In this document: positions 1 through 64,000 of the stretch, piece after piece
Layout of the letters: every line of letters begins with the position of its first letter
Position numbering within the stretch: the stretch's first letter is position 1
Assembly: GCA_964522445.1 (NCBI GenBank)
Contig: CAZFUY010000001.1
Span: 387 to 64,386, forward strand
Source: an uncultured Thiotrichaceae bacterium
Lineage (GTDB): Bacteria > Pseudomonadota > Gammaproteobacteria > SZUA-229
DNA: 64,000 nt
Reading direction: 5' to 3'
The notes under the pieces: model-generated
Told to the model about the DNA's origin: nothing
The model's database searches: none
The model's input: only the letters and a program-made list of their open reading frames with translations
Position numbers and translations under genes: made by a program

Positions 1-29
1 ATAGCCAGTACAAATGGCTTATTATCGCA

Positions 30-1793
30 ATGCTCATGGCAATGGTGAGTATATTGTTTACAGGCTGTAATTCCAGCAGCAGTGCAGAGGGTGATGGTGA
101 ACTGGTTATTAGCCTGACTGATGCTGAAGGTGATTTTCTTAGCTATACCGTTGATGTCACCTCATTGAAGATGATTAAGCAAAATGGTGCAGAGGTTGAA
201 ACACTGCCGCTGACAACGACACTGGATTTTGCCCAGTATGTGGAAGTGACCGAGTTTTTAACGGCAGCAACAGTGCCTTCAGGGAAATACACGGGTGCAC
301 AAATTACGCTGGATTACAGCAATGCCTCTATCACCGTTCAGGATACTAATGGTGATGCACTTGCTGCCAATGCGGTTGATGCTAATGGCAATCCTGTTAC
401 TCAGCTAACGGTTGATATTGCCCTGAATGGTGGCAGTGAGTTTGTTATTGTACCGGGTGTTCCTGCACATATCACACTGGATTTTGATCTGGATGCATCA
501 AATGTGGTGACAGTGAATGGTAATACAGCAACGGTTGTTGTTAGCCCTGTACTGGTTGCGGATACTATTTTAGAAGAACCCAAGCCTCATCGTTTAAGAG
601 GTGTTCTGGGTCGTGTTAATGAAGCAGAAAAAACCTTTAATGTAATGATGCGCCCGTTTCGTCATCGCCTGCATCGCTTTGGCAGCTTAAAAGCCCATGT
701 TAGTGACAGTACAAGCTTTGAAGTTGATGGTCAGATGTATATGGGTGATGCGGGTTTAGTTAAGCTGGCAGATCTTCCGCCTGCTGCCGCTGTCGTGGTA
801 TTAGGTATTCTTGATTATAATCAGCGCCAGTTTAATGCGCTTGAAGTCTATGCTGGCTCAAGTGTGCCCTGGGGTGATAAAGATATAGTTAGCGGTAATG
901 TCATTTCTCGTACAGGTGATACCTTAACTATTCGTGGCGCAACTATTATTCGCACCAACGGCAGCTTTGCATTCAACGATAATGTTACGGTTAACCTGTC
1001 AGCAAATACCAGCGTGGTTAAACAGGCTGATGCCACAAATACCTATAGTAAAGATGATATCTCTGTCGGCCAGAATGTAACCATATTAGGTCGTTTAAGC
1101 AGCGCTACAAATCTGGATATAAATGCAGATCATGTTCGCATGCATTATACCCGTTTAACTGGAACAGTGGTTTCAGTAAGCCCGTTAGCAGTCGATCTGC
1201 AAGGCATTGATCGCCGAAGAATAGCCTTATTTGATTTTGCAGGTACAGGTATTGATTCTGCCAATGATGCGGATGCTAATAACTATGAAGTGGATAGTGG
1301 CACACTAGGCCTGGCTAATCTGCAAAATGGTGATCCTGTAAAAATACGTGGATTTGTACGCAGTTTTGGTCAGGCACCAGAAGACTTTACAGCTCAGACT
1401 ATTATAGATGTTGGCAGTGTTCGAGCCCATTTAGCTGTGGCCTATGGCGAGGGTAGCGTAAATGCCATAAGCAGTATTAGTGATGTAGGCATTCAACTGG
1501 ATTTAACGGATGCGGGTAATTTGCATCATATGTTCCGTGCCGGTGTAGCAACAGATCTGCAGGGACTTGTCTCCATGCCTCTGATTGCCCCACGAGATAA
1601 TGACAAAGGCCTGTTTGTAATTGCCAGAGGTGTTTCATTAAGAGTGTACTCAACATACACAGAGTTCCAGCAGGCATTAGTAACTATTCTGGATGGTGCA
1701 ACAGGTGTAATTTCTGTACATACGCATGGAGTATATGACGGTAATGAAAATAAACTGATAGCACGAAATATTAATGTGCGATTAGCTGAATAA
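30..1793 (+). CDS. Lipoprotein, DUF4382-like (the true start may lie a few codons upstream of the window edge because the frame is open to nt 3)
   Basis: 587 aa. N-terminus ...ILFTGC has a lipobox-like signal. 'VISLTDAEGDFLSYTVDV' resembles the start of DUF4382-family lipoproteins. No stop in frame between nt 3 and 30. Confidence 0.5.
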   Translation: MLMAMVSILFTGCNSSSSAEGDGELVISLTDAEGDFLSYTVDVTSLKMIKQNGAEVETLPLTTTLDFAQYVEVTEFLTAATVPSGKYTGAQITLDYSNASITVQDTNGDALAANAVDANGNPVTQLTVDIALNGGSEFVIVPGVPAHITLDFDLDASNVVTVNGNTATVVVSPVLVADTILEEPKPHRLRGVLGRVNEAEKTFNVMMRPFRHRLHRFGSLKAHVSDSTSFEVDGQMYMGDAGLVKLADLPPAAAVVVLGILDYNQRQFNALEVYAGSSVPWGDKDIVSGNVISRTGDTLTIRGATIIRTNGSFAFNDNVTVNLSANTSVVKQADATNTYSKDDISVGQNVTILGRLSSATNLDINADHVRMHYTRLTGTVVSVSPLAVDLQGIDRRRIALFDFAGTGIDSANDADANNYEVDSGTLGLANLQNGDPVKIRGFVRSFGQAPEDFTAQTIIDVGSVRAHLAVAYGEGSVNAISSISDVGIQLDLTDAGNLHHMFRAGVATDLQGLVSMPLIAPRDNDKGLFVIARGVSLRVYSTYTEFQQALVTILDGATGVISVHTHGVYDGNENKLIARNINVRLAE

Positions 1794-1885
1794 ATTTAAT
1801 ATCTGGTTAAACCTGGAATATTATTTAACAGCATGCCGGACAGGTGTAATATCTGTCCGGTATTTGTTTTTTTATATGGATTAAA

Positions 1886-2737
1886 GTGAAACAATTTTTT
1901 TGCCAGATTATCTGTTTTTTAGTACCTGTTTCAAGTTTTGCTATGGAAGATGATGATTTCTGGTTGCTGCTGGATACTAATATCTCAAGTTCAAGTATCT
2001 CGATTAATAGTGGTAAAGATAATGATGGTGGTAGTTATTATGGCGGTGTTATTGATCTGGCCATAACTGATAATTACCAGTTTAATCTGGCAGGTAGCAG
2101 GCAGAAAGCAAAAGAAGAAACCAGCCGCTGGTCATGGGGGATTGGTAATAACCCACAAAATAATTTTACATGGAATTTAGCTTATGAATGGTGGGGTGAT
2201 TCAGATATCTTTGAAACCCATGATTTAAATATTAATTTAAATTATTTTAATAAAAGCTGGACATGGATATTTGGAATAGAAAAAGGAGACTTCGAACTCC
2301 ACGGTTTATTAGCAGCAACAAAAGTTGATCATAGGGCCTATGAGTTAGGCATAGGAAAAACTAATAATAATTTATACTGGAAAATTAGCCATCAGATACA
2401 TGATTATGGACTTGATCCAGGAAGATTAAATTTTCCACAAATACTTTTTTTTCTTAACCCAAGATTATTATATATTGTAACGCCAAAATCACAGCAGCAG
2501 GCTTCTGTTCTTGCAGATTATGAGTCTGTTTTACAATTAGGCTGGGCAGGAGAAGAATACAGGTTTGAAACAAACTATCAAATTATAAAGTCGGCCGTTA
2601 CTAAAGAAATTGATAATATTATTGGCCTAAGTGTAAGTAAACAGTTAACAGTGTTTTTAAATATAACAATTGAGTTTACGCGTGTTATGGAAATCGGCAC
2701 TACAGGTGCTGGAATTGAAATGATTTATTCCTGGTAA
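1886..2737 (+). CDS. Hypothetical secreted protein (GTG start), possibly outer-membrane associated
   Basis: 283 aa ORF. N-terminal signal-like MKQFFCQIICFLVPVSSFA. Rich in aromatic/Gly/Asn, ends in ...IYSW like a beta-barrel C-terminus. No recognisable family. Confidence 0.35.
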   Translation: MKQFFCQIICFLVPVSSFAMEDDDFWLLLDTNISSSSISINSGKDNDGGSYYGGVIDLAITDNYQFNLAGSRQKAKEETSRWSWGIGNNPQNNFTWNLAYEWWGDSDIFETHDLNINLNYFNKSWTWIFGIEKGDFELHGLLAATKVDHRAYELGIGKTNNNLYWKISHQIHDYGLDPGRLNFPQILFFLNPRLLYIVTPKSQQQASVLADYESVLQLGWAGEEYRFETNYQIIKSAVTKEIDNIIGLSVSKQLTVFLNITIEFTRVMEIGTTGAGIEMIYSW

Positions 2738-3016
2738 GGCACAGATCTGGTGTTATATTTTAGATCACTGCTGTTCCGTTAACTTTATTCTGTCATCTCG
2801 ACTGTAGTGATAGCGAAATGGAGAGATCTTAAATCCCATATGACAAGGTGTTTTTAGGCCCCTCCACTACGTGATGCTTCGGTTGGGGCGACATATTGAG
2901 GAATTATATATTTTTATATCCTGTAAAATAACAGCCTCGTTGTAGCCTTATACAAGTGAGTGCTGGACTAAAGTTTAAACAGTTAACAGGATAGCAGTGA
3001 TTTCAAATAACAAATT

Positions 3017-4297
3017 CTAATGATATATATTACAGGCCGAAATACGTCTATCAATAACTGCAATAACTTGTTTATATGAAGCACTATTTGTGTTTAAGTA
3101 AATCATTCTAAAATCAATGCCTCTTAAGCCATCGGACAAATTATCAATATTAGGCATAAAATCACTTTCGTAATTTGTTTTAGATAAAGCCAGTTGTAGC
3201 AGGTGCGCCTGTCGTTCTGAGCTAAGTGCTGTATTGGCCAGTGTGACCCCTGCTCGGTCAGCTGCCAGATCGGAAAAGCTAAATCCACTGCCACCATCTG
3301 AATCTTTAATTTCTTTTTCAAGCCCAATAGACTGCGCAAGTGTGGAATCAGATAAAGCGGTTAATGCGGCAGAAACCAGCAGGTGCTGGCTTAAATCTTT
3401 TCGTTTTAATAAATAAAATGTTTTATTTTTTAATCGGCCAATAGATGGATCACCTAATATCTGAGGAATATTTTTATTAATCATATATGCGCCAAGTACA
3501 ATAAAGAGTGCGCGATTTTCTTCGACAGGATTATTGTCTTTGCTTCTTTTTATAGCGAAGCTAAACATAGGCTTTAATAATTCTGTTAATGAAGGTCGTG
3601 GTTGATGAATAGACTGAGTGATAATTTTTAATTGTTGAGTATAAATAAACAGGCGAGTTTTTAAATTCTTAGAAATTAAACTGGTTGCTATTCTATTTTT
3701 AAACTGCCGTACAACTTCATCTCGCCATATATAACTAATGGATAGCTGTTGCCTGTTGAACTGGAAACCTGTAATGGAATTAATTGCAATGTGATATTCA
3801 GGTACTTGTTTTAGCAGTTCTCGATGAATAGTAATAAGCAATAAATCAGACATGAAGTGAGGAATAGTTATATCGCCAATTTCAAGAGATTTTATAATTA
3901 TAGATTCTCCCTGTTGGACTATTTCAGCGGAAATATTAAGGTAATTTCCAAAAGGGTTAGCAGGTAACTTTAGTGTGCCAGTAAGATAGAGGGTAGAAGT
4001 AAAAAATTTAGTTCTGGCTCGTGCATTATCATCAAGTTTATTTAAAAAATAACGAGTTAATAGATTTATATCCTGCTCTGAAATAGTTGTTGTTCTTTTT
4101 CTGTTGTTTTTAAAATAAGAAGGATTATTTTTATTTATAAAAGATTTAACTCGGCTGATTTCAGTAGCATTTAAGGTGTGACGCTGAGTAACAAGAGGAT
4201 TTTCCTGAAGGCTGAAAACAGTAATAGACCCTGCCGCTGCTGAAAGCAAAAAGATCAGAAAAAAGAAAAATTTAATAATAAATCCGAATAAGCGCAT
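3017..4297 (-). CDS. Hypothetical protein with an N-terminal membrane anchor
   Basis: 426 aa ORF. N-terminus MRLFGFIIKFFFFLIFLLSAAAGS is a signal anchor. No recognisable catalytic motifs. Confidence 0.4.
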   Translation of the reverse strand: MRLFGFIIKFFFFLIFLLSAAAGSITVFSLQENPLVTQRHTLNATEISRVKSFINKNNPSYFKNNRKRTTTISEQDINLLTRYFLNKLDDNARARTKFFTSTLYLTGTLKLPANPFGNYLNISAEIVQQGESIIIKSLEIGDITIPHFMSDLLLITIHRELLKQVPEYHIAINSITGFQFNRQQLSISYIWRDEVVRQFKNRIATSLISKNLKTRLFIYTQQLKIITQSIHQPRPSLTELLKPMFSFAIKRSKDNNPVEENRALFIVLGAYMINKNIPQILGDPSIGRLKNKTFYLLKRKDLSQHLLVSAALTALSDSTLAQSIGLEKEIKDSDGGSGFSFSDLAADRAGVTLANTALSSERQAHLLQLALSKTNYESDFMPNIDNLSDGLRGIDFRMIYLNTNSASYKQVIAVIDRRISACNIYH

Positions 4298-4454
4298 ATT
4301 TAAGTTCAGGGGTGAGTTTTTGCTCTCAAGGGGTTATGTAAATATAAACATACCAGTATTGTGAAAAGAAGTGAATTTTAATCCTGTATGCTGATTCAAT
4401 AAAGCTAATTTTGCTGTGCTACATCCACTTATAAATAGGTTAGAATCTTGCTCC

Positions 4455-6623
4455 ATGGATGTTTCGCATATATTAGATGATTTAAATGAAGCCCAGCGTG
4501 AAGCGGTGACGGCCCCTGCTCATCAACCTATGCTGGTATTAGCCGGTGCGGGCAGTGGTAAAACGCGCGTACTGGTTCACCGTATGGCCTGGCTGATTCA
4601 GGTAGAAGGTGTTTCGCCCTTTGGCTTAATGGCGGTTACCTTTACCAATAAAGCCGCCAGTGAAATGCGTAGTCGGGTGGAGCAGTTGCAGGGGGCTGCC
4701 AGAGGCATGTGGGTGGGGACTTTTCATGGCATTGCTCACCGTTTATTGCGCACTCACTGGAAAGAGGCTGATTTACCACAGGCCTTTCAGATTCTGGATT
4801 CAGATGATCAATATCGGATGATTCGCCGTGTTCTTAGGTCTTTACAGCTAGATGAGGCTCAGTGGCCGCCGCGACAAATTCAGGGTTTTATCAATGCGCG
4901 TAAAGACGAAGGCCAACGGCCACAGCATGTTGATACCAGCGGTGATCCAGTACAGACCCAATTAGTGCGGGTTTATACGGCTTATGAAGCTGCCTGCAAA
5001 AGAGCAGGCGCGGTAGATTTTGCTGAATTATTATTCAGAACTCTGGAGCTACTTAGAGATAATGAAACTCTGCTCAGGCACTATCGGGAGCGTTTTCGTC
5101 ATGTGCTGGTGGATGAATTTCAGGATACCAATGCGATTCAATATGCCTGGGTGCAATTATTAACTGGTGATAAAATAAATCCAGGTGCGCAGATATTTAT
5201 TGTGGGTGATGATGACCAGGCTATTTATGGATGGCGTGGTGCTAAAGTAGAAAACATACTCAGCTTTAAAAAAGATTTTCCAGCCACGCTGGTTATTCGT
5301 CTTGAACAAAACTACCGTTCCACAGGTACTATTCTTTCAGCCGCTAATGCATTGATTGCTAATAATGATGACCGCATGGGAAAGAACCTTTGGACGGCAG
5401 GTGAAGAAGGTGAGCCAATACATATATATAATGCATTCAATGAGCAGGATGAAGCGCGCTATGTTATTGATCGCATAAAAGACTGGGTCAGTGATGGACA
5501 TGCTCGATCAGAAATTGCCATTCTTTATCGCTCTAATGCCCAGTCCCGTGTATTTGAAGAGCAGCTCATTAATGAAGGCATGCCTTATCGTGTCTATGGT
5601 GGCTTACGATTTTTTGAGCGAGCTGAAATTAAAGCGGCTCTGGCTTATTTACGATTAATAAATAATAGAGATGATGACCCATCATTTGAGCGAGTGGTGA
5701 ATTTACCCACACGTGGAATTGGTGGGAAAACAGTTGATCAGATACGTGACACTTCACGCATTATGGATGCCTCTATGTGGCAGGCGGCTAATGCAAAAGT
5801 TGTTTCTAATGAGCTAACAGCGCGTGCGCAAAATGCGGTAACCGGATTTTTAAAATTAATTCAGTCTTTAGCAAAAGCGTGTGATGGTTTGCCTTTGCAT
5901 GAACAGGTTGAGCATGTCATTCATCAAAGTGGTTTGATCGATTTTTATGGAAAAGAAAAAGGGGAGAAGGCAGAAGCACGAGTAGAAAATCTTGAAGAAC
6001 TTGTCAGCGCTGCAAAAGGATTTGAATTTCATAATGAAGATGAGTTAGAAATGGATGTGCTCACCGCATTTTTAACACATGCTGCATTAGAGGCAGGAGA
6101 AGGACAGGCTGCTGCATGGGAAGACTGTGTGCAATTAATGACGCTGCACTCGGCAAAAGGTCTGGAATTCCCACTGGTATTTATGTGTGGTATGGAAGAT
6201 GGTTTATTTCCGCACCAGCGTTCTACAGAAGAAAGCGGGCGATTGCAGGAAGAGCGTCGCCTTTGTTATGTAGGCATTACACGTGCTCGTGATCAATTGG
6301 TGTTAACTTTTGCTGAACGTCGTCGTTTATATGGAAAAGATCACTACCCTATGCCCTCTATTTTTATTGGTGAAATACCCAAAGAATATGTGAGTGAAAT
6401 AAGACCCAGCACATCAATAGTTGAACCTGTTTATATACAGAAAAAATCAGTTCAAACAGAAAGTGGTTTTAGTCTGGGGCAGCGGGTTTTTCATCAAAAG
6501 TTTGGAGAAGGCTGCGTGTTAAATTACGAAGGGCAGGGCAGCCATGCAAGAATAGAGGTTAATTTTGATCATGCTGGCAGCAAATGGTTAGTGTTGTCTT
6601 ATGCAAATCTCCAAATATTATGA
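4455..6623 (+). CDS. uvrD: DNA helicase II UvrD (SF1 helicase)
   Basis: MDVSHILDDLNEAQREAVTAP...AGAGSGKTRVLVHR matches the UvrD N-terminus and Walker A. Length about 722 aa from the internal Met. C-terminal Tudor-like tail. The ORF-track start at 4416 is probably a spurious N-extension. Confidence 0.9.
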   Translation: MDVSHILDDLNEAQREAVTAPAHQPMLVLAGAGSGKTRVLVHRMAWLIQVEGVSPFGLMAVTFTNKAASEMRSRVEQLQGAARGMWVGTFHGIAHRLLRTHWKEADLPQAFQILDSDDQYRMIRRVLRSLQLDEAQWPPRQIQGFINARKDEGQRPQHVDTSGDPVQTQLVRVYTAYEAACKRAGAVDFAELLFRTLELLRDNETLLRHYRERFRHVLVDEFQDTNAIQYAWVQLLTGDKINPGAQIFIVGDDDQAIYGWRGAKVENILSFKKDFPATLVIRLEQNYRSTGTILSAANALIANNDDRMGKNLWTAGEEGEPIHIYNAFNEQDEARYVIDRIKDWVSDGHARSEIAILYRSNAQSRVFEEQLINEGMPYRVYGGLRFFERAEIKAALAYLRLINNRDDDPSFERVVNLPTRGIGGKTVDQIRDTSRIMDASMWQAANAKVVSNELTARAQNAVTGFLKLIQSLAKACDGLPLHEQVEHVIHQSGLIDFYGKEKGEKAEARVENLEELVSAAKGFEFHNEDELEMDVLTAFLTHAALEAGEGQAAAWEDCVQLMTLHSAKGLEFPLVFMCGMEDGLFPHQRSTEESGRLQEERRLCYVGITRARDQLVLTFAERRRLYGKDHYPMPSIFIGEIPKEYVSEIRPSTSIVEPVYIQKKSVQTESGFSLGQRVFHQKFGEGCVLNYEGQGSHARIEVNFDHAGSKWLVLSYANLQIL

Positions 6624-9600
6624 GATTTTTAAATGATAAAAATCTGGCAAGATTAACGGCAGCAACAGTTGCTGTATTCCTTTCGCTTATCTGGGTATTT
6701 TTAGGTCAGGATATAGTTCATAGCCTGACACCTGATCATCTGGAAGAAAAGCTTTATTTATTTATTAGCGGCATAATTTTTTCATTGGGGTTTATAGGTA
6801 TAGCCGCGTTTATTAAAACAATTTTATGTTTTTCTGAATTTATAATAGAGAAAGAAAATATACCGTTAATGTTATACAGGAGTGCATTAGAAGAGGATAG
6901 CGAGGGTATATTTTTTAAAGATAAAAAAGGTCGTTACCAGGTAGTAAATCCCATTGCTTTACAGGTTTTAGGCCTGGAAGGGAAAGACATTATTGGTTTC
7001 AAAGATAGTCAAATATATAGCTCTATACAGGCACATAAAATAATCCAGGAAGATAAAAAAGTTCTTGAGTATGGCGAAACTATAGAATGGGAGACCGATA
7101 AAGATACAGGCAATGGAAAAGATATATTCTTATGTAAAAAAATACCGTGTAGAGATAAAAAAGATAAAATTATAGGTATAACTGGGCTGTGTAAAAACAT
7201 AACAATATTAAAAACATTTCAGAATTTAAACTTTGAAATAGAAGAACGTTATCGACGCTTGTTTAATAAATTGCCCTATCCAGTAATGGTGCTTGATACA
7301 ACAACCATGCTGCCATTTACATTTAATAATTCAATGGCTTCAATGCTTAAATATAATAAGGAAGAGTTTTCAAAATTAAGAATAAGTTCTCATATTACAG
7401 AAAAAGATGTAGAAAATTTTAGATCTGTAATTGCAAACTTGTTGCAATCAGGTGGCGGTGAATTTGAGTTACAGTTGCAAACAAAAGACAAGGATATTGT
7501 TGAAGTGTCAGGCTATGCTCAGGAAATGCTTATAGAAGATAAACAGTTCTTGCATATTTTATTGCATGATATAACGGAAACTAAAAAATCTACAACAGAA
7601 TTAATAGGCTCTGAGCTTAAATACCGTTCATTATTTGAACATGCGAATGATGCTATTATTATAGTTAATTTTAAAACTTTACAAATTATTGATGCCAATG
7701 AAATAGCAATAAAGTTTTTAGGATATAACAGGGGTGATATAACGGAACTAAGCCTGCTTGACCTGGATGCAAATAGTGATCATACAATTAGTCAGGAACA
7801 GTTAAATAATCTTGAGATATATAATCACGCTTTATATGAGCATGAAATAAAAAATAGAAAGGGCGAGCGTTTTCTTGTTGAAATAAACTCACATAAAGTA
7901 AATTATGGCGAAGAAGAAGTTTATCATTTTGTAATAAGAAATATTACCCAGCGAAAGAAAATAGAAAAAGCACTTAAAGAAAGTGAACAGCGCTATCGGC
8001 AAATGTTTGAAAGTAATCAGGCAATAAAGCTGGTTATAAATCCACAGCTTCATATTATAGAAGATGCTAATCTTGCGGCAGCAGAATTCTATGGCTATTC
8101 TCCTGGTGAGTTAAGGGGCGCGAGCCTTTCAAAAATAAATATTTTGTCGGAAGAAAAACTAAAGATTTTAATTAATCAGGCGAAAGAACAAAATATAGGT
8201 TTTTATAGTTGTCCGCATCGGCTGGCAAATGGTGATATTCGATTTGTCGAAGTGCGTGACGGCCCCATGGAAATTAATGACAGTACACTTTTGTATTCAA
8301 TTATTCATGATATAACGGCAAGTAAGCGTGCAGAAGATCAGCTGATACTGGCATCAAAAATGTTTGACTGTTCTACTGATGCGGTAATGATTACAGATAA
8401 GAGTAATCGGGTCGTTTCTGTTAATCAGGCTTTTGCAGATATTACAGGTTATCAACAATCAGAGATGTTAGATAGCGAGCCGGGCATTATTATGGCGGGG
8501 CGAGATGATAATCTGATAACAAAAGAAGTGCTTGATGCAATTGAAAAGGAAGGTCAGTGGAAAGGTGAAATATGGCACAGGTTAAAAAATGGAGAAACGC
8601 GCCCACTAAAATCAACTATTAATATAGTTAAAAATGATGAGGGTGAAATAGTCAATCATGTTGTTCTTATGTCACCAAAAACAACAGGCCTTGCAGATGA
8701 TGAAAAACTGGTTTTGTCTCATTATATTGGTTTGACCAGTTTGCCTGATAAAACATTATTTATGGATCGTTTGCAGAATGCTATAAAACGAAGTAAAAGA
8801 TCAGAAAAACAGCTGGCTGTTTTATTAATTGATCTTAGAAATTTCTCAGATATAAATAAAAAGTTTGGCTATGATGCTGGTGATCACATTCTTCAGGCAA
8901 TTGCCAGACGACTTAAATATAATGTGCGTGAGAGTGATACAGTCGCGAATTTTTCATCGGATGATTTTGCAGTTTTACTGGAAGATCTGGCTGATGTTCA
9001 GCAAACAGGTATTGTCGCACAAAAAATAATATCTACACTGGCTGAAGATTATCAGGTGGATGACCAGGTTATAGAATTAGAAGTGTCAATCGGAATAAGT
9101 GTGTCTCCAGAAGATGGAGTAAATGCAAATGATTTAATGATGAAAGCAAATGGGGCGCTGGAAAGCGCACAACAAAAGACAGGCAGTCATTTTTGTCTTA
9201 CATCTACTTTGCTTAATGAGCATGCGCATAAATGGCTACAGACAGATGAGAATTTGCATCAGGCGCTTAAGAATGATGAATTTATTGTCTGTTATTTACC
9301 TCAGGTATCCACTAAAAATGGAATTAGAGTAGAAGCGATGGAGGTGCTGGTAAGGTGGCGACATGAAAAACAGGGTATATTATTGCCATTACTATTTTTG
9401 CCAAATGCTGAACAATCAGGATTTATTTCGGCCATAGGCTTTAAAGTAATTGATAAGGCATTTGAACAGTTTAAAAAATGGCAAAATGAAAACCTGGGTA
9501 TAAGTAAATTATGGTTAAATATTTCTCAGAGTCAAGTTGGTTTTGATTTGTCAGAATATTTAATTGAAAAATGTGATGCGTATGAAATAGCATATAGTCA

Positions 9601-10006
9601 GGTAGCATTGGATTTTGATGAGAATAAATTTATAACCAGTAGTCGTGACCAAAAAGAAGTTTTAAAAGGCTTACAGGAAAAGGGCTTTTATATCTGTATT
9701 GATAATTTTGGTAGTGATGTTGCGGCACTGTCGTGTTTGCTGCAGTGTTCTGTAAATGCAATTAAAATTGATCGTGGTCTTGTTAGACGTAGCCATGAAG
9801 ATACAGAAGCCAAAAATTTACTTAAAGGCTTAATGGCACTTTCAACGAAGTTGAATATAGAGGTTATTGCTGAAGGTGTTGAAGAGAAAGGTCATATATC
9901 TAATCTTGAAGATATTGGTTGTTATCATATGCAGGGATATTATTTTAGTCAGCCGATGATGGCAGAACAGGTTGCTGATTTTGTCAGGGAAAGTAATAAA
10001 AATTAA
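6620..10006 (+). CDS. Multi-PAS/PAC sensor protein with a degenerate GGDEF domain and an EAL phosphodiesterase domain
   Basis: ATG at 6620 overlaps the uvrD stop (ATGA). Two N-terminal TM helices and several PAS/PAC repeats. GGDEF position reads 'FSSDDFAVLLED' (degenerate). EAL region 'EAMEVLVRWRH' with downstream conserved Asp/Glu residues. Confidence 0.85.
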   Translation: MRFLNDKNLARLTAATVAVFLSLIWVFLGQDIVHSLTPDHLEEKLYLFISGIIFSLGFIGIAAFIKTILCFSEFIIEKENIPLMLYRSALEEDSEGIFFKDKKGRYQVVNPIALQVLGLEGKDIIGFKDSQIYSSIQAHKIIQEDKKVLEYGETIEWETDKDTGNGKDIFLCKKIPCRDKKDKIIGITGLCKNITILKTFQNLNFEIEERYRRLFNKLPYPVMVLDTTTMLPFTFNNSMASMLKYNKEEFSKLRISSHITEKDVENFRSVIANLLQSGGGEFELQLQTKDKDIVEVSGYAQEMLIEDKQFLHILLHDITETKKSTTELIGSELKYRSLFEHANDAIIIVNFKTLQIIDANEIAIKFLGYNRGDITELSLLDLDANSDHTISQEQLNNLEIYNHALYEHEIKNRKGERFLVEINSHKVNYGEEEVYHFVIRNITQRKKIEKALKESEQRYRQMFESNQAIKLVINPQLHIIEDANLAAAEFYGYSPGELRGASLSKINILSEEKLKILINQAKEQNIGFYSCPHRLANGDIRFVEVRDGPMEINDSTLLYSIIHDITASKRAEDQLILASKMFDCSTDAVMITDKSNRVVSVNQAFADITGYQQSEMLDSEPGIIMAGRDDNLITKEVLDAIEKEGQWKGEIWHRLKNGETRPLKSTINIVKNDEGEIVNHVVLMSPKTTGLADDEKLVLSHYIGLTSLPDKTLFMDRLQNAIKRSKRSEKQLAVLLIDLRNFSDINKKFGYDAGDHILQAIARRLKYNVRESDTVANFSSDDFAVLLEDLADVQQTGIVAQKIISTLAEDYQVDDQVIELEVSIGISVSPEDGVNANDLMMKANGALESAQQKTGSHFCLTSTLLNEHAHKWLQTDENLHQALKNDEFIVCYLPQVSTKNGIRVEAMEVLVRWRHEKQGILLPLLFLPNAEQSGFISAIGFKVIDKAFEQFKKWQNENLGISKLWLNISQSQVGFDLSEYLIEKCDAYEIAYSQVALDFDENKFITSSRDQKEVLKGLQEKGFYICIDNFGSDVAALSCLLQCSVNAIKIDRGLVRRSHEDTEAKNLLKGLMALSTKLNIEVIAEGVEEKGHISNLEDIGCYHMQGYYFSQPMMAEQVADFVRESNKN

Positions 10007-10041
10007 AGGAAAAATAAAAGCTTTAGCCACAGAGATAATAT

Positions 10042-10126
10042 CAGTAAGTTAAGTATTTTGATCAGTGCAGGGTGCGCTGTGCGCATGGCGCACCCTACAC
10101 TGATATGAGTTTTTCTTAACTTACTG
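10042..10126. repeat. 85-bp compound imperfect palindrome (REP-like), candidate terminator downstream of the EAL gene
   Basis: Outer arms cagtaagttaag / cttaacttactg (12/12). Inner arms atcagtgcagggtgcgc / gcgcaccctacactgat (1 mismatch). Centred on the gcgcatggcgc core. Confidence 0.6.
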
Positions 10127-10235
10127 GCATTGGGCATAGGGATATACTTTATTATAAAAATCTCTGTGCCTCTGTGGTTAAGTGTTTTTTCTTTTTAAGC
10201 TGAGTTAAATATAAGATTATTTTGAGAATAAATTT

Positions 10236-11312
10236 ATGAAAAGAAGAGACTTTATAACAAAAGCAGCGGCAACAGGTTTAGTTGCAGGTGCATCCGTTGT
10301 TGCTGCGCCAGCCGTTCATGCAAAAACTAAAATCAAATGGAAAATGGTGACCACCTGGCCAAAGAATTTTCCGGGCTTAGGTACAGGTGCAAACAACCTG
10401 GCAAAATTAATTACTGATATGTCAGGTGGTCGTTTAAAAGTAAAAGTATATGGTGCAAAAGAATTAGTGCCTGCATTTGAAGTTTTTGATGCGGTGTCAC
10501 GTGGTACAGCTCAAATGGGGCATGGTGCTTCTTATTACTGGAAAGGGAAATCAGAAGCGGCGCAATTTTTTGCGGCAGTGCCTTTTGGTCTGGATGCGCA
10601 GGAAATGAATGCCTGGTTATATTACGGTGGTGGCATGGAATTATGGCAGGAAATTTATAAGCCCTTTGGTATTATTCCAGCAGCGACAGGTAATACAGGT
10701 GTGCAAATGGCAGGCTGGTTTAATCGTGAAATAAAAACGGTTGAAGATTTAAAAGGTTTAAAAATGCGTATACCCGGTCTGGGCGGTGAAGTATTAAAAC
10801 GCGCCGGTGGCACGCCTGTTAGTTTACCTGGAGGTGAGATTTTTACATCACTAAAAACAGGTGCTATTGATGCAACAGAATGGGTAGGCCCGTACAATGA
10901 TCTGGCATTTGGTTTGCATAAAGCAGCGAAATATTATTATTATCCCGGCTGGCATGAGCCAGGTACAACGCTGGAAGCATTAATTAATCAGAAAGCCTTT
11001 GATAAATTACCCAAAGATTTACAAAGCATTGTAATGAATGCCTGTAAGGTTGCTAATCAGGATATGTTGGCAGAATACACAGCACGGAATCAAACAGCTC
11101 TGGATACTTTAGTTAATAAACACAAGGTAGATTTGCGTAAATTGCCTGATGAGGTTTTAAATAAATTAAAAAGCTTATCGGAAGAAGTGGTTGCAGATGT
11201 TGCGGCTAAAGATGCTGCTTCGAAAAAAGTTTATGATTCTTTTAAGAAATTTAGTCAGCAGGTTAAGAACTGGACGGATGTTTCTGAGCTGGCTTATTTG
11301 AAAGTCAGATAA
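10236..11312 (+). CDS. TRAP transporter substrate-binding protein (DctP family) with a Tat-type signal
   Basis: MKRRDFITKAAATGLVAGASVVAAPAVHA twin-arginine signal. DctP-family length and motifs (e.g. ...MAGWFNREI..., ...EWVGPYND...). Confidence 0.8.
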   Translation: MKRRDFITKAAATGLVAGASVVAAPAVHAKTKIKWKMVTTWPKNFPGLGTGANNLAKLITDMSGGRLKVKVYGAKELVPAFEVFDAVSRGTAQMGHGASYYWKGKSEAAQFFAAVPFGLDAQEMNAWLYYGGGMELWQEIYKPFGIIPAATGNTGVQMAGWFNREIKTVEDLKGLKMRIPGLGGEVLKRAGGTPVSLPGGEIFTSLKTGAIDATEWVGPYNDLAFGLHKAAKYYYYPGWHEPGTTLEALINQKAFDKLPKDLQSIVMNACKVANQDMLAEYTARNQTALDTLVNKHKVDLRKLPDEVLNKLKSLSEEVVADVAAKDAASKKVYDSFKKFSQQVKNWTDVSELAYLKVR

Positions 11313-11313
11313 C

Positions 11314-12006
11314 CTATAAGGCATCATTACAGTTAATACTTGTGCCGTATCTACTATTTCTTCCGCCAGGAGGGTCAATGGTTAAATCAGAAACATCGTC
11401 AGATGAAACAGATAAAGTAAAATCATATGTTTCTGCTGATTCAGTGCCAGAAACAGCCGCCGTTGCTGTTAATCTAAGGTTAACCCAGAGTGCTTCTGAG
11501 TTTGGGTATGTAATGACAAAGTAACCAAAGCCAGAGCTATCAGTGGTTAGCTTTCCTGTTCCTGAAATTACCGTTGGTATTTCAGTTGGATGTGGAGTAA
11601 TTGTTGCTGGGTTGGTGGGTTCTAGTAAACCATTAACATTTATATCTTCACCTGTTTCTAATACACCATTGTTATTAGTATCTTCTGCATTACATGTTGT
11701 GCTGTATGTTGGACTCCATTGATCAACTGTGCCATCACTGTCTGAATCAATAGCGTTGTACCGGCCTTTGAAATACTGTAATGGGCGAAGCGTAATAGTT
11801 ACGGCTGTATTGGGTGCTGGATTGCCATCTTTGTCTGTTACCTGCACAACAAAGGGTGCCTGGTACTGAAGTGTGTTTGGTATTAATAAGTTATTTGAAG
11901 TCCCCAGAGTAATTCGTGTAGCATCTTCTCCATCAGAACCACAGCCAATAATAAAAATTGATAGTATGAAAATACATGTTTTAAAACAAAACTTTATTAA
12001 TTTCAT
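11314..12006 (-). CDS. Hypothetical lipoprotein
   Basis: 230 aa. Signal with lipobox FIIGCGSDG. Thr/Asp/Asn-rich, Ig-like/Big-like composition. No catalytic motif. Confidence 0.45.
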   Translation of the reverse strand: MKLIKFCFKTCIFILSIFIIGCGSDGEDATRITLGTSNNLLIPNTLQYQAPFVVQVTDKDGNPAPNTAVTITLRPLQYFKGRYNAIDSDSDGTVDQWSPTYSTTCNAEDTNNNGVLETGEDINVNGLLEPTNPATITPHPTEIPTVISGTGKLTTDSSGFGYFVITYPNSEALWVNLRLTATAAVSGTESAETYDFTLSVSSDDVSDLTIDPPGGRNSRYGTSINCNDAL

Positions 12007-12064
12007 GGCATTAGATTATTTTTTGATAATTTAAGAAATATTAGCAGGAATTTTCAGTATTGTT

Positions 12065-12233
12065 AGTTTAAACCTAGAAAAACCAGTTGGGCGCGAAAAG
12101 GATGTGCAGGTTATTGATTTGGGTAGTGTAATGAAAAAATGTGCTGTCACCTTATTGGTGATAAGCACTTTTTTCATATAGCTAGACAATTCAAGAGCTT
12201 GTGCAGACTTTCGTGATCCAACTGGTTTTTCTA
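12065..12233. repeat. MITE-like element: 23-bp perfect terminal inverted repeats (26 bp with 1 mismatch) flanking about 117 bp, with a nested inner hairpin
   Basis: ttaaacctagaaaaaccagttgg (12068-12090) is the exact reverse complement of ccaactggtttttctaggtttaa (12208-12230). Inner palindrome atgaaaaaatgtgct...agcacttttttcat (12131-12177). Confidence 0.5.
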
Positions 12234-12236
12234 GGT

Positions 12237-13616
12237 TTAATCTGAAATTGTATGAGGCAACCATGTCGCTATCCCTGGCCAATAAGCAATAACCCCCAAA
12301 GCAAAGATCTGAATTAGAATAAAAGGCATTACGCCTTTATAAATATCGGTTGTTTTAATAATGTCGGGTGCAACGCCCCTTAAGTAAAATAGCGCAAAAC
12401 CAAAGGGCGGCGTTAAAAATGAAGTTTGCAGATTAATGGCGATAAGTATGCCCAGCCAGATGGGGTCTATACCCATGGCCAGTAAAATGGGGCCAACAAT
12501 GGGAATAACAACAAAAGTTATTTCAATAAAATCGAGTACAAAGCCTAGCAGGAACATGACTAGCATCACCAGAAAAAGTGCGCCGTAAGTGCCGCCGGGT
12601 AAGTCAGAAAGAAATTCCTGTATTAATTCATCGCCTTCAAAACCGCGGAATACCAGTGAGAAAATTGATGCGCCAATTAAAATCATAAACACCATGCTGC
12701 TTACTCGGGTGGTTCTTTGCATGACATCACGCAGGATATTTAAAGAAAATTGTCTTTGGCTTAGAGCTAAAACTATTGCACCGACTGCGCCCACGGCTGC
12801 CGCTTCAGTGGGTGTTGCCAGGCCGCCAATAATTGAGCCTAAGACGATAAAAATTAATGTGAGTGGTGGTATGAGTTCTTTAAATACCTGTTTTATTAGG
12901 TTAGTTTCATTATTTTGTCTTTCTTCTAATGGTATAGCTGGCATGGATTCAGGTTTTACCATAGCGATAAAAATAAGGTAGCTGATATATAAAGTAACTA
13001 ATAATAATCCGGGGAAAATTGCACCAATAAATAAATCGCCAACGGATAAAGTTTCCGGGCTAAAAATCCCCATATCCAGTTGAGCCTGCTGGTAAGCAGA
13101 AGAAAGCACATCACCCAGTAATACCAGAATAATTGAGGGAGGGATGATTTGCCCCAGTGTGCCAGATGCACAAATAGTGCCGGTGGCAATGCGAGGATCG
13201 TAGCCGCGTTTTAACATGGTTGGTAATGAAAGCAGCCCCATAGTGACAACTGTTGCACCGACTATGCCTGTGCTGGCTGCCAGTAACATGCCAACGATTA
13301 TGACTGAAATACCAATGCCGCCGGGCTTGGGCCCAAATAATAATGCCATGGTATCTAATAGATTTTCTGCAATGCGTGAGCGCTCCAGCATGACACCCAT
13401 AAATACAAATAAGGGTACGGCTACCAGAGTCTGGTTCATCATAATGCCGAACAGTCGATTGGGTAAGGCTTCAAGAAAAGCACTATCGAAAGCCTCGTTA
13501 TAGCTACCAATGCCGGCAAATAATAATGCAGTGCCTGCTAATGTAAAAGCTACCGGAAAGCCGGTAAGTAATAAAACAAAAACAGCAGCAAATAACCATA
13601 AAGCCATGTATTCCAT
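12237..13616 (-). CDS. dctM: TRAP transporter large permease DctM
   Basis: 459 aa polytopic membrane protein. DctM-like N-terminus MEYMALWLFAAVFVLLLTGFPVAFTLAG. Overlaps upstream dctQ by 1 nt. Confidence 0.85.
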   Translation of the reverse strand: MEYMALWLFAAVFVLLLTGFPVAFTLAGTALLFAGIGSYNEAFDSAFLEALPNRLFGIMMNQTLVAVPLFVFMGVMLERSRIAENLLDTMALLFGPKPGGIGISVIIVGMLLAASTGIVGATVVTMGLLSLPTMLKRGYDPRIATGTICASGTLGQIIPPSIILVLLGDVLSSAYQQAQLDMGIFSPETLSVGDLFIGAIFPGLLLVTLYISYLIFIAMVKPESMPAIPLEERQNNETNLIKQVFKELIPPLTLIFIVLGSIIGGLATPTEAAAVGAVGAIVLALSQRQFSLNILRDVMQRTTRVSSMVFMILIGASIFSLVFRGFEGDELIQEFLSDLPGGTYGALFLVMLVMFLLGFVLDFIEITFVVIPIVGPILLAMGIDPIWLGILIAINLQTSFLTPPFGFALFYLRGVAPDIIKTTDIYKGVMPFILIQIFALGVIAYWPGIATWLPHTISD

Positions 13617-14122
13617 TAACTCATTTCCCTGTTTAATATTCTGGAAAGAGCACTCAGGATATGAGCAAAAGCTTGCAGGATGAGCAGTGCAGACATAATA
13701 AGAATAATGGATTTAAGTAAATAAACACCGGGTAAGCCGCCGGCTTCTCGGGATGATTCCATAACTCGCCAGCTATCTATGACATATTGCCAGCTGATCC
13801 AGAAAATAAAAATGACGACAGGTAATAAAATAAACAGGTTACCAGTAAGATCAATCCATGCCTGATTTTTTTTGCTTAGTTTTTCATAAATAATATCAAC
13901 ACGAACATGCTCATTATGTTTAAGTGTGTAGGCTGCACCTATAAGAAACACCAGCGCATGCATATAACTAATGGATTCCTGTAATGCAATCCAGCCAGTA
14001 TCAAATACGTAACGTAAAAAAACCACCAGAAATGTAATTAGCACCATGCCCAGTGTAAGCCATGAAATGGTTCGGCCAGTCCAGTCGATAAACTTTTCTA
14101 TATAGTTAATTATATTTTGCAT
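13616..14122 (-). CDS. dctQ: TRAP transporter small permease DctQ
   Basis: 168 aa with 4 TM helices. Immediately upstream of and coupled to dctM. Confidence 0.75.
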   Translation of the reverse strand: MQNIINYIEKFIDWTGRTISWLTLGMVLITFLVVFLRYVFDTGWIALQESISYMHALVFLIGAAYTLKHNEHVRVDIIYEKLSKKNQAWIDLTGNLFILLPVVIFIFWISWQYVIDSWRVMESSREAGGLPGVYLLKSIILIMSALLILQAFAHILSALSRILNREMS

Positions 14123-14150
14123 AGTGGTGTATTTTAATGGGGTTTAAATT

Positions 14151-14957
14151 TCAGAAAATGACATTAGATAAAATAAATTTATTTATATAAGAAAAATATT
14201 CTTTTTTATCGCTGATGTCATTGTGCCCAGCATTATTTATTTTTAATAATTTAATTTTTTTCTCTCTGGTTTTATATAAATTACTTAGATTGGTGCTAGG
14301 GATTATTTCATCATTATCAGTGGCTATAATTAATATAGGGCAATTAACCCTGTCAATATAATCAATAGTCTTAAACTTATGCTTAAGTAACAGGCTTACA
14401 GGAAATAAATGGAATTGTTTGATGGCTATATTTTCAATGCTATCAAATGGTGTTATTAATATAAGCCCTTTAGATGTTCGCTTGCTGGCAACATAAGTTG
14501 CTACAGATGACCCCAGACTTCTGCCCATGATAATAATATCTTTGGCATTAAGATTGTGTGTTTTTATAATCTGGTCATAGGCCTGCAATGCATTATCAAA
14601 AAGACTGCGTTCTGATGGCTGCCCTGTGCTTTTTCCGTACCCGGGATGATTGGTGAAAAATATATTTTTTGCTGAATATTTATTAGAATCGGGAATGTTA
14701 TAAGTTACGTCCTCTGAGTTTCCACCAAAATAGATAATAGATGTATTATGGTCAAGGTTTTCATTTTTTATATTCCAGCCATGTAAAGTTTCGTTATCTG
14801 TTTTTATAAAATACTCATACTGTTTAACCTGCTCATAAAAACTGTGGTCAGGTTTGGGTGGGTAAAATATAAATCTTGCCTGATAAAAATAAAGTACACA
14901 ACAAATTGATATATAAATTAAAATAATACCTGAGAGTAAATATAAAACCATTTTCAT
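14151..14957 (-). CDS. Alpha/beta-hydrolase fold serine hydrolase, N-terminally membrane anchored
   Basis: GRSLGSS (GxSxG nucleophile elbow). HGWN and later D/H residues. N-terminal TM segment. Confidence 0.7.
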   Translation of the reverse strand: MKMVLYLLSGIILIYISICCVLYFYQARFIFYPPKPDHSFYEQVKQYEYFIKTDNETLHGWNIKNENLDHNTSIIYFGGNSEDVTYNIPDSNKYSAKNIFFTNHPGYGKSTGQPSERSLFDNALQAYDQIIKTHNLNAKDIIIMGRSLGSSVATYVASKRTSKGLILITPFDSIENIAIKQFHLFPVSLLLKHKFKTIDYIDRVNCPILIIATDNDEIIPSTNLSNLYKTREKKIKLLKINNAGHNDISDKKEYFSYINKFILSNVIF

Positions 14958-14960
14958 TTC

Positions 14961-15683
14961 TTATAACTGTAATAAAATTTCTTTTTCTTCAGCAGAAGGT
15001 TCTATGTCTCTACTCTCATAATGGTTAAAAATAGCATCAACCACATCTTTTGGGTCTTCTAAAACAATAAATAAATCCATGTCTTCCTGATTAATCATGC
15101 CCTGTGCAACCAGGGTATTCTGAAACCATGCTAACAAAGGTTCCCAGAAAGATTTATTTACAAGGATAACAGGTATACGTCGTGTTTTTCCTGTTTGTAC
15201 CAGAGTGAGCATTTCAGCCATTTCATCCAGTGTGCCAAAACCCCCGGGGCAAACAACATAGGCTGAGGCATATTTTACAAACATGACCTTGCGTGAAAAA
15301 AAATGTCGGAAGTGTAGTTTTATATCCTGAAAAGAATTAGGCGTTTGCTCTTTGGGAAGCTGGATATTTAAACCGATACTTAATGATTTGCCTTTCTGGC
15401 CACCTTTATTGGCCGCTTCCATAATGCCCGGACCGCCACCGCTGATAATTGAAAAACCAGCATTAGATAATTCCTGGGCAATTTCTTCTGCGATTTTATA
15501 ATAAGCATGATCGGGTTTAGTTCGGGCAGAACCGAAAATACTGACAGAAGGATTAACAGGTGCGAGTCGCTCAAAGCCTTCAACAAATTCAGCCATGATC
15601 TGAAATATTTTCCATGATTCACGATTAAGAGAAGCTTCACTGGTAGGGGAAATTCGTGGGAATTTTGAAGTTTTTTCAGACAT
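14961..15683 (-). CDS. LOG-family (TIGR00730) Rossmann-fold nucleotide-binding protein / cytokinin riboside 5'-monophosphate phosphoribohydrolase-like
   Basis: GGGPGIMEAANKGG and PGGFGTLDEMAEMLT (PGGxGTxxE) signatures. Confidence 0.8.
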   Translation of the reverse strand: MSEKTSKFPRISPTSEASLNRESWKIFQIMAEFVEGFERLAPVNPSVSIFGSARTKPDHAYYKIAEEIAQELSNAGFSIISGGGPGIMEAANKGGQKGKSLSIGLNIQLPKEQTPNSFQDIKLHFRHFFSRKVMFVKYASAYVVCPGGFGTLDEMAEMLTLVQTGKTRRIPVILVNKSFWEPLLAWFQNTLVAQGMINQEDMDLFIVLEDPKDVVDAIFNHYESRDIEPSAEEKEILLQL

Positions 15684-15740
15684 ATTAGTCTCGCATTCGG
15701 TTAATATAGCGCGTTAATTCAGGTTAAAAGAAAATATAGC

Positions 15741-18428
15741 ATGTCATCCAGAAAACTACCCTTAATACTTGTTGATGGTTCTTCTTATCTTTACCGGGCT
15801 TTTCATGCTCTGCCGCCATTAACCAACGCTAGTGGCCAGCCAACAGGCGCTGTGTATGGTGTTATCAATATGTTAAAAAAACTGGTTGAAGAATACCAGC
15901 CAGAGCATATGGCTGTGGTCTTTGATGCAAAGGGTAAAACATTTCGTAATGACCTGTATAAAGAATATAAAGCCAATCGCCCACCTATGCCAGATGATCT
16001 GAGATCACAAATTCAGCCGCTGCATGATCTGGTGGATGCTCTGGGTTATCCCAAACTGGTAGTTGAAGGAGTGGAAGCCGATGATGTTATCGGTACTCTG
16101 GCGCAACAGGCAGAAGCTAAGGGTATGAATGTTCTGATCTCCACGGGCGATAAAGATATGGCTCAGCTGGTGACAGACAAAGTTACTCTGATTAATACCA
16201 TGAATAACAGCCGGATGAATCCTGAAGGTGTCGTGGATAAATTTGGTGTTAAAGCAGAGCAGATTATTGATTATCTGGCGCTGATTGGTGATACCTCTGA
16301 TAACATTCCCGGTGTGCCCAAGGTTGGCCCCAAAACAGCAGTTAAATGGTTAACGCAATATGGCTCTATGGATGAAATTATTAGCCATGCGGATGATATA
16401 AAAGGCAAAGTGGGTGAGAGTCTTCGAGAATGTCTTGAGCAGTTACCCCTGTCTTATAAATTAGCCACGATTGTTTGTGATGTTAAGTTAGATAAGCGGC
16501 CAGATGAGCTTGCTCTGTGTGAACCTGATAAGGAACAGTTAAAGAAAATTTATACTGAGTTAGAATTTAAAAACTGGTTGTCTGAACTGGATGGCAATGC
16601 TGAATCTGTGGTTAAAAAAGTAACCACAGAATATGAAACAGTGCTTAATGAAAAGGCTTTTAAATGCTGGCTAAAAAAATTACAGCAAGCTGATATTTTT
16701 TCATTTGATACAGAAACAACCAGTCTGAATTATATGCAGGCAAGGGTGGTGGGTGTGTCTTTTTCTATTGAAGAAGGCAAAGCCGCTTACGTGCCTTTTG
16801 CTCATGATTATCCTGATGCGCCAGAACAACTAACAGAAGAAATCGTGCTGGGTGGCTTAAAGCCACTGCTTGAAGATGAAAACAAAGCCAAGCTGGGTCA
16901 AAATCTAAAATATGACACTCATGTGTTAGCTAACCATGGTATTAATCTGCGAGGGGTAACACATGACACTTTACTTGAGTCTTATGTTTTAGATTCTACC
17001 AAACGTCATGATATGGATAGTATGGCAACACGGTTTTTAAATTTTGAAACTATTCATTTTGAAGATGTTGCAGGTAAAGGTGCAAAGCAGTTAACTTTTA
17101 ATCAGGTTGATTTAAATGAAGCGGGTCCTTATGCGGCTGAAGATGCAGATATTACTCTGCGCTTACATAATAAAATCTATCCGCAGTTAGAACAGGATGA
17201 AAATTTAAAAATAGTTTATGAAGCAATTGAAATGCCATTAATGCCAGTGATTCAAAATATTGAACATAATGGTGTAAAAGTGGATATGGATATGCTGGCG
17301 AAACAAAGTCGTGAACTTGCAGAACGCTTAGTTGAAATAGAAAAGCAGACTTTTGACGAGGCGGGAGAAAGTTTTAATTTGTCATCGCCAAAACAGATAC
17401 AGGCCATATTTTTTGAAAAATTGGGGTTGCCTGTTATTCGAAAGACACCCAAAGGGCAGCCATCAACAGCAGAAGATGTGTTGCAGGAACTGGCGCAGGA
17501 TTATCCATTACCCAAATTAATCTTAGAGCATCGTAGTTTAAATAAACTTAAATCTACATACACTGATAAATTACCAAAACAGGTTAATCCTGAAACAGGT
17601 CGTGTACATACATCCTACCATCAGGCGGTTACGGCTACAGGGCGGTTATCTTCTTCTGATCCTAATTTACAAAATATTCCCGTGCGCTCAGAAGAAGGCC
17701 GAAAAATTCGTCAGGCTTTTGTTGCGGAAAAAAATTATAAATTACTGGCAGCTGATTACTCACAGATTGAATTAAGAATTATGGCGCATTTATCATCGGA
17801 TGAAAGTTTATTAAGTGCCTTTGCACAAGGAAAAGATATACACAAAGCAACAGCCGCCGAAGTATTTAATTTATCACTCGATGAAGTAAAAAGTGAACAG
17901 CGCCGAGCAGCAAAAGCAATTAATTTTGGCTTAATTTATGGTATGTCCGCATTTGGTCTGGCTAAACAATTAGATATTACGCGTTATGACGCGCAAAATT
18001 ATATTGATTTATATTTTGAACGCTACCCCGGCGTAAAATTATATATGGATGTCACAAAAGAAATTGCGCATGACAAAGGTTATGTCGAAACATTATTTGG
18101 CCGTCGTTTATATTTGCCAGAAATAAATTCACGGAATGGTATGCGAAGACAATATGCAGAACGTACAGCAATTAATGCGCCTATGCAGGGAACTGCTGCG
18201 GATATAATTAAAATGGCAATGATTAATTTGCATGAGGTTTTATTAAATTCAGAAATAGACGCGTGTATGGTTATGCAGGTGCATGATGAACTGGTTTTTG
18301 AAGTTGCAGAAAAAGATGTTCAGTCACTTACAGAGTTGGTGCGCAAAGAAATGGAATCGGCGGCTGAATTAGATGTGCCGCTGCTGGTTGATATTGGTGT
18401 TGGTGATAACTGGGATGAAGCGCATTAG
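15741..18428 (+). CDS. polA: DNA polymerase I
   Basis: 895 aa. 5'-3' exonuclease N-terminus ([16 protein letters not shown]), 3'-5' exonuclease motif (FDTETTSL), polymerase motifs ([23 protein letters not shown]). Confidence 0.95.
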
Positions 18429-18584
18429 ACATTAGTTATGTGATTTAACATGATTTTGTTTGTCATCCCTCAGCTGCGCTCGGGATGACAAACAAAAAAA
18501 CAGGCAATGCTTTAATTAATGATCAAAAACCCCGTTTGTCCGAAGCCTTAAGTAAAGCTCTACCACTCATCGGTTATGTTTTGA

Positions 18585-18760
18585 CTTCCCTCTGATATGA
18601 ACTTTAATTACTTTACGAAAGAGTTACTTTTTGCAGTAAGAATTGCGCTAAAGCCCGGCGCAAACCCGCTTGCCTCCCTGAGCGGGTAATTTGAGGTTAG
18701 CCTCCCCAAGCTGGCCTCTGGTTAACCCCGGTTCTCGCTAGAGAGCCGGGGATTTTTTTG
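18585..18760 (+). ncRNA. Candidate small RNA in the polA-engB intergenic region, at the Spot 42 (spf) syntenic position but not sequence-similar to it; ends at an intrinsic terminator
   Basis: 411-bp intergenic region. Possible -35 TTGACT at 18585-18590. Internal stem-loops (cccgcttgcctccctgagcggg). Canonical terminator ccccggttctcgctagagagccgggg + TTTTTTT at 18725-18760. In E. coli spf lies between polA and yihA/engB. Confidence 0.3.
18725..18760 (+). terminator. Rho-independent terminator (11-bp GC-rich stem, U7 tail)
   Basis: aaccccggttctcgctagagagccggggattttttt. Confidence 0.6.
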
Positions 18761-18839
18761 CTTAATGAAGCAGATAAAAAATTTAAAACAGCAAATTTCT
18801 ATTTCCAGGGGTGTCGTCAAATTTGATCCCTGATGCTAA

Positions 18840-19460
18840 TTAATTATCTTCAGGCTTATCCAGTTGATACCATTCATTAAGCCTGGTCTGTAATTCCTCC
18901 AGACCTGTACCTTTAAGAGCCGAAAACATCTGTACACTGGCTGTGAGTCCTTCTGCTTTCAGTATTTTTTTTACATTAGCCAAAGACTGCATGGCAGGCC
19001 CTCTTTTTAGCTTATCAGCCTTGGTGAGTAGAATATGAGCTGGGGTAGAAAAGTGCTGACACCAGTCCAGCATTTGAAGGTCATAGTCTTTTAATGGATG
19101 ACGGATATCCATAATAATCACCAGTCCATAAAGGTTGTCTCGCTTACTAAGGTAGTTTTCCATTAGTTTTTGCCAGTCACGACGTATTTTTTCTGGAACT
19201 TTTGCGTAGCCGTAGCCCGGCAGGTCTACAAGGTAACGTTGATCATCCAGGGTAAAAAAATTAATTAGCTGGGTACGCCCTGGTGTTTTGCTGGTGCGTG
19301 CTAAATTCTTGATCTGGCATAAAGTATTGATGGCGCTAGATTTTCCAGCATTAGAGCGGCCTGCAAAAGCTACTTCAATCGCTTCAATTTCAGGAAACTG
19401 CTTGCTCTGGCTGGCGCTGGTAAGGAATTTTGCTTTTCGGTAATAGTTTTTCATATGCAA
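18840..19460 (-). CDS. engB: Ribosome biogenesis GTP-binding protein EngB/YihA
   Basis: FAGRSNAGKSSAINTL G1 motif, DLPGYGYA G3 motif. 206 aa. Confidence 0.9.
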   Translation of the reverse strand: MHMKNYYRKAKFLTSASQSKQFPEIEAIEVAFAGRSNAGKSSAINTLCQIKNLARTSKTPGRTQLINFFTLDDQRYLVDLPGYGYAKVPEKIRRDWQKLMENYLSKRDNLYGLVIIMDIRHPLKDYDLQMLDWCQHFSTPAHILLTKADKLKRGPAMQSLANVKKILKAEGLTASVQMFSALKGTGLEELQTRLNEWYQLDKPEDN

Positions 19461-19613
19461 TAAGTAATAAAAAGTGGGCGAATATTACTCTGAATCAAAC
19501 TTTTCAGCCATTAGTAAGCTCACTAAATTGCTGAAAAGCCCTATCTGGTGTAGACTTGCGCCACTTTTTTGGCCACATGACTGGTCGAGTATTTGGTTCG
19601 GAGAATACAAACA

Positions 19614-20219
19614 ATGAAATTTAAGTATCTTTTTGCAGTGTTTAGCCTGTTTTTAGGTGTAAATGCAACAGCAGTTGCCGGTGATGCAGCGGCAGGTGAA
19701 GGCAAGTCTGCTATGTGTGCAGCATGTCATATGGCTGATGGTAACAGTGTCGTGGCACAGTTTCCTAAATTAGCAGGTCAGCATGAGCAATATATCGTTA
19801 AGCAATTGACTGAATTTAAAACTATGAAGCGTAAAAATGACACGATGCTGGGCATGTCTGCTGCATTAAGTGATGTAGATATGGCAGATATTGGTGCATT
19901 CTTTGCGAGCAAAAAAGCGACACCAACAGTAGCTGATGAGAGTAAGTTAGCATTAGGGCGGGATATATATCGTGGCGGTAATGTGAGCACAGGTATACCA
20001 GCATGTATGGGATGCCATGGGCCTTCAGGTGCGGGTAATCCAACAGCCAAATACCCTGCATTGCAGGGGCAGCATGCGGCTTATACGATTGCACAGCTTA
20101 ATGCTTTTCGTGATGCTTCACGTGCAAATGATCCTGGAAATATGATGCGCAATGTTGCAGCTCGTATGAGCACGGCCGAAATAGAAGCTGTAGCAAATTA
20201 TATAGCATCAATGAAATAG
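19614..20219 (+). CDS. cc4: Cytochrome c4 (diheme, class I)
   Basis: Two CxxCH motifs (CAACHMADG, CMGCHGPSG) in two c-type domains. Signal peptide from the internal Met (MKFKYLF) with GGAG RBS. engB-cc4-dsbA synteny as in pseudomonads. Confidence 0.85.
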   Translation: MKFKYLFAVFSLFLGVNATAVAGDAAAGEGKSAMCAACHMADGNSVVAQFPKLAGQHEQYIVKQLTEFKTMKRKNDTMLGMSAALSDVDMADIGAFFASKKATPTVADESKLALGRDIYRGGNVSTGIPACMGCHGPSGAGNPTAKYPALQGQHAAYTIAQLNAFRDASRANDPGNMMRNVAARMSTAEIEAVANYIASMK

Positions 20220-20246
20220 CAGTTATTCAGGACTGCTTAAGAGAGG

Positions 20247-20275
20247 GGGCGTTTATCGCTCCCTTTTTATTGCCT
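20247..20275 (+). terminator. Rho-independent terminator after cc4
   Basis: gagggggcgtttatcgctccctttttatt. Confidence 0.5.
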
Positions 20276-20371
20276 GTTTTTTAATAACGTAGCATAATCC
20301 TAGAAAAATCAATGAAATTATATGGCCGATAAGCGGTCTACTTAAAGATGTATTCAATGGGGATAAAAATA

Positions 20372-21004
20372 ATGAAATCTATCTGGTTAAGAAATATTCT
20401 GGGATTATTGCTTATGGCGGCTTTGCCAATGCAGGTAATTGTGGCAAAAGAATATTCTGAAGGTGTGCAATACAGTAAATTAACTAATGCAGTGTCTACA
20501 AATAGTGGTGATAAAGTCGAAGTGCTAGAATTTTTCTGGTATGGCTGTCCGCACTGTTTTCGTTTTGAGCCCACTATATCCAAATGGATTAAAAACAAGC
20601 CAGCTAATGTAAATTTCATGCGTGTACCTGCCCCTATTAATCCCAGCTGGGTGCCTCATACTAAAGCCTATTATGCGCTTGAGATGATGGGTAAGGGAGA
20701 GCAATATCATGGTGCGTTATTCAAAGCCATACATATAGATAGAAAAAAGATTCGTGATTTAGCATCAATAACAAAATTTCTGGTTAGTCAGGGTGTTAAT
20801 GAAAAAGCATTTAAAGATGCGGTTAATTCATTTGCTGTAGAGATGCGAGTTCGAAAAGCTATGCAGCTGACAAAAAATTATAAACTTAGTGGCGTGCCTA
20901 TGCTGGCAGTAAATGGAAAATACACAATATCTGCACAACAGGCAGGTGGTTATGATGGCATGATTAATATTGCCAATTACTTAATTAGTAAAGAAGCTAA
21001 ATAA
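20372..21004 (+). CDS. dsbA: Thiol:disulfide interchange protein DsbA
   Basis: FFWYGCPHCFRFEP (CPHC active site). About 210 aa with signal peptide from the internal Met MKSIWL. Confidence 0.85.
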   Translation: MKSIWLRNILGLLLMAALPMQVIVAKEYSEGVQYSKLTNAVSTNSGDKVEVLEFFWYGCPHCFRFEPTISKWIKNKPANVNFMRVPAPINPSWVPHTKAYYALEMMGKGEQYHGALFKAIHIDRKKIRDLASITKFLVSQGVNEKAFKDAVNSFAVEMRVRKAMQLTKNYKLSGVPMLAVNGKYTISAQQAGGYDGMINIANYLISKEAK

Positions 21005-21070
21005 TCGAACTCAGTTTATAGTTAATTTAGTTTAATCACTGAATTAACTAATGGACTAAAAGAGGCGAAT

Positions 21071-23293
21071 ATGACTGCAAAACCCGACCAGGGTGAAGAG
21101 CACTGGAAGCGTAAATATTACGATCAACTTGATCAGCTGGAACAAAAAGAGAAAGAATGGGGCGATCTGGAGTCTGTGCTCAAAAGAGCAATTGGACGGC
21201 TTAGTCTGGCGGCTGAAGGGCATGATGCAGCTATTGATCGATATATTAAAGATATTCGGACGAGTGTAAAAAGTAATATAAATAAACACCGTCTTGAAAC
21301 AATTCTGGATGACCTGTCCAGGCTGTTAGCAAAGATAGAAGAAAATGAATCTGTGCCAGATAGGCAGGTTATATCAAGCCTGCAAAAACTAATTGAAAAT
21401 ATTGAGCTTCCTGGCAAGTGTAATAAAGCTAAAACAAAATTAATAAAACGTTTTACAAATGCGGTTGATGATGAAAAAGATGACATCATTAAAGATATTG
21501 TTGCTTTATTAAAACAGGCGATCAATAGTCAGGAAAAAGAAACAGATAAAAAACCAGGCATATTTGAACGTTTAATTGGCTCCCCATCCAATGCCGAAAA
21601 AGAAGTAGATTTTCAGGCAATGGCTTCAATTGTTGTGCATATAATACAGCTATTGCCCTGGCCTGAAAATATCAGGGGTGATGTTCAGTCATTAATGGAT
21701 CAAACAGTAAAGAGTCAGACAGAAAAAGCAATTGGCAGTAATATTGGTCAGCTGGAAACATTGATTGACAAATGGAAAAACATAGGCGATGGAGAAGAAG
21801 AAAATGTAATAGCTGAAACACCAGTCGTGTCTCCAGTAGAGATTCTGGAAAAAATAAATCAGAGAATAAAGTGGCCAAATTCAAAACCCAAAGAAATAAA
21901 AAAGATAGAGTCTAATTTAAAAAATAACCCTGATGATCTCGATAAATTAATCTTTGAATATGCATTACAGATTGATAAGTTATTAGTAAATAATAAACCA
22001 GAGAAAGAGATTTCAGGTACAGAGCTAGAAGCTTATCGAAGCTGTGTTATTTCCTTTCTCAATCAGCTTGATAATAAAGAATCCCCTAATGGCAGAATAG
22101 CCGCACTACGTTTGTCAGCAATAGATGCTAAAGAAAGAAATGAGCTGGATAAACTTTCGGTTGATTTAGCTAATATAGTAGAGCATACGGAAACTAAAGA
22201 TCAGAGTAGTGATTTTGATCTATCAGACTCTAATTCGCAGCCCACCATACAGGAATTACTAATCCGTCTGCTGGAACAACTGATTGTTCCAACTGATCTT
22301 CATCGAGATGTTGAAGATATGAAACTACGATTAGAAAAAGAAACAGCACCGGATGACTGGAAAAAGTTATTAAAAGATGTTGCGCTGCTTATTAATTCTA
22401 TTCGTAATCATATGCAAAAAGAAAAAAATGAGTTTGAAAGTTTTTTGCAACAGATAACAACGCGACTTAAGGAAATGGATGTTTTCCTACAGAATGAAAG
22501 TGCCGTTGCTGAACTGGCAGAGCAGGAAGGTAAAATATTTGATGTAAAAGTAAATGCGCATGTAAAAAATATTCGTAATGATATATCGCAGGCATCAGAT
22601 TTAGAAGGGCTTAAGAATACGGTAGAACATCGATTAGAAGATATTTCCAGGCACATCAAAAATTACAGGGATGTTGAGAATAAGCGCTATTCAAATGCAC
22701 AAAAAAATGTATTTGAAATGCAGGATAAAATGATGTCTTTAGAAAAAGAAACAGAAAATCTAAGGCATGTTATTGTGCAGAAAAATAAGCAGGCACTTTT
22801 TGACGCGCTAACAGAAATACCTAATCGACTGGCTTATGATCAAAAAGCAGAAGAAGAGATTGCTCGTTGGAAACGATTTGATAATCCGCTTAGTCTGGCG
22901 ATATGGGATGTGGATTTATTTAAAAAAGTTAATGATACTTATGGTCATAAAGCAGGTGATAAAGTTTTAAAAACAATAGCTCAATTGCTTAATAGTCGTA
23001 TTAGGGAAACAGATTTTCTTGCGCGTTTTGGTGGTGAAGAGTTTGTTATGTTATTGCCGGGAACTATTGAAGAAGAAACGCTTCGTCTGGTTAATGGTTT
23101 AAGAAAGAAAATAGAAGTCTGTGGTTTTCACTATCACGGGGATGCTGTAAGTATTACTGTTTCATGTGGAGTCAGTAGTTTTAGAGAAGGCGATACACTT
23201 GAACGTGTTTTTGAAAGAGCAGATCAGGCGCTTTATAAAGCTAAGGAAAACGGACGCAATCAGTGTGTGATAGCATCCTGTCGTTCTGATTAG
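21071..23293 (+). CDS. Diguanylate cyclase (GGDEF) with a long N-terminal coiled-coil region
   Basis: C-terminal RETDFLARFGGEEF (I-site RxxD plus GGEEF). About 560 aa of heptad-rich, Glu/Lys-rich N-terminal sequence without TM segments. Confidence 0.8.
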   Translation: MTAKPDQGEEHWKRKYYDQLDQLEQKEKEWGDLESVLKRAIGRLSLAAEGHDAAIDRYIKDIRTSVKSNINKHRLETILDDLSRLLAKIEENESVPDRQVISSLQKLIENIELPGKCNKAKTKLIKRFTNAVDDEKDDIIKDIVALLKQAINSQEKETDKKPGIFERLIGSPSNAEKEVDFQAMASIVVHIIQLLPWPENIRGDVQSLMDQTVKSQTEKAIGSNIGQLETLIDKWKNIGDGEEENVIAETPVVSPVEILEKINQRIKWPNSKPKEIKKIESNLKNNPDDLDKLIFEYALQIDKLLVNNKPEKEISGTELEAYRSCVISFLNQLDNKESPNGRIAALRLSAIDAKERNELDKLSVDLANIVEHTETKDQSSDFDLSDSNSQPTIQELLIRLLEQLIVPTDLHRDVEDMKLRLEKETAPDDWKKLLKDVALLINSIRNHMQKEKNEFESFLQQITTRLKEMDVFLQNESAVAELAEQEGKIFDVKVNAHVKNIRNDISQASDLEGLKNTVEHRLEDISRHIKNYRDVENKRYSNAQKNVFEMQDKMMSLEKETENLRHVIVQKNKQALFDALTEIPNRLAYDQKAEEEIARWKRFDNPLSLAIWDVDLFKKVNDTYGHKAGDKVLKTIAQLLNSRIRETDFLARFGGEEFVMLLPGTIEEETLRLVNGLRKKIEVCGFHYHGDAVSITVSCGVSSFREGDTLERVFERADQALYKAKENGRNQCVIASCRSD

Positions 23294-23332
23294 AACTAAA
23301 TATCTGAAAACATCCTGTTGCAGATAGTTAAA

Positions 23333-23450
23333 ATCAAAAGGTTTTTACCACGGAGGACTCAGAGAGCACAGAGTTTTTTTGGTTTGCGCTATGCGCAAAC
23401 ACAAGAAACAAGTCTTTCTCTGAGTCCTCCGTGGTGAATAGCTTTTGATT
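23333..23450. repeat. Compound palindrome (18-bp perfect outer arms plus inner gcgc palindrome), bidirectional terminator / REP-like element between convergent genes
   Basis: ccacggaggactcagaga (23348-23365) / tctctgagtcctccgtgg (23417-23434). Inner gtttgcgctatgcgcaaac. Flanking atcaaaag / cttttgat. Confidence 0.55.
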
Positions 23451-23471
23451 TTGGTTAACAACTGCTTATGA

Positions 23472-23864
23472 CTAATCAGAGACAGGATAAACCCATGCCC
23501 ATATTTCATCTCTGGCTTTATCATGCCATATTTCTCTAACATGGGCTTTTACGGTTGTTTTATTAACCCGCTGTAAAATTTCTTTTTTAGATGTGACATA
23601 AGATTTGTCATTAATGACTTTTTCTTTAATAGTGTGAATGCTGGCAATATCAACGCCATAACGCGCAGCTAAACGTTCTCTGGCACGGCTAATTGCAAGT
23701 TCTTCCTGATAGTGCCTGCCGCGGATGTGGGTTGTGCATGAACCAACTGCGCCATCTCCAGGGTTGTCAACCCATGCGGGCACAGGTTTAGTATTGTCTC
23801 CTCCACATGCGGTGAGAAAAATAATTAATATGGAAAATAAAAATATATTAAAAGAAGATCGCAT
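23472..23864 (-). CDS. Small lipoprotein, LPP20-like
   Basis: Signal plus lipobox LTACGG. 130 aa. PAWVDNPG... composition resembles LPP20/FlgP-type lipoproteins. Immediately downstream of the transglycosylase. Confidence 0.35.
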   Translation of the reverse strand: MRSSFNIFLFSILIIFLTACGGDNTKPVPAWVDNPGDGAVGSCTTHIRGRHYQEELAISRARERLAARYGVDIASIHTIKEKVINDKSYVTSKKEILQRVNKTTVKAHVREIWHDKARDEIWAWVYPVSD

Positions 23865-23874
23865 AATTAGCCTT

Positions 23875-25128
23875 TTAAGTTGTTTTATATTTATTTATAC
23901 GAGAGCGTACTTTTTTGACATAGTGTCTGGCTTCTTTAAAAATAAGTTGTTTGCGTAAGTGATTATAAACCTGGTCTGATGTCATTTTATTAATTTCATA
24001 TAGTGCAGCACGCTTCCATTTTTTACGGCTGCCAAATCTGGATTTTTTATACTTACCTGCAAAGGCTCTAAACACATTTCCAGCGCCTGTGTTATAGGCG
24101 GCAATGGTTGCCCACTGGCGTGATTGCAGATTCTTTATGCCTTTCAGGTAAACATAATATAGACGGTTAATATAGGCTGTGCCCAGCCTGATATTATTGA
24201 TGGGTTTGTATAAATAGGTATCACTGACAACGCGGTCTTTTTTGTATAAATGCCTGTATGCATCCCTTGCGCCACTTGTTGGCACAAGTTGCATTAACCC
24301 GAAAGCCGGCACAGGTGAGCGTGCGGTAGGATTAAACATGCTTTCGGTTTCCATAATGGCAAATACTAGAGCCGCAGGGATTTTTTGTTGTTCGGCATTT
24401 AGCTCTATATCGGCTTTATATTTTACAGCGCGTTTTTCTATATGATCGGGTATCAGTTTTAGCTGAGCTTTATAAATAGTGCGAGCCTGGCCATCATTGC
24501 CTTTAATGCGCTTCTTTTTTATGTGTTTAGTTATCTGAGTTGCCAGTCTGGAATAATCACGTTGATTTATTTGCTGACCATTTTGATTAGCAATCTGGCC
24601 TTTTAAAATAGCAGGCCCGGTGGATTGGCTTACTGGATTTTTGGCGATATCAATAACTGAACGATTGTCTCTGCCCAATTTTAATGTTTTGGTAATAGTA
24701 TCCTGTAACTGTTTTTTAGCTTCAGTATCAGAGATGCTCTGGTCAGATGGTATGGCAATTTCTATATCTACAGTGCCCTTCTCAAAATCTACAATACTTC
24801 GATGATTCAGGTCACCCTGAAAGCTGACCCAGTTTTTGCTATTGGGCGTTATGGTGTTTTTATCTCCCCATATTTTAGAGACCTGATATTTATATCGGTC
24901 AAAGGCCGCCAGTATTTGCTGTTTATAGAGCTTGAATTCGTCTTTGGCTGACTGAAATTCAATATTTTCCTGAGATTTATAAGAGTCAAAATCAGACTGT
25001 GGCTGTAAAAAACCTTCAGAATTAGCCGTCTGGATAGAAGTAAAGCTTAGAAAAAATATAGATATTAAGGTTACATGCCTTAGCAAGATAGCTCTCCAGA
25101 ATATTTGGTAATTTATGGATATTAGCAT
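23875..25128 (-). CDS. Lytic murein transglycosylase, MltC-like (SLT domain with an N-terminal DUF3393-like region)
   Basis: ETESMFNPTARSPVPAFGLMQLVPTSGARDAY matches the SLT-domain catalytic region (ES..NP...S..GA.GLMQ). Confidence 0.7.
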   Translation of the reverse strand: MLISINYQIFWRAILLRHVTLISIFFLSFTSIQTANSEGFLQPQSDFDSYKSQENIEFQSAKDEFKLYKQQILAAFDRYKYQVSKIWGDKNTITPNSKNWVSFQGDLNHRSIVDFEKGTVDIEIAIPSDQSISDTEAKKQLQDTITKTLKLGRDNRSVIDIAKNPVSQSTGPAILKGQIANQNGQQINQRDYSRLATQITKHIKKKRIKGNDGQARTIYKAQLKLIPDHIEKRAVKYKADIELNAEQQKIPAALVFAIMETESMFNPTARSPVPAFGLMQLVPTSGARDAYRHLYKKDRVVSDTYLYKPINNIRLGTAYINRLYYVYLKGIKNLQSRQWATIAAYNTGAGNVFRAFAGKYKKSRFGSRKKWKRAALYEINKMTSDQVYNHLRKQLIFKEARHYVKKVRSRINKYKTT

Positions 25129-25257
25129 AGTGAGACGGGTGCTCTGTATTGTATGTAGGGATTTTCTGATTTTTTAAATTGCCATTGCGTATTTGCATTA
25201 TCTCGGCTATGTTTAGCCTACTTAAATATAGAATAAATCACTATGGAGATGATGAAT

Positions 25258-25842
25258 ATGAATAAGGCTGCTTACCTGGTCGCAGGTGTTGCGATGTCTG
25301 CTCTTCTTGCAGGCTGTGGAGATAAAGTAAAAGAAGAGGTTGCTGATTGTGTATTCCCAGATGCGCCTGGAACCGCTGCTCCGGGCTGGGTGTGTGATGA
25401 ACCCGTAGAAGGGGTGGAAGTATCAGCCGTGGGTTCTGCTCAAAAATCGGGTGCAGGTCATAGCTTTATGAAGCAGATGGCTGCGACAGATGCTCGCGTA
25501 CAACTTGCGCAGCGTATGAAAGTACAGGTTAAAAACATGATTAAGCAGTATGTTGAAACAACCGGTGCTGCTGACACTGAAACAGTGGATAAAGTGATGA
25601 CATCTGTTACTAAGCAGATTACTAATGAGTCACTTGTGGGTACAAAAATCTTCAAAACACGTACTAGTCCAACGGGAAGCCTGTATGTATTGCTAGGTAT
25701 GGATCCAGCCAGTGTTGAAGAAGCTACAGAAAAAGCATTAAAAACAAGCATGAAGAATGAACGTGCTTTGTGGCAACAGTTTAAAGCTCAGAAAGGACAG
25801 GATGAGCTGGCAGCAGAAATCTCCAGGATGGATGGTCAGTAA
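25258..25842 (+). CDS. LPP20-family lipoprotein
   Basis: Signal plus lipobox LLAGCGDK. PGWVCDEPVEG...VSAVGSAQKSGAG pattern typical of LPP20-like proteins. GGAG RBS 9 nt upstream of the internal Met. Confidence 0.45.
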   Translation: MNKAAYLVAGVAMSALLAGCGDKVKEEVADCVFPDAPGTAAPGWVCDEPVEGVEVSAVGSAQKSGAGHSFMKQMAATDARVQLAQRMKVQVKNMIKQYVETTGAADTETVDKVMTSVTKQITNESLVGTKIFKTRTSPTGSLYVLLGMDPASVEEATEKALKTSMKNERALWQQFKAQKGQDELAAEISRMDGQ

Positions 25843-25860
25843 AAGCTGTTGATGTTAAAC

Positions 25861-25890
25861 AGGGCCGGTCATATGACCGGCCTTTTTTGT
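25861..25890 (+). terminator. Rho-independent terminator
   Basis: gggccggtcatatgaccggcc + ttttttg. Confidence 0.55.
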
Positions 25891-25912
25891 TTTAAATTTT
25901 AAGGAATAAGTT

Positions 25913-27451
25913 ATGCTTCGGATGCGGTTATTAATGATTAGTATTGCGTCAGTTGGGTTAGTTGTTGCAACAGCCGTTGTTGCTGGTAATGCTGAATTTG
26001 ATAAATGGATGAAGCAGGAAACACAAAGTTATCAGGAATATCGAGATAAGCGAGATAAGGAATTTACCAGCTTTTTAAAATCACAATGGAAGGAAATGCA
26101 GACTTTTCAGGGATTAGTACGAGATAAAACGCCTAAACCTGTAAAAATGCCAGTAGCACCAATCCCCAGACCTGTTGTTAAAAAACCAGTGCCGCAAATT
26201 AAACCTGGGCTACCGGGAGCAGATAAAAAGCCAGCATTGGTACAAACCCCGCCAAAACCCATTGCGCCACCGCCCGTTATAATTAAAGTGCCGCCTATTA
26301 AGCTTGCGCCAAAACCCATAATAATAAAACCAGTGCCTGTTGTTAAGTTACCAAAGGGCAGGCCTTTAGATATTAATTTTTATGGCCAGAAATTAAAATT
26401 TACTTATGATCCAAAATTAAAAGTTCGCCTTGCTTTACGCATTAATGAAAAAGCGATGAGCAACCACTGGTCTGCTTTAAGCAAGGGAGACTATGAGTCT
26501 TTGTTAAAGCAAATTAATGCACAGAGAAAACCCATGAATTTAAATGACTGGGGTTATGCATTATTAGTTAATGAAGTTTCAAAAGGAATAAATCCAGGCC
26601 GTAGTGAGCAATCTTTATTTACATGGTTTTTGCTAATTAAAGCAGGTTATCAGGCGCGTATAGCTTATGACTCGAATGAAGTGTTTTTATTATTGCCATC
26701 ACGTCAGCAGATATATGCAGCCCCCTATTTTACCTTTGATAAAGTGCGCTATTATGCTTTAGGATTTGATGGTAAAAAACAGAAACCTGGCCGCGTGTTT
26801 ACATATGATGGTCAATATCCTGGTGCAACTAAACGCCTGGATATGAACCTTAATAAAGCTATTTATACGGGTAGAAAAGAAAAAGATAAATACCTGAGCT
26901 TCAAATTCAAAGGAAAAAATTATCGAATTCGCGTGAGTTATGATAGAGAGACTATTGAGTTTTTAAAAACTTATCCGCAGATGAATATAAGTATGTATTT
27001 TAGTTCTACGGTAAATCGTTCAACAGGAAATCCACTGTTGGCTCAGTTAAAGCCATTAGTGGAAGGTAAGTCTGAGCAGGAAGCCGTTAACCTTTTGTTG
27101 CGCTTTGTACAAACAGCATTCAGATATAAAACAGATGAAGTTCAATTTGGTATAGAGAATTATCTATTTCCTGAGGAAACATTGTATTATCCTTACTCTG
27201 ACTGCGAAGATCGTGCGGTTTTCTTTGCCTGGCTTGTACATAGATTATTAAGCCTTGATGTGGTCGGCCTTGATTTTCCTGGTCATATAGCAGCAGCAGT
27301 GCATTTTAATGAGAAGATAAGCGGCGACTCTTTTCGTTATGATGGCAAACGGTATGTAATAACAGACCCAACTTATATTAATGCAAGTGCAGGTATGACG
27401 ATGCCTGATTATAAAAATAAGAAGCCAGGAGTTATTCGTATAATTTATTAA
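25913..27451 (+). CDS. Secreted/anchored protein with a Pro-rich (PxxP/KP-repeat) linker and a C-terminal transglutaminase-like (Cys-His-Asp) domain
   Basis: Signal/anchor MLRMRLLMISIASVGLVVATAVVA. About 80-aa Pro/Lys/Val repeat region. C-terminal YSDCEDRAVFFAWLVHRLL...FPGHIAAAVHF...ITDPTY has the spacing of a papain/TGc-like triad. Confidence 0.4.
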   Translation: MLRMRLLMISIASVGLVVATAVVAGNAEFDKWMKQETQSYQEYRDKRDKEFTSFLKSQWKEMQTFQGLVRDKTPKPVKMPVAPIPRPVVKKPVPQIKPGLPGADKKPALVQTPPKPIAPPPVIIKVPPIKLAPKPIIIKPVPVVKLPKGRPLDINFYGQKLKFTYDPKLKVRLALRINEKAMSNHWSALSKGDYESLLKQINAQRKPMNLNDWGYALLVNEVSKGINPGRSEQSLFTWFLLIKAGYQARIAYDSNEVFLLLPSRQQIYAAPYFTFDKVRYYALGFDGKKQKPGRVFTYDGQYPGATKRLDMNLNKAIYTGRKEKDKYLSFKFKGKNYRIRVSYDRETIEFLKTYPQMNISMYFSSTVNRSTGNPLLAQLKPLVEGKSEQEAVNLLLRFVQTAFRYKTDEVQFGIENYLFPEETLYYPYSDCEDRAVFFAWLVHRLLSLDVVGLDFPGHIAAAVHFNEKISGDSFRYDGKRYVITDPTYINASAGMTMPDYKNKKPGVIRIIY

Positions 27452-27465
27452 ATTACAGTCAGCCA

Positions 27466-27500
27466 AATAAAAAAGCTTTGCACTAATGTGCGAAGCTTTT
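27466..27500. terminator. Bidirectional hairpin terminator between convergent genes
   Basis: aaaaagctttgcactaatgtgcgaagctttttt. Confidence 0.5.
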
Positions 27501-28784
27501 TTATTTGTCTATAAGAAATAAACTAAGTTGAGGAATATAAGTAATTAGTATCAGAACTGCTAACAGGACAAACATAAAGGGAATGGTGGCATGATATATT
27601 TCACCAATAGGTTTTTTAAATCGATAACTGGCAATAAATAAATTCATTCCAATAGGTGGTGTAAAATAACCGATTTGCATATTAGCCAGGAATATTATTC
27701 CAAGATGAATGGGATGAATTCCGTAGCCTAGAGCAATAGGTAAAATCAAAGGAACAACAATAACCAGCGCTGAAAATATATCCAGAACAGCGCCAAGAAT
27801 AAGTAGAAAAATATTTAATAAAATTAGAAATGTTATTTTACTATCAATATGTTGTTGAATAAATTCAAATAGTCTGCTGGGAACTTCTGCATCAACAAAA
27901 ACATTAGTTAATGCTAAAGATACGGCAAGTATTAATAATATACCGCCTACCATTACCATGGAATCACGCATTATATTAAATAAATTTTTTATAGATATTT
28001 CTTTGTAGATAAAAACTTCAATAATTAAAATATATAATGCAGTAACAGCTGCAGCTTCAGAAATTGCAAAAAAACCACTATAAATTCCACCTAATACAAA
28101 TGGAGGCATAGGTAGTTCCCATCGCATATCCCATAATGCGCTTTTTAATCTTTGTAATGAAAAAGGTGTTTTTTCTATGTTTGAATTTCGGTTTGTATAA
28201 AAGGTATAAGCAGATAATGCAATAATCATAAGTGCTGCTGGAATCAACCCTGCAATAAACAATTGATTAAAAGTAATGGCTTCTCCAATATCAAGTTGCT
28301 GAGCAATGATTCCATAAAGTATTAAAGGTAGTGATGGAGGCAACAGCAAGCCTAAGCTTCCCGAGGAGGTGACAAGCCCCAGACTGAATTTGTCTGAATA
28401 CCCTCCCTGACGTAATGCCGGATAGAGTAGTGCGCCCAGTGCGACAATAGTTACGCCTGATGCGCCAGTAAATGCGGTAAAAAATGCAGAAATAATAAAT
28501 GCAATAATGGCCAGGCCATTGTTCATCCATCCTACAGTTGCCTGAGATAGATTAACTAAACGTTTTGATGTGTTGCTCTCACTAAGTAAGTAACCAGCAA
28601 AAGTAAATAAAGGCAGAGCTAATAATAAAGGTGTATTTGCAATTCGATATAATTCAATACCGATAACGGATAAATCTATTTCTTCAACATAAAATCCCAG
28701 TAGTGCGGCAGCAACAATTATAACAAATAGCGGTGCGCCTAATAGTGCGATTATAATTAATAAAATTGAAGCTGTTAGAATCAT
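27501..28784 (-). CDS. dctM: TRAP transporter large permease DctM (second system)
   Basis: Polytopic membrane protein. DctM-like N-terminus MILTASILLIIIALLGAPLFVII at the internal Met, 1 nt after the dctQ stop. The ORF-track N-extension to 28886 is probably spurious. Confidence 0.85.
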   Translation of the reverse strand: MILTASILLIIIALLGAPLFVIIVAAALLGFYVEEIDLSVIGIELYRIANTPLLLALPLFTFAGYLLSESNTSKRLVNLSQATVGWMNNGLAIIAFIISAFFTAFTGASGVTIVALGALLYPALRQGGYSDKFSLGLVTSSGSLGLLLPPSLPLILYGIIAQQLDIGEAITFNQLFIAGLIPAALMIIALSAYTFYTNRNSNIEKTPFSLQRLKSALWDMRWELPMPPFVLGGIYSGFFAISEAAAVTALYILIIEVFIYKEISIKNLFNIMRDSMVMVGGILLILAVSLALTNVFVDAEVPSRLFEFIQQHIDSKITFLILLNIFLLILGAVLDIFSALVIVVPLILPIALGYGIHPIHLGIIFLANMQIGYFTPPIGMNLFIASYRFKKPIGEIYHATIPFMFVLLAVLILITYIPQLSLFLIDK

Positions 28785-28785
28785 C

Positions 28786-29271
28786 TTAATCTTCGTTTGA
28801 AAAAGGTAATAATATATAACGAAGGGATATAACAGCAAAAGAAATGGGGATAATGGATTCACATATCCATAATGGGATGCTGGCAAAAGCTATGTCGCCA
28901 CTTTCTTTTTCTAAAAGAATAAAACTAAAACTATAATATGCAACAATAGCGCAAATAATAGCAGTAAAAAACTGGCAAAATATTTTGCTGAATGCTGCGG
29001 TTTTTTCTGGCAGGTATTTAGATAGTAGATCAATATTAATATGTTTGTCATTACGACTGGCAATCATTGCGCCAATCAGGCCAAGCCAGAGTACTAATAT
29101 TCTTAAGAAAGGATCACCCCATTGTATGCCGCTTTGAAAAAAGTTACGTAGAATAATTTGTAAAACAGCAAGCCCAAGCATTGAGGTTAATAAGGATACA
29201 ATAATGCCATCTTCAATTTTATGAAGGATAAATATAGATTTTTTAAATAGATTATTGTGCCTGTTGTTCAC
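28786..29271 (-). CDS. dctQ: TRAP transporter small permease DctQ (second system)
   Basis: 161 aa, 4 TM helices, sits between dctP and dctM. Start overlaps the dctP end by 20 nt. Confidence 0.7.
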   Translation of the reverse strand: MNNRHNNLFKKSIFILHKIEDGIIVSLLTSMLGLAVLQIILRNFFQSGIQWGDPFLRILVLWLGLIGAMIASRNDKHINIDLLSKYLPEKTAAFSKIFCQFFTAIICAIVAYYSFSFILLEKESGDIAFASIPLWICESIIPISFAVISLRYILLPFSNED

Positions 29272-30286
29272 TAAGCTGGGTCTGTTGTGATCTAAAGTTA
29301 CTTAGGTGCATTAGAAATTCATCCATTGTCTCTTTAGATATGTTTCCATTCAACTTGATGTTGTTAATAGCAGCCTCTGATTTTTTATACCATTGGCTTA
29401 ATTCATTTTTAGATGGGTTAACGAGTTTGATGCCCTGGTTTTGTAATGCGCTTATGGCTGCCAGGTTGTCTTTTCTATTTTTCTTGCCAATTTTAATAAA
29501 AGCTGCGGTCATGATTGACTTTACAATTTTCTGGTCATCTTTTTTTAATTTATAAAAAGTTTTTTTATCTAAAGCTAAAACGGCATAAGCATAGATTAGT
29601 GGGATATTGGTTATGTATTTTATTTGTGTGTGCCATTGTAAAGCAATAGCACCTATGGGTGGTATTGCTATGGTGTCAATCATATTAGATTGTAGCCCTG
29701 TTAAAACATCTGCAATACCTAGTGGTATAGGAGTGATGCCAAAAGCTGAAAATGCTGTTTGAGCAGATTTGTTGCCGGAGGGCGACCAGATTTTATGCTG
29801 TAATAAATCATCGGTGCTTTTAATGGCTGAATCAGACATTATATAGGCAAGGCCGCCTTCACTAAGGCCAAAGATTATGAGCCCAGATTTTTCAAAACCA
29901 CTAATGATTTTTTGATCCATATGTTGGCGAACGTAATCAATTTCTGAGAAGTTTTTAAATACAAGAGGCAAGTTATAAACCTGGCTGTCCGGGAGGAATT
30001 TTGCTACAGAACCACTGGCCATGACGCCGCCATGTAACTGGTTAATGCGCATTTTTTTGAGAACTGAGTTGTCATCTCCCATAACCCCACCGGGGTAGAA
30101 TTTAAACTTAACACGGTTATCGGTTCTTTTGGTAACCTCTTGTGCTGCATGTTTCATGGTTTTCATCCATGCTGAGCCGCCAGGTGCAAGTGTTGCAATT
30201 TTTAGTGTTTTTGCATTTGATGGAGTTGTGATGAGCTGGCTGCATAAAATGATTATGGAATAAAGAAAAAATTGTTTATGCATCAA
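29252..30286 (-). CDS. dctP: TRAP transporter substrate-binding protein DctP (second system)
   Basis: Signal peptide, then KTLKIATLAPGGSAWMKTMKHAAQEV DctP-family N-terminal motif. Confidence 0.8.
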   Translation of the reverse strand: MMHKQFFLYSIIILCSQLITTPSNAKTLKIATLAPGGSAWMKTMKHAAQEVTKRTDNRVKFKFYPGGVMGDDNSVLKKMRINQLHGGVMASGSVAKFLPDSQVYNLPLVFKNFSEIDYVRQHMDQKIISGFEKSGLIIFGLSEGGLAYIMSDSAIKSTDDLLQHKIWSPSGNKSAQTAFSAFGITPIPLGIADVLTGLQSNMIDTIAIPPIGAIALQWHTQIKYITNIPLIYAYAVLALDKKTFYKLKKDDQKIVKSIMTAAFIKIGKKNRKDNLAAISALQNQGIKLVNPSKNELSQWYKKSEAAINNIKLNGNISKETMDEFLMHLSNFRSQQTQLSEQQAQ

Positions 30287-30349
30287 TGCTATTACCGAAA
30301 GGCCATTTATTTTTGAGTTAAATATTTTAATAGAAATATCCTGCCGTTA

Positions 30350-31195
30350 TTAAAAATAATCATTTGAGCCAGCCAGTAATTCTTTTGCCTGTTTCTGGGC
30401 GGCGGTATTACTTAGTGTCATGCCTGGTACTCTTGGGTTTGTATTTAAAACTTCTTTAAGTAATTTGTCGTGTAGTTTTTTATCAAAAATAAGCCGTGAG
30501 TAATGGCGTGCGTACAAGACTTTTGCCATTAGATTTTTATTATTTGAAAGTAAAATAGCTTTTTCAAAGTGCTGTTTGCCTAATTCAGGTTTGCCGCCCA
30601 TGGCAGGAGGAAGTAATGAATTGAGTACACCCATATATAGATGTGCGCCTGCGTGTTGATAGTTTTCATTCAATTCTAGCACTTTGTTCATAATTAGTTT
30701 TACCTGTGCTATTTGTGCAATAGCATTCCAGTCTTCAGTATTGGCCTGTATCCAGCTGGCCCAGGTAACGCCTAAAGTGTATAGCGTATCAATGTCATCT
30801 TCATCCATATTGGAAATTATAACCTGTACCTGGCTGTATTTTTGTGATGTGATATTACAGCCTTGTTCATTGTGCAGGCACATGGCTTTGCTGGCGAGGC
30901 GTAAGGCTTTCTGGAGTAATTTTTTTTTGCGGTTTTTGTTGCTAACAAATATGCCTGCATAAGCGTTTGTTAATGATGCTGAAGTTTTAAGCATGTTTTC
31001 GTCTTCAGGGTCATCCTCTAACATGCTGTCTATAAGAATTAAGTAAGCGGGTAAACCATCTGCAATAGTTTGCATGTCATCATTGTTTAGCACAGCACTG
31101 GATAAATTCTTTGAAAATCTTTCGCTAATAGAACAGCCGCTAATAAGAATAAGCAGGACGGTTAAAAAAATGTAGCGTAGAAAATTTAAATTCAT
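30350..31195 (-). CDS. TPR-like lipoprotein, probable TRAP-associated TatT-family component
   Basis: Lipobox LISGCSIS. 281 aa helical protein directly upstream of dctPQM on the same strand, as in TPR-protein-associated TRAP (TPAT) systems. Confidence 0.45.
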   Translation of the reverse strand: MNLNFLRYIFLTVLLILISGCSISERFSKNLSSAVLNNDDMQTIADGLPAYLILIDSMLEDDPEDENMLKTSASLTNAYAGIFVSNKNRKKKLLQKALRLASKAMCLHNEQGCNITSQKYSQVQVIISNMDEDDIDTLYTLGVTWASWIQANTEDWNAIAQIAQVKLIMNKVLELNENYQHAGAHLYMGVLNSLLPPAMGGKPELGKQHFEKAILLSNNKNLMAKVLYARHYSRLIFDKKLHDKLLKEVLNTNPRVPGMTLSNTAAQKQAKELLAGSNDYF

Positions 31196-31431
31196 GTGGT
31201 CGTATATTTAAGTGATTTGTGCTGGTATTTTTAGTCTCTAGTTGTGTTGTCACGTTAACATGCTATTTATGATTTTGTGATCAGCCAAAATAAAGTTTTG
31301 TATTTTTTATTTATTTTATGCAGTGTATATTATGGTGCTCTGCATTATATATCAATTGATGTGATAATTAAGGCAACTGTCAAACTCAATGGTTTTGTTG
31401 TTCTAAAATGCTGTGTCATATCACACAGGAT

Positions 31432-31445
31432 TTGATCTTCGTCAA
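31432..31445 (+). promoter_or_regulatory. FNR/DNR/NnrR-type box (TTGAT-N4-GTCAA) about 85 bp upstream of nosZ
   Basis: tTTGATcttcGTCAAt: 9/10 match to TTGAT-N4-ATCAA. Position is compatible with a class II activator site. Confidence 0.35.
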
Positions 31446-31525
31446 TGTAATTTGACCCAGTTCAGGCACATTGTGTTATTCATATTTTTATGTAATAAAT
31501 ACAACCACACTCACTGGAGTTTACA

Positions 31526-33823
31526 ATGATAAAAACAGCCAAGAAGGCGCTGGCACTGCTGACAGGCTTAGGGGTCGGTCTATCAGTTAGCACAAGCGCA
31601 CTATCGGGCACAGCGCTTGATGATGTGATGAAGGCACGCGGCCTGACACAGAAAGATTTGCTGGCAGCAGCAAAAACCTATACACCAACTGGTGGCCGAG
31701 ATGAATATCTGGCGTTTAGTTCTGGTGGCCAGAGTGGGCATGTTATTGTTTACGGTATCCCTTCAATGCGTATTTTGAAATACATTGGGGTATTTACACC
31801 AGAGCCATGGCAGGGCTATGGTTTTGATGAAGAATCAAAGAAAGTCCTGAGACAGGGTAATATTCGGGGTAAAGAAATCAATTTTGGTGATACTCATCAT
31901 CCAGCCATTTCTGAAACCAATGGTGAATACGATGGCCGTTGGTTATTTATTAATGACAAGGCTAATCCACGAGTTGCTGTTATTGATTTGCATGACTTTG
32001 AAACCAAGCAAATTGTTGTTAATCCTGTGTTTAAATCTCAGCATGGTGGTGCATTCGTATCTGAAAATACAGAATATATTATTACTGCTGCTCAATATGC
32101 TACACCGTATGAAAATAAATATGTTCCTCTGGAGCAGTTCAATGACAAATACCGCGGTGGTATGACTTACTGGAAGTTTGACAGGAAAAAAGGTCGTATT
32201 GATGAGAAAAACTCATTTATTGTAATGGCACCACCTTACAGCCAGGATTTATCTGACTTTGGTAAAGGGCCATCACATGGCTGGTCATTCACCAACTCTT
32301 TCTGTTCAGAGCGTTATGTTGGCGGTATCGAGAAAGGTCGTCCTCCTTATGAGGCGGGCTGTTCTTCTAAAGATACTGACTTTATGCACGTTGTGAACTG
32401 GGAAAAAGCAGCAAAAGTTGTTAAAGCGGGTAAATTCAAGACTATTAATGGCGCTAAGGTCATCACTATCAAAACAGCCATTAAAGAAGGTCTGTTATAT
32501 CTGATTCCAGAGCCAAAGAGTCCTCATGGCTCAGATGTAACACCTGATGGTAAATACATTATTGTATCCGGTAAGCTGGACAGCCATACCACGGTATATA
32601 GTTTTGACAAAATTATGAAAGCCATCAAGAACAAGAAGTTCGAAGGCAAAGATCCCTATGGTATCCCAATTATCTCAATGAAAGATACTGTGCATAAACA
32701 GGTTGAGCTAGGCTTAGGTCCATTGCACACCCAGTTTGATTCTAGAAAATGTATTGCTTATACATCTTTATATGTAGATTCAATGGTTGGTAAGTGGGAT
32801 TACTGTAAAGGTAAACTACTGGATAAAATTTCTATCCACTATAACATTGGTCACCTGATGACAATGGAAGGTGATAGTAAGTCTCCTGATGGAAAATATC
32901 TGGTTGCTTTAAACAAGCTGGCAATTGACCGATTTAACCCTGTTGGCCCATTGCATCCGCAGAATCATCAGTTGATTGATATCAGCGGTGACAAAATGCA
33001 GCTGTTATACGATATGCCAATTCCACTGGGTGAACCTCACTATGTTGTTGCAATTAAAGCTGACAAGCTGAAACCTCACAATCGTTATAAGTCAGGTTGG
33101 AACAGCCGTGAAGACAAGCGCTCACCATTTAAAACACGTGCGGGTCGTGAAAAGACTGTGCATACACCAGGAAAAGTGGAAGTGTTTGGTACAACTATTC
33201 GCTCACACATCACGCCTGAAACTATTGAGGCAGAAGTGGGTGATGAAGTTATTATTCACTTAACCAACCTTGAACGTGCGGAAGATGAAGTGCATGGCTT
33301 TGCAGTGTATGGTCAGAATGTACAGTTGTCACTGGAGCCAGGTAAGACTGCAACGGCTCGCTTTATAGTGGATAAAGAGGGTGTTTTCCCTTACTACTGC
33401 ACAGAGTTCTGCTCAGCATTGCATTTAGAAATGCAGGGCTATCTGTTAGTTAAGCCTAAAGGTTATAAAGGTAAGAAGGGTAAGATTCAGGAAGGTGTGA
33501 AGTATACCGAGGCTGATTATAACAAGCAGGTTAAGACCAATATTCAAACCCAGGCAATAATTGATTCAGTTGTTAAGTTTATCACTAGCCATAACTACAC
33601 AGATTTCAAAATTGTAGTAGCGCTGGTAGAAGATGCAACCGATCAGTTAGGTTTTGCAGAAGAAGCGAAGAAAAAATCTGAAGCAGCCGCTGCCAAAAAA
33701 GATTGGCAAAATGCCATGTTATGGGCTAACCAGTGGTGGCAGTATCAGGTTAAGACTGCAGACATGGGTTTACGCGCCAAGACTTATCTAGAACAGAATG
33801 GTGCTAAGAAAATTAAGAAGTAG
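31526..33823 (+). CDS. nosZ: Nitrous-oxide reductase NosZ, Sec-dependent (clade II-like), with a C-terminal extension of about 120 aa
   Basis: GDTHHPAISETNG (CuZ His pair), DKANPRVAVIDL, CuA motif YYCTEFCSALHLEMQG at residues 624-637. Signal peptide without twin-arginine. 765 aa. Confidence 0.9.
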   Translation: MIKTAKKALALLTGLGVGLSVSTSALSGTALDDVMKARGLTQKDLLAAAKTYTPTGGRDEYLAFSSGGQSGHVIVYGIPSMRILKYIGVFTPEPWQGYGFDEESKKVLRQGNIRGKEINFGDTHHPAISETNGEYDGRWLFINDKANPRVAVIDLHDFETKQIVVNPVFKSQHGGAFVSENTEYIITAAQYATPYENKYVPLEQFNDKYRGGMTYWKFDRKKGRIDEKNSFIVMAPPYSQDLSDFGKGPSHGWSFTNSFCSERYVGGIEKGRPPYEAGCSSKDTDFMHVVNWEKAAKVVKAGKFKTINGAKVITIKTAIKEGLLYLIPEPKSPHGSDVTPDGKYIIVSGKLDSHTTVYSFDKIMKAIKNKKFEGKDPYGIPIISMKDTVHKQVELGLGPLHTQFDSRKCIAYTSLYVDSMVGKWDYCKGKLLDKISIHYNIGHLMTMEGDSKSPDGKYLVALNKLAIDRFNPVGPLHPQNHQLIDISGDKMQLLYDMPIPLGEPHYVVAIKADKLKPHNRYKSGWNSREDKRSPFKTRAGREKTVHTPGKVEVFGTTIRSHITPETIEAEVGDEVIIHLTNLERAEDEVHGFAVYGQNVQLSLEPGKTATARFIVDKEGVFPYYCTEFCSALHLEMQGYLLVKPKGYKGKKGKIQEGVKYTEADYNKQVKTNIQTQAIIDSVVKFITSHNYTDFKIVVALVEDATDQLGFAEEAKKKSEAAAAKKDWQNAMLWANQWWQYQVKTADMGLRAKTYLEQNGAKKIKK

Positions 33824-33844
33824 GCTTATAAATAAGTCGTAAAA

Positions 33845-33875
33845 CGGGGGAGCATTTTGCTCCCCCATTTTTGTT
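33845..33875 (+). terminator. Rho-independent terminator directly after nosZ
   Basis: acgggggagcattttgctcccccatttttg. Confidence 0.55.
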
Positions 33876-33944
33876 TTATAAAAACTAAATAGCTTGATTC
33901 CTGTGTGGGTAAATAATACGGCTCAAGTTCCGGAGATTAAAGTA

Positions 33945-34271
33945 ATGAAGAATAAAGTATTAACAATCGTTTCAGCACTATTATTATCAATGGCAGTTAA
34001 CACATCTTACGCAATTGATGGTGCGGCTATATTTAAAAACCCTGCAAAAGGTGGCTGTGCTGCATGTCATGGTAAGGATGCTAAATCACCAATAATGAAT
34101 AACTATCCAAAACTTGCGGGTCAAAATGAAGCGTATATTTTTCAGCAGTTAAAGGATATTAAAAGTGGCAAACGTAATAATGGTATGACGGCTGCAATGA
34201 AAGGCATAATGCATATGGTAAATGAAGACGAGATGAAAGCGATAGCAAAATATCTGTCATCATTAAAATAG
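33945..34271 (+). CDS. Monoheme class I c-type cytochrome (NosC-like electron donor candidate)
   Basis: Signal peptide MKNKVLTIVSALLLSMAVNTSYA. Single CAACHG motif and a distal Met region (MTAAMKGIM). GGAG RBS. The ORF-track N-extension to 33894 is probably spurious. Confidence 0.75.
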   Translation: MKNKVLTIVSALLLSMAVNTSYAIDGAAIFKNPAKGGCAACHGKDAKSPIMNNYPKLAGQNEAYIFQQLKDIKSGKRNNGMTAAMKGIMHMVNEDEMKAIAKYLSSLK

Positions 34272-34428
34272 CGGTTTTTATAAAAAATTTTGAGCAATTA
34301 TTTTTTTGATAGACATCAAGGTAATTACTTAGTCAAATTGAAAAAATAACCATAACCATAACAATAACATTAAGATTAAATAAGAGAGCCGGATAAACAT
34401 GTCCGGCTCTCTTGTCAGGAGAATATAC

Positions 34429-35154
34429 ATGACAGCAAGTAAAAAACTGATATCAACATTTTCTGCCATTTTTGTGGCAATGAGCTTCAGCGTGTCAGCA
34501 CAGGCTGCGGGCTGGAATGTCGATGGTGGCGAAAAAGATGAAGCGATGCATTTAAAAGGTAATATGGAAGACGGCCTTGATGTATTTGAGGTCTGCTCAG
34601 CATGCCACTACCCTGAAGGCTGGGGTACAAAAGATGGTACTTTTCCACAGTTAGCGGGGCAACATAAAGAAGTGTTGATCAAACAGCTGGCTGATATTCG
34701 GGCGCGAAATCGTGATAATCCAACGATGTACCCTTTTGCACTGCCTGAATCAATTGGCAGTGCTCAGGCTCTGGCCGATGTTGTTGCCTATATCGCAAAA
34801 TTGCCTATGAATCCTGATAATGGTAAAGGCAAATGGGCTAAAGGTACATCAGAACATTCGCAGGGCGAAAAATTATTTAAAGATAATTGTGTGAAGTGTC
34901 ATGGTGATCATGGTGAGGGCAAAAAGGAAAAATACTATCCCAAAATACAGGGCCAGCACTATAAATATATGCTACGTCAGTTCGAGTGGATTCGTGATGG
35001 CAAACGCCGCAATGCAAATCCAGATATGGTTAAGCAAATTAAAGACTTTACAGATAAAGACATGGAAATGGTTATAAATTACGTCTCACGTATATCTGTA
35101 CCTAAGAAAGATGTAGCGTCATCAAAAGACTGGAAAAATCCAGATTTTGATTAA
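34429..35154 (+). CDS. Diheme c-type cytochrome (cytochrome c4-like)
   Basis: Two CxxCH (CSACHYPEGWG, CVKCHGDHG). Signal peptide from the internal Met MTASKK with AGGAGA RBS. The ORF-track N-extension to 34399 is probably spurious. Confidence 0.75.
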   Translation: MTASKKLISTFSAIFVAMSFSVSAQAAGWNVDGGEKDEAMHLKGNMEDGLDVFEVCSACHYPEGWGTKDGTFPQLAGQHKEVLIKQLADIRARNRDNPTMYPFALPESIGSAQALADVVAYIAKLPMNPDNGKGKWAKGTSEHSQGEKLFKDNCVKCHGDHGEGKKEKYYPKIQGQHYKYMLRQFEWIRDGKRRNANPDMVKQIKDFTDKDMEMVINYVSRISVPKKDVASSKDWKNPDFD

Positions 35155-35212
35155 AACCATGTAAAAACTTCCTCACAGAAGGAAGCTTATGGAATAAAAT
35201 TTAACAGGGTAC

Positions 35213-35256
35213 AGACGGGGTGCATATTGTAAGATATAGCACCCCGTATTTTTTTA
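35213..35256 (+). terminator. Rho-independent terminator between the cytochrome genes and nosB
   Basis: acggggtgcatattgtaagatatagcaccccgtattttttt. Confidence 0.5.
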
Positions 35257-35278
35257 CGCCAAGCTTTTGAGGTTAAGT

Positions 35279-36274
35279 ATGAATGACACTGCTAATAACA
35301 ATAATAAACGTACACTATTAGTTGCGGGTTTAGCGGGCATTGCACTTGTATTATTAGCGATTGTTTATTTCACTCCAATCTGGTGGGTTTCACTTAAAGC
35401 ACCCAATTATCCGCCTGAAGCATTTCCTGATGGTATTCGTATTCATTTTCATTTTAATGGAGTCTTTAACGGCTGCCAGAAAGTTGAAAGCACAGAAGTT
35501 ATTGTAGAAGAGGCGCTTAATTGTGTTCATGAAATGGATACCATTAACCATTATGTTGGCATGTATCCCATTGCCAGTGGCGGACCAATTGAGCGAGTGC
35601 TTTCACAATTTCTGGTTACTTTTCTTGGTGTACTGATTGTTGCTTTTGTGATCCGAAAGAAGAAATTACGCGCAGTATTTATGAGTATTGGTTTTGGTGC
35701 AATAGCTGTCTGGATGTCTATGGCTATGTACAATGAAGGTGGTGTAATGATGCTGTCTGATGGTTATCGCGCAGCATTACAATCCTCACTTGATCTTGAT
35801 GTGGAAGACATACAGCACTGGAGTGGGCTGGAAGCTGTAACAGAAAGTTATCGTGACACATTGGGTATTTATTTTCGACAACAGGAAATTATAGGCCCAA
35901 AAGTAGCATCGCTTGAAGCATGGACCAATGGTCTTATCTACGCACTTATGGCTGTGATGTTGTTACTTATTATTGGTCCTTTTATACACAATATTTTTTA
36001 CTGGTTATTAGTTCTTGTTCCCATGATGTTACCGGTATTTTTTATTATCGATTATGCAGGGTGGTTATGGTATTTCGGTCATAACTTAAATGATATGGGT
36101 GCATTTACAGTTAAACCATTTATGCCAACTGTATTTGGGCAGGGTAAAGTGGCACAATTCTCAACCCATTCTTATCCCCATACGGGGTTTTTTATTATGA
36201 TGGCAATATCAGCTGTTTTAGCTGTTGCTGCAATTACACGTCATCGGCAAATAGAAGATGAAGGTGTTTTGTAA
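35279..36274 (+). CDS. nosB: Polytopic membrane protein at the nosB position of clade II nos clusters (putative NosB)
   Basis: About 330 aa, 5-6 predicted TM helices. Sits between the nosZ/cytochrome genes and nosD. Confidence 0.5.
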   Translation: MNDTANNNNKRTLLVAGLAGIALVLLAIVYFTPIWWVSLKAPNYPPEAFPDGIRIHFHFNGVFNGCQKVESTEVIVEEALNCVHEMDTINHYVGMYPIASGGPIERVLSQFLVTFLGVLIVAFVIRKKKLRAVFMSIGFGAIAVWMSMAMYNEGGVMMLSDGYRAALQSSLDLDVEDIQHWSGLEAVTESYRDTLGIYFRQQEIIGPKVASLEAWTNGLIYALMAVMLLLIIGPFIHNIFYWLLVLVPMMLPVFFIIDYAGWLWYFGHNLNDMGAFTVKPFMPTVFGQGKVAQFSTHSYPHTGFFIMMAISAVLAVAAITRHRQIEDEGVL

Positions 36275-36352
36275 TTCTGAACTCTATAGTGATGAGAAAT
36301 GTCATACTCGTAAACTTCAGTAAGTTATTAAGGATTTTTTAGGTAAAAGTAA

Positions 36353-37579
36353 ATGAGGCGCTTATTCTTCTTAGTGTTTAGTATCGTATTGCTCATAAAT
36401 AGCCAGCTAGTATTCGCGTCAGAATTAAAGCTGCTGCAGCCACTAATTGATGAAGCAAAAAAAGGCGACACAATTGTTTTAGAGCCAGGAATTTATAAAG
36501 GTCCAGTGACTATTGAGAAATCCATTACACTGGATGGCCAGGGTGAAGCAACAATAGATGCAGGAGGAGAAGGTTCGGTTATTTTTCTTGATACAGATGG
36601 TGCAGTGATTCGTGGCTTACGTTTAACTAATTCAGGTGAATCACACAATGACCTGGATTCTGGTGTTCAGGTTCGCGGCAATTTTAATGTTATAAAAGAT
36701 AATATTATAGATAACTGTTTATTTGGAATTGATCTACAACAGTCAGAAAATAATATTGTACGACGGAATGAAATTAGCTCTAAACCTGTTGATCTTGGTA
36801 TGCGCGGTGATGCTATTCGTTTATGGTATAGCTTTGGAAATAAAATAACTCATAATTATATTCATGATTCAAGAGATACCGTTGTCTGGTACTCAAAAAA
36901 TAATATTATTTCACATAATAAATCGACTCGTGGTCGTTACGCGTTACATTTTATGTATGCACAATATAATAAAATTGAAAACAATAAATACTGGGATAAT
37001 TCAGTCGGTATTTTCTTAATGTATTCTGATAGTGTTGAAATTAGAAACAATGAAATATCACATGCCTCTGGGCCAACGGGTGTGGCTATAGGCATGAAAG
37101 AAACATCGGATGTTATTATTGAAGGTAATAAATTACTTTATAATGCAGTAGGTGTTTATCTGGATGTTTCTCCTTTTCAGCCAGACACAGTTAATCTGAT
37201 AAACAATAATCTGGTTGCATTTAATAATATTGGCGTTCGATTTTTAAATGACTGGCCGGGTAATCATTTTAATAAAAATATTTTTAAAAGTAATATTACA
37301 TCAGTTTCCGTAAGCGATGGTGGTACAGCAAATCGAAATAAATGGGATGGTAATTACTGGGATAACTATGAAGGTTTTGATCTTAATAAAGATGGTATAG
37401 GTGATACACCGCATCGTTCATTTTCTTATGCGGATCGCTTGTGGATGGATGTGCCGTCAGCTCAGTTTTTTAAAGGCTCTCCTATGCTAGAGGTTTTAGA
37501 TTTTCTGGAAAGACTTGCTCCATTTTCGCCACCTGAAATGGTATTCCAGGATTCAACCCCCAGGATTTATGTAGATTAA
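36353..37579 (+). CDS. nosD: NosD, periplasmic right-handed beta-helix copper-processing protein
   Basis: Signal peptide. Repeated parallel-beta-helix motifs (NNIIDNCLFGIDL, NNEISHASGPTGVAIG, NNLVAFNNIGVRF). 408 aa. Followed by nosF/nosY. Confidence 0.85.
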   Translation: MRRLFFLVFSIVLLINSQLVFASELKLLQPLIDEAKKGDTIVLEPGIYKGPVTIEKSITLDGQGEATIDAGGEGSVIFLDTDGAVIRGLRLTNSGESHNDLDSGVQVRGNFNVIKDNIIDNCLFGIDLQQSENNIVRRNEISSKPVDLGMRGDAIRLWYSFGNKITHNYIHDSRDTVVWYSKNNIISHNKSTRGRYALHFMYAQYNKIENNKYWDNSVGIFLMYSDSVEIRNNEISHASGPTGVAIGMKETSDVIIEGNKLLYNAVGVYLDVSPFQPDTVNLINNNLVAFNNIGVRFLNDWPGNHFNKNIFKSNITSVSVSDGGTANRNKWDGNYWDNYEGFDLNKDGIGDTPHRSFSYADRLWMDVPSAQFFKGSPMLEVLDFLERLAPFSPPEMVFQDSTPRIYVD

Positions 37580-37581
37580 TT

Positions 37582-38424
37582 ATGAGCGATAAAGTTAATA
37601 AAAATGGAGCAGGAAAAAATAAAAAGCCACGCTTATCTCGTAAAGAGCGCGCACGTCGTGAATTTATTAGATCCGTTGTGCTGGCGGCAGGTGTCGTAGG
37701 TGTTGCAGGCGCAGGTTATTACCCAGTAGTAAAAAATAAAGCTTTGCGTTTACGTCCACCGGGCGCACTAGATGAAGATGAGTTTCTAGCAGCCTGTATT
37801 AAGTGTGGTCAATGTGTTCAGGTATGTCCTGTAGAAGCTATAAAGCTTGCAGATATTATGGATGGTTTTGGTATTGGTGTGCCTTATATTGATGCGCGTC
37901 CACAGGCCTGTGATTTTTCCTGTGATGGAATGCAATGTGTCCTCGCCTGTCCAACGGGCGCTTTAACTCATGAGTTAAATTATTCACATGAAACTCGAAT
38001 GGGGTTTGCACGATTATCTCGTCCGCATAAATGTCTGGCAGTACAGGGTAAAGGTTTTAAAGGTTTAGCCAGAGGAGCTGAATTTAAAGGTAAATTGCGT
38101 TATGACGATATTGATCGCTGGGTGCCACAATCTGTTGCAGAGCAGAACTATGATATTGAACTATGTGATCTTTGTGTTCGCCAGTGCCCTATTGAAATTC
38201 GTCGTAATCAATGTGATGCAGGCAAGCCACCATCGGGTGATAAAAATCAGTGCCCACCTAAAAAGGCAATTGAACTCATTGCAATTGATGAACAATCAGG
38301 TAGTGCAGCAATGAGGCCAGAAGTTATGGAGGGTTGTGTAGGTTGTGGCGTATGTGAAATGATTTGTCCTGTTGATCCGCCCGCTATTGTTATTGATGCA
38401 CGTAAGGAAGCACCAGTAGCATGA
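37582..38424 (+). CDS. nosG: NosG, NapG-like periplasmic 4Fe-4S ferredoxin (Tat signal)
   Basis: RLSRKERARREFIRSVVLAAGVVGVAGAG twin-arginine signal. Four Cys clusters (CIKCGQCVQVCP, CVLACP, CDLCVRQCP, CVGCGVCEMICP). Confidence 0.8.
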   Translation: MSDKVNKNGAGKNKKPRLSRKERARREFIRSVVLAAGVVGVAGAGYYPVVKNKALRLRPPGALDEDEFLAACIKCGQCVQVCPVEAIKLADIMDGFGIGVPYIDARPQACDFSCDGMQCVLACPTGALTHELNYSHETRMGFARLSRPHKCLAVQGKGFKGLARGAEFKGKLRYDDIDRWVPQSVAEQNYDIELCDLCVRQCPIEIRRNQCDAGKPPSGDKNQCPPKKAIELIAIDEQSGSAAMRPEVMEGCVGCGVCEMICPVDPPAIVIDARKEAPVA

Positions 38425-39419
38425 ATTATATAAAAGAATCATTAGCTCAGTTGTTTGGTGCAAGTCCTAAAAAACCTCTAAAGGAAGAGATTAAACCTGC
38501 GGCACAGGAAATTCATTTTTATAAAAAAGCCAATCCAGTTAGTAAAGCGTACATAGAAGAATTACATGCTGCTGGACATGGTAATAAATGGCGTAATCGT
38601 CGTTGGCTAACTCTATTATTTATAAACCTGTTATTTGTACTTTCGTATTATCTTGATATTCAACTTTTAGAAGGTGCGCTAACAGCATCACGATTTGCTG
38701 GCTTTCATATGGCTGATTTAAATTCGGCATTGCAGGTTATGCTGGCATTTAAAGAAGTGGTTTTAAACTTAATAATAGGAACAACAACAATTTTGATTAT
38801 GTGGCTATTGCTTGGTGGCCGCACATTCTGTTCCTGGGTTTGCCCTTATCATTTACTGGCAGAATGGGCAGAAGCAGTTCATCTTTGGCTGGTTAATAAA
38901 AAGATAATTGAAAATAAAACATTTCATCGTGGCATGCGAACCATTCTTTATGTTGTTTTTGCCTTACTGGCTTTTGTTACTGGCTATACAGTATTTGAAA
39001 CGATTTCACCAACAGGAATATTAAGTCGCGCATTAATCTACGGTCCTGGTTTTGCATTGATATGGGTGGGTGTGCTTTTATTATTTGAAGTATTTGTTTC
39101 GCGTCGTGCATGGTGTCGTTATGTTTGCCCTATTGGTATGACATACGGCATAGTTGGTGTGATTTCACCCATGCGCGTTACTTATCATGCAAAAGATTGT
39201 GCGCATGAAGGTGATTGCAGAAAAGTTTGTTTAGTGCCGCATGTTTTAGAACCAACGATTAAAGGCAGAGCCAGAGATCATCGTATTGATCTGGGTGCAG
39301 ATTGTACACGCTGTGGTTTATGTATAGATCTTTGCCCAACAGATTCACTAAGATTTGAATTTAAAATGCCAGGTCAGAAAAATATAGATCATAAAAATCA
39401 GGTAAGTAATCATGATTGA
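38421..39419 (+). CDS. nosH: NosH, NapH-like membrane-bound ferredoxin
   Basis: ATGA overlap with nosG. Four TM helices and two C-terminal Fe-S Cys motifs (CRKVCLVPH, CTRCGLCIDLCP). CxxC..CP in a TM loop (CSWVCPY, CRYVCPIG). Confidence 0.75.
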   Translation: MNYIKESLAQLFGASPKKPLKEEIKPAAQEIHFYKKANPVSKAYIEELHAAGHGNKWRNRRWLTLLFINLLFVLSYYLDIQLLEGALTASRFAGFHMADLNSALQVMLAFKEVVLNLIIGTTTILIMWLLLGGRTFCSWVCPYHLLAEWAEAVHLWLVNKKIIENKTFHRGMRTILYVVFALLAFVTGYTVFETISPTGILSRALIYGPGFALIWVGVLLLFEVFVSRRAWCRYVCPIGMTYGIVGVISPMRVTYHAKDCAHEGDCRKVCLVPHVLEPTIKGRARDHRIDLGADCTRCGLCIDLCPTDSLRFEFKMPGQKNIDHKNQVSNHD

Positions 39420-40281
39420 GTTTCAGCAGGTCAGTAAACAATTTAAAAAAGTATCCGTATTAAAGAAAATTAATTTGAATCTTGATGCAGGTAATCGTGT
39501 TGCGCTTGTCGGCTCAAATGGTGCAGGTAAAACAACATTAATAAGATGCCTGTTGGGAGAATATAATTATGATGGAGCTGTTTTAGTTGATGGATTAAAT
39601 CCACGTGATAATCGTCAACTGGTTTTAAAACGTATCGGTTTTGTACCGCAATTGCCACCACCTTTAAAAATGCCTGTGGGTCAGTTAATAAATTTCTCAG
39701 CCAGTGTTTGTGATGCAGATGCAGACAGAATGAAACATGTTGCAAAACGACTGGGGCTGGATGTTGAACAAATAATTAATCGTCCTTTTGTTAAATTATC
39801 GGGTGGTCAGAAACAGAAATTACTTATTAGTATTGCGCTGGGTCGTGATACAGATATTTTAATTCTGGATGAACCTGCTGCTAATCTTGACCCTGAAGCA
39901 CGACATATATTCTTTCAGTTATTATCAGAAAAACCAGAACATACCATTATGTTAATTTCCAGCCATCGACTTGATGAAGTTGCATCATTAGTAAATAGAG
40001 TGATTGAAATGGATCAGGGGCAGGTGGTACTGGATGATCATGTTGAAGACCTTGTCGATTTAACCAGTAAGCTCTATTGCAGAATCGGTTTAATAAAAGC
40101 AGAACCGGCATTTTCCAAAGCGATTAGTGACTGGGGCTTTACAGAGTCAGGTGACGGAAAAATATGGCAGGGCCAGGTTGCCGGGCCAGATCGGTTACGT
40201 TTTCTTGGCGTACTATCTCGATATGCAGGCCTGCTTTCAAGCATACAGATGGATGAACAGGAGGTTGAGTATCATGCATAA
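39412..40281 (+). CDS. nosF: NosF, ABC transporter ATP-binding protein
   Basis: Walker A GSNGAGKTT, signature LSGGQKQK, Walker B ILILDEP. Confidence 0.85.
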   Translation: MIEFQQVSKQFKKVSVLKKINLNLDAGNRVALVGSNGAGKTTLIRCLLGEYNYDGAVLVDGLNPRDNRQLVLKRIGFVPQLPPPLKMPVGQLINFSASVCDADADRMKHVAKRLGLDVEQIINRPFVKLSGGQKQKLLISIALGRDTDILILDEPAANLDPEARHIFFQLLSEKPEHTIMLISSHRLDEVASLVNRVIEMDQGQVVLDDHVEDLVDLTSKLYCRIGLIKAEPAFSKAISDWGFTESGDGKIWQGQVAGPDRLRFLGVLSRYAGLLSSIQMDEQEVEYHA

Positions 40282-40753
40282 AATACTGGCATTATTTTTA
40301 CTTGTGTTTTTAACCGCCTGTGAAAAAAATCAGACAGGTCCCGTTGAAGTTAAATGGGATCGTGATGCATGCGAACGTTGCCGTATGGTGTTAAGTGATC
40401 GTATGCATGCTGCTCAAATTAGAGGTGGAGAAGAAGGCAGTAAATCAAAGATTTATAAATTTGATGATATCGGTGGCGCTATTCTCTGGTTACAGGATAA
40501 GTCATGGAAAGATGATGCAAAAACAGAAATCTGGGTTAATGATCATCGAGATGGTCGCTGGCTGGCGGCACATGATTCATGGTTTATTAAAGGTCATATT
40601 ACACCCATGGAATTTGGTCTGGGTGCGCAGGATATGAAAACAGAAGATGCAATGAGTTATAGAGAAGCGGTAAATTATATAATTGATCGTGAACAGCGAT
40701 TTAATAAATCAGGCGCAGATCTAAAAGGGCAAATGCATGAACACCAGCACTGA
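40274..40753 (+). CDS. nosL: NosL, copper-chaperone lipoprotein
   Basis: Internal Met MHKILALFLLVFLTAC (lipobox) overlapping the nosF stop. DACERCRMVLSDRMHAAQI and FDDIGGAIL match the NosL CxxCxM copper-site region. The ORF-track start at 40127 is a spurious N-extension inside nosF. Confidence 0.7.
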   Translation: MHKILALFLLVFLTACEKNQTGPVEVKWDRDACERCRMVLSDRMHAAQIRGGEEGSKSKIYKFDDIGGAILWLQDKSWKDDAKTEIWVNDHRDGRWLAAHDSWFIKGHITPMEFGLGAQDMKTEDAMSYREAVNYIIDREQRFNKSGADLKGQMHEHQH

Positions 40754-41654
40754 AGCAATAGTTGATAAACTGAGTTTGAATGAAAAACAATTACAACTTA
40801 AGTCGGCATCTGGCACTATGTCCACCATGAAACATCTATGGTTAACTGCCTGGGCAGATATTGTCGAATCGATGCGAGCGCGCTGGTTTATGGTGTATGC
40901 CGGAATATTCGGCAGTATTGTGGTTTTATTATTTGTCTTTGGTCTGACCGAATCACGGATAATGGGCTTTACTGGCCTGTCTCGTTTGTTAATAACCTAT
41001 ATACAGCTCACCATGGCGATACTGCCTATTTTTGTATTGATTACCACTGTCAGATCGGTTGCAGGAGATCGTGAGGCAGGAGTATTCGAATACATGCTGT
41101 CATTGCCGGTATCACTGTCTGCATGGTACTGGGGTAAAACATTTGGGCGTTTTGCTGTTATTTTTATGCCAGTATTTATGGCCATGTTAATTGCGATAAT
41201 TGTCGGTGTTATTCGTGGCGCAGAAGTGCCATGGACATTATTTACTTATTACACGGGTTTACTTATTGTTCTTTCATGGTGCTTTCTTGGCATCGGCATG
41301 TTGATATCAAGCATTGCAAGAACGGCTGATGTTGCCACAGGTGCGGCATTTGTTATCTGGTTAGTATTAATATTATTTCTGGATTTAATTTTGCTCGGTA
41401 TTATGGTGCAGGAAGGCTTAAGTATGGAAGCCGCTGTGGCCGCATCGCTGGTTAATCCATTACAGGTTTTTAGAACAGCGGCAATGATGTTGTTTGATTC
41501 AAAATTGATACTGCTTGGGCCAACCGCGTATGTTATTTTAGATAACTTTAGCGTGAATGGTTATTTAACTTTTGCACTGTTATATCCATTGTTAATCGGT
41601 ACTGTAGCAGCAAGCACAGGTTACTGGTTATTTAAACGCAGTGATTTGCCATAA
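40737..41654 (+). CDS. nosY: NosY, ABC-2 type permease (start could alternatively be the internal Met at 40818)
   Basis: Six TM helices and ABC-2 permease topology downstream of nosF/nosL. The ATG at 40737 overlaps the nosL end. Confidence 0.75.
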   Translation: MNTSTEAIVDKLSLNEKQLQLKSASGTMSTMKHLWLTAWADIVESMRARWFMVYAGIFGSIVVLLFVFGLTESRIMGFTGLSRLLITYIQLTMAILPIFVLITTVRSVAGDREAGVFEYMLSLPVSLSAWYWGKTFGRFAVIFMPVFMAMLIAIIVGVIRGAEVPWTLFTYYTGLLIVLSWCFLGIGMLISSIARTADVATGAAFVIWLVLILFLDLILLGIMVQEGLSMEAAVAASLVNPLQVFRTAAMMLFDSKLILLGPTAYVILDNFSVNGYLTFALLYPLLIGTVAASTGYWLFKRSDLP

Positions 41655-41735
41655 TTATTCAGTTCACTCCTGCACTCTATTAGAGCAACCTGAACAGGTT
41701 CTTTTTTACAGGGTAGGGCAGGAAAGGAAATATAA

Positions 41736-42650
41736 ATGAGTGAACCCAATACACAAATTTTCCACGGCCAAACTCTTGGCAATAAAATAGCGACTTATAT
41801 TGCAGCAACACGCCCTCCATTTTTAACTGCATCAATACTTCCTGTTATTGCTGGCCTCGCTTTAGTTTGGGGAGAAATTAATTCATTAAATTTTGGCCTG
41901 GGTTTTTTAACCATTTTAAATATTATATTTATTCATGCAGGCTCCAATGTGCTTAATGATTATTTTGATGCGCGAAATGGAACGGATGACGCTAATACCA
42001 GTCGTATTTTTCCCTTCTCGGGCGGCAGTCGTTTTATACAAAATGGTGTTATGTCAGAAGAGCAAATGTTCAAGTATGGTTTTACATTAATGATGCTAGG
42101 TACAGTGCTTGGTGTTGCAATGACCGTTATTACCGGGCCGTTTATTTTAATTGTTGGTTTAATTGGTGGTTTGTTAGCTATTTTTTATTCAGCGCCACCC
42201 TGTCTTGCGTGCAGAGGTTTGGGTGATATAACTATAGCCCTCTGTTTTGGTGTCTTGCCTGTTGTGGGCACGGCATTTATCCAGACAGGAGAAATAATGA
42301 CTTCGGCAATCTGGTTGGGAGCAGTGATAGGTTGTTTTGTTGCAGCAATACTCTGGGTAAATTCAATACCTGATATCGACGCTGATCGAAAAGCAAATAA
42401 AATGACATTACCCGCAAGGCTAGGCAAAGATATTGCCACGCATGGCTTAGGATTATGGTTTGCATTAGGCTATGTCATTTTATTTTTTTCGCCATTACCT
42501 GCAACAAGTTACATTAGTTTGATAGCCATTATCCCCGCAGCAAAAGCAGCCAAAGGATTAGTTGATGGTAATTTAATGCCGGCTATACCTATGACGCTAA
42601 TGACTCATGCTGCTGTTTGTGTTTTATTAGCTATAGGCTGCGCTATTTAA
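41736..42650 (+). CDS. UbiA-family aromatic prenyltransferase (MenA-like)
   Basis: NDYFDARNGTDD (NDxxDxxxD Mg/prenyl-diphosphate motif). Eight or more TM helices. 304 aa. Confidence 0.7.
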   Translation: MSEPNTQIFHGQTLGNKIATYIAATRPPFLTASILPVIAGLALVWGEINSLNFGLGFLTILNIIFIHAGSNVLNDYFDARNGTDDANTSRIFPFSGGSRFIQNGVMSEEQMFKYGFTLMMLGTVLGVAMTVITGPFILIVGLIGGLLAIFYSAPPCLACRGLGDITIALCFGVLPVVGTAFIQTGEIMTSAIWLGAVIGCFVAAILWVNSIPDIDADRKANKMTLPARLGKDIATHGLGLWFALGYVILFFSPLPATSYISLIAIIPAAKAAKGLVDGNLMPAIPMTLMTHAAVCVLLAIGCAI

Positions 42651-42746
42651 TGTAGGAGTGGCTTTAGCCGCGATTAATCTTTTGTCTAGATAATATCGCT
42701 GCTAAAGCTGCTCCTACAAAAATAATAAATATTTAAAAGGTTTAGT

Positions 42747-43208
42747 ATGTGTAAAAAATGCTGGGTAATTGTTGCTCTGTTAATTGTTTTAGTGACAGGC
42801 ATGTTTATGAAGTTTGTTATTTTAGGTGAAACTGAAAAGCATGCCGATGGTAGAACAGCAATCAAATTAACAGAAGATGAAAAAAATATAGTATTAAGTG
42901 AAATGCGAGTATTTTTAATGAGCGTGCAACAAATTACTCAGGGCATTATTGATAAAGACATGCAGGCAGTTTCAAAATCTGCTCGACAGGTAGGTGCTGC
43001 TGCACAGGGTGGTGTGCCTGGTTCACTCATTAGAAAATTACCCATAGAGTTTAAAAAATTAGGTTTTGATACCCATTCAAAATTTGATCAGTTAGCACTA
43101 GATGCGGAACAGATGGGTGATGAGGAGTATGCGCTAACTCAGTTAAGTGAATTAATGCAGAATTGTGTGAGCTGTCATTCTGCTTTTAGATTTGTTGGAA
43201 CGAAATAG
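42747..43208 (+). CDS. Class II c-type cytochrome (cytochrome c' / c-556-like four-helix bundle)
   Basis: Single CVSCH heme motif at the extreme C-terminus, helical body, N-terminal signal/anchor. 153 aa. Confidence 0.6.
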   Translation: MCKKCWVIVALLIVLVTGMFMKFVILGETEKHADGRTAIKLTEDEKNIVLSEMRVFLMSVQQITQGIIDKDMQAVSKSARQVGAAAQGGVPGSLIRKLPIEFKKLGFDTHSKFDQLALDAEQMGDEEYALTQLSELMQNCVSCHSAFRFVGTK

Positions 43209-43256
43209 GCTGCATATAGTTTTATAGTTATAAAGCCAAAAAAAAATGGTTAAGCT

Positions 43257-44000
43257 TTATTTATCATCAAGAATGGATAAATAAGAAAGAATATTATGTA
43301 TTTGTTCTTCTGTGAAATGAGACAGAAATGCTTCATCAGGCGCATCTTTATCGTGGATGCGTTTTTTATTTATAAACATTTTAATCTGGCGTTTTAAATA
43401 TTTGCTATATTGACCCGTTAGCATGGGTGCGCCTTTTTTGGGTTTGCCTTCGCCTTTTCTGCCGTGGCATGTTTTGCATTCTTTTTTATAGAGTTTTTTT
43501 CCAGCTTTAATATTACCATCAAGTTTTGCAATATTAAGCAGCTTTTTAGTCATCATCATACGTTCGTATGCGTCAAATTTTACATCTTTCACCAGGGGTG
43601 GTAATTTTGTGACCAGCTTTATTGATTCTAAATAAGCAGCTACATCAACTATTTCCTGGTCTGGAAGCTGGCCTTTATCAAGGTATTCCAGCATGGGCAT
43701 ATTGGGTCGAATTTTATCTCTAAATAAATGCAATTGATTTATGATATAAGCTGCGGGCAGGCTGGCCAGGCGTGGGTATTCGCCACCTTTACCACCTTCG
43801 GCGTATTCGCCATGACAGCCGGCGCAGGTTTCGTTTATCTCTTCACCTATTTCAAGGTCGGGTGGGTTTAGTTTTTCAGCAAATGATGGGCCTGTTATTA
43901 GAGTAAACAGGATAAATAATAGTTTTATGGCGGGTTTGTAAAGTGCAGAGAAATATTTATTAATAAGACCATAAAGATTTTTTCTTTTATTTGCGTTCAT
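43257..44000 (-). CDS. Diheme c-type cytochrome (c4/c553-like), co-oriented with fccAB
   Basis: Two CxxCH (CAGCHGEYAEGG, CKTCHGRKGEGK). Signal peptide. Confidence 0.75.
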   Translation of the reverse strand: MNANKRKNLYGLINKYFSALYKPAIKLLFILFTLITGPSFAEKLNPPDLEIGEEINETCAGCHGEYAEGGKGGEYPRLASLPAAYIINQLHLFRDKIRPNMPMLEYLDKGQLPDQEIVDVAAYLESIKLVTKLPPLVKDVKFDAYERMMMTKKLLNIAKLDGNIKAGKKLYKKECKTCHGRKGEGKPKKGAPMLTGQYSKYLKRQIKMFINKKRIHDKDAPDEAFLSHFTEEQIHNILSYLSILDDK

Positions 44001-44044
44001 TTGTGTTTTCTTTTTCTTCTTTCCTAATCTTTGGCTAAGAGCTA

Positions 44045-45328
44045 TTAACCAAAAATATCATGCGTAATATTATTAAACCATGAATGCGCATAGTCTGCTT
44101 CACGTTGTCGCATATGATTACTTGCATCTATCGGTGTAAGACCACCCGCATTTTCAATTTTTATTATTTTACCATTTTCAAAGCCATAAACCATGGCAAC
44201 AGAAATAGCATCACCAGGTGCAATTATGCTGTAGCAGGTATTAATTAATGATGGCTGGATTAAATCACTGTCATTAAAAAGTGAAACAATTGCAGCAGCA
44301 CATACTTTAGCTTCTGAGTTGGCGGCATAGCCTGATTTTGGTAGTGGCGATGCTGTGGTGCTATCACCAATTACATGAATGTTTTTATGTATTTTAGATT
44401 CAAAAGTACTGTGATCAACTGGGCACCAGCCTGATTTATCGGTAAGGCCAGTAGTAAAAGCCAGTTTACCTGCTTTTTGTGGCGGAATAATATTAATTAC
44501 ATCGGCCTTAAAATCATCTGCCTGAGCAGAAATAGTTTTTGTTTTTGCATTAACACTTTCTACATGGCCCCCGTTAGAACTGCCAATCCATTCAATTAAA
44601 CTATTATCAGTGCCATAACCATAATGCCGTTTCCATCCCGCTTCAAAAAGTTTCTGTTTGGAAAATTTATCTTTGTCATCCAGAATAATAATTTTAGATT
44701 TTGGTTTATGTTTTTTTAAGTAATGTGCAATCTGTGATGCGCGCTCATAAGGTGCGGGAGGGCAGCGAAATGGATTGGCAGGTGGCGCAATAATTACTTT
44801 GCCGCCATCTGGCATGGCTTCAAGTTGTTTTTTTAATATGAGTGTTTGTGAGCCAGCCTGATATGAATGAGGAATTATTTCTGATACCTCTTCGCTGTAA
44901 CCTTCTATTTCATCCCATCTAAAGTCTATACCGGGTGAAATTATGCAGCGATCATATTTAAAAATTTTTCCACCACTAATGCTAATAGTCTGTTTATTGG
45001 TGTCAATTTTTGATGCAATATCATGAACAACTTTCACGCCGCGTTTTGTTAAAGCATCGTAAGTAAATTGCAGTGTTTTAAATTTGCGTTCACCACCAAG
45101 AAACTCATTGCTCATAAAACAGGTGGTGTAATACTTTTTAGGTTCAATGAGGGTGATATCAATACTGCTGTCCATAATATGCAGATATTTTGCAGCAGTG
45201 ACGCCACCAATACCGCCACCTACGATAACCACTTTTTTATTTTTAGCGGCATGAATCCAGGGGCTAAATGTTAAACAGCTGGATGCAGTAGCAGCTAAAG
45301 AAAGTTTTAAAAATTGACGACGTGACAT
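44045..45328 (-). CDS. fccB: Flavocytochrome c sulfide dehydrogenase, flavoprotein subunit FccB (SoxF-like)
   Basis: Tat signal MSRRQFLKLSLAATAS. FAD-binding VVIVGGGIGGVTAAKYL. About 427 aa, typical of FCSD flavoprotein subunits. Confidence 0.85.
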   Translation of the reverse strand: MSRRQFLKLSLAATASSCLTFSPWIHAAKNKKVVIVGGGIGGVTAAKYLHIMDSSIDITLIEPKKYYTTCFMSNEFLGGERKFKTLQFTYDALTKRGVKVVHDIASKIDTNKQTISISGGKIFKYDRCIISPGIDFRWDEIEGYSEEVSEIIPHSYQAGSQTLILKKQLEAMPDGGKVIIAPPANPFRCPPAPYERASQIAHYLKKHKPKSKIIILDDKDKFSKQKLFEAGWKRHYGYGTDNSLIEWIGSSNGGHVESVNAKTKTISAQADDFKADVINIIPPQKAGKLAFTTGLTDKSGWCPVDHSTFESKIHKNIHVIGDSTTASPLPKSGYAANSEAKVCAAAIVSLFNDSDLIQPSLINTCYSIIAPGDAISVAMVYGFENGKIIKIENAGGLTPIDASNHMRQREADYAHSWFNNITHDIFG

Positions 45329-45350
45329 AGTGATACCTTATATTCTGGTC

Positions 45351-45944
45351 TTATTTTTGAGCAGCATAAAAATTTAATAATTGTTCAATGCCCTGCTGTC
45401 CCATCTGCTTATGAATCTTGCGTAGCTTGAGTAGCATCTTGGTGGGTATTTCGCGTTTTCCACTTAAAATATCGGCAATGGTGTAACGTAAATAAGGTGT
45501 TTTCTGACCAGCTAAAATACCGGCATCATCATCTGAAGCACGGCCACCATCTTCATGGCATTTTTCACAATTATCTGCATGTATTTTTTTGCCCTTTTCA
45601 ACTAAAGCAGTAGTGTGTTTTTGAGTTGTAGGGATTAAAGTCTGGCTGGAAAAAAACTCAGACATAAGTTCTATTTGTTCCTCACTGTAGCCTTTGGCTA
45701 TTCTGTTCATTATTGTTGCTGGGCGCTCATCTTCTTTAAAGGCTTCCATTGCATCGATAAAGTAATCGGGGGAAATACCTGCAATACTGGGTGTTGCAGG
45801 CCCCTGACTAGAGCCGTTATGGCCATGGCAGGCTGCGCAGGCATTGGTCAGCATAGTGGCTTCAGTTGGTGCTTGTGCGTTTACAGTAAGACTAAACAAT
45901 ATGCCTGTTATAAAGCTTATTGAGTAAAAAATTTTACACGTCAT
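45351..45944 (-). CDS. fccA: Flavocytochrome c sulfide dehydrogenase, diheme cytochrome subunit FccA
   Basis: Two CxxCH (CAACHGHNGSSQG, CEKCHEDGGRASDD). Signal peptide. Immediately upstream of fccB. Confidence 0.8.
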   Translation of the reverse strand: MTCKIFYSISFITGILFSLTVNAQAPTEATMLTNACAACHGHNGSSQGPATPSIAGISPDYFIDAMEAFKEDERPATIMNRIAKGYSEEQIELMSEFFSSQTLIPTTQKHTTALVEKGKKIHADNCEKCHEDGGRASDDDAGILAGQKTPYLRYTIADILSGKREIPTKMLLKLRKIHKQMGQQGIEQLLNFYAAQK

Positions 45945-46271
45945 ATTGTGTTTGCCCTTTGTTGTGCCGGTTTAGTTTTATTTCAATACCAAATTGTGAT
46001 TTTCCCCAGGTATTAACTGTAAAAAATCATAGCTATTCATCTTGGTTATTTTAGCTTAAAGAGTCATTGTTGTAGGTCAAAAAAATTAGTTGCTTTTAGC
46101 TGCTATAAATTAGTCTGTTGTTTTGATAATTCCCATAAGGAAAGTTTATGTATAAATTAACAATACTTGCGCTGACGCAAAGTATATTAGCAAATACTAA
46201 TATATAAGTTATAGCTAAGAGGTAAATAAATTATGAAGATCTTAATCCTTAACTGATAGAGGAGAGTAGCC

Positions 46272-46817
46272 ATGATGAAGTCAGTGGTTAGTTTTATAGG
46301 CGGGATAGTGTTTACGGGTGTAGTGGCCTGGAATATGGCAGGTAGCATGATGCTAAGAGAAGTTGAAAGTCCTTTTGGTGTGGAAGAAACCGCCGCACGT
46401 ATTCAAAGGAATATTCAGTCTTTATCTGGTAACGGCTGGTCATTATCTGGTTTGCGCAATCCTGCTCGTGCAGTAGCTAATTCGGGCACTAATGTACCGC
46501 CTGTGTTGTTAATTGAAGCGTGTAGTACCAAATACTCAGGCCCTATTCTGAAAGGTGATGAAACACGTATTCTTTCTATTCTTATGCCATGCACTATTAC
46601 TGTTTATAAGAAAGATGATGGCAAGACATATGTTGGTCTAATGAACTCAGCGCTTATGGGGCGCATGTTTGGCCCCCTGGTGGGTGAAATTATGGGTGAA
46701 GTGGCTAAGGATCAAAAAGTATTTGTAACCTTTGATCCTAAAAAACCTGCACCACCATTAATCAAGATCCGCCCTGGTGGCGGTGGTGCGGGTGGTAAGG
46801 CAGCGGATGGTTGCTAA
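46272..46817 (+). CDS. DUF302-domain protein with a Gly-rich C-terminal tail
   Basis: EACSTKYSGPILKGDETRILSILMPCTITVYKKDDGKTYVGLMNSALMG matches the DUF302 core. N-terminal TM/signal segment. Ends in PGGGGAGGKAADGC. Confidence 0.6.
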   Translation: MMKSVVSFIGGIVFTGVVAWNMAGSMMLREVESPFGVEETAARIQRNIQSLSGNGWSLSGLRNPARAVANSGTNVPPVLLIEACSTKYSGPILKGDETRILSILMPCTITVYKKDDGKTYVGLMNSALMGRMFGPLVGEIMGEVAKDQKVFVTFDPKKPAPPLIKIRPGGGGAGGKAADGC

Positions 46818-46855
46818 AACTCACATCAACCCAGATTATTCCATGAGGAGGCAAT

Positions 46856-48520
46856 ATGTCTAAGCAAATTAACAAAGGCTCTGTGTTTGCAACAGCTTTT
46901 GTCATGAGTCTGGCATTTATTGGGTCTACACAGGCCAGTACAGATGCCAGCACAACTGACAAAACTGTAAGCGGGGCAATAGATGTGTTCGGGATTGCTG
47001 CTGATACACCAGCAAAAAAATCTACCGCAGATCATTCCAGGTTTAAAGAGCTGCAGGTAAATTTTAAAAGCGGCCCTGAAGTCACAAAGGCCTGTTTGAC
47101 CTGCCATACCGAGGCAGCCAAACAGTTACATAAAACAAAACACTGGAGCTGGGATTACATTAATGGAGATACCAAACAGCATTTAGGTAAGAAGAATGTC
47201 ATCAATAATTTCTGTACTTCAGTGCCATCTAACTACAAATTCTGCTCAGCATGTCATATTGGTTATGGATGGAAAGATGACAAGTTTGATTTTGCTGTAG
47301 AAGAAAATGTAGATTGTGTGGTTTGTCATGACACCACTGGCAGCTATAAAAAACTGCCAGGACTTGCGGGTCATCCAAATTACAAAACGATTGAATGGCC
47401 ACCTCATTCAGGTAAATTCAGGCCACCAACAGATCTGAAACGTGTCGCTCAGAATGTGGGTAAAACCAGCCGTGCAAGCTGTGGCGCATGTCATTTTAGA
47501 GGTGGCGGTGGTGATGCAGTGAAGCATGGTGATCTGGATAGTTCATTAACTAATCCATCTCGTTATCTTGATGTTCACATGGATGCCAAAGGTCTTAACT
47601 TCTCATGTGCAAAATGTCATACCAGTGACCAGCATGAAGTTGCCGGTAGTCGTTATCAGCCCACTGCCGCTGATGAGCAGGGTGTAATAACTCGTGGCAG
47701 TAAAGATGAGCGTAATGCAGCTACCTGTGTAGCCTGTCATGGCAATGAGCCTCATCCAGAAAAAGCAGCAAAAATGAATGAGCATACTGACAAGCTGGCT
47801 TGCCAGACATGCCATATTCCTGCTTTTGCGCGGGGTAATAAGCACACAAAGATGAGCTGGGACTGGTCAACTTTAGGTGATCTGGATGAACAGGGGCATC
47901 GCAAACGTATCTGGGGTTCAGATGGCATGGTTAAGTATGATAGTAAAAAAGGAAGCTTTACTCATGACCGTTATGTGATTCCTGAATATCAGTGGTTCAA
48001 TGGTGAAGTTGAGTTTACTTTGGCGGATACCGTGTTTGATCCGAATGAAATATTGAAAATCAACTCATTCAAAGGCAGTGCAGAAGATGGTAAATCTCGC
48101 ATATGGCCAACCAAAGTATTCCGTGGCAAACAAATGTATGACAAGGTTAAAAATACATTAGTGGTAACCAGTTTGTCCGATGATCCTGATACTGCATTAT
48201 GGAAAAACTACGACATCAAAAAAGCAGTTGAATTTGGAATGAAAAGTGTAGGCAGAGAATTCAGTGGAGAAGTGGGCTGGATTGAAACTGAAATGAGCTG
48301 GCCTATAACTCACATGGTTGCTCCTAAGGAAGATGCCGTTGAATGTCATCAGTGCCATCGTGACGGTGGTCGTTTAAAAGATATTAAAGGTATTTATATT
48401 CCAGGAGCTAACAACACACCGCTGCTTGATAAATTAGGTTTTGGTGCAGCATTGCTTACATTAATCGGTGTGTTATTCCATGGTTTGATTCGTGTTCTTA
48501 TGCATAAGAGAGGAGGGTAA
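46856..48520 (+). CDS. Octaheme c-type cytochrome (OTR/ONR/HAO superfamily-like) with a C-terminal hydrophobic anchor
   Basis: Eight CxxCH motifs (CLTCH, CSACH, CVVCH, CGACH, CAKCH, CVACH, CQTCH, CHQCH). Sec signal. C-terminal LGFGAALLTLIGVLFHGLIRVL. GAGGAGG RBS. Confidence 0.85.
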   Translation: MSKQINKGSVFATAFVMSLAFIGSTQASTDASTTDKTVSGAIDVFGIAADTPAKKSTADHSRFKELQVNFKSGPEVTKACLTCHTEAAKQLHKTKHWSWDYINGDTKQHLGKKNVINNFCTSVPSNYKFCSACHIGYGWKDDKFDFAVEENVDCVVCHDTTGSYKKLPGLAGHPNYKTIEWPPHSGKFRPPTDLKRVAQNVGKTSRASCGACHFRGGGGDAVKHGDLDSSLTNPSRYLDVHMDAKGLNFSCAKCHTSDQHEVAGSRYQPTAADEQGVITRGSKDERNAATCVACHGNEPHPEKAAKMNEHTDKLACQTCHIPAFARGNKHTKMSWDWSTLGDLDEQGHRKRIWGSDGMVKYDSKKGSFTHDRYVIPEYQWFNGEVEFTLADTVFDPNEILKINSFKGSAEDGKSRIWPTKVFRGKQMYDKVKNTLVVTSLSDDPDTALWKNYDIKKAVEFGMKSVGREFSGEVGWIETEMSWPITHMVAPKEDAVECHQCHRDGGRLKDIKGIYIPGANNTPLLDKLGFGAALLTLIGVLFHGLIRVLMHKRGG

Positions 48521-48524
48521 GACA

Positions 48525-49121
48525 ATGGCTGAAAGAATTTATATATTCAAACGGTTTGAACGTTTCTGGCATTGGGCTCAGGCTCTGCTTATCATTATTA
48601 TGCTGATAACAGGTTTTGAAGTTCATGGAAGTTACACCCTCTTTGGATTTGAAGATGCGGTGCAATATCACACCATTGCCGCATGGACGCTGGTTAGTTT
48701 ATGGGTGTTTGCTGTGTTCTGGCATTTCACAACAGGAGAGTGGAAACAATATATTCCAACGCTGGAAAAAGTGGATGCAATGATGAAGTATTACTTAACA
48801 GGCATCTTCACTGATGCACCCCATCCTGTTAAACAAACCACATTAAGTAAACATAATCCTCTGCAAAGACTGGCTTACCTGTTTGTATTAATGATGATCA
48901 ACCCATTAATCTGGACAACAGGCTGGTTCTATCTGTTTTACAGTTCATGGGAAGGCTGGGGACTGGGATGGTTGAGTCTGGAATGGGTTGCCTTTTTTCA
49001 TGTGATAGCGGCATTTATGATGCTGATATTTCTAATTGCACATGTCTATCTGGGAACAGCAGGCCATACAGTAACTTCACATATAAAAGCAATGATTACT
49101 GGTTGGGAAGAAGTGGATTAA
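48525..49121 (+). CDS. Membrane b-type cytochrome (HyaC/FdnI-like di-heme cytochrome b family), probable quinone-interacting partner of the octaheme cytochrome
   Basis: Four TM helices with conserved His (RFWHWAQAL, HTIAAW, HFTTGEW, HVIAAF, HVYLG). AGGAGG RBS 5 nt after the octaheme stop. The ORF-track start at 48492 is probably a spurious N-extension. Confidence 0.7.
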   Translation: MAERIYIFKRFERFWHWAQALLIIIMLITGFEVHGSYTLFGFEDAVQYHTIAAWTLVSLWVFAVFWHFTTGEWKQYIPTLEKVDAMMKYYLTGIFTDAPHPVKQTTLSKHNPLQRLAYLFVLMMINPLIWTTGWFYLFYSSWEGWGLGWLSLEWVAFFHVIAAFMMLIFLIAHVYLGTAGHTVTSHIKAMITGWEEVD

Positions 49122-49193
49122 TAAAGGTATATCCCCTCCCTCTTTACGAGGGAGGGTTAGGGGGGAGGATACTAAGTAACCGGAAAATAAAAT

Positions 49194-50045
49194 ATGAAAT
49201 TAATTTTAAAAGTACTGTTAGTGCTATTAATAATAAATAATGTATTTGCAAATAACAGGGAAGATTCTATTCCTCATGTCTCAAAAAAAGCACAGGATAG
49301 TTTTCAGTTTGATTATGCCTATGCAGATTTACACAGGGCATTTGCTATAGCGCCCGGTGGAGCATGGTCATGGAGCTCGGGCAGCCCAACGGTTGAAGAT
49401 GCAAAAAAAACAGCGCTGGAAAAATGTAATTCCTATACACAGCAAACCTGTATTTTATATGCGGTTGATAACGAATTAACTTTTAACAGACAGCAATGGT
49501 ACAGATTATGGGGGCCATATAAAACAGAACAACAGGCAAAAAAATCACAGCGGGGTGTAAAAAATGGCCAGATTTTCCCCAATCTGGAATATAAAGATTT
49601 AAATGGAAAAAAGAAATCTATACACGACCTAAAAGATAAAGTGGTATTTGTGCATTTATGGGGATGCTGGTGTCCTTCATGTAAATATGAATTTGCATCA
49701 TTAATTGATATGTACAGAATTTTAAAAGATATTGCAGGTGATCAGGTTGAGTTTGTAATTTTACAGGCAAGAGAGCCAATAGAAGATGCGTTAAGATGGG
49801 CGAAATCAAGAGGCTTTGATGCTCTGCCATTATCTGACTCAGGTGTAAAAAATGAAGATGACAAAGAGTTTCGCTTAAAAGGGGGAGGAAGAATTGCTGA
49901 TAGAGAAATAGCGAAAGTTTTTCCTGCCAGTTATGTTTTAGATAAGCAGGGTGTTATTGTTTTTTCTCATATGGGTTCGATTTCTAACTGGACTGAATTT
50001 GTGCCGTTTATTAATGACGTTGTAAAAAACTCAGGGAAAGATTAG
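49194..50045 (+). CDS. Periplasmic thiol-disulfide oxidoreductase (TlpA/ResA-like thioredoxin fold) with an N-terminal DUF4189-like domain
   Basis: WGCWCPSCK (CxxC active site) in a thioredoxin-like C-terminal half. Signal peptide. N-terminal Cys-containing domain (APGGAWSWSSG...C...C). Confidence 0.65.
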   Translation: MKLILKVLLVLLIINNVFANNREDSIPHVSKKAQDSFQFDYAYADLHRAFAIAPGGAWSWSSGSPTVEDAKKTALEKCNSYTQQTCILYAVDNELTFNRQQWYRLWGPYKTEQQAKKSQRGVKNGQIFPNLEYKDLNGKKKSIHDLKDKVVFVHLWGCWCPSCKYEFASLIDMYRILKDIAGDQVEFVILQAREPIEDALRWAKSRGFDALPLSDSGVKNEDDKEFRLKGGGRIADREIAKVFPASYVLDKQGVIVFSHMGSISNWTEFVPFINDVVKNSGKD

Positions 50046-50057
50046 AGTATTCCTGGC

Positions 50058-50432
50058 TTAATTCATGTTGTTTTTTAATAACCATGTTTCAGCTTTTTCT
50101 ACATGGTCAAAATGTAGCAATTCAATTCCTTTAAGGTTTAGCATGTTTTCCAGAATCGTATTTTTATTATTTAAACTGGGAGTAACAACGGCGATTCTCC
50201 AATTGCTCTCTACTAATCGGGAAAGACTATCGCCTATTAAAAGTATTGACTCCATAGTTAAAGTTTCAGTTAACCATTGTTTTGCTTTTATTAAAATCCG
50301 AGTATTTTTGTGAGCCTGTTGTAGAAGATGAGCCTGAAAAGTCATTAGCTTTAGAGAATTAATATCCCAGTCATCTAACAGATCAATTGTTAAAAAGCGG
50401 CCGCATTGCGAAAGAGACAGATCATTAGTCAT
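50058..50432 (-). CDS. Hypothetical small protein co-transcribed with the response regulator (4-nt overlap)
   Basis: 124 aa ORF with no recognisable motifs. Translationally coupled to the upstream gene. Confidence 0.3.
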   Translation of the reverse strand: MTNDLSLSQCGRFLTIDLLDDWDINSLKLMTFQAHLLQQAHKNTRILIKAKQWLTETLTMESILLIGDSLSRLVESNWRIAVVTPSLNNKNTILENMLNLKGIELLHFDHVEKAETWLLKNNMN

Positions 50433-51211
50433 CGTAATTGCTCTTTTTCTTTCTCCAGATATTTTTTAAATATTCGGCTGAAATGAGCTACATCCTTATA
50501 GCCGACCATGGCTGTAATTTCTTTTGTGGTATAGCCTTTCTGGTTCAGACTTTTTGCATAATTCATTCGCAAACCAAAAATATAACTGCTGCAGGAACAG
50601 TTAAGATATTTTTTTACTTTTCGTTGTAGCTGGCGTTTGCTGTGAGCCATTTCATGAGCAAGATTATCAACAGAAAATTCGCCTTCCTGGATTAATGTTT
50701 CAGAGATTTCTTTTAGTTTTTCCAGGAACTGCTGTTCTTTGCTTGGTAAACCGCTGCTGATAGTTGTATCACCAGAAACAAAATGATTACGACACCAGTT
50801 GATTATACGTTGACGGTTTTTGAGTTGAGCTTTGACTCTAACCAGTAATTCATTATTTAAAAAAGGTTTGGAAATGTAGTCATCAGCGCCAAGTTCCAGC
50901 CCTGCAATAATATCTTTCTCTGTATCAAGTGATGAGATCACTAAAATAGGGATATGAGCCGTTAATTCGTCCTGTTTTAAGGTTTCTAAAATTTTTAGCC
51001 CACTGCCATCGGGTAGTTTTATATCACACAGGATTAGATCAGGGAGATCCAGATAGGATTTTTCGAGAGCGCTCTCGACTGTTTCGGCAATACTAACAGA
51101 GTAGTAAGGAGATAAAATTTCTGAGAGCAGCATTGACATCATGCTTTCATCCTCAACAATCAGGATACATGTCTGCATTTCTTTTTTCTTGTTTTGCCCA
51201 TCAAGAAGCAT
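50429..51211 (-). CDS. Response regulator with an AraC-type HTH output domain (start may be the internal Met at 51178)
   Basis: Receiver domain (ILIVEDE, DLILCDIKLPDGSG, KPF). C-terminal AraC-family HTH (AMVGYKDVAHFSRIFKKY). Confidence 0.8.
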   Translation of the reverse strand: MLLDGQNKKKEMQTCILIVEDESMMSMLLSEILSPYYSVSIAETVESALEKSYLDLPDLILCDIKLPDGSGLKILETLKQDELTAHIPILVISSLDTEKDIIAGLELGADDYISKPFLNNELLVRVKAQLKNRQRIINWCRNHFVSGDTTISSGLPSKEQQFLEKLKEISETLIQEGEFSVDNLAHEMAHSKRQLQRKVKKYLNCSCSSYIFGLRMNYAKSLNQKGYTTKEITAMVGYKDVAHFSRIFKKYLEKEKEQLR

Positions 51212-51390
51212 TAAATCATCCTTTTCACTTCTAGTGATGATCAGTTCTTTAAATTAATTAAGAGTTACGGAAACTACACTAAAACTCACAAAATTTAGAG
51301 TGATTTATTCACATTGGCACAATATCCCTTAATTCTGTCATCTTATTCTAAAACAACACTGAATTTCTTAATAAATTCAATTAGATATAT

Positions 51391-51517
51391 TATTGCAGGT
51401 ATTATATTTTATAGTGTTGCATGTTTATGCTTATGTTTTAAATCAAAAAATAATAAGCAGTAAATTTACTTGCGTTATTTGCGATTTATCTATTAATGTT
51501 ATTGATTGCAGGTATTA
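51391..51517. promoter_or_regulatory. Pair of 13-bp direct repeats (ATTGCAGGTATTA) 114 bp apart in the AT-rich region upstream of the response-regulator gene
   Basis: tattgcaggtatta at 51391-51404 and attgcaggtatta at 51505-51517. Confidence 0.3.
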
Positions 51518-51605
51518 AAAACAGCCAGTTATTAGAAGCTGGTTTTATCTGGGATTTTCTGAAAATAAGTGTGTATGTATGAAATATATGGATCAGGCAG
51601 AATTA

Positions 51606-53249
51606 TTACATATTAGGGTAATTAGGCCCTCCACCTCCTTCAGGTGTTAGCCAGACAATATTTCCTGTTGGGTCTTTAATATCACAGGTTTTACAATGTA
51701 AGCAGTTTTGAGCATTAATCTGTAATTTTGGTGTCCCATCCTCTTCTATTAACTCATAAACCCCTGCAGGGCAATAACATAACTCGGGCATATTATATTT
51801 TTCCAGATTAACCTGAATTGGAATATTTTTATCTTTTAGTTTGAGATGTACAGGTTGATCTTCTTCATGGCTGGTATTTGAAATAAATACAGAACTTAAT
51901 CGATCAAAACTTATTATGCCGTCAGGTTTTGGATAGTTAATGGCTTTTGTTTTTGTGCTGGTTTTTAGCTGTTCACGATCTTTTCCGTGATGATGCAATG
52001 TCCATGGTGCTTTTCCGCGTAATAGTTTGAGATCAATTCCAGTATGAAGTGTGCCACCCCATAGGCCCCACTTTGAGAAAGCAGGTCTAAAGTTTCTTGC
52101 CAGTTTTAGTTCTTTATAAAGCCAGGATTTTTTTAATTCCTGTGGGTAGTTTTCTAATAGATCATGGCTGCGGTTTTCTTCAAGCGCAGTAAAAATAGAT
52201 TCTGCTGCAAGCATTCCGCTTTTCATGGCTGTGTGTATGCCTTTTATTTTAGAGACGTTAAGAAATCCTGCACTACAGCCAATTAACGCGCCACCGGGGA
52301 AAATTAAATCAGGTATTGACTGTAAGCCGCCTTCATTTAGCGCTCGTGCTCCGTATGCAATTCGTTCCCCTCCCTCAAATACTTTTTTAATAGCAGGGTG
52401 AGTTTTAAATCGTTGGAACTCTTCATAGGGTGATATATGAGGGTTGCTGTAATCCAGACCTAATACAAAACCAACAGCTACCTGACTATCTTCCATGTGA
52501 TAAATAAAAGCACCGCCGTAAGTGTCACTTGTAAGTGGCCAGCCAGCGGAGTGAGTAATTAATCCTGGTTGATGATTTTCTGGTTTTACTTTCCATAATT
52601 CTTTTATGCCAATGCCGTAAGTTTGTGGATCACAATGACTACGAAGATTAAATTTTGTTATAAGTTGTTCAGAGAGTGAACCACGACAGCCTTCAGAAAA
52701 CAGGGTGTATTTTGCATGTAATTCTATGCCGGGTTCAAAACCAGGTTTTTTTTCACCTTTGGCATTTAATCCCATATCACCTGTTGCAATACCTTTAACC
52801 TGTCCATCTTCAGTGAATAATATTTCTGCGGCTGCAAAACCGGGATAAATTTCTACTTCTAATTCTTCGGCCTGTTTACCCAGCCAGCGACATAAATTGC
52901 CTAAACTAATAATATAGTTTCCTTTGTTGTGCATCTGAGGTGGTAATGTCCAGCCAGGAACAGGTAAAGATAATTTTTCTGTCAGAATAACCATCTTCTC
53001 TTTTATTACGGGGGTATTAAGTGGTGCGCCAAGATGTTTCCAGTTGGGGAAAAGTTCATCTAATGCACGGGGTTCGATAATAGCGCCAGAAAGAATATGT
53101 GCGCCAATTTCAGAACCTTTTTCAACTATGCAGACACTGATGTCTTTATTGTTTTTTTCTGCAAGCTGTTTTAAACGAATAGCTGCTGCTAACCCGGATG
53201 GGCCGCCACCAATAATGACAACATCATAGGACATGGATTCACGTTCCAT
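51606..53249 (-). CDS. etfD: Electron-transfer flavoprotein:ubiquinone oxidoreductase (ETF-QO)
   Basis: N-terminal YDVVIIGGGPSGLAAAIRL FAD motif. C-terminal 4Fe-4S region CLHCKTCDIKDP. About 545 aa. Confidence 0.9.
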   Translation of the reverse strand: MERESMSYDVVIIGGGPSGLAAAIRLKQLAEKNNKDISVCIVEKGSEIGAHILSGAIIEPRALDELFPNWKHLGAPLNTPVIKEKMVILTEKLSLPVPGWTLPPQMHNKGNYIISLGNLCRWLGKQAEELEVEIYPGFAAAEILFTEDGQVKGIATGDMGLNAKGEKKPGFEPGIELHAKYTLFSEGCRGSLSEQLITKFNLRSHCDPQTYGIGIKELWKVKPENHQPGLITHSAGWPLTSDTYGGAFIYHMEDSQVAVGFVLGLDYSNPHISPYEEFQRFKTHPAIKKVFEGGERIAYGARALNEGGLQSIPDLIFPGGALIGCSAGFLNVSKIKGIHTAMKSGMLAAESIFTALEENRSHDLLENYPQELKKSWLYKELKLARNFRPAFSKWGLWGGTLHTGIDLKLLRGKAPWTLHHHGKDREQLKTSTKTKAINYPKPDGIISFDRLSSVFISNTSHEEDQPVHLKLKDKNIPIQVNLEKYNMPELCYCPAGVYELIEEDGTPKLQINAQNCLHCKTCDIKDPTGNIVWLTPEGGGGPNYPNM

Positions 53250-53282
53250 TTTTTATCCTCTTTCTTCTGATTTTTATTTTTT

Positions 53283-53356
53283 AGGTGTCGGAGTCAAAGT
53301 TATTTATTTTAATACCAGGTCTGACATATTAGTGGCTAACTTTGACTCTGACACCT
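53283..53356. promoter_or_regulatory. 20-bp inverted repeat (1 mismatch) with a 34-bp spacer between etfA and the ETF-QO gene; candidate operator or REP-like element
   Basis: aggtgtcggagtcaaagtta / taactttgactctgacacct. Confidence 0.4.
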
Positions 53357-53374
53357 GCGGTACTTTTTATATGA

Positions 53375-54304
53375 TCACAATGCCTCTATTAATTCAGGTA
53401 TAACATCAAATAAATCAGCAACTAATCCATAATCAGCCACCTGAAAAATAGGCGCATCTTCATCTTTATTAATAGCAACAATAACTTTGCTTTCTTTCAT
53501 ACCGGCAATATGTTGAATAGCACCGCTTATGCCAACAGCAATATAAAGTTCAGGTGCGACAATTTTTCCGGTTTGTCCAACCTGAGAATCATTAGCTACA
53601 TAACCCGCGTCAACGGCTGCACGTGATGCACCAATAGCGCCATTAAGTTTATCGGCAACCGCTTCTAACAAAGCGAAGTTCTCTTTGCTGCCCATGCCTC
53701 GTCCACCGGATATAACAACTCTAGCACTGGTTAATTCGGGGCGTTCTGATTTGCTTAGTTGATGATTTTCAAAACTGGACTTATCAAAACACTCACTGCT
53801 TTCAATTGCTTCTATTGTTGCATTGCCTCCGTCTGCTGCGACTGCATCAAAAGCTGTTCCACGAATAGTAATAAGTTTTATCGCATCACTACTTTGGACA
53901 GTAGCCATAGCATTGCCTGCATAAATTGGACGAACAAAAGTGTCTTCTGATTCAATTGATGTAATATCAGATATCTGAGCTACATCGAGTAGTGCTGCAA
54001 CACGCGGCATAAAATTTTTGCCGGTGGTGGTTGCTGGTGTCAGTATATGGCTGTAACTATTAGCGAGCTGTTTAACTAATAGTGCCAGATTTTCAGCAAG
54101 TGCGTGTGCATATAATTTGTTATCAGCAGTAATAACTTTGTTCACGCCTTCTATTTTTGAAGCAGCCTGATTTACTGCATCACAGTTTTCTCCAGCAACC
54201 AATATATGAATTTCACTGCCTAACTTAAGCGCGGCGCCCACTGTATTAAGTGTTGATGATTTAAGCTGTGTATTATTATGTTCGGCTATTATAAGAATGG
54301 TCAT
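53375..54304 (-). CDS. etfA: Electron transfer flavoprotein alpha subunit
   Basis: 309 aa with C-terminal FAD-binding region ([19 protein letters not shown]). Confidence 0.9.
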
Positions 54305-54305
54305 T

Positions 54306-55055
54306 TTAAATCACCTTTGCTTCGTTACGCAGTTTTTCAACCAGTTCTGATACAGAAGCTACTTTTATGCCTGCACTGCGTTGTTCAGGTTCGCTAACTT
54401 TCAATGTTGTTAGTCGTGGTTTTATATCAATATCTATGTCTGAAATCTGCTGAATATCCAGCGGCTTTTTCTTTGCTTTCATAATATTGGGTAATTTTGC
54501 ATAACGAGGTTCGTTAAGTCGCAAGTCTGTTGTTATAGCTGCAGGTAGTTGCAATTTTATTGTTTCTAATCCTCCATCTATTTCACGAGTAACGCTGACT
54601 TCGTTATTATTTAATTCAACTTTTGAAGCAAACGTACCCTGAGGCCAGTTCATTAATGCAGATAGCATTTGTCCGGTTTGATTACTGTCATCATCAATAG
54701 CCTGTTTGCCCAGAAGAACCAGATCGGGGGATTCAATTTCAATAACGTGTTTTAATAATTTGGCAACAGCCAGTGGTTGAAGTTCTTCGTCTGTCTGCAT
54801 TAATAAGCCACGATCAGCACCTAATGCCAAAGCGCTACGAAGTGTTTCCTGACATTCTTTTGGCCCGAGTGAGACAACAATAATTTCATCTACTTTGTTT
54901 GCTTCTTTAAGGCGTATTGCTTCTTCAACGGCTATTTCATCAAAAGGGTTAATGGACATTTTTACATTAGCCAGATCAACAGCGCTATTATCTTCATTTA
55001 CACGAATCTTGATGTTGTAATCAACAACTCGTTTAACAGCAACAAGAATTTTCAT
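54306..55055 (-). CDS. etfB: Electron transfer flavoprotein beta subunit
   Basis: [20 protein letters not shown]-terminus typical of EtfB. 249 aa. Confidence 0.9.
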
Positions 55056-55066
55056 ATCTTATCCCT

Positions 55067-56851
55067 CTAAAATGCTTCGTCATTAAATGACATGGTACTT
55101 TTTGCGCCGGCCATCATCGTTGCAAATAAAGAACCTGTTTGTGGCAGAATGCGCTCAAAATAAAACTGAGCCGTATCAATTTTGGCCTGATAAAAAATGG
55201 CTTCATCACTGTCTCGTTTTTGCATGCCAATTTCAGCCATTCGCATCCATTGATAAGCAAGGGCGACTAATGCTAGCATTCGCAAATAATCTGTGGCAGC
55301 GACACCAATTTCATCGGGGTTTTTTATGCCACGTTGAGCGAGCACAGCGGTGATTTTCTGTAAGCGACCAAATGCTTTTGCCAGAGGCATTAAAAAATCT
55401 TTTAATTCAAAGCTCATTTCTTTTTCATAAAGATAATTGCTAACAGTGTGGAAGAAAGGTCGCAGGTTGCGGCCAAAGTGAGCGGGCATTTTTCGACCTA
55501 AAAGATCTAATGCCTGAATGCCGTTAGTACCTTCGTAAATCTGTGCAATACGTGCATCGCGCACATACTGTTCCATGCTGTTTTCACGAATATAACCGTG
55601 GCCACCAAAAACCTGCATACCAAGATTAGCCAGTTCAGAGCCGCAGTCCGTCATAAATGCTTTTACTACAGGAGTCATGAGTGCAACAAAATCTTCGGCC
55701 TGTTTGCGACGGCCAGCATCGGGATGTTTATGTGCGTGATCCAGTTCAAATGCGACCCAGCCAGCCAGTGCGCGATTGCCTTCTATTAATGCACGTTGTG
55801 TTAATAACATGCGGCGTATGTCGGCATGTACCAGAATGGGGTCAGCTTTTTCATCAGGATTTTTAGTGCCGGTTAATGCACGACCCTGCAAGCGTTCACG
55901 TGCATATTCAACTGCGCCCTGATATGAAGCTTCTGCAATGCCAAGCCCCTGTATGCCAACGCCAAGGCGTTCGTTATTCATCATCACAAACATGGCTTCC
56001 ATGCCCTTGTTTAATTTACCAATGAGATAGCCCTTGGCATCATCAAAATTCATAACGCATGTTGAGGATGCCTTAATTCCCATTTTATGTTCAATAGAGC
56101 CACAGCTAACGCCATTGGTTTCGCCACATGAGCCATCATCATTAACAGAAAGTTTTGGCACCAGGAATAAGCTGATGCCTTTAATACCTTCAGGGGCATT
56201 GGGTGTTCTGGCTAAAACCAGATGAATAATGTTTTCAGTTAGATCATGATCGCCCGCAGTAATAAATATTTTAGTGCCTGTTACAAGATAGCTATTATCA
56301 TCCTGAGGAATTGCTTTGGTACGACATAAACCCAGGTCTGTTCCGCAATGAGGTTCTGTCAAACACATAGAACCACTCCAGCTGCCTTCAACCATTTTGG
56401 CAAGATATATTTTTTTTAATTCATCACTGCCATACAGTTCGATAACATTTTCAGCACCGGCAGTCAGGCCAGGATAAAGACCAAATGAAAAGTTTGAACT
56501 GCACATGGCTTCTTCGGCCATCATGGCGACTGTTTTTGGTAATCCCTGTCCGCCATATTCTGGATCAGCCGTTAAGCTGTTTAAGCCCATTTCACAAAAA
56601 GCTTTATAGGCTTCTTTAAACCCTTCTGGTGTGGTGACAATGCCATTATCAAAGTGACAGCCTTCTTCATCACCACTTCGGTTTAATGGCTGTAACTGTT
56701 GTTCACAGAATTTACCCGTTTCTTCTAAAAGAGCATCAACTAAATCGGAACTTATTTCTTCAAAACCGGGTAAAGCCTGAATAGCTTCAGGGTCGAGAAG
56801 TTCGTTGTATACAAAGCGCATATCGCGCAGTGGAGTTTTATAACTGGCCAT
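55067..56851 (-). CDS. Long-form acyl-CoA dehydrogenase (about 594 aa, FadE/AcdA-like with C-terminal extension)
   Basis: ACAD middle/C-terminal motifs (GSWSGSMCLTEPHCGTDLG, IYEGTNGIQALDLLGRK). Confidence 0.85.
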   Translation of the reverse strand: MASYKTPLRDMRFVYNELLDPEAIQALPGFEEISSDLVDALLEETGKFCEQQLQPLNRSGDEEGCHFDNGIVTTPEGFKEAYKAFCEMGLNSLTADPEYGGQGLPKTVAMMAEEAMCSSNFSFGLYPGLTAGAENVIELYGSDELKKIYLAKMVEGSWSGSMCLTEPHCGTDLGLCRTKAIPQDDNSYLVTGTKIFITAGDHDLTENIIHLVLARTPNAPEGIKGISLFLVPKLSVNDDGSCGETNGVSCGSIEHKMGIKASSTCVMNFDDAKGYLIGKLNKGMEAMFVMMNNERLGVGIQGLGIAEASYQGAVEYARERLQGRALTGTKNPDEKADPILVHADIRRMLLTQRALIEGNRALAGWVAFELDHAHKHPDAGRRKQAEDFVALMTPVVKAFMTDCGSELANLGMQVFGGHGYIRENSMEQYVRDARIAQIYEGTNGIQALDLLGRKMPAHFGRNLRPFFHTVSNYLYEKEMSFELKDFLMPLAKAFGRLQKITAVLAQRGIKNPDEIGVAATDYLRMLALVALAYQWMRMAEIGMQKRDSDEAIFYQAKIDTAQFYFERILPQTGSLFATMMAGAKSTMSFNDEAF

Positions 56852-56869
56852 TGTTTTAATTCCTCCCCC

Positions 56870-59209
56870 TTAGTTCCTGAGTGGTTTGCCGGTTTCGAGC
56901 ATATGTTCCATTCGATCCAGAGTGTCTGGATGGTGGGCCAGGGTCATAAATGTTTTGCGCTCAAGTTCAAGCAAATCATCTTCGCTGAGAGTTTCTGTCA
57001 TATCGGTATCATCACCACTCATTACATTGGCAAGTGCCAGTGAGACAACTTCATCATGAGCTGTTGCCATGCCATTTTTTCTAAACCCACTAACTGCCAT
57101 GCTCATGGCTGTTTTTGCAGTAGCGCCTGCTAAACTAATTTCAATTTCTTCAGGCGGTTGATAATTTTCAAGCATTGATAATGCCTGTGCTTTTGCATCA
57201 GCAAGTAAACGGTAACGATTCATAGTGATGTTATCGTCGGCACGTAATAGCAACATTTCTTTGGCTTCTGCTGCAGATTTTGCAACCATTGCAGTGCTAA
57301 TCATTTCAAAAACTTTAATGGCGGGTGGCATAGGGCCTGCGGGGCGTTTTTTATTTATAAACCAGCGTTGCAGCATTTCTTTGCAGCCACCCCAGCCAGG
57401 AATTAAACCAACACCAACTTCAACAAGTCCCATGTAAGTTTCTGCATGCGCCTGTATGTGATCACAATGAAGTAATATTTCACAGCCACCACCTAATGCC
57501 ATACCCGAGGGTGCGCCAACAACAGGGAAAGGTGCATACTTAAGGGCTTTATAAGTTTGCTGACCTGATTCAATCATCTCTTCAATTTGATCCCAGCTTG
57601 CCAGGTTTGCGGCAAATAATAATAAACCGATATTGGCACCTACAGAAAAATTTGTACCTTCGTTGTAAATAACCAGTGCTTTAAAATCATTTTCTATGCG
57701 TTGAATAGCAGTATTAATCATCTTCAAAATATCAGGGTCAATAGCATTCATTTTGCTGGTAAATTCTAAACAGATAACGCCGTCACCAATATCCCATAAT
57801 GAAGCGGAGCTATTTTTCTCAATGGGTTTGCTGGCAAGTTTTATATCTGAAAGAAGTAAAATGCCCTCACCACGAATAACATTATGGTATTTGCCATCAA
57901 TGCCCAGGCTTTGTAACTGACCATTTTCTACATGATAAAATTTGCAGTTGTTTTTAGTTTGTTGCAGCGCCGTTTTTAATAGTGAAGGAATTTCTATGTC
58001 ATCTTCTTCAAGACGTTTTGCAAAAAACTCAGCACCGAGTTGATCGATTAATTCAAAGGGGCCAAACTTCCATGCGTAGCCCAGCTTCATGGCTTCATCG
58101 ACTGCAAGAATATCATCTGCAATTTCAGGTACTAAACTGGCGGCATAACTTAAAACCTGTGATAAAACTTTCCATGCATAAACACCACCTTTATCATCGT
58201 GGTTTACAAGCGCCTGTAATCCACCTTTGCGAGATGCAGAAATACTTTTTAGCCGGACTTTTTTAGCAGGGTGATATTCGCCTGTGTTTAGATTGATGGC
58301 TTCTTTTATTTTTTTACCGCCTTCACGATTTAAATGATAAAAACCACCTTTGCCTTTTCGTCCTGTATAACCTGTTTCAATTAGTTTGGTAATGAGTTCC
58401 GGGATAATAGCTTTTGCATGGAAGGCATCATCTTTTGGTAGCGTGCTGGTCATGCTTTCCATTAAGTGAGGCATTAAGTCGAGACCGACTAAATCGGATA
58501 AACCAAACACGCCAGTTTTGGGAATGCCCATGGGCCGACCCACAACAGCATCTGCTTCTTCTATGCTCAAACCCAATGCCATTGCTTCAAGAATGGAAAC
58601 CTGAATCCAGTAAATGCCAATACGGTTAGCGATAAATCCGGGAGTGTCTTTACAGTTAACAACACCTTTGCCTAATGCTATATCAGAAAACAGGTTGATG
58701 GCTTTAACAACCTCGTTCCGTGTTTTTTCACCCGTGGTGATTTCCAGTAAACGCATATAACGGGGTGGATTGAAAAAATGGGTAATTAAAAAATTAGCAG
58801 AAAATTCATCTGATAATCCATTAATTAAATCATGCAAAGGAATAGATGATGTATTTGAAGAAATAATGGCATCTGCTTTGCGTACGCCATCAATTTTATG
58901 GTAGAGATTCTGTTTGATATCCAGGCGTTCGATAACGGCTTCAATTATCCAGTCACAGTCTGCCAGTAAATCCATATTGTCTTCTACATTGCCGGTGGTG
59001 ATTAGCTTTGCATTTTTTTTATGCATAAATGCAGCAGGTTGAGCTTTTATCATTTTGCTCACTGCGGTTTCGGCAATAATATTTCGGTTGTCTGCACCTT
59101 TGGGTACTATGTCCAGAAGCACAACAGGGATACCTGCATTTGTTATATGAGCGGCAATGCCTGCGCCCATTACGCCCGCGCCAATAACAGCAACTTTATT
59201 AATTTCCAT
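56870..59209 (-). CDS. Bifunctional 3-hydroxyacyl-CoA dehydrogenase / enoyl-CoA hydratase with reversed domain order (dehydrogenase at the N-terminus)
   Basis: Internal Met MEINKVAVIGAGVMGAGIA (NAD Rossmann), whose ATG overlaps the thiolase stop TAA by 1 nt. C-terminal crotonase fold (ALVIYNEGTNFSVGANIG). The ORF-track N-extension to 59257 is probably spurious. Confidence 0.85.
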   Translation of the reverse strand: MEINKVAVIGAGVMGAGIAAHITNAGIPVVLLDIVPKGADNRNIIAETAVSKMIKAQPAAFMHKKNAKLITTGNVEDNMDLLADCDWIIEAVIERLDIKQNLYHKIDGVRKADAIISSNTSSIPLHDLINGLSDEFSANFLITHFFNPPRYMRLLEITTGEKTRNEVVKAINLFSDIALGKGVVNCKDTPGFIANRIGIYWIQVSILEAMALGLSIEEADAVVGRPMGIPKTGVFGLSDLVGLDLMPHLMESMTSTLPKDDAFHAKAIIPELITKLIETGYTGRKGKGGFYHLNREGGKKIKEAINLNTGEYHPAKKVRLKSISASRKGGLQALVNHDDKGGVYAWKVLSQVLSYAASLVPEIADDILAVDEAMKLGYAWKFGPFELIDQLGAEFFAKRLEEDDIEIPSLLKTALQQTKNNCKFYHVENGQLQSLGIDGKYHNVIRGEGILLLSDIKLASKPIEKNSSASLWDIGDGVICLEFTSKMNAIDPDILKMINTAIQRIENDFKALVIYNEGTNFSVGANIGLLLFAANLASWDQIEEMIESGQQTYKALKYAPFPVVGAPSGMALGGGCEILLHCDHIQAHAETYMGLVEVGVGLIPGWGGCKEMLQRWFINKKRPAGPMPPAIKVFEMISTAMVAKSAAEAKEMLLLRADDNITMNRYRLLADAKAQALSMLENYQPPEEIEISLAGATAKTAMSMAVSGFRKNGMATAHDEVVSLALANVMSGDDTDMTETLSEDDLLELERKTFMTLAHHPDTLDRMEHMLETGKPLRN

Positions 59210-60333
59210 TACACGGCCTCCAGTATAGTGGCGATGCCCTGACCTCCGCCGATGCACTGAGTCGCCAGTGCAAATTGCTTGCCTTCTCGTTTTAACAGAG
59301 AAGCTGCTTTGCCGGTGATGCGAGCGCCGGTAGCGCCCAGTGGGTGACCAAGTGCAATTGCCCCGCCATCAAGATTAATTTTATTCATATCCAGATTCAG
59401 ATCGTGGATGCAGGCAAGAGACTGGGAGGCGAAGGCTTCATTAAGTTCGATAATGTCGATATCAGTGATGCTAAGGCCTGCTCGTTTCAGTGCCTTGTTG
59501 CTGGAGAGGACAGGGCCTATGCCCATAATCTCTGGCGCACAACCTGAAACGGCAATGCTGCGGATTTTAGCCATAATTTCCAGACCATTAGCTTTTGCAT
59601 AGTCTTCACTGCAAACCAGTGTGGCAGATGCGCCATCGGTTAGAGGGGATGATGTACCGGCAGTGACTGAGCCGTTTTCATCAAATGCCAGTCGTAATTC
59701 AGCCAGCCCATCAAGTGTAGTTTCGGGTCGGATGCAGCCATCTTTATCTACATCAGCAACGGCTATTATTTCATCGTTTAATTTGCCTGCTTGTTGAGCA
59801 GCCATGGCGCGTTGATGACTGGATAGCGCAAATTCTTCCTGTTCCTTGCGACTGATATTATATTTTGTTGCCAGATTTTCTGCCGTCTCTCCCATGCCCA
59901 TATAAGCACCGGGTAGCTCTTCTGCAAGTTGTGGGTTTGGCATGGGATTAAAGCCCATCATAGGTACGCGGGTCATGGATTCGACACCGGCACAGATATA
60001 AATATCTCCAGCCCCCATTAAAATTGCACCGGCGGCATTATGAATGCTTTGCATGGATGAGCCGCAAAAACGATTAACGGTTGTTCCTGCAACGGACTGA
60101 GGCAGGCCGGCAAGAAACACAACCAGACGTGCTACATTAAAACCCTGTTCGCCTTCGGGGAACGCACAGCCGAGAATAAGGTCCTCAATATCATCCACAT
60201 TAACACCGCTTTTCTCAACCAGGCCTTTAACTGCCGTAGCTGCAAGGTCATCGGGGCGAACCTTTATCAATGCGCCCTTATTAGAGGGGGTAAAGGGGGT
60301 TCTGGTATAACCAGCAATTACGACATTTTTCAT
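59209..60333 (-). CDS. Acetyl-CoA C-acyltransferase (3-ketoacyl-CoA thiolase)
   Basis: Thiolase N-terminus NVVIAGYTRTPF, active-site Cys region NRFCGSSMQ, C-terminal GGGQGIATILE. Confidence 0.9.
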   Translation of the reverse strand: MKNVVIAGYTRTPFTPSNKGALIKVRPDDLAATAVKGLVEKSGVNVDDIEDLILGCAFPEGEQGFNVARLVVFLAGLPQSVAGTTVNRFCGSSMQSIHNAAGAILMGAGDIYICAGVESMTRVPMMGFNPMPNPQLAEELPGAYMGMGETAENLATKYNISRKEQEEFALSSHQRAMAAQQAGKLNDEIIAVADVDKDGCIRPETTLDGLAELRLAFDENGSVTAGTSSPLTDGASATLVCSEDYAKANGLEIMAKIRSIAVSGCAPEIMGIGPVLSSNKALKRAGLSITDIDIIELNEAFASQSLACIHDLNLDMNKINLDGGAIALGHPLGATGARITGKAASLLKREGKQFALATQCIGGGQGIATILEAV

Positions 60334-60454
60334 TAGCTTCTCCGCTATAAATATTATGAGGTTTTTGCACGATAGAGGCGCGAAAGAAAAAGGCGCTAAA
60401 ATTTTTACTCGTGAATATATTGTGCAATGGTCTCATTATGACTGTATATGCAGG

Positions 60455-60826
60455 TTATTTGCTTAATGCCTGAGTAGCCTGCTTTTTAATATCCCTTAAT
60501 TCTTCCAGTGTAATTATCACGTCTTCCTGCTGCTGTTCTAATTCAGTAATGCGCTCGTTAACTCGAGTAAGCAGAAGTTGCACCTGCTCTTTTTGTGTTG
60601 GGTCTATGATATATAGCTCTAAATACTCGTTTATGTCAGTTAAAGAAAAACCGAGTCGTTTAGCACGTAGAATTAATTTCAAACGCGCGCGGTCTTTATA
60701 TGAATAAGCGCGAGTTGATCCCACGCGTTGAGGTGAAATTAGTCCCCTGGTTTCATAAAATCGTATGGTTCTCGGGGTTATACCAAACTCATTAGCGAGT
60801 TCAGTAATGCTTGATAGCTTGTCCAT
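60455..60826 (-). CDS. MerR-family transcriptional regulator (LiuR-like), first gene of the beta-oxidation operon
   Basis: HTH FGITPRTIRFYETRGLISP typical of MerR. AGGAG RBS before the internal Met. C-terminal coiled coil. The ORF-track start at 60874 is probably a spurious N-extension. Confidence 0.8.
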   Translation of the reverse strand: MDKLSSITELANEFGITPRTIRFYETRGLISPQRVGSTRAYSYKDRARLKLILRAKRLGFSLTDINEYLELYIIDPTQKEQVQLLLTRVNERITELEQQQEDVIITLEELRDIKKQATQALSK

Positions 60827-61166
60827 AACGTCTCCTCTGCTTATAAATATATGCTTGCTTGACGTATAGGTCAACTAAATAACCTTTTTTGTTTTTAGGT
60901 GATAAATATTGTTTATAGGAATTGATTTTTTCTATAAATGTATCTTTTAGAGAGCTGTAAATATATCAGGTTAAAGTACAGGGTTTATCGATATAGTCAC
61001 TTATTGATTGCGGCTTATTTAAATGTGTTCTGGTTAACATATTAAGAACAAGGCGTTAATTTCTATTTATCTTGTGTGCTCTATCACTAAACAGTGATTA
61101 TAAATAACTATAGTTGTTTGAGATTTTAATTTCACAGGTATTGCTGCAATGTTACAAGTTAAGCCA

Positions 61167-62555
61167 ATGTTAAAAGTGTTATTAGCATTAGTCGTATGTA
61201 TGGGTATTATGGGTTGTGGTTCTACAACAAAACCAGAGCCAGGAACAGATACAGGAACAGACACAGGAACAGATACAGGAACAGACACAGGAACAGACAC
61301 GGGAACAGACACAGGAACAGGCGGAGGTTCAGTTAATGCGGATACTCAGCTTGTTCCTAAGACTTTTGATTGTTCTGAAAGTAATATTCTATGTGTAAGT
61401 AAAGTGTCAGGTCAGAACCAGGAATTTACAAGCATACAAACAGCAGTTGATACAGCTATTGCTGGTGAAACAGTTGTCGTTTTTGATGGTAGCTATGCAG
61501 GATTTAGAGTTAGTAATAGTGGAACACAGGGAAGCCCAATAATAATTACGGCAAATGGAAATGATGTGCGAATTACCAGTGATGAGGCGTTAAGTACAGA
61601 TAGAATTCATATTGAGAATTCTAACTTTGTGACTATTGAAGGGTTTACAATAGATAAGCAGGGAGCATCTGGAATGGGAATCACAGCACGGGGTGCTACT
61701 GCAAATTCTCCAATGTATGGAGTAAAGGTTCAGTTTAATACAGTGAGTAATTCAGTATTACCAAATATTTATTTATCACAGGCAGCAGATTCATTAATTT
61801 TGGGAAATATAACCAGTGGCTCTACTTCCAGTCATGGTATTTATTTATCAAATGGAGGTTCTGATAATACAGTTGTTCAGGGTAACCGATGTTTTAATAA
61901 TGCATCAAATGGAATTCATTTTAATGGTGATATTTCTATAGGTGGAGATGGTTTGCACACGGGGCTAACTGTTATAAATAATATTATTTACAATAACACT
62001 GCCAATGGAATTGATGCTGATGGTGTTCATGAGTCTCGATTTGAGAATAATTTAATTTATTCAAATGGAAGGCATGCTATTCGTGTTTTTAAAGAAGATT
62101 CTTCTGCAGGTTCTGGTAATCTTGAATTCATTAATAATACATTAATATCAAATAATGGCTGGGGAATAAAACTTACTGATGATATTGGTGGAAATGTTAT
62201 TTTTAATAATATTATTTTAGGCAACACTGTAGGTTGTTTAGCTGTAGGTCATGTCTCAGCAGTAAGTAATAATAATATTTTTCAAGATGGATGTGCTTAC
62301 TCAAATGATGGTGAGTCGTCAGTTATGGTTCTTTCCACGTGGAAAAATAATTATGATTCAAACTCAATTGAGTCAACAGTAAATACTGTATTAAATAATG
62401 TATCTTCAGATGATTATTCGTTAGCAAGTGGTTCGCCTGGTATTAATTTTGGTGTTTCCAGTTTAAGTGGTGTGCAGATATCTGCGAACGATATTGAGTC
62501 TACAGCAAGGCCACAAACATCATCTGTTGATGTGGGTGCGTATGAATACCCATAG
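61167..62555 (+). CDS. Lipoprotein with an N-terminal (TDTG)n tandem repeat and a right-handed parallel beta-helix (pectate-lyase/NosD-like) body
   Basis: Lipobox IMGCGS. Eight or more TDTG repeats. Repeated beta-helix motifs (NNIIYNNTANGID, NNLIYSNGRHAIRV, NNTLISNNGWGIKL). Confidence 0.6.
   Translation: MLKVLLALVVCMGIMGCGSTTKPEPGTDTGTDTGTDTGTDTGTDTGTDTGTGGGSVNADTQLVPKTFDCSESNILCVSKVSGQNQEFTSIQTAVDTAIAGETVVVFDGSYAGFRVSNSGTQGSPIIITANGNDVRITSDEALSTDRIHIENSNFVTIEGFTIDKQGASGMGITARGATANSPMYGVKVQFNTVSNSVLPNIYLSQAADSLILGNITSGSTSSHGIYLSNGGSDNTVVQGNRCFNNASNGIHFNGDISIGGDGLHTGLTVINNIIYNNTANGIDADGVHESRFENNLIYSNGRHAIRVFKEDSSAGSGNLEFINNTLISNNGWGIKLTDDIGGNVIFNNIILGNTVGCLAVGHVSAVSNNNIFQDGCAYSNDGESSVMVLSTWKNNYDSNSIESTVNTVLNNVSSDDYSLASGSPGINFGVSSLSGVQISANDIESTARPQTSSVDVGAYEYP
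61241..61321 (+). repeat. Tandem 12-bp repeat (acaggaacagaY, about 7 copies) encoding TDTG units
   Basis: Directly visible: ggaacagatacaggaacagacacaggaacagatacagg... Confidence 0.7.
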
Positions 62556-62632
62556 AGATTAGCTGCCCGGCAGTAAATTTTGGGGCAGCAATTATTATTT
62601 AATTATCTATGCAAATAAGTATTACTCATGTT

Positions 62633-64000
62633 TTATATGAGTGCTTTATGTTTAAAGGGTTTAAACAAGGCAATTAGCAACGGCAGCAAAGTCATATTTG
62701 CCAGTAATGCAACCAGCATGGCAAAGCCGGTTAGTAAGCCAAAGTAAATCATCGGCATGAAATTTGATAAAGCCAGTATAGAAAAGCCAAGTGTAATAGT
62801 AATCGTTGTGTAATACATGGCGCGGCCAATGCTGACATGGCTGCGTTTTATTGCTGCCCAGTAGTCATGATCAATTTCATATTCTTCTTCTAGTCGATGC
62901 ACATAATGAATGGTGTCATCAACGGCTATGCCTATACAGATTGCAGCAATGGTTATGGTCATAATATCAAGGGGTATACCTGATAATCCCATCAGGCCTA
63001 AAACCATTGAGGCGGCTAACATATTTGGAATAATGGCGAGTATTGCGACAGATATTGATTTAAATAATACGGCGAACATTGCGAGAATGGCAAGGAATAC
63101 AACGCCAATAGTGAGTATCTGTGATTTAAATAAACTTTGTAACATATTGTTATATAACACTAGCATGCCAGTTAGGTGAACCTGTTTTTTATCCAGTCCA
63201 ATTTTATTAACTAGATGGTCATTAATTTTATTAATTAAATCATTGCGTCGTAAATTTCTGTCAGAGTCATATACGCGAATACTAAAACGAATCTGATTGC
63301 CATCAGCTGTCATATAAGGTGTCATTAACGATGATTTAATTTCATCAGGCACACGCTTATAAATAATAGAAAGAAAAAAATCATCCAGGTCATCATTGTC
63401 ACGAAGTTGTTCGAGCATAGAAACTGTAGTGTAAATTGAAAGTACTTTTCCTGTTTCGGGTAAGCTATCAAGATAGTTATGAATTTCAGCAATCTGTTCC
63501 ATCATATTGTAATTAAACCAGTAGCTGGTTGCTGAAATGCCTGCTTCGGAAGCATCGTCAAGTTCTAGCTCAAGATCCAGATCATCTTCATCGTCACTAA
63601 TAAATTCTTCGGTATCTTTTTCAAAAAAACTGGCGGGTGCATCAATAATAATATCAAGTGGAATAGTGCCACCAAGTTCTTTGTCAATAAGCTGCATGCC
63701 CTGATAAATTTCAGTGTGTTCTTTGTAATAATCTATAAAACGATTCTCAACAGTTATAAGGCTTATTCCTATAAAACTTACAATGGCGAATAAAATGCCT
63801 ATAACAAAAGTAGATATTCTAAATTTATGAATAAAGGCGGCAATATTGCCAGTGATTTTCCCTGTAAAATCAACTAGCACAGGCGCTTTTCCTGCTTTTA
63901 GTAATAATAATGTGGCAGGAAAGAAAGTGAATGTAATAATAAATGCGATGCCAATACCAATAACCATCATCCAGCCAAAATCAATAACAGGGCGTATGCC
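62633..64000 (-). CDS. MMPL/RND-superfamily exporter, C-terminal portion (the N-terminus lies beyond the window end)
   Basis: Second TM bundle of an SSD/MMPL-type transporter with a periplasmic loop. Frame open to the window edge. Confidence 0.5.
   Translation of the reverse strand, partial: GIRPVIDFGWMMVIGIGIAFIITFTFFPATLLLLKAGKAPVLVDFTGKITGNIAAFIHKFRISTFVIGILFAIVSFIGISLITVENRFIDYYKEHTEIYQGMQLIDKELGGTIPLDIIIDAPASFFEKDTEEFISDDEDDLDLELELDDASEAGISATSYWFNYNMMEQIAEIHNYLDSLPETGKVLSIYTTVSMLEQLRDNDDLDDFFLSIIYKRVPDEIKSSLMTPYMTADGNQIRFSIRVYDSDRNLRRNDLINKINDHLVNKIGLDKKQVHLTGMLVLYNNMLQSLFKSQILTIGVVFLAILAMFAVLFKSISVAILAIIPNMLAASMVLGLMGLSGIPLDIMTITIAAICIGIAVDDTIHYVHRLEEEYEIDHDYWAAIKRSHVSIGRAMYYTTITITLGFSILALSNFMPMIYFGLLTGFAMLVALLANMTLLPLLIALFKPFKHKALI

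Follow-up and report, generated by a model that had tools for sequence, protein, structure and literature searches.

The potent greenhouse gas nitrous oxide (N2O) has its main biological sink in clade II N2O reducers, and in coastal sediments much of this clade II capacity belongs to sulfur-oxidising Gammaproteobacteria. In Wolinella succinogenes and other Campylobacterota, the nos genes are arranged in the order nosZ-B-D-G-C1-C2-H-F-Y-L and encode a Sec-type NosZ, NosB, the NapGH-like pair NosGH, c-type cytochromes and NosDFYL, with no NosR or NosX. Clade I clusters, such as those of Pseudomonas stutzeri, Paracoccus and Marinobacter, follow the pattern nosRZDFYL(X) and have a Tat-exported NosZ. 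A further set of clusters belongs to what we refer to as the Dechloromonas–Magnetospirillum–Thiocapsa lineage, which takes in Dechloromonas aromatica, Azospira, Azonexus, Sulfuricella and Sulfuritalea (Rhodocyclales/Betaproteobacteria) together with Thiocapsa, Sedimenticola, Thiodiazotropha and Magnetovibrio. An arrangement of nosZ, two cytochromes c, nosD and napGH-like genes was described in D. aromatica in 2009 (PMC2907700), published tables of metagenome-assembled genomes (MAGs) for this lineage put nosB three genes from nosZ, and sulfur-oxidising Gammaproteobacteria are reported to dominate its clade II nosZ in coastal sediment (PMC6440730).

Gene content and order of the nos cluster

The DNA analysed here, a single stretch of 64 kb that we refer to as the window, carries a ten-gene nos cluster on the forward strand (positions 31526-41654) in the order nosZ, monohaem cytochrome c, dihaem cytochrome c, nosB, nosD, nosG, nosH, nosF, nosL and nosY (Table 1). 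A first-pass annotation had assigned these genes, and a gene-by-gene comparison found every open reading frame (ORF) where it had been placed. Its two statements on order also hold: nosZ and nosB enclose the cytochrome genes, and nosL stands between nosF and nosY. All ten ORFs are intact, with lengths that match those of their relatives. Judged from its sequence, the locus is very likely a complete and apparently functional clade II N2O respiration module of the Dechloromonas–Magnetospirillum–Thiocapsa lineage, resident in the chromosome of an uncultured marine gammaproteobacterium; the same host has a gene for a flavocytochrome c sulfide dehydrogenase. The DNA is a public metagenome contig, and the host is known solely from such contigs; exact look-up found its NosL, NosD and UbiA proteins already on record in metagenome assembly GCA_006243105.1 and run SRR6439370 and found no record of the NosZ protein.

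The surprise over this architecture implied in the first-pass annotation is not borne out by comparison with related loci. Our comparison of gene order took in those loci with enough flanking sequence, about 55 from Alpha-, Beta- and Gammaproteobacteria, and all of them have the identical ten-gene order, including those of the cultured species Thiocapsa roseopersicina, Azonexus hydrophilus and Magnetovibrio blakemorei. The layout is the rule rather than the exception for the proteobacterial clade II lineage, and the features described as atypical are typical of that lineage. Because dozens of related public genomes show matching gene order, we regard the cluster as real but ordinary, of the Sec-exported clade II type; it is a further intact case, from a member of the group not in culture, and leaves the picture of how a nos cluster is built unchanged.

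Apart from gene order, the locus shares with the other members of its lineage a C-terminal extension of NosZ, a Sec-type NosZ and a Tat-type NosG, at NosZ identities of 71-90%; the differences lie in the flanks alone. Upstream of the present cluster is a TRAP-T operon, and downstream of it are genes for a MenA-like UbiA protein and a cytochrome c', whereas several relatives are instead flanked by men genes, Sco1, TlpA, nirS or Crp/Fnr genes. The host itself differs from those of its relatives as an uncultured marine gammaproteobacterium of low G+C content (~39%). The Campylobacterota system has the same components, and the core motifs of NosB are conserved between the two, but several features set it apart from the present locus: in place of a cytochrome c domain, NosZ here ends in a helical domain; NosB is not fused to NosC2 and contains ~80 inserted aa; the cytochromes (one of them dihaem) are encoded between nosZ and nosB, not between nosG and nosH; and the order is F-L-Y rather than F-Y-L. 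The two cytochromes could not be shown to be orthologues of NosC1/NosC2. With clade I the locus shares identical CuA and CuZ ligands as well as NosD, NosF, NosY and a probable NosL; in contrast to clade I, NosZ is exported by the Sec rather than the Tat route, NosR and NosX/ApbE are missing, and NosB, NosGH and dedicated cytochromes are added. The absence of nosR and nosX had been asserted before, and neither NosR nor ApbE was found in any window ORF of at least 120 aa.

Table 1 Features of the nos cluster and its immediate surroundings (window positions)
Feature	Position	Strand	Description
Candidate FNR/Crp-type box	31432..31445	+	TTGATCTTCGTCAA, 1 mismatch; ~80 bp upstream of the nosZ ATG
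nosZ	31526..33823	+	765 aa; clade II nitrous-oxide reductase of the Sec-exported type; conserved helical extension of ~120 aa at the C-terminus (residues 645-765)
Intrinsic-terminator-like hairpin	33846..33876	+	9-bp stem, 7 GC pairs, T-rich tail; just 3' of nosZ
Monohaem class I cytochrome c	33942..34271	+	PF00034, one CxxCH; signal peptide; positional NosC1 analogue
Candidate FNR/Crp-type box	34306..34319	+	TTGATAGACATCAA, exact; intergenic, upstream of the dihaem cytochrome gene
Dihaem (c4-like) cytochrome c	34399..35154	+	PF00034 twice; CxxCH at residues 66 and 164; signal peptide
nosB	35267..36274	+	Clade II-specific polytopic membrane protein; no cytochrome c (NosC2) fusion
nosD	36353..37579	+	Periplasmic beta-helix maturation protein; TIGR04247 388 bits (cut-off 300); PF05048
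nosG	37582..38424	+	Probable Tat-exported NapG-like poly-ferredoxin; four Cys clusters; RREFIR
nosH	38421..39419	+	NapH-like membrane quinol dehydrogenase subunit; four TM-like segments
nosF	39412..40281	+	ABC ATPase of NosDFY; PF00005 (generic); position conserved in all relatives
nosL	40274..40753	+	Probable copper-chaperone lipoprotein; lipobox LTAC; CxxCxM motif (CERCRM)
nosY	40737..41654	+	ABC-2 permease of NosDFY; PF12679 (generic); five to six TM-like segments
MenA-like UbiA-family prenyltransferase	41736..42650	+	PF01040; under MenA cut-offs; 82 bp after nosY, same strand
Cytochrome c'-like (class II) monohaem protein	42747..43208	+	PF01322 26.2 bits (cut-off 26.5); C-terminal CxxCH

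NosZ is of the Sec-exported clade II type

NosZ was assigned to clade II by a whole-protein score above the cut-off of the Sec-dependent model TIGR04246 (890 bits, cut-off 625) and above its score on the Tat-dependent model TIGR04244 (392 bits, below the cut-off of 625); the clade III L-NosZ model scored 186. The Sec-type signal peptide was called by inspection of motifs: the N-terminus reads MIKTAKKALALLTGLGVGLSVSTSALS and contains no twin-arginine (RR) pair; 68 of the 69 related NosZ proteins likewise lack one. The earlier call of a Sec-exported clade II enzyme therefore stands, and NosZ falls outside clade I, being under the TIGR04244 cut-off, without RR and with no adjacent nosR or nosX/apbE. 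Where the CuZ and CuA motifs had been read from the sequence, we recovered the full ligand sets, namely H124, H125, H173, H334, H401, H443 and H505 for CuZ and H590, C625, C629, H633 and M636 for CuA (H...C-x3-C-x3-H-x2-M), all invariant in 81 sequences. Both sets align onto the ligands of PDB 1QNI, numbered as in the original structure paper.

NosZ bears a conserved, uncharacterised C-terminal domain. This tail is 72% conserved; an AF2 model (one of five) folds it into a three-helix bundle with a pLDDT of 71, and a Foldseek search against the PDB returned generic helical bundles alone, at E values of at least 0.47. In two relatives (loci L008 and L011), the domain is duplicated and followed, in the same ORF, by 4 or 10 fused cytochrome c domains (4 and 10 haem motifs). 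A tentative reading, on balance an unlikely one, is that the 120-aa helical domain serves as a docking module for the cytochrome donor of NosZ.

Cytochromes, NosB and the NosGH pair

The positions of the mono- and dihaem cytochrome genes are conserved in relatives, and the true start of the dihaem protein is probably the Met at 34429. The cytochrome c domains fused to NosZ in L008 and L011 are closest to the product of the monohaem gene (45-58% identity); by a Rosetta-stone argument, these fusions therefore point to the monohaem cytochrome as an electron donor to NosZ. We also considered both cytochromes as orthologues of NosC2 and found no support for this assignment: they match the Sulfurimonas NosC2 domain at E values of 1e-5 to 3e-6, no better than unrelated cytochromes of the window, one of which (45351-45944) gives 2e-8. 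For this reason, we treat them as NosC1/NosC2 analogues solely by position and function.

No Pfam or NCBIfam model exists for NosB, and its identity was established with reference proteins from the literature. BLASTP against the Sulfurimonas denitrificans protein ABB45043 aligned two blocks at 40-43% identity (E 5e-25 and 2e-19), with a similar result for AHJ13378 of Sulfurospirillum multivorans, which bears out the NosB-like assignment made earlier. The protein has six hydrophobic, TM-like segments and an AF2 model with a pLDDT of 80 that rises above 90 in the TM helices. It has more than 3,600 homologues, and among the matches listed these are unnamed or hypothetical and without a Pfam domain. 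In all relatives, as here, nosB lies directly upstream of nosD and two genes after nosZ.

Both halves of the NosGH pair had been recognised in the first pass. NosH scores 244 bits on TIGR02163 (NapH/MauN family; cut-off 213), in keeping with a NapGH-like membrane subunit. NosG, a probable NapG-like protein, has the Tat motif noted earlier, and an RRxF motif is kept in 56 of 59 relatives; it matches NapG models best, over its N-terminal half only and under their cut-offs (133 bits against 269 on NF007012; 104 against 179 on the other model). With NapG and NapH models as the top matches, one may postulate that the two proteins serve periplasmic nitrate reduction and that the cluster is a mosaic instead of a single functional unit. 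NosG, however, falls short of the NapG equivalog cut-off. Neither napA nor napB was found in the 64 kb; nosGH sits between nosD and nosF, with reading frames that overlap those of its neighbours, and it holds this position in all of the ~55 related loci. We consider a borrowed nitrate reductase pair extremely improbable and retain NosGH as an integral part of a single nos module.

Maturation proteins and integrity of the module

On the Pfam NosL family (PF05573), NosL gives a weak match (17.2 bits against a cut-off of 24, E 0.0069), and its sequence alone found no match among PDB sequences; homologues at 51-65% identity contain the PF05573 domain and bear the name NosL in their source records, and the top PDB match of the family profile is P. 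stutzeri NosL (7osf_H), again weakly (E 0.016).

The divergence of NosL and NosG from curated models could be taken as a sign of decay or silencing, with the cluster a remnant that has lost N2O reduction. This divergence is common to the whole lineage, known N2O reducers included; moreover, all metal ligands are invariant and none of the ten ORFs is broken or shortened relative to its counterparts. A remnant is accordingly a most improbable reading, and we favour an intact module.

Predicted regulation and N2O respiration

Two candidate FNR/Crp-type boxes lie in the cluster region. Sequences of this type occur in the window at about twice the rate expected by chance (12 matches against 6.5 expected), so the single site at 31432..31445 is weak evidence, and its place within the 330-bp region upstream of nosZ is no more than suggestive. 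The box upstream of the dihaem cytochrome gene is the sole exact match in the 64 kb. The hairpin after nosZ suggests an abundant monocistronic nosZ transcript with some read-through. Expression would probably be controlled by an FNR/Crp-type regulator, with two predicted promoters, one ahead of nosZ, followed by the terminator, and one ahead of the dihaem cytochrome gene. A scan of the window with Rfam gave no match to an RNA family.

The steps of N2O respiration can be proposed from established knowledge of NosDFYL in P. stutzeri and of NosGH and NosB in W. succinogenes. On sequence grounds, NosD, NosF and NosY form an ABC-type maturation set and NosL is a probable lipoprotein copper chaperone; NosG, with its Tat motif, and NosH are a probable iron-sulfur membrane pair of the NapGH type; and NosB is the clade II-specific membrane protein, accompanied by two secreted class I cytochromes c. 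NosZ would be exported unfolded via Sec and metallated in the periplasm, where NosL would pass Cu(I) to NosDFY and NosDFY would build CuZ. Electrons would leave the quinol pool via NosGH, probably with a bc1 complex as a further route, reach the mono- and dihaem cytochromes c and then CuA, and N2O would be reduced to N2 at CuZ. NosB is predicted to be required for N2O respiration, by analogy with the genetics of Wolinella. The flavocytochrome c sulfide dehydrogenase near the cluster fits sulfide-driven N2O reduction. Only the role of NosB, the conserved tail of NosZ and the men-nos association described below merit follow-up.

Genomic context and inheritance

The gammaproteobacterial context noted in the first pass is upheld by the nearest relatives and by a flanking gene order common to related MAGs; the window contains no rRNA. 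One may nevertheless ask whether the cluster entered its host recently, as a genomic island of foreign origin, which would explain an architecture regarded as non-gammaproteobacterial. NosZ proteins of this lineage are spread over Alpha-, Beta- and Gammaproteobacteria (71-90% identity), which implies that the lineage has at some time undergone horizontal transfer; in addition, a four-gene TRAP-T transporter block (27501-31195) that adjoins nosZ is absent from three relatives (L001-L003). However, the G+C content of the cluster (0.37-0.41) equals that of its flanks, GC skew is likewise continuous, and no integrase, transposase or tRNA lies at its borders. The upstream genes (20348-27451) are common to related MAGs; downstream, the UbiA, cytochrome c', flavocytochrome c sulfide dehydrogenase and octahaem cytochrome genes recur on a 240-kb contig of a relative; and the closest relatives of NosZ, NosB and NosL are all Gammaproteobacteria. 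We therefore judge recent acquisition to be improbable and, on the G+C content and the conserved order of the flanking genes, favour vertical inheritance of the cluster.

Association with menaquinone genes

In betaproteobacterial relatives, the nos cluster lies inside a bona fide men set (menB-menA-tlpA-menC / nos / ubiE/menG-menE), and, among the gammaproteobacterial relatives, several have nos flanked by menC, menE or a thioesterase gene. We found no report of a men-nos linkage in the literature searched. A tie between the proteobacterial-lineage nos module and a naphthoquinone (menaquinone-type) pool is a tentative idea, and on balance an unlikely one; if true, NosGH would oxidise menaquinol also in hosts that are classed as users of ubiquinone.

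The MenA-like UbiA gene of the present locus is possibly co-transcribed with the nos cluster; it holds the same position in the nearest long relative, and the cytochrome c' gene follows it in the nearest relative as well. We tried the UbiA protein as a nos-specific subfamily and rejected this, as nos genes lie near only 5 of the 80 metagenome loci that carry the subfamily; its commonest context among these loci is yebC-ruvC-UbiA-ruvA-ruvB.

Gene content and classification of the nos cluster

ORF inspection recovered the layout described in the first-pass annotation, with ten ORFs on one strand separated by short gaps or overlapping at their ends, and profile searches identified most of the products. 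On curated profiles the 765-aa NosZ scored 890 bits against the Sec-dependent TIGR04246 (cut-off 625) versus 392 bits against the Tat-dependent TIGR04244, whose cut-off of 625 was not reached, and 186 bits against a clade III L-NosZ model. NosD exceeded its cut-off on TIGR04247 (388 versus 300 bits), as did NosH, which had been described as a NapGH-like membrane protein, on the NapH/MauN model TIGR02163 (244 versus 213 bits); the top matches of NosG were NapG models, under cut-off and over the N-terminal half only. NosF matched as a generic ABC ATPase and NosY as an ABC-2 permease, and the two small ORFs 3′ of nosZ encode cytochromes c of class I, each with a signal peptide; the first has one CxxCH motif and the second two. 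A scan of all 56 ORFs with 120 aa or more in the 64-kb window found no NosR-like or ApbE-like product, in line with the reported lack of nosR and nosX.

The assignment of NosZ to the Sec-dependent clade II, borne out by these scores, also agrees with its N-terminus (MIKTAKKALALLTGLGVGLSVSTSALS...), from which a twin arginine is absent, as it is from 68 of 69 related NosZ N-termini. The CuZ and CuA motifs proposed earlier extend to the full ligand set: H124, H125, H173, H334, H401, H443 and H505 align with the seven CuZ histidines of 1QNI, a solved clade I structure, and H590, C625, C629, H633 and M636 with its CuA ligands, the 1QNI ligands being numbered as in the original structure paper. None of the twelve positions varies in an alignment of 81 sequences; the first CuZ motif reads DTHHPA, and the third histidine of the clade I motif DCHHPH is missing. 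Both the observation and the interpretation of the first-pass annotation are correct.

Because failed profile matches had been named there as grounds for rejection, NosB and NosL, which had no match in Pfam or NCBIfam at default thresholds, were checked by other routes. NosB has more than 3,600 homologues in databases; the 120 among the matches listed are all unnamed or "hypothetical" and none carries a Pfam domain, so the profile failure reflects a missing model. The candidate aligns to the field's reference NosB sequences (supplement of PMC11409646): two blocks of 40–43% identity to Sulfurimonas denitrificans NosB (E 5e-25 and 2e-19) span the motifs APNYPxEAFP...HEMxTINHYVGM and WxxFGHNL...KPFxPxxxGxGKVAQFxTHxYP, and Sulfurospirillum multivorans NosB gave the same result. 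Unlike these two proteins, which end in a cytochrome c (NosC2) domain, the window NosB has no such domain and contains an insert of ~80 residues. Six segments of the protein are hydrophobic, and an AF2 model predicts confident TM helices (pLDDT 80), the most conserved His/Met-rich periplasmic motifs being its lowest-confidence parts; no structural relative was found in the PDB. A lipobox (LTAC) identifies NosL as a lipoprotein, and a CERCRM motif is present; the protein reached 17.2 bits on the Pfam NosL family, under the cut-off of 24. The top PDB match of a 20-member family profile was P. stutzeri NosL (7osf_H, E 0.016), and many homologues at 51–65% identity have PF05573 and a NosL name (NCBI or JGI); we accept the predicted NosL assignment as remote but real.

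Architecture among relatives

A scan using one genome per species yielded 597 NosZ relatives, of which the best 80 (71–90% identity) were examined. The order nosZ, monohaem cytochrome c, dihaem cytochrome c, nosB-D-G-H-F-L-Y was found in every locus with enough flank (~55 loci). The loci with this order span Gammaproteobacteria (Sedimenticola, Thiohalomonas, Thiocapsa roseopersicina DSM 217, Ca. Thiodiazotropha and Thiothrix), Betaproteobacteria (Sulfuricella, Sulfuritalea and Azonexus hydrophilus DSM 23864) and Alphaproteobacteria (Magnetovibrio blakemorei and Terasakiella). A 2018 study of eelgrass sediment described a "Dechloromonas-Magnetospirillum-Thiocapsa" clade II lineage dominated by sulfur-oxidising Gammaproteobacteria (PMC6440730), a 2025 preprint termed the Rhodocyclales nos operon structure "known", and a published MAG table has nosB and nosZ three genes apart in taxa that include Dechloromonas and Denitratisoma. 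Given the same-order loci and this literature, cytochromes between nosZ and nosB, the order F-L-Y and a gammaproteobacterial host are typical of the lineage, and the unusualness implied in the first-pass annotation does not stand; the cluster is one ordinary case of a kind that is well populated and already published.

The predicted FNR/Crp boxes and the strong terminator-like hairpin (see table) offer weak evidence as regulatory signals. The exact box is the sole such copy in the window, and the box-terminator-box pattern resembles the two-promoter arrangement of Nitrosophilus labii, with Crp/Fnr sites 5′ of nosZ and nosB (PMC11539149).

Coordinates of the features discussed; L numbers denote genome loci of related nosZ
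Feature	Sequence	Position	Strand	Remarks
Upstream genes shared with three MAG contigs (L001–L003)	window	20348–27451
LPP20-family lipoprotein gene, then 512-aa ORF	window	25243–27451		ORF without Pfam/NCBIfam match; pair directly 5′ of nosZ in L001–L003
Conserved upstream neighbour	window	25913–27451
TRAP-T block	window	27501–31195	-	four genes: TAtT T-component, DctP-type binding protein, small and large permeases
FNR/Crp box	window	31432–31445		one mismatch; upstream of nosZ
nos cluster	window	31526–41654	+
NosZ tail, residues 645–765	window	33458–33820
Hairpin	window	33846–33876		3′ of nosZ
TTGAT-N4-ATCAA	window	34306–34319		upstream of dihaem cytochrome gene
UbiA-family prenyltransferase, MenA-like	window	41736–42650	+	strand of nosY; 82 bp 3′ of nosY
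UbiA and cytochrome c′-like genes	window	41736–43208	+
FCSD region	window	43257–45944	-	flavoprotein with a dihaem cytochrome c gene on each side; convergent with the nos region
Flavocytochrome c sulfide dehydrogenase (FCSD) flavoprotein	window	44045–45328	-	FCSD_central and FCSD flavin-binding domains
Octahaem-type multihaem cytochrome, then cytochrome b561-family membrane protein	window	46856–49121		PF11783 Cytochrome_cB and MtrC-like domain in the cytochrome
Second NosD-like parallel beta-helix protein	window	61149–62555		468 aa; PF05048 35.8 bits
Giant NosZ ORF	L008	2456–6319		1287 aa
Giant NosZ ORF	L011	9974–15697		1907 aa
men genes	L050	6243–9665		further men genes downstream of nosY

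NosZ tail, cytochrome fusions and proposed mechanism

The solved NosZ structures found matched to residue 646 at most, and the window NosZ continues into an extra C-terminal region of ~120 aa. This tail is present in 80 of 80 relatives (the best 80 of 597), with 72% mean identity versus 78% in the catalytic core, and belongs to no Pfam family. Structure prediction gives a three-helix bundle at modest confidence, for which no informative structural match was found.

In two Thiotrichaceae-like MAG contigs, L008 and L011, NosZ is a single giant ORF in which the core precedes a duplicated helical tail, and the tail copies precede a series of monohaem cytochrome c domains, 4 in one ORF and 10 in the other as counted by CxxCH; these polycytochrome fusions differ from Wolinella NosZ, which has one such domain. 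The giant ORFs may alternatively have arisen by misassembly of repeats. Their cytochrome domains are closest to the monohaem cytochrome of the window (45–58% identity), and because like domains are fused to NosZ, a Rosetta-stone argument points to this cytochrome as the direct electron donor of NosZ. Orthology of the two window cytochromes to Wolinella-type NosC1/C2 is not supported, their likeness to the Sulfurimonas NosC2 domain being no greater than that of unrelated window cytochromes.

Judged from sequence, the cluster encodes a Sec-type NosZ with every metal ligand in place, putative maturation proteins (NosDFY and NosL), NosB, a Tat-type NosG together with membrane NosH, and two predicted periplasmic cytochromes c. 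By analogy with P. stutzeri NosDFYL and W. succinogenes NosGH, NosC1/C2 and NosB (Hein et al. 2017, as cited by others), NosZ would be exported unfolded and loaded with copper in the periplasm via NosL and NosDFY; electrons would pass from quinol through NosGH, probably also through a bc1 complex, and then via the cytochromes c to CuA, and NosB would be needed for some step.

Genomic context

The nos cluster is resident and not a recent island. Its G+C (0.37–0.41) equals that of the flanks, the nearest relatives of NosZ, NosB and NosL among the matches listed are all labelled Gammaproteobacteria, and a 240-kb relative contig has the full downstream set of UbiA, cytochrome c′, flavocytochrome c sulfide dehydrogenase, DUF302, octahaem cytochrome, cytochrome b and redoxin. 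Metagenome assembly GCA_006243105.1 and run SRR6439370 hold identical copies of NosL, NosD and the UbiA protein encoded downstream, which marks the window as metagenomic sequence of an uncultured organism. The TRAP-T block separates nosZ from its conserved upstream neighbour and is absent at this position from L001–L003, whose label is likewise Gammaproteobacteria; this points to local insertion or loss.

The FCSD region is suggestive of sulfide oxidation by the host, which may also supply electrons for reducing N2O. DUF302 and redoxin genes adjoin the octahaem cytochrome, the whole set being kept in the 240-kb relative. Elsewhere, the window carries uvrD, polA, a GTPase gene, cytochrome c4, dsbA, mltC, c-di-GMP enzymes, TRAP transporters, ETF/ETF-QO, fatty-acid oxidation genes and the octahaem cytochrome with cytochrome b. 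The second NosD-like gene lies ~20 kb from the nos cluster, has no adjoining ABC transporter genes and is present in the relative contig too.

Menaquinone genes and other recurrent neighbours

The UbiA gene and the cytochrome c′-like gene directly after it are repeated behind nosY in the nearest relative (240-kb contig). The window protein (motif FPFSGGSRFIQNGV) falls under MenA HMM cut-offs. Of the 80 best loci (of 597), 17 have a UbiA/MenA gene no more than ~2.2 kb away from nos, and in several betaproteobacterial loci a men gene set encloses the cluster, with MenB at 494 bits (cut-off 380), MenA at 294 (cut-off 264), and MenC, MenE, a thioesterase and UbiE/MenG also present. The window's UbiA subfamily (motif GGSRFIQN) was considered as nos-specific and rejected: its most frequent context is yebC-ruvC-UbiA-ruvA-ruvB, mostly between ruvC and ruvA, and nos genes are nearby in 5 of 80 metagenome loci. 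The link between men/UbiA and nos is recurrent, not specific. No report of it was found in the literature searched, and it may bear on the quinol used by NosGH.

The men genes beside nos (menB, menA, menC, menE, thioesterase, ubiE/menG) occur in L049, L050, L053, L066, L067 and L073, and further in L004, L006, L012, L035, L036, L038–L040, L045 and L065; in betaproteobacterial loci they share one strand, as if nos had been inserted into a men operon. Sco1/SenC-like genes (CPDICP motif) stand beside nos in ~10 loci (L012, L015, L021, L022, L032, L043, L046, L057, L068, L079), as do TlpA-like thioredoxin genes in ~10 (L050, L053, L059, L060, L066–L068, L072, L074, L079); these neighbours, none of which is near the window's cluster, suggest extra copper-handling or thiol-reduction helpers.

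Follow-up and report, generated by a model that had tools for sequence, protein, structure and literature searches.

A predicted membrane-bound Otr-family octaheme cytochrome c encoded with putative thiol partner proteins in an uncultured Thiotrichaceae bacterium

Described relatives of the module

The Otr family of octaheme cytochromes c is named after octaheme tetrathionate reductase, the enzyme studied in Shewanella oneidensis (SO_4144, PDB 1SP3, TIGR04315). Shewanella-type Otrs are short-form, soluble proteins of 445-486 aa that have neither a C-terminal membrane helix nor a cytochrome b. The Shewanella otr operon comprises genes for a monohaem cytochrome c, a DUF3373 protein and Otr, and in Malonomonas otr is a solitary gene. 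The purified Shewanella enzyme is cited as also reducing nitrite and hydroxylamine (Atkinson 2007, cited in PMC4911364). In sediment microcosms, tetrathionate induced otr transcription; the tetrathionate/thiosulfate couple lies at about +198 mV (PMC8528874). In lucinid symbionts otr adjoins soxY/soxZ (PMC11237559). For Thermosulfurimonas dismutans a genome paper proposed that an adjacent cytochrome b connects periplasmic Otr to the membrane (TDIS_1882/1883; PMC4911364); the pair is known from genome annotation only, with the C-terminal helix, DUF302 and redoxin unmentioned. In organisms with the tetrathionate-intermediate pathway, including Acidithiobacillia and Thiobacillus, a DUF302 gene occurs within the sox cluster (PMC5037610).

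The window analysed here (the whole stretch of 64,000 nucleotides) contains a four-gene module at 46272-50045. It appears to encode a membrane-bound form of Otr, unlike the soluble Shewanella enzyme, and this form is unstudied so far.

A long-form Otr and its cytochrome b

The module consists of four open reading frames on the + strand, and a check against the sequence placed all of them at the coordinates given beforehand. A gene for a membrane-anchored DUF302 protein (46272..46817, 181 aa) is followed by genes for a long-form Otr-family octaheme cytochrome c (46856..48520, 554 aa), a HyaC/FdnI-type cytochrome b (48525..49121, 198 aa) and a secreted two-domain thiol:disulfide oxidoreductase, here called the redoxin (49194..50045, 283 aa). 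The gaps are 38, 4 and 72 nt, and GAGGAG-type ribosome-binding sites precede the DUF302, octaheme and cytochrome b genes. The identical order is found in many genomes amid unrelated neighbourhoods, so the arrangement is not due to chance. In three loci (L082, L083 and L090) the four-gene set lies among unrelated housekeeping genes; the module is a self-contained cassette. The operon-like unit proposed in a sequence-only reading of this DNA is therefore real, as are the DUF302 protein, the octaheme protein with its C-terminal helix, the cytochrome b and the CxxC redoxin that it named. Our comparison of the long form covered 80 species-level genome loci, 72 of them informative for the position of cytochrome b, and partner genes were counted when within 6 kb of Otr.

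The module had been regarded as not assignable to a described system, a view that family profiles of the octaheme protein overturn. TIGR04315 matches its full length at 603.7 bits (cutoff 375), PF11783 at 212 bits and PDB 1SP3 with an E value of 2e-106, and public annotations of its homologues already use an Otr-type name. By sequence it is a clear member of the Otr family. There are exactly eight CxxCH motifs, as had been counted and as in the Shewanella protein (residues 80, 130, 154, 209, 251, 291, 316 and 497), and one extra cysteine outside them, Cys120 (nt 47213-47215). The latter aligns with Cys64 of the 1SP3 chain and the predicted haem ligand Lys112 (nt 47189-47191), the active-site lysine that the earlier reading had thought worth looking for, aligns with Lys56; the GGGGDAVKHGD loop is common to both proteins. 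K112, C120, K223 and H241 are present in 82/82 sequences. The alignment indicates a periplasmic octaheme subunit with a Lys-ligated active-site haem and an adjacent free Cys, and a signal-like helix is predicted at about residues 1-27.

Beyond the shared core, the window protein differs from the Shewanella type in an N-terminal linker, internal insertions and a hydrophobic C-terminal transmembrane helix at about residues 523-547 (524-547: nt 48425-48496), as well as in its association with cytochrome b, DUF302 and redoxin genes. The helix bears His542 (nt 48479-48481), conserved in 80/82 sequences. The long form carries such a His-bearing C-terminal helix across the 80 species-level genomes, with the helix-His motif in 79/80 complete tails, and this helix with its conserved His is predicted to tether the octaheme subunit to the membrane.

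Cytochrome b begins at the ATG at 48525 rather than at the GTG at 48492, because the gene callers of the source contig start there and all orthologues begin with MAERIY. The protein matches PF01292 (89.7 bits) and has four transmembrane helices. Among NCBIfam models a PhsC-like one fits best (114 bits, cutoff 204), and the protein is also below the equivalog cutoffs of HyaC (42 vs 121) and FdnI (36 vs 116). A profile built from the orthologues matches E. coli HyaC (4GD3_A, E 0.001), and the His of TM1, TM2 and both of TM4 line up. The candidate haem ligands are His16, His49 (or His67), His159 and His173, which are 89-100% conserved among 76 orthologues. The family, the four haem His and the H-x13-H spacing in TM4 are thus common to HyaC and the window protein.

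A HyaC-type cytochrome b lies directly 3' of the long-form Otr gene in 70 of the 72 informative loci, and in L077 Otr is fused in frame to cytochrome b. This bears out the proposal of an anchored octaheme protein with a dedicated di-haem cytochrome b, a pairing that implies a connection to the quinone pool. NiFe hydrogenase-1, with its small subunit and cytochrome b, has a comparable layout, as has the FdnH-FdnI pair: like HyaA and FdnH, the window Otr is predicted to end in a single transmembrane helix. The catalytic partner in HyaABC and FdnGHI contains NiFe or Mo, whereas here it would be an octaheme cytochrome c.

Downstream of cytochrome b, in the 72-nt spacer before the redoxin gene, lies a G+C-rich hairpin (49126..49173, + strand; core CCCTCCCTC / GAGGGAGGG). 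No T-run follows it and a terminator scan did not call it; the RNAfold energy of the spacer is -23.3 kcal/mol.

Thiol proteins and sulfur partners of Otr subclades

The DUF302 protein (PF03625, E 9.5e-10) has an N-terminal helix (residues 2-27, nt 46275-46352) and an alpha/beta DUF302 domain (residues 28-151, nt 46353-46724) in the AF2 model, and its fold resembles the DUF302 structures 1Q9U, 7TJ1 and 1J3M. A Pro/Gly-rich C-terminal arm follows (residues 152-181, nt 46725-46814), which is without secondary structure in the model, with pLDDT below 50 at residues 170-181, and is predicted to be disordered and flexible. It ends in the invariant Cys181 (nt 46812-46814). All orthologues seen share this flexible, Gly-rich tail of about 30 residues with its terminal Cys; the G-C end and exactly three Cys are found in 21/21 locus orthologues and in 120/120 of the best homologue clusters. 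In a representative search, other membrane-anchored DUF302 relatives lacked the arm, which was restricted to the Otr-linked branch; with the sox-cluster DUF302 proteins the comparison is of Pfam family and sulfur association only. Sampled from the DUF302 side, arm-bearing genes were immediately 5' of Otr-cytochrome b in 3/3 cases. C84 and C107 are kept in arm-less relatives too, which may mean that the domain has a thiol role apart from Otr.

The redoxin is predicted to be secreted (signal peptide at about residues 1-20) and matches Redoxin (41 bits) and AhpC-TSA (40 bits) above the Pfam cutoffs. The TlpA/ResA-like thioredoxin domain contains the CPSC motif W-C160-P-S-C163 (residues 160-163, nt 49671-49682); the ResA, DsbE and TlpA models of NCBIfam all score below cutoff. 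Its N-terminal domain is DUF4189-like (21.4 bits, under its cutoff, 25; 10 of 18 orthologues match DUF4189) and has two conserved Cys, C78 and C86. These two, along with H154, W156, G157, W159, C160 and C163, are invariant in the 18 orthologues. The redoxin gene occurs in 13/20 loci with DUF302 and in 0/60 without it (Fisher p 2e-10, a value that ignores shared ancestry); it was not found within 6 kb of Otr in L089 and some other loci.

Within the Otr family, DUF302 and the redoxin are subclade markers. The DUF302-linked Otrs fall into three pure clades, and Tyr237 (nt 47564-47566) is present in 20/21 of them vs 0/61 others. Elsewhere the recurrent neighbours are recognised sulfur proteins, with rhodanese near Otr in 25/80 loci and YeeE (PF04143) in 18/80. 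SoxYZ follows Otr in five related loci (Otr-SoxY-SoxZ with two rhodaneses in L079; Otr-cytochrome b-SoxY-SoxZ in L060, L064, L068 and L077). DUF302 and the set of rhodanese, YeeE and SoxYZ are nearly exclusive (both in 2 loci, DUF302 only in 18, the others only in 29; p 0.003, again ignoring shared ancestry). In 31/80 long-form loci the search within 6 kb of Otr met no recognised sulfur partner, and NapC/NirT-like and HAO-like multihaem genes are found close by in some loci without DUF302. The hosts are mostly sulfur- or iron-oxidising lithotrophs, among them Sedimenticola, Sulfuricellaceae, Gallionella/Sideroxydans and Endothiovibrio.

The earlier reading had argued for a sulfur- or nitrogen-oxide role from the position of the module among fccAB, the nos cluster and an AraC-type response regulator. 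That argument fails: fccB is near Otr in 0/80 genome loci, and the regulator is not downstream in the closest long contig. Since L084 and L090 have the genes found at 20-27 kb of the window directly upstream of DUF302-Otr, the TRAP-nos-ubiA-fccAB block is a lineage insertion. The sulfur half of the proposed role gains from rhodanese, YeeE and SoxYZ as neighbours, and nitrogen oxides are not indicated by them.

Possible chemistry of the module

We propose, with a probability of roughly 0.55, that the module encodes an enzyme which is coupled to the quinone pool and acts on S-S bonds, with a swinging-arm thiol carrier and a redoxin similar in role to SoxS as its partners. DUF302 and the redoxin point to sulfur chemistry, and the published DUF302 genes of sox clusters, the otr-soxY/soxZ neighbours in lucinid symbionts and the induction of otr by tetrathionate fit with this. 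Electrons would pass between the quinone pool, the two b haems, the c-haem chain and the Otr active site. Comparative genomics suggests that the DUF302 protein and the redoxin are thiol proteins at the same membrane face. The Cys on the anchored DUF302 arm may carry or shuttle, e.g., a Cys-S-thiosulfonate, a persulfide or a mixed disulfide, with Otr making or breaking this adduct at its active site, and the secreted CxxC redoxin may reset the DUF302 Cys, much as SoxY is reset by SoxS. SoxYZ, a periplasmic rhodanese or YeeE apparently fills the carrier role in other Otr clades.

The likeness to SoxYZ-SoxS and DsrC lies in a flexible Gly-rich arm with an invariant Cys, a thioredoxin-fold protein in the periplasm and a haem enzyme for S-S bonds. 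The proteins are unrelated in sequence and fold, the domain in the window having the DUF302 fold, and its Cys stands at the extreme C-terminus (...GC) instead of within GGCGG or at the penultimate position. The module protein is membrane-anchored, and the module has no SoxZ, SoxB or SoxXA. The lack of homology between DUF302 and SoxY or DsrC, and of a SoxZ-like partner, goes against a carrier of this kind. The conservation of C84 and C107 in arm-less relatives, the loci in which no redoxin or no recognised sulfur partner was found within 6 kb, and the activity of purified Shewanella Otr on nitrite and hydroxylamine likewise count against the proposal.

We infer the chemistry of the module, and sequence does not tell which way the electrons flow. 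Reduction, with quinol as donor and an S-S bond (e.g. of tetrathionate) as acceptor, is somewhat favoured; the potential of the tetrathionate/thiosulfate couple is above that of ubiquinone. The substrate had been left unnamed, and no physiological substrate is established for long-form Otr-cytochrome b.

It is possible, at well under even odds, that the module is an ordinary quinol:tetrathionate (or broad-specificity) Otr and that DUF302 and the redoxin carry no substrate and act as maturation or protection factors, reducing Otr Cys120 or apocytochrome cysteines or assisting assembly. TlpA/ResA/DsbE redoxins usually serve cytochrome maturation and are the best, sub-threshold NCBIfam matches; all Otrs keep the free Cys120, and the conservation of C84 and C107 extends to arm-less DUF302 proteins unrelated to Otr. 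However, 60/80 long-form Otr-cytochrome b loci are without both proteins and still have eight haems and Cys120, so neither is needed for general maturation. The specificity of the invariant terminal-Cys arm to the Otr-linked branch also argues for the carrier reading, as does the replacement of DUF302 in other clades by sulfur carriers and transferases (SoxYZ, rhodanese) and not by maturation factors.

An oxidative role is an unlikely alternative: as a periplasmic dehydrogenase, the complex would take electrons from thiosulfate, or from sulfane sulfur bound to a carrier, and cytochrome b would hand them on to quinone, which like Hya or Fdn would help a lithotroph to conserve energy. The lithotrophic hosts, the match of the cytochrome b profile to the HyaC/FdnI design, the association of SoxYZ and DUF302 with sulfur oxidation clusters and the adjoining fccAB in the window would fit such a role. 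HyaC/FdnI architecture classically serves quinone-reducing dehydrogenases. Cytochromes of this type usually take electrons from periplasmic dehydrogenases, an observation that runs against the reductive reading. With ubiquinone as acceptor, however, oxidation of thiosulfate to tetrathionate would be uphill, and in a Hya-type loop it would also run against the membrane potential; the fccAB adjacency is not conserved, and the characterised Otr acts as a reductase.

Least probable is a nitrogen-oxide enzyme, bound to the membrane and using quinol to reduce nitrite or hydroxylamine in ammonification or detoxification, for which the reported in vitro activities of Shewanella Otr (PMC4911364, PMC11237559, as cited there), the clade-II-type nos cluster at 31.5-41.7 kb of the window and the NapC/NirT-like and HAO-like genes of some non-DUF302 loci speak, but the nos block is inserted and absent from relatives that retain the module, the recurrent neighbours traffic sulfur, and nitrite chemistry offers no evident use for two dedicated thiol proteins.

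A four-gene module around an octaheme cytochrome c of the tetrathionate reductase family

The window encodes a module of four genes on the forward strand, and the four open reading frames proposed in the sequence-only reading were all found as described. The first gene (46272-46817) encodes a 181 amino acid DUF302 protein (PF03625, E 9.5e-10, 38.7 bits against a cutoff of 23), the second (46856-48520) a 554 amino acid octaheme cytochrome c that matches TIGR04315, the third (from 48525) a membrane cytochrome b (PF01292, 89.7 bits against a cutoff of 30.1), and the fourth (49194-50045) a redoxin that passes the cutoffs of Redoxin (41 bits) and AhpC-TSA (40 bits) and weakly matches DUF4189. For the cytochrome b, the ATG at 48525 is the most probable start (198 amino acids), because the gene calls of the source and of homologous contigs, as well as the orthologues, begin there. 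With this start the intergenic gaps are 38, 4, and 72 nt, and GAGGAG-type ribosome-binding sites lie ahead of the first three genes. A 4.2-kb contig of metagenome assembly GCA_006243105.1 matches the window. Scanned for promoters and terminators, the 45.8-50.6 kb region showed no excess over shuffled sequence (13 versus 13.6; 5 versus 4.1). The spacer between the cytochrome b and redoxin genes contains a G+C-rich hairpin (49126-49173; -23 kcal/mol for the spacer) that is not followed by a T-run and could affect mRNA stability or relative expression.

By sequence, the octaheme protein is a clean member of the octaheme tetrathionate reductase (Otr) family. It scores 603.7 bits against TIGR04315 (cutoff 375) over model positions 1-440 of 440, and its sole solved relative is the Shewanella oneidensis Otr, 1SP3 (E 2e-106). 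There are more than 7,000 homologues, many of them annotated as “tetrathionate reductase family octaheme c-type cytochrome”. A signal-like segment lies at the N terminus of the window protein and a single hydrophobic helix at its C terminus. The protein contains exactly eight CxxCH motifs, as had been claimed, and all eight are kept in an 82-sequence alignment of long-form Otr (the type with a C-terminal helix). The single non-motif cysteine, C120, aligns with Cys64 of 1SP3, and K112, in the motif LGKKNVINNFC, aligns with Lys56, a haem ligand of 1SP3 that is not supplied by a CxxCK motif (PMC12285233). K112, C120, K223 (in GGGGDAVKHGD), and H241 are invariant in 82/82 long-form sequences. We predict that K112 and C120 provide the Lys-ligated active-site haem and the nearby free cysteine of an Otr.

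Membership in the MccA/SirA, ONR, HAO, and NrfA-like families is not supported, as the protein has neither a family match (NCBIfam and Pfam scans) nor a signature motif of these enzymes. The only further NCBIfam match, to TIGR04314, reaches 15 bits where the cutoff is 250. The protein lacks a CxxCK motif of the NrfA/ONR kind, an MccA-type motif (CX15CH), and an extra cysteine pair. The sequence-only reading had found the module unassignable to any described system and had named clean family membership as what would speak against this; such membership is what we found for the catalytic subunit, since it lies within the characterised Otr family.

Membrane anchoring and the cytochrome b

The soluble Shewanella enzyme does not represent the only operon type in the Otr family. 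Relatives of 1SP3 (the short form) have 445-486 amino acids, whereas relatives of the window protein have about 530-590. The Shewanella operon (loci L085 and L086) consists of genes for a monohaem cytochrome c, a DUF3373 protein, and Otr, and it has neither a C-terminal Otr helix nor an adjoining cytochrome b, whereas the window module has both. With an anchor and a cytochrome b present, the module is not a soluble Shewanella-type system. The possibility that SO_4143 is a cytochrome b was rejected, as this gene, flanked by the monohaem cytochrome c gene and otr, encodes DUF3373; SO_4142 is named a monohaem cytochrome c in the literature. The Malonomonas otr is a solitary gene.

In species-level genomes at least 565 stretches match, and we compared the best 80, which come from Gamma-, Beta-, and Alphaproteobacteria and Chloroflexota. 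Clusters of ORFs in the alternative frames of high-GC loci were treated as artefacts and set aside. The long form, anchored in the membrane and paired with a cytochrome b of its own, is widespread, as all 80 of these best stretches represent it. The C-terminal helix motif GV..H[GAS]..R occurs in 79 of 80 complete Otr tails. Of the 72 loci with sufficient DNA, 70 have a cytochrome b ORF directly 3′ of Otr. One exception is L079, in which SoxYZ occupies the cytochrome b position. The other is L077, in which a single ORF (27-2423) contains Otr, the C-terminal helix, and the cytochrome b fused in frame. This fusion supports a physical Otr-cytochrome b complex, but needs caution, as it comes from one MAG contig and may be an assembly or frameshift artefact. 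In the searched literature we found no experimental or biochemical characterisation of long-form Otr, and the adjoining otr and cytochrome b genes are remarked on once, in the T. dismutans genome paper (PMC4911364).

The cytochrome b has four hydrophobic segments. Conservation is at least 95% for each of His16, His49, His159, and His173, and 89% for H67. The score, the four transmembrane helices, and the histidines in TM1, TM2, and (two) in TM4 are those of a HyaC/FdnI-type (PF01292) protein. An orthologue profile matches E. coli HyaC (4GD3_A, E 0.001) and aligns the histidines in TM1 and TM2 and the two in TM4; HyaC was reached by the profile only, and a phmmer search of PDB with the single sequence gave no meaningful match. 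The PhsC, HyaC, and FdnI equivalogs all score under their cutoffs (114 versus 204, 42.5 versus 121.5, and 36.5 versus 115.9 bits). On these profile scores, the protein is a member of the superfamily and none of the named subunits.

The C-terminal helix, the adjacency of the cytochrome b, and the HyaC profile match point to the architecture of hydrogenase-1 and formate dehydrogenase-N, in which a di-haem cytochrome b accompanies a periplasmic redox subunit that has a C-terminal helix. In the small subunit of the Wolinella hydrogenase, a histidine in the C-terminal helix is required for quinone reactivity. By analogy, His542 of the window Otr may be close to a quinone or haem site.

The DUF302 protein, the redoxin, and other sulfur partners

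The AlphaFold2 model of the DUF302 protein has a helix at residues 2-27, a confident alpha/beta domain, and coil from residue 152, with pLDDT below 50 at 170-181. The fold is that of DUF302: TM-scores against 1Q9U, 7TJ1, and 1J3M, normalised by target length, are 0.70-0.85, and these crystal structures are of proteins of unknown function. Homology to SoxY or DsrC was rejected based on this fold and the lack of a SoxY or DsrC Pfam match. The orthologues have three parts: an N-terminal hydrophobic helix, the DUF302 domain, and a linker (..PSKPAPP..) with a Gly-rich stretch. We infer that the helix is an uncleaved anchor, because position -3 of the putative signal-peptide cleavage site has bulky residues in most orthologues. 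A terminal Gly-Cys and exactly three cysteines occur in 21/21 locus orthologues and 120/120 of the best homologue clusters. The modelled tail (residues 152-181) thus resembles SoxY/DsrC-type carriers in having what is probably a flexible C-terminal arm with an invariant cysteine.

Among the 1.8 billion cluster representatives searched, the tail was confined to the closest branch. About 100 other membrane-anchored DUF302 relatives stop near residue 152 yet retain C84 and C107. A broad tail-less branch (protein matches P0131-P0270) comprises membrane-anchored proteins of ~150-170 amino acids. They share a conserved cysteine pair that corresponds to C84 and C107 and suggests thiol-based activity throughout the branch. 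Tandem-duplicated DUF302 proteins also exist (P0125, P0126, and P0129).

The redoxin begins with a signal-like helix, predicted as a signal peptide. Two cysteines are invariant in its DUF4189-like domain (PF13827 is matched by 10 of 18 orthologues), as is the WCxxC (W159, C160, and C163) of its thioredoxin domain. Its thioredoxin fold, WCxxC motif, and export are those of a TlpA/ResA/DsbE-type protein. None of the named families fits: ResA scores 49 versus a cutoff of 170 bits, DsbE/CcmG 34 versus 123, TlpA 33 versus 230, and StoA 28 versus 210.

The predicted Otr-type catalytic subunit with its anchoring helix is conserved together with a cytochrome b of the HyaC type and two thiol proteins that are exported or anchored. 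DUF302 is present in 20 of the 80 loci and lies directly 5′ of Otr in 18 of 74 informative ones. The redoxin is confined to the DUF302 loci (13/20, with several of the seven others truncated, versus 0/60 elsewhere). In L082, L083, and L090 the four-gene cassette lies among unrelated housekeeping genes. Arm-bearing DUF302 genes picked from the DUF302 side were directly 5′ of Otr-cytochrome b in three of three cases. In a neighbour-joining tree the DUF302-linked Otrs form three pure clades, one each in the Gamma-, Beta-, and Alphaproteobacteria. They are also set apart by Tyr237 (nt 47564-47566), 14 residues past K223 and four ahead of the invariant His241. This tyrosine occurs in 20/21 DUF302-linked Otrs versus none of the 61 other long-form sequences, where the residue is Glu, Ala, Asp, or Ser; Shewanella 1SP3 has Ala167.

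Other long-form Otrs have other sulfur partners. The locus of a Magnetospiraceae MAG (L079, 5695-9590) encodes a helix-bearing long-form Otr followed by SoxY (PF13501, 93 bits, tail ...AGAGGCG), SoxZ (PF08770), and two rhodaneses, one with a lipoprotein-type signal; no cytochrome b was detected in this 13.4-kb locus (±6 kb). The order Otr-cytochrome b-SoxY-SoxZ occurs in L060, L064, L068, and L077, which form one clade with L079. A regular-expression search of the loci for a GGCGG tail gave no SoxY-like proteins because true SoxY tails end in GGCG; SoxY was found in a later search with the L079 sequence. Among the 80 loci we found rhodanese in 25, YeeE/PF04143 “sulphur transport” proteins in 18, monohaem cytochrome c in 22, and DUF3373 in 8.

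At least one sulfur-trafficking partner lies within 6 kb in 49/80 loci. DUF302 and the other sulfur partners hardly ever co-occur (both in 2 loci, DUF302 only in 18, others only in 29; Fisher p 0.003, in a test that treats the loci as independent, which they are not). One of the two overlap loci, L005, has two Otr copies; there, a DUF302-linked Otr lies near a rhodanese-linked Otr with its own cytochrome b (5716-13543). In L084 (9001-16240) the order is DUF302-Otr-cytochrome b-cytochrome c-YeeE-second Otr-redoxin.

Published observations are consistent with these sulfur partners. In lucinid symbionts otr adjoins soxY/soxZ (PMC11237559), a DUF302 gene occurs inside sox clusters of organisms with the tetrathionate-intermediate pathway (PMC5037610), and in sediment microcosms otr transcription is induced by tetrathionate (PMC8528874). 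The searched literature contained nothing on DUF302 and tetrathionate reductase together, and no paper that gives DUF302 a function.

Proposed function and genomic setting

A crystal structure and in-vitro activities of Otr have been available since 2004, but we know of no settled physiological role for it. We propose that electrons would move between the quinone pool and Otr via the two b haems, and that the substrate would be a sulfur compound with an S-S bond. The cysteine of the DUF302 arm may carry or shuttle sulfur, or reducing equivalents, to the Otr pocket, and the redoxin would reset it, as SoxS resets SoxY. The terminal cysteine would then bear the true physiological substrate of long-form Otr (a protein-bound thiosulfonate, persulfide, or disulfide), and DUF302 would be analogous to SoxY and DsrC in function and unrelated in descent. 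We give a chance of about one in three to this reading as a whole, in which the Otr-linked DUF302 is a new type of membrane-tethered periplasmic swinging-arm thiol carrier that the redoxin resets, SoxYZ, rhodanese, and DUF302 are interchangeable, and a quinone-linked Otr-cytochrome b complex acts on carrier-bound sulfur. If true, it would provide the first function for DUF302 and explain the presence of Otr in sulfur- and iron-oxidising lithotrophs. The long form is consistently paired with putative thiol-based carriers of sulfur, which offers a concrete hypothesis for the in-vivo Otr substrate.

For the Otr-cytochrome b complex a reductive direction is favoured because the tetrathionate/thiosulfate couple, at about +198 mV, is above ubiquinone. 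This potential is a published value (PMC8528874). An oxidative role is possible and would have the complex act on carrier-bound sulfane sulfur. A role in nitrite or hydroxylamine turnover is possible in vitro, where Otr has both activities (PMC4911364), but is not favoured by the gene neighbourhoods.

The sequence-only interpretation is partly supported. The module is not a categorically new system, because its catalytic protein belongs to a known family. However, the searched literature contained no description of the membrane-bound architecture, or of an Otr partnered by a terminal-Cys DUF302 protein and a redoxin. Metagenomic surveys use otr as a marker of tetrathionate or nitrite reduction (PMC8528874).

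The earlier argument from position, which linked the module to fccAB, nos, and an AraC-type regulator, is rejected on synteny. No fccB was found near Otr in the 80 genome loci, and it adjoins Otr only in the window and very close relatives. The window genes at 20-27 kb (DsbA, GGDEF, SLT/MltC, LPP20, and a ~512 amino acid protein) have counterparts directly 5′ of DUF302-Otr in L084 and L090. From this arrangement, the TRAP-nos-ubiA-cytochrome c′-fccAB block (about 27.5-46 kb, ~19 kb) looks like an insertion in the window lineage, with its site between the LPP20/512 amino acid gene pair and DUF302-Otr. A NosD-like gene lies directly after the redoxin gene in the closest long contig and at 61149 in the window, which suggests that the ~50-61 kb block (response regulator, ETF-QO, EtfAB, beta-oxidation genes, and MerR) is also inserted. 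The position of the module is no functional evidence, and neither otr matches nor neighbouring fccAB/nos genes should be taken as evidence for a particular pathway.

The nos cluster (31526-41654) has an atypical (clade II-like) layout. It encodes a 765 amino acid NosZ (nos_propeller and COX2 domain), two c-type cytochromes, a 335 amino acid protein, NosD, two 4Fe-4S proteins (NosG/H-like), an ABC ATPase, and an ABC-2 permease. Genes for two di-haem-like cytochromes c (43257-44000 and 45351-45944) flank that of a flavocytochrome c sulfide dehydrogenase flavoprotein with a TAT signal (44045-45328), with a small cytochrome c′-like protein upstream (42747-43208). This block (42747-45944) adjoins the module only in very close relatives. 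On the reverse strand are a response regulator with REC and AraC-type HTH domains (50429-51211), near which no cognate kinase was seen, and a 124 amino acid ORF with no family match (50058-50432) that overlaps it by 4 nt; the pair is not conserved beside the module. The NosD-like gene (61149-62555), outside the nos cluster, encodes a second such beta-helix protein of 468 amino acids; the gene after it, of the MMPL family, is on the opposite strand.
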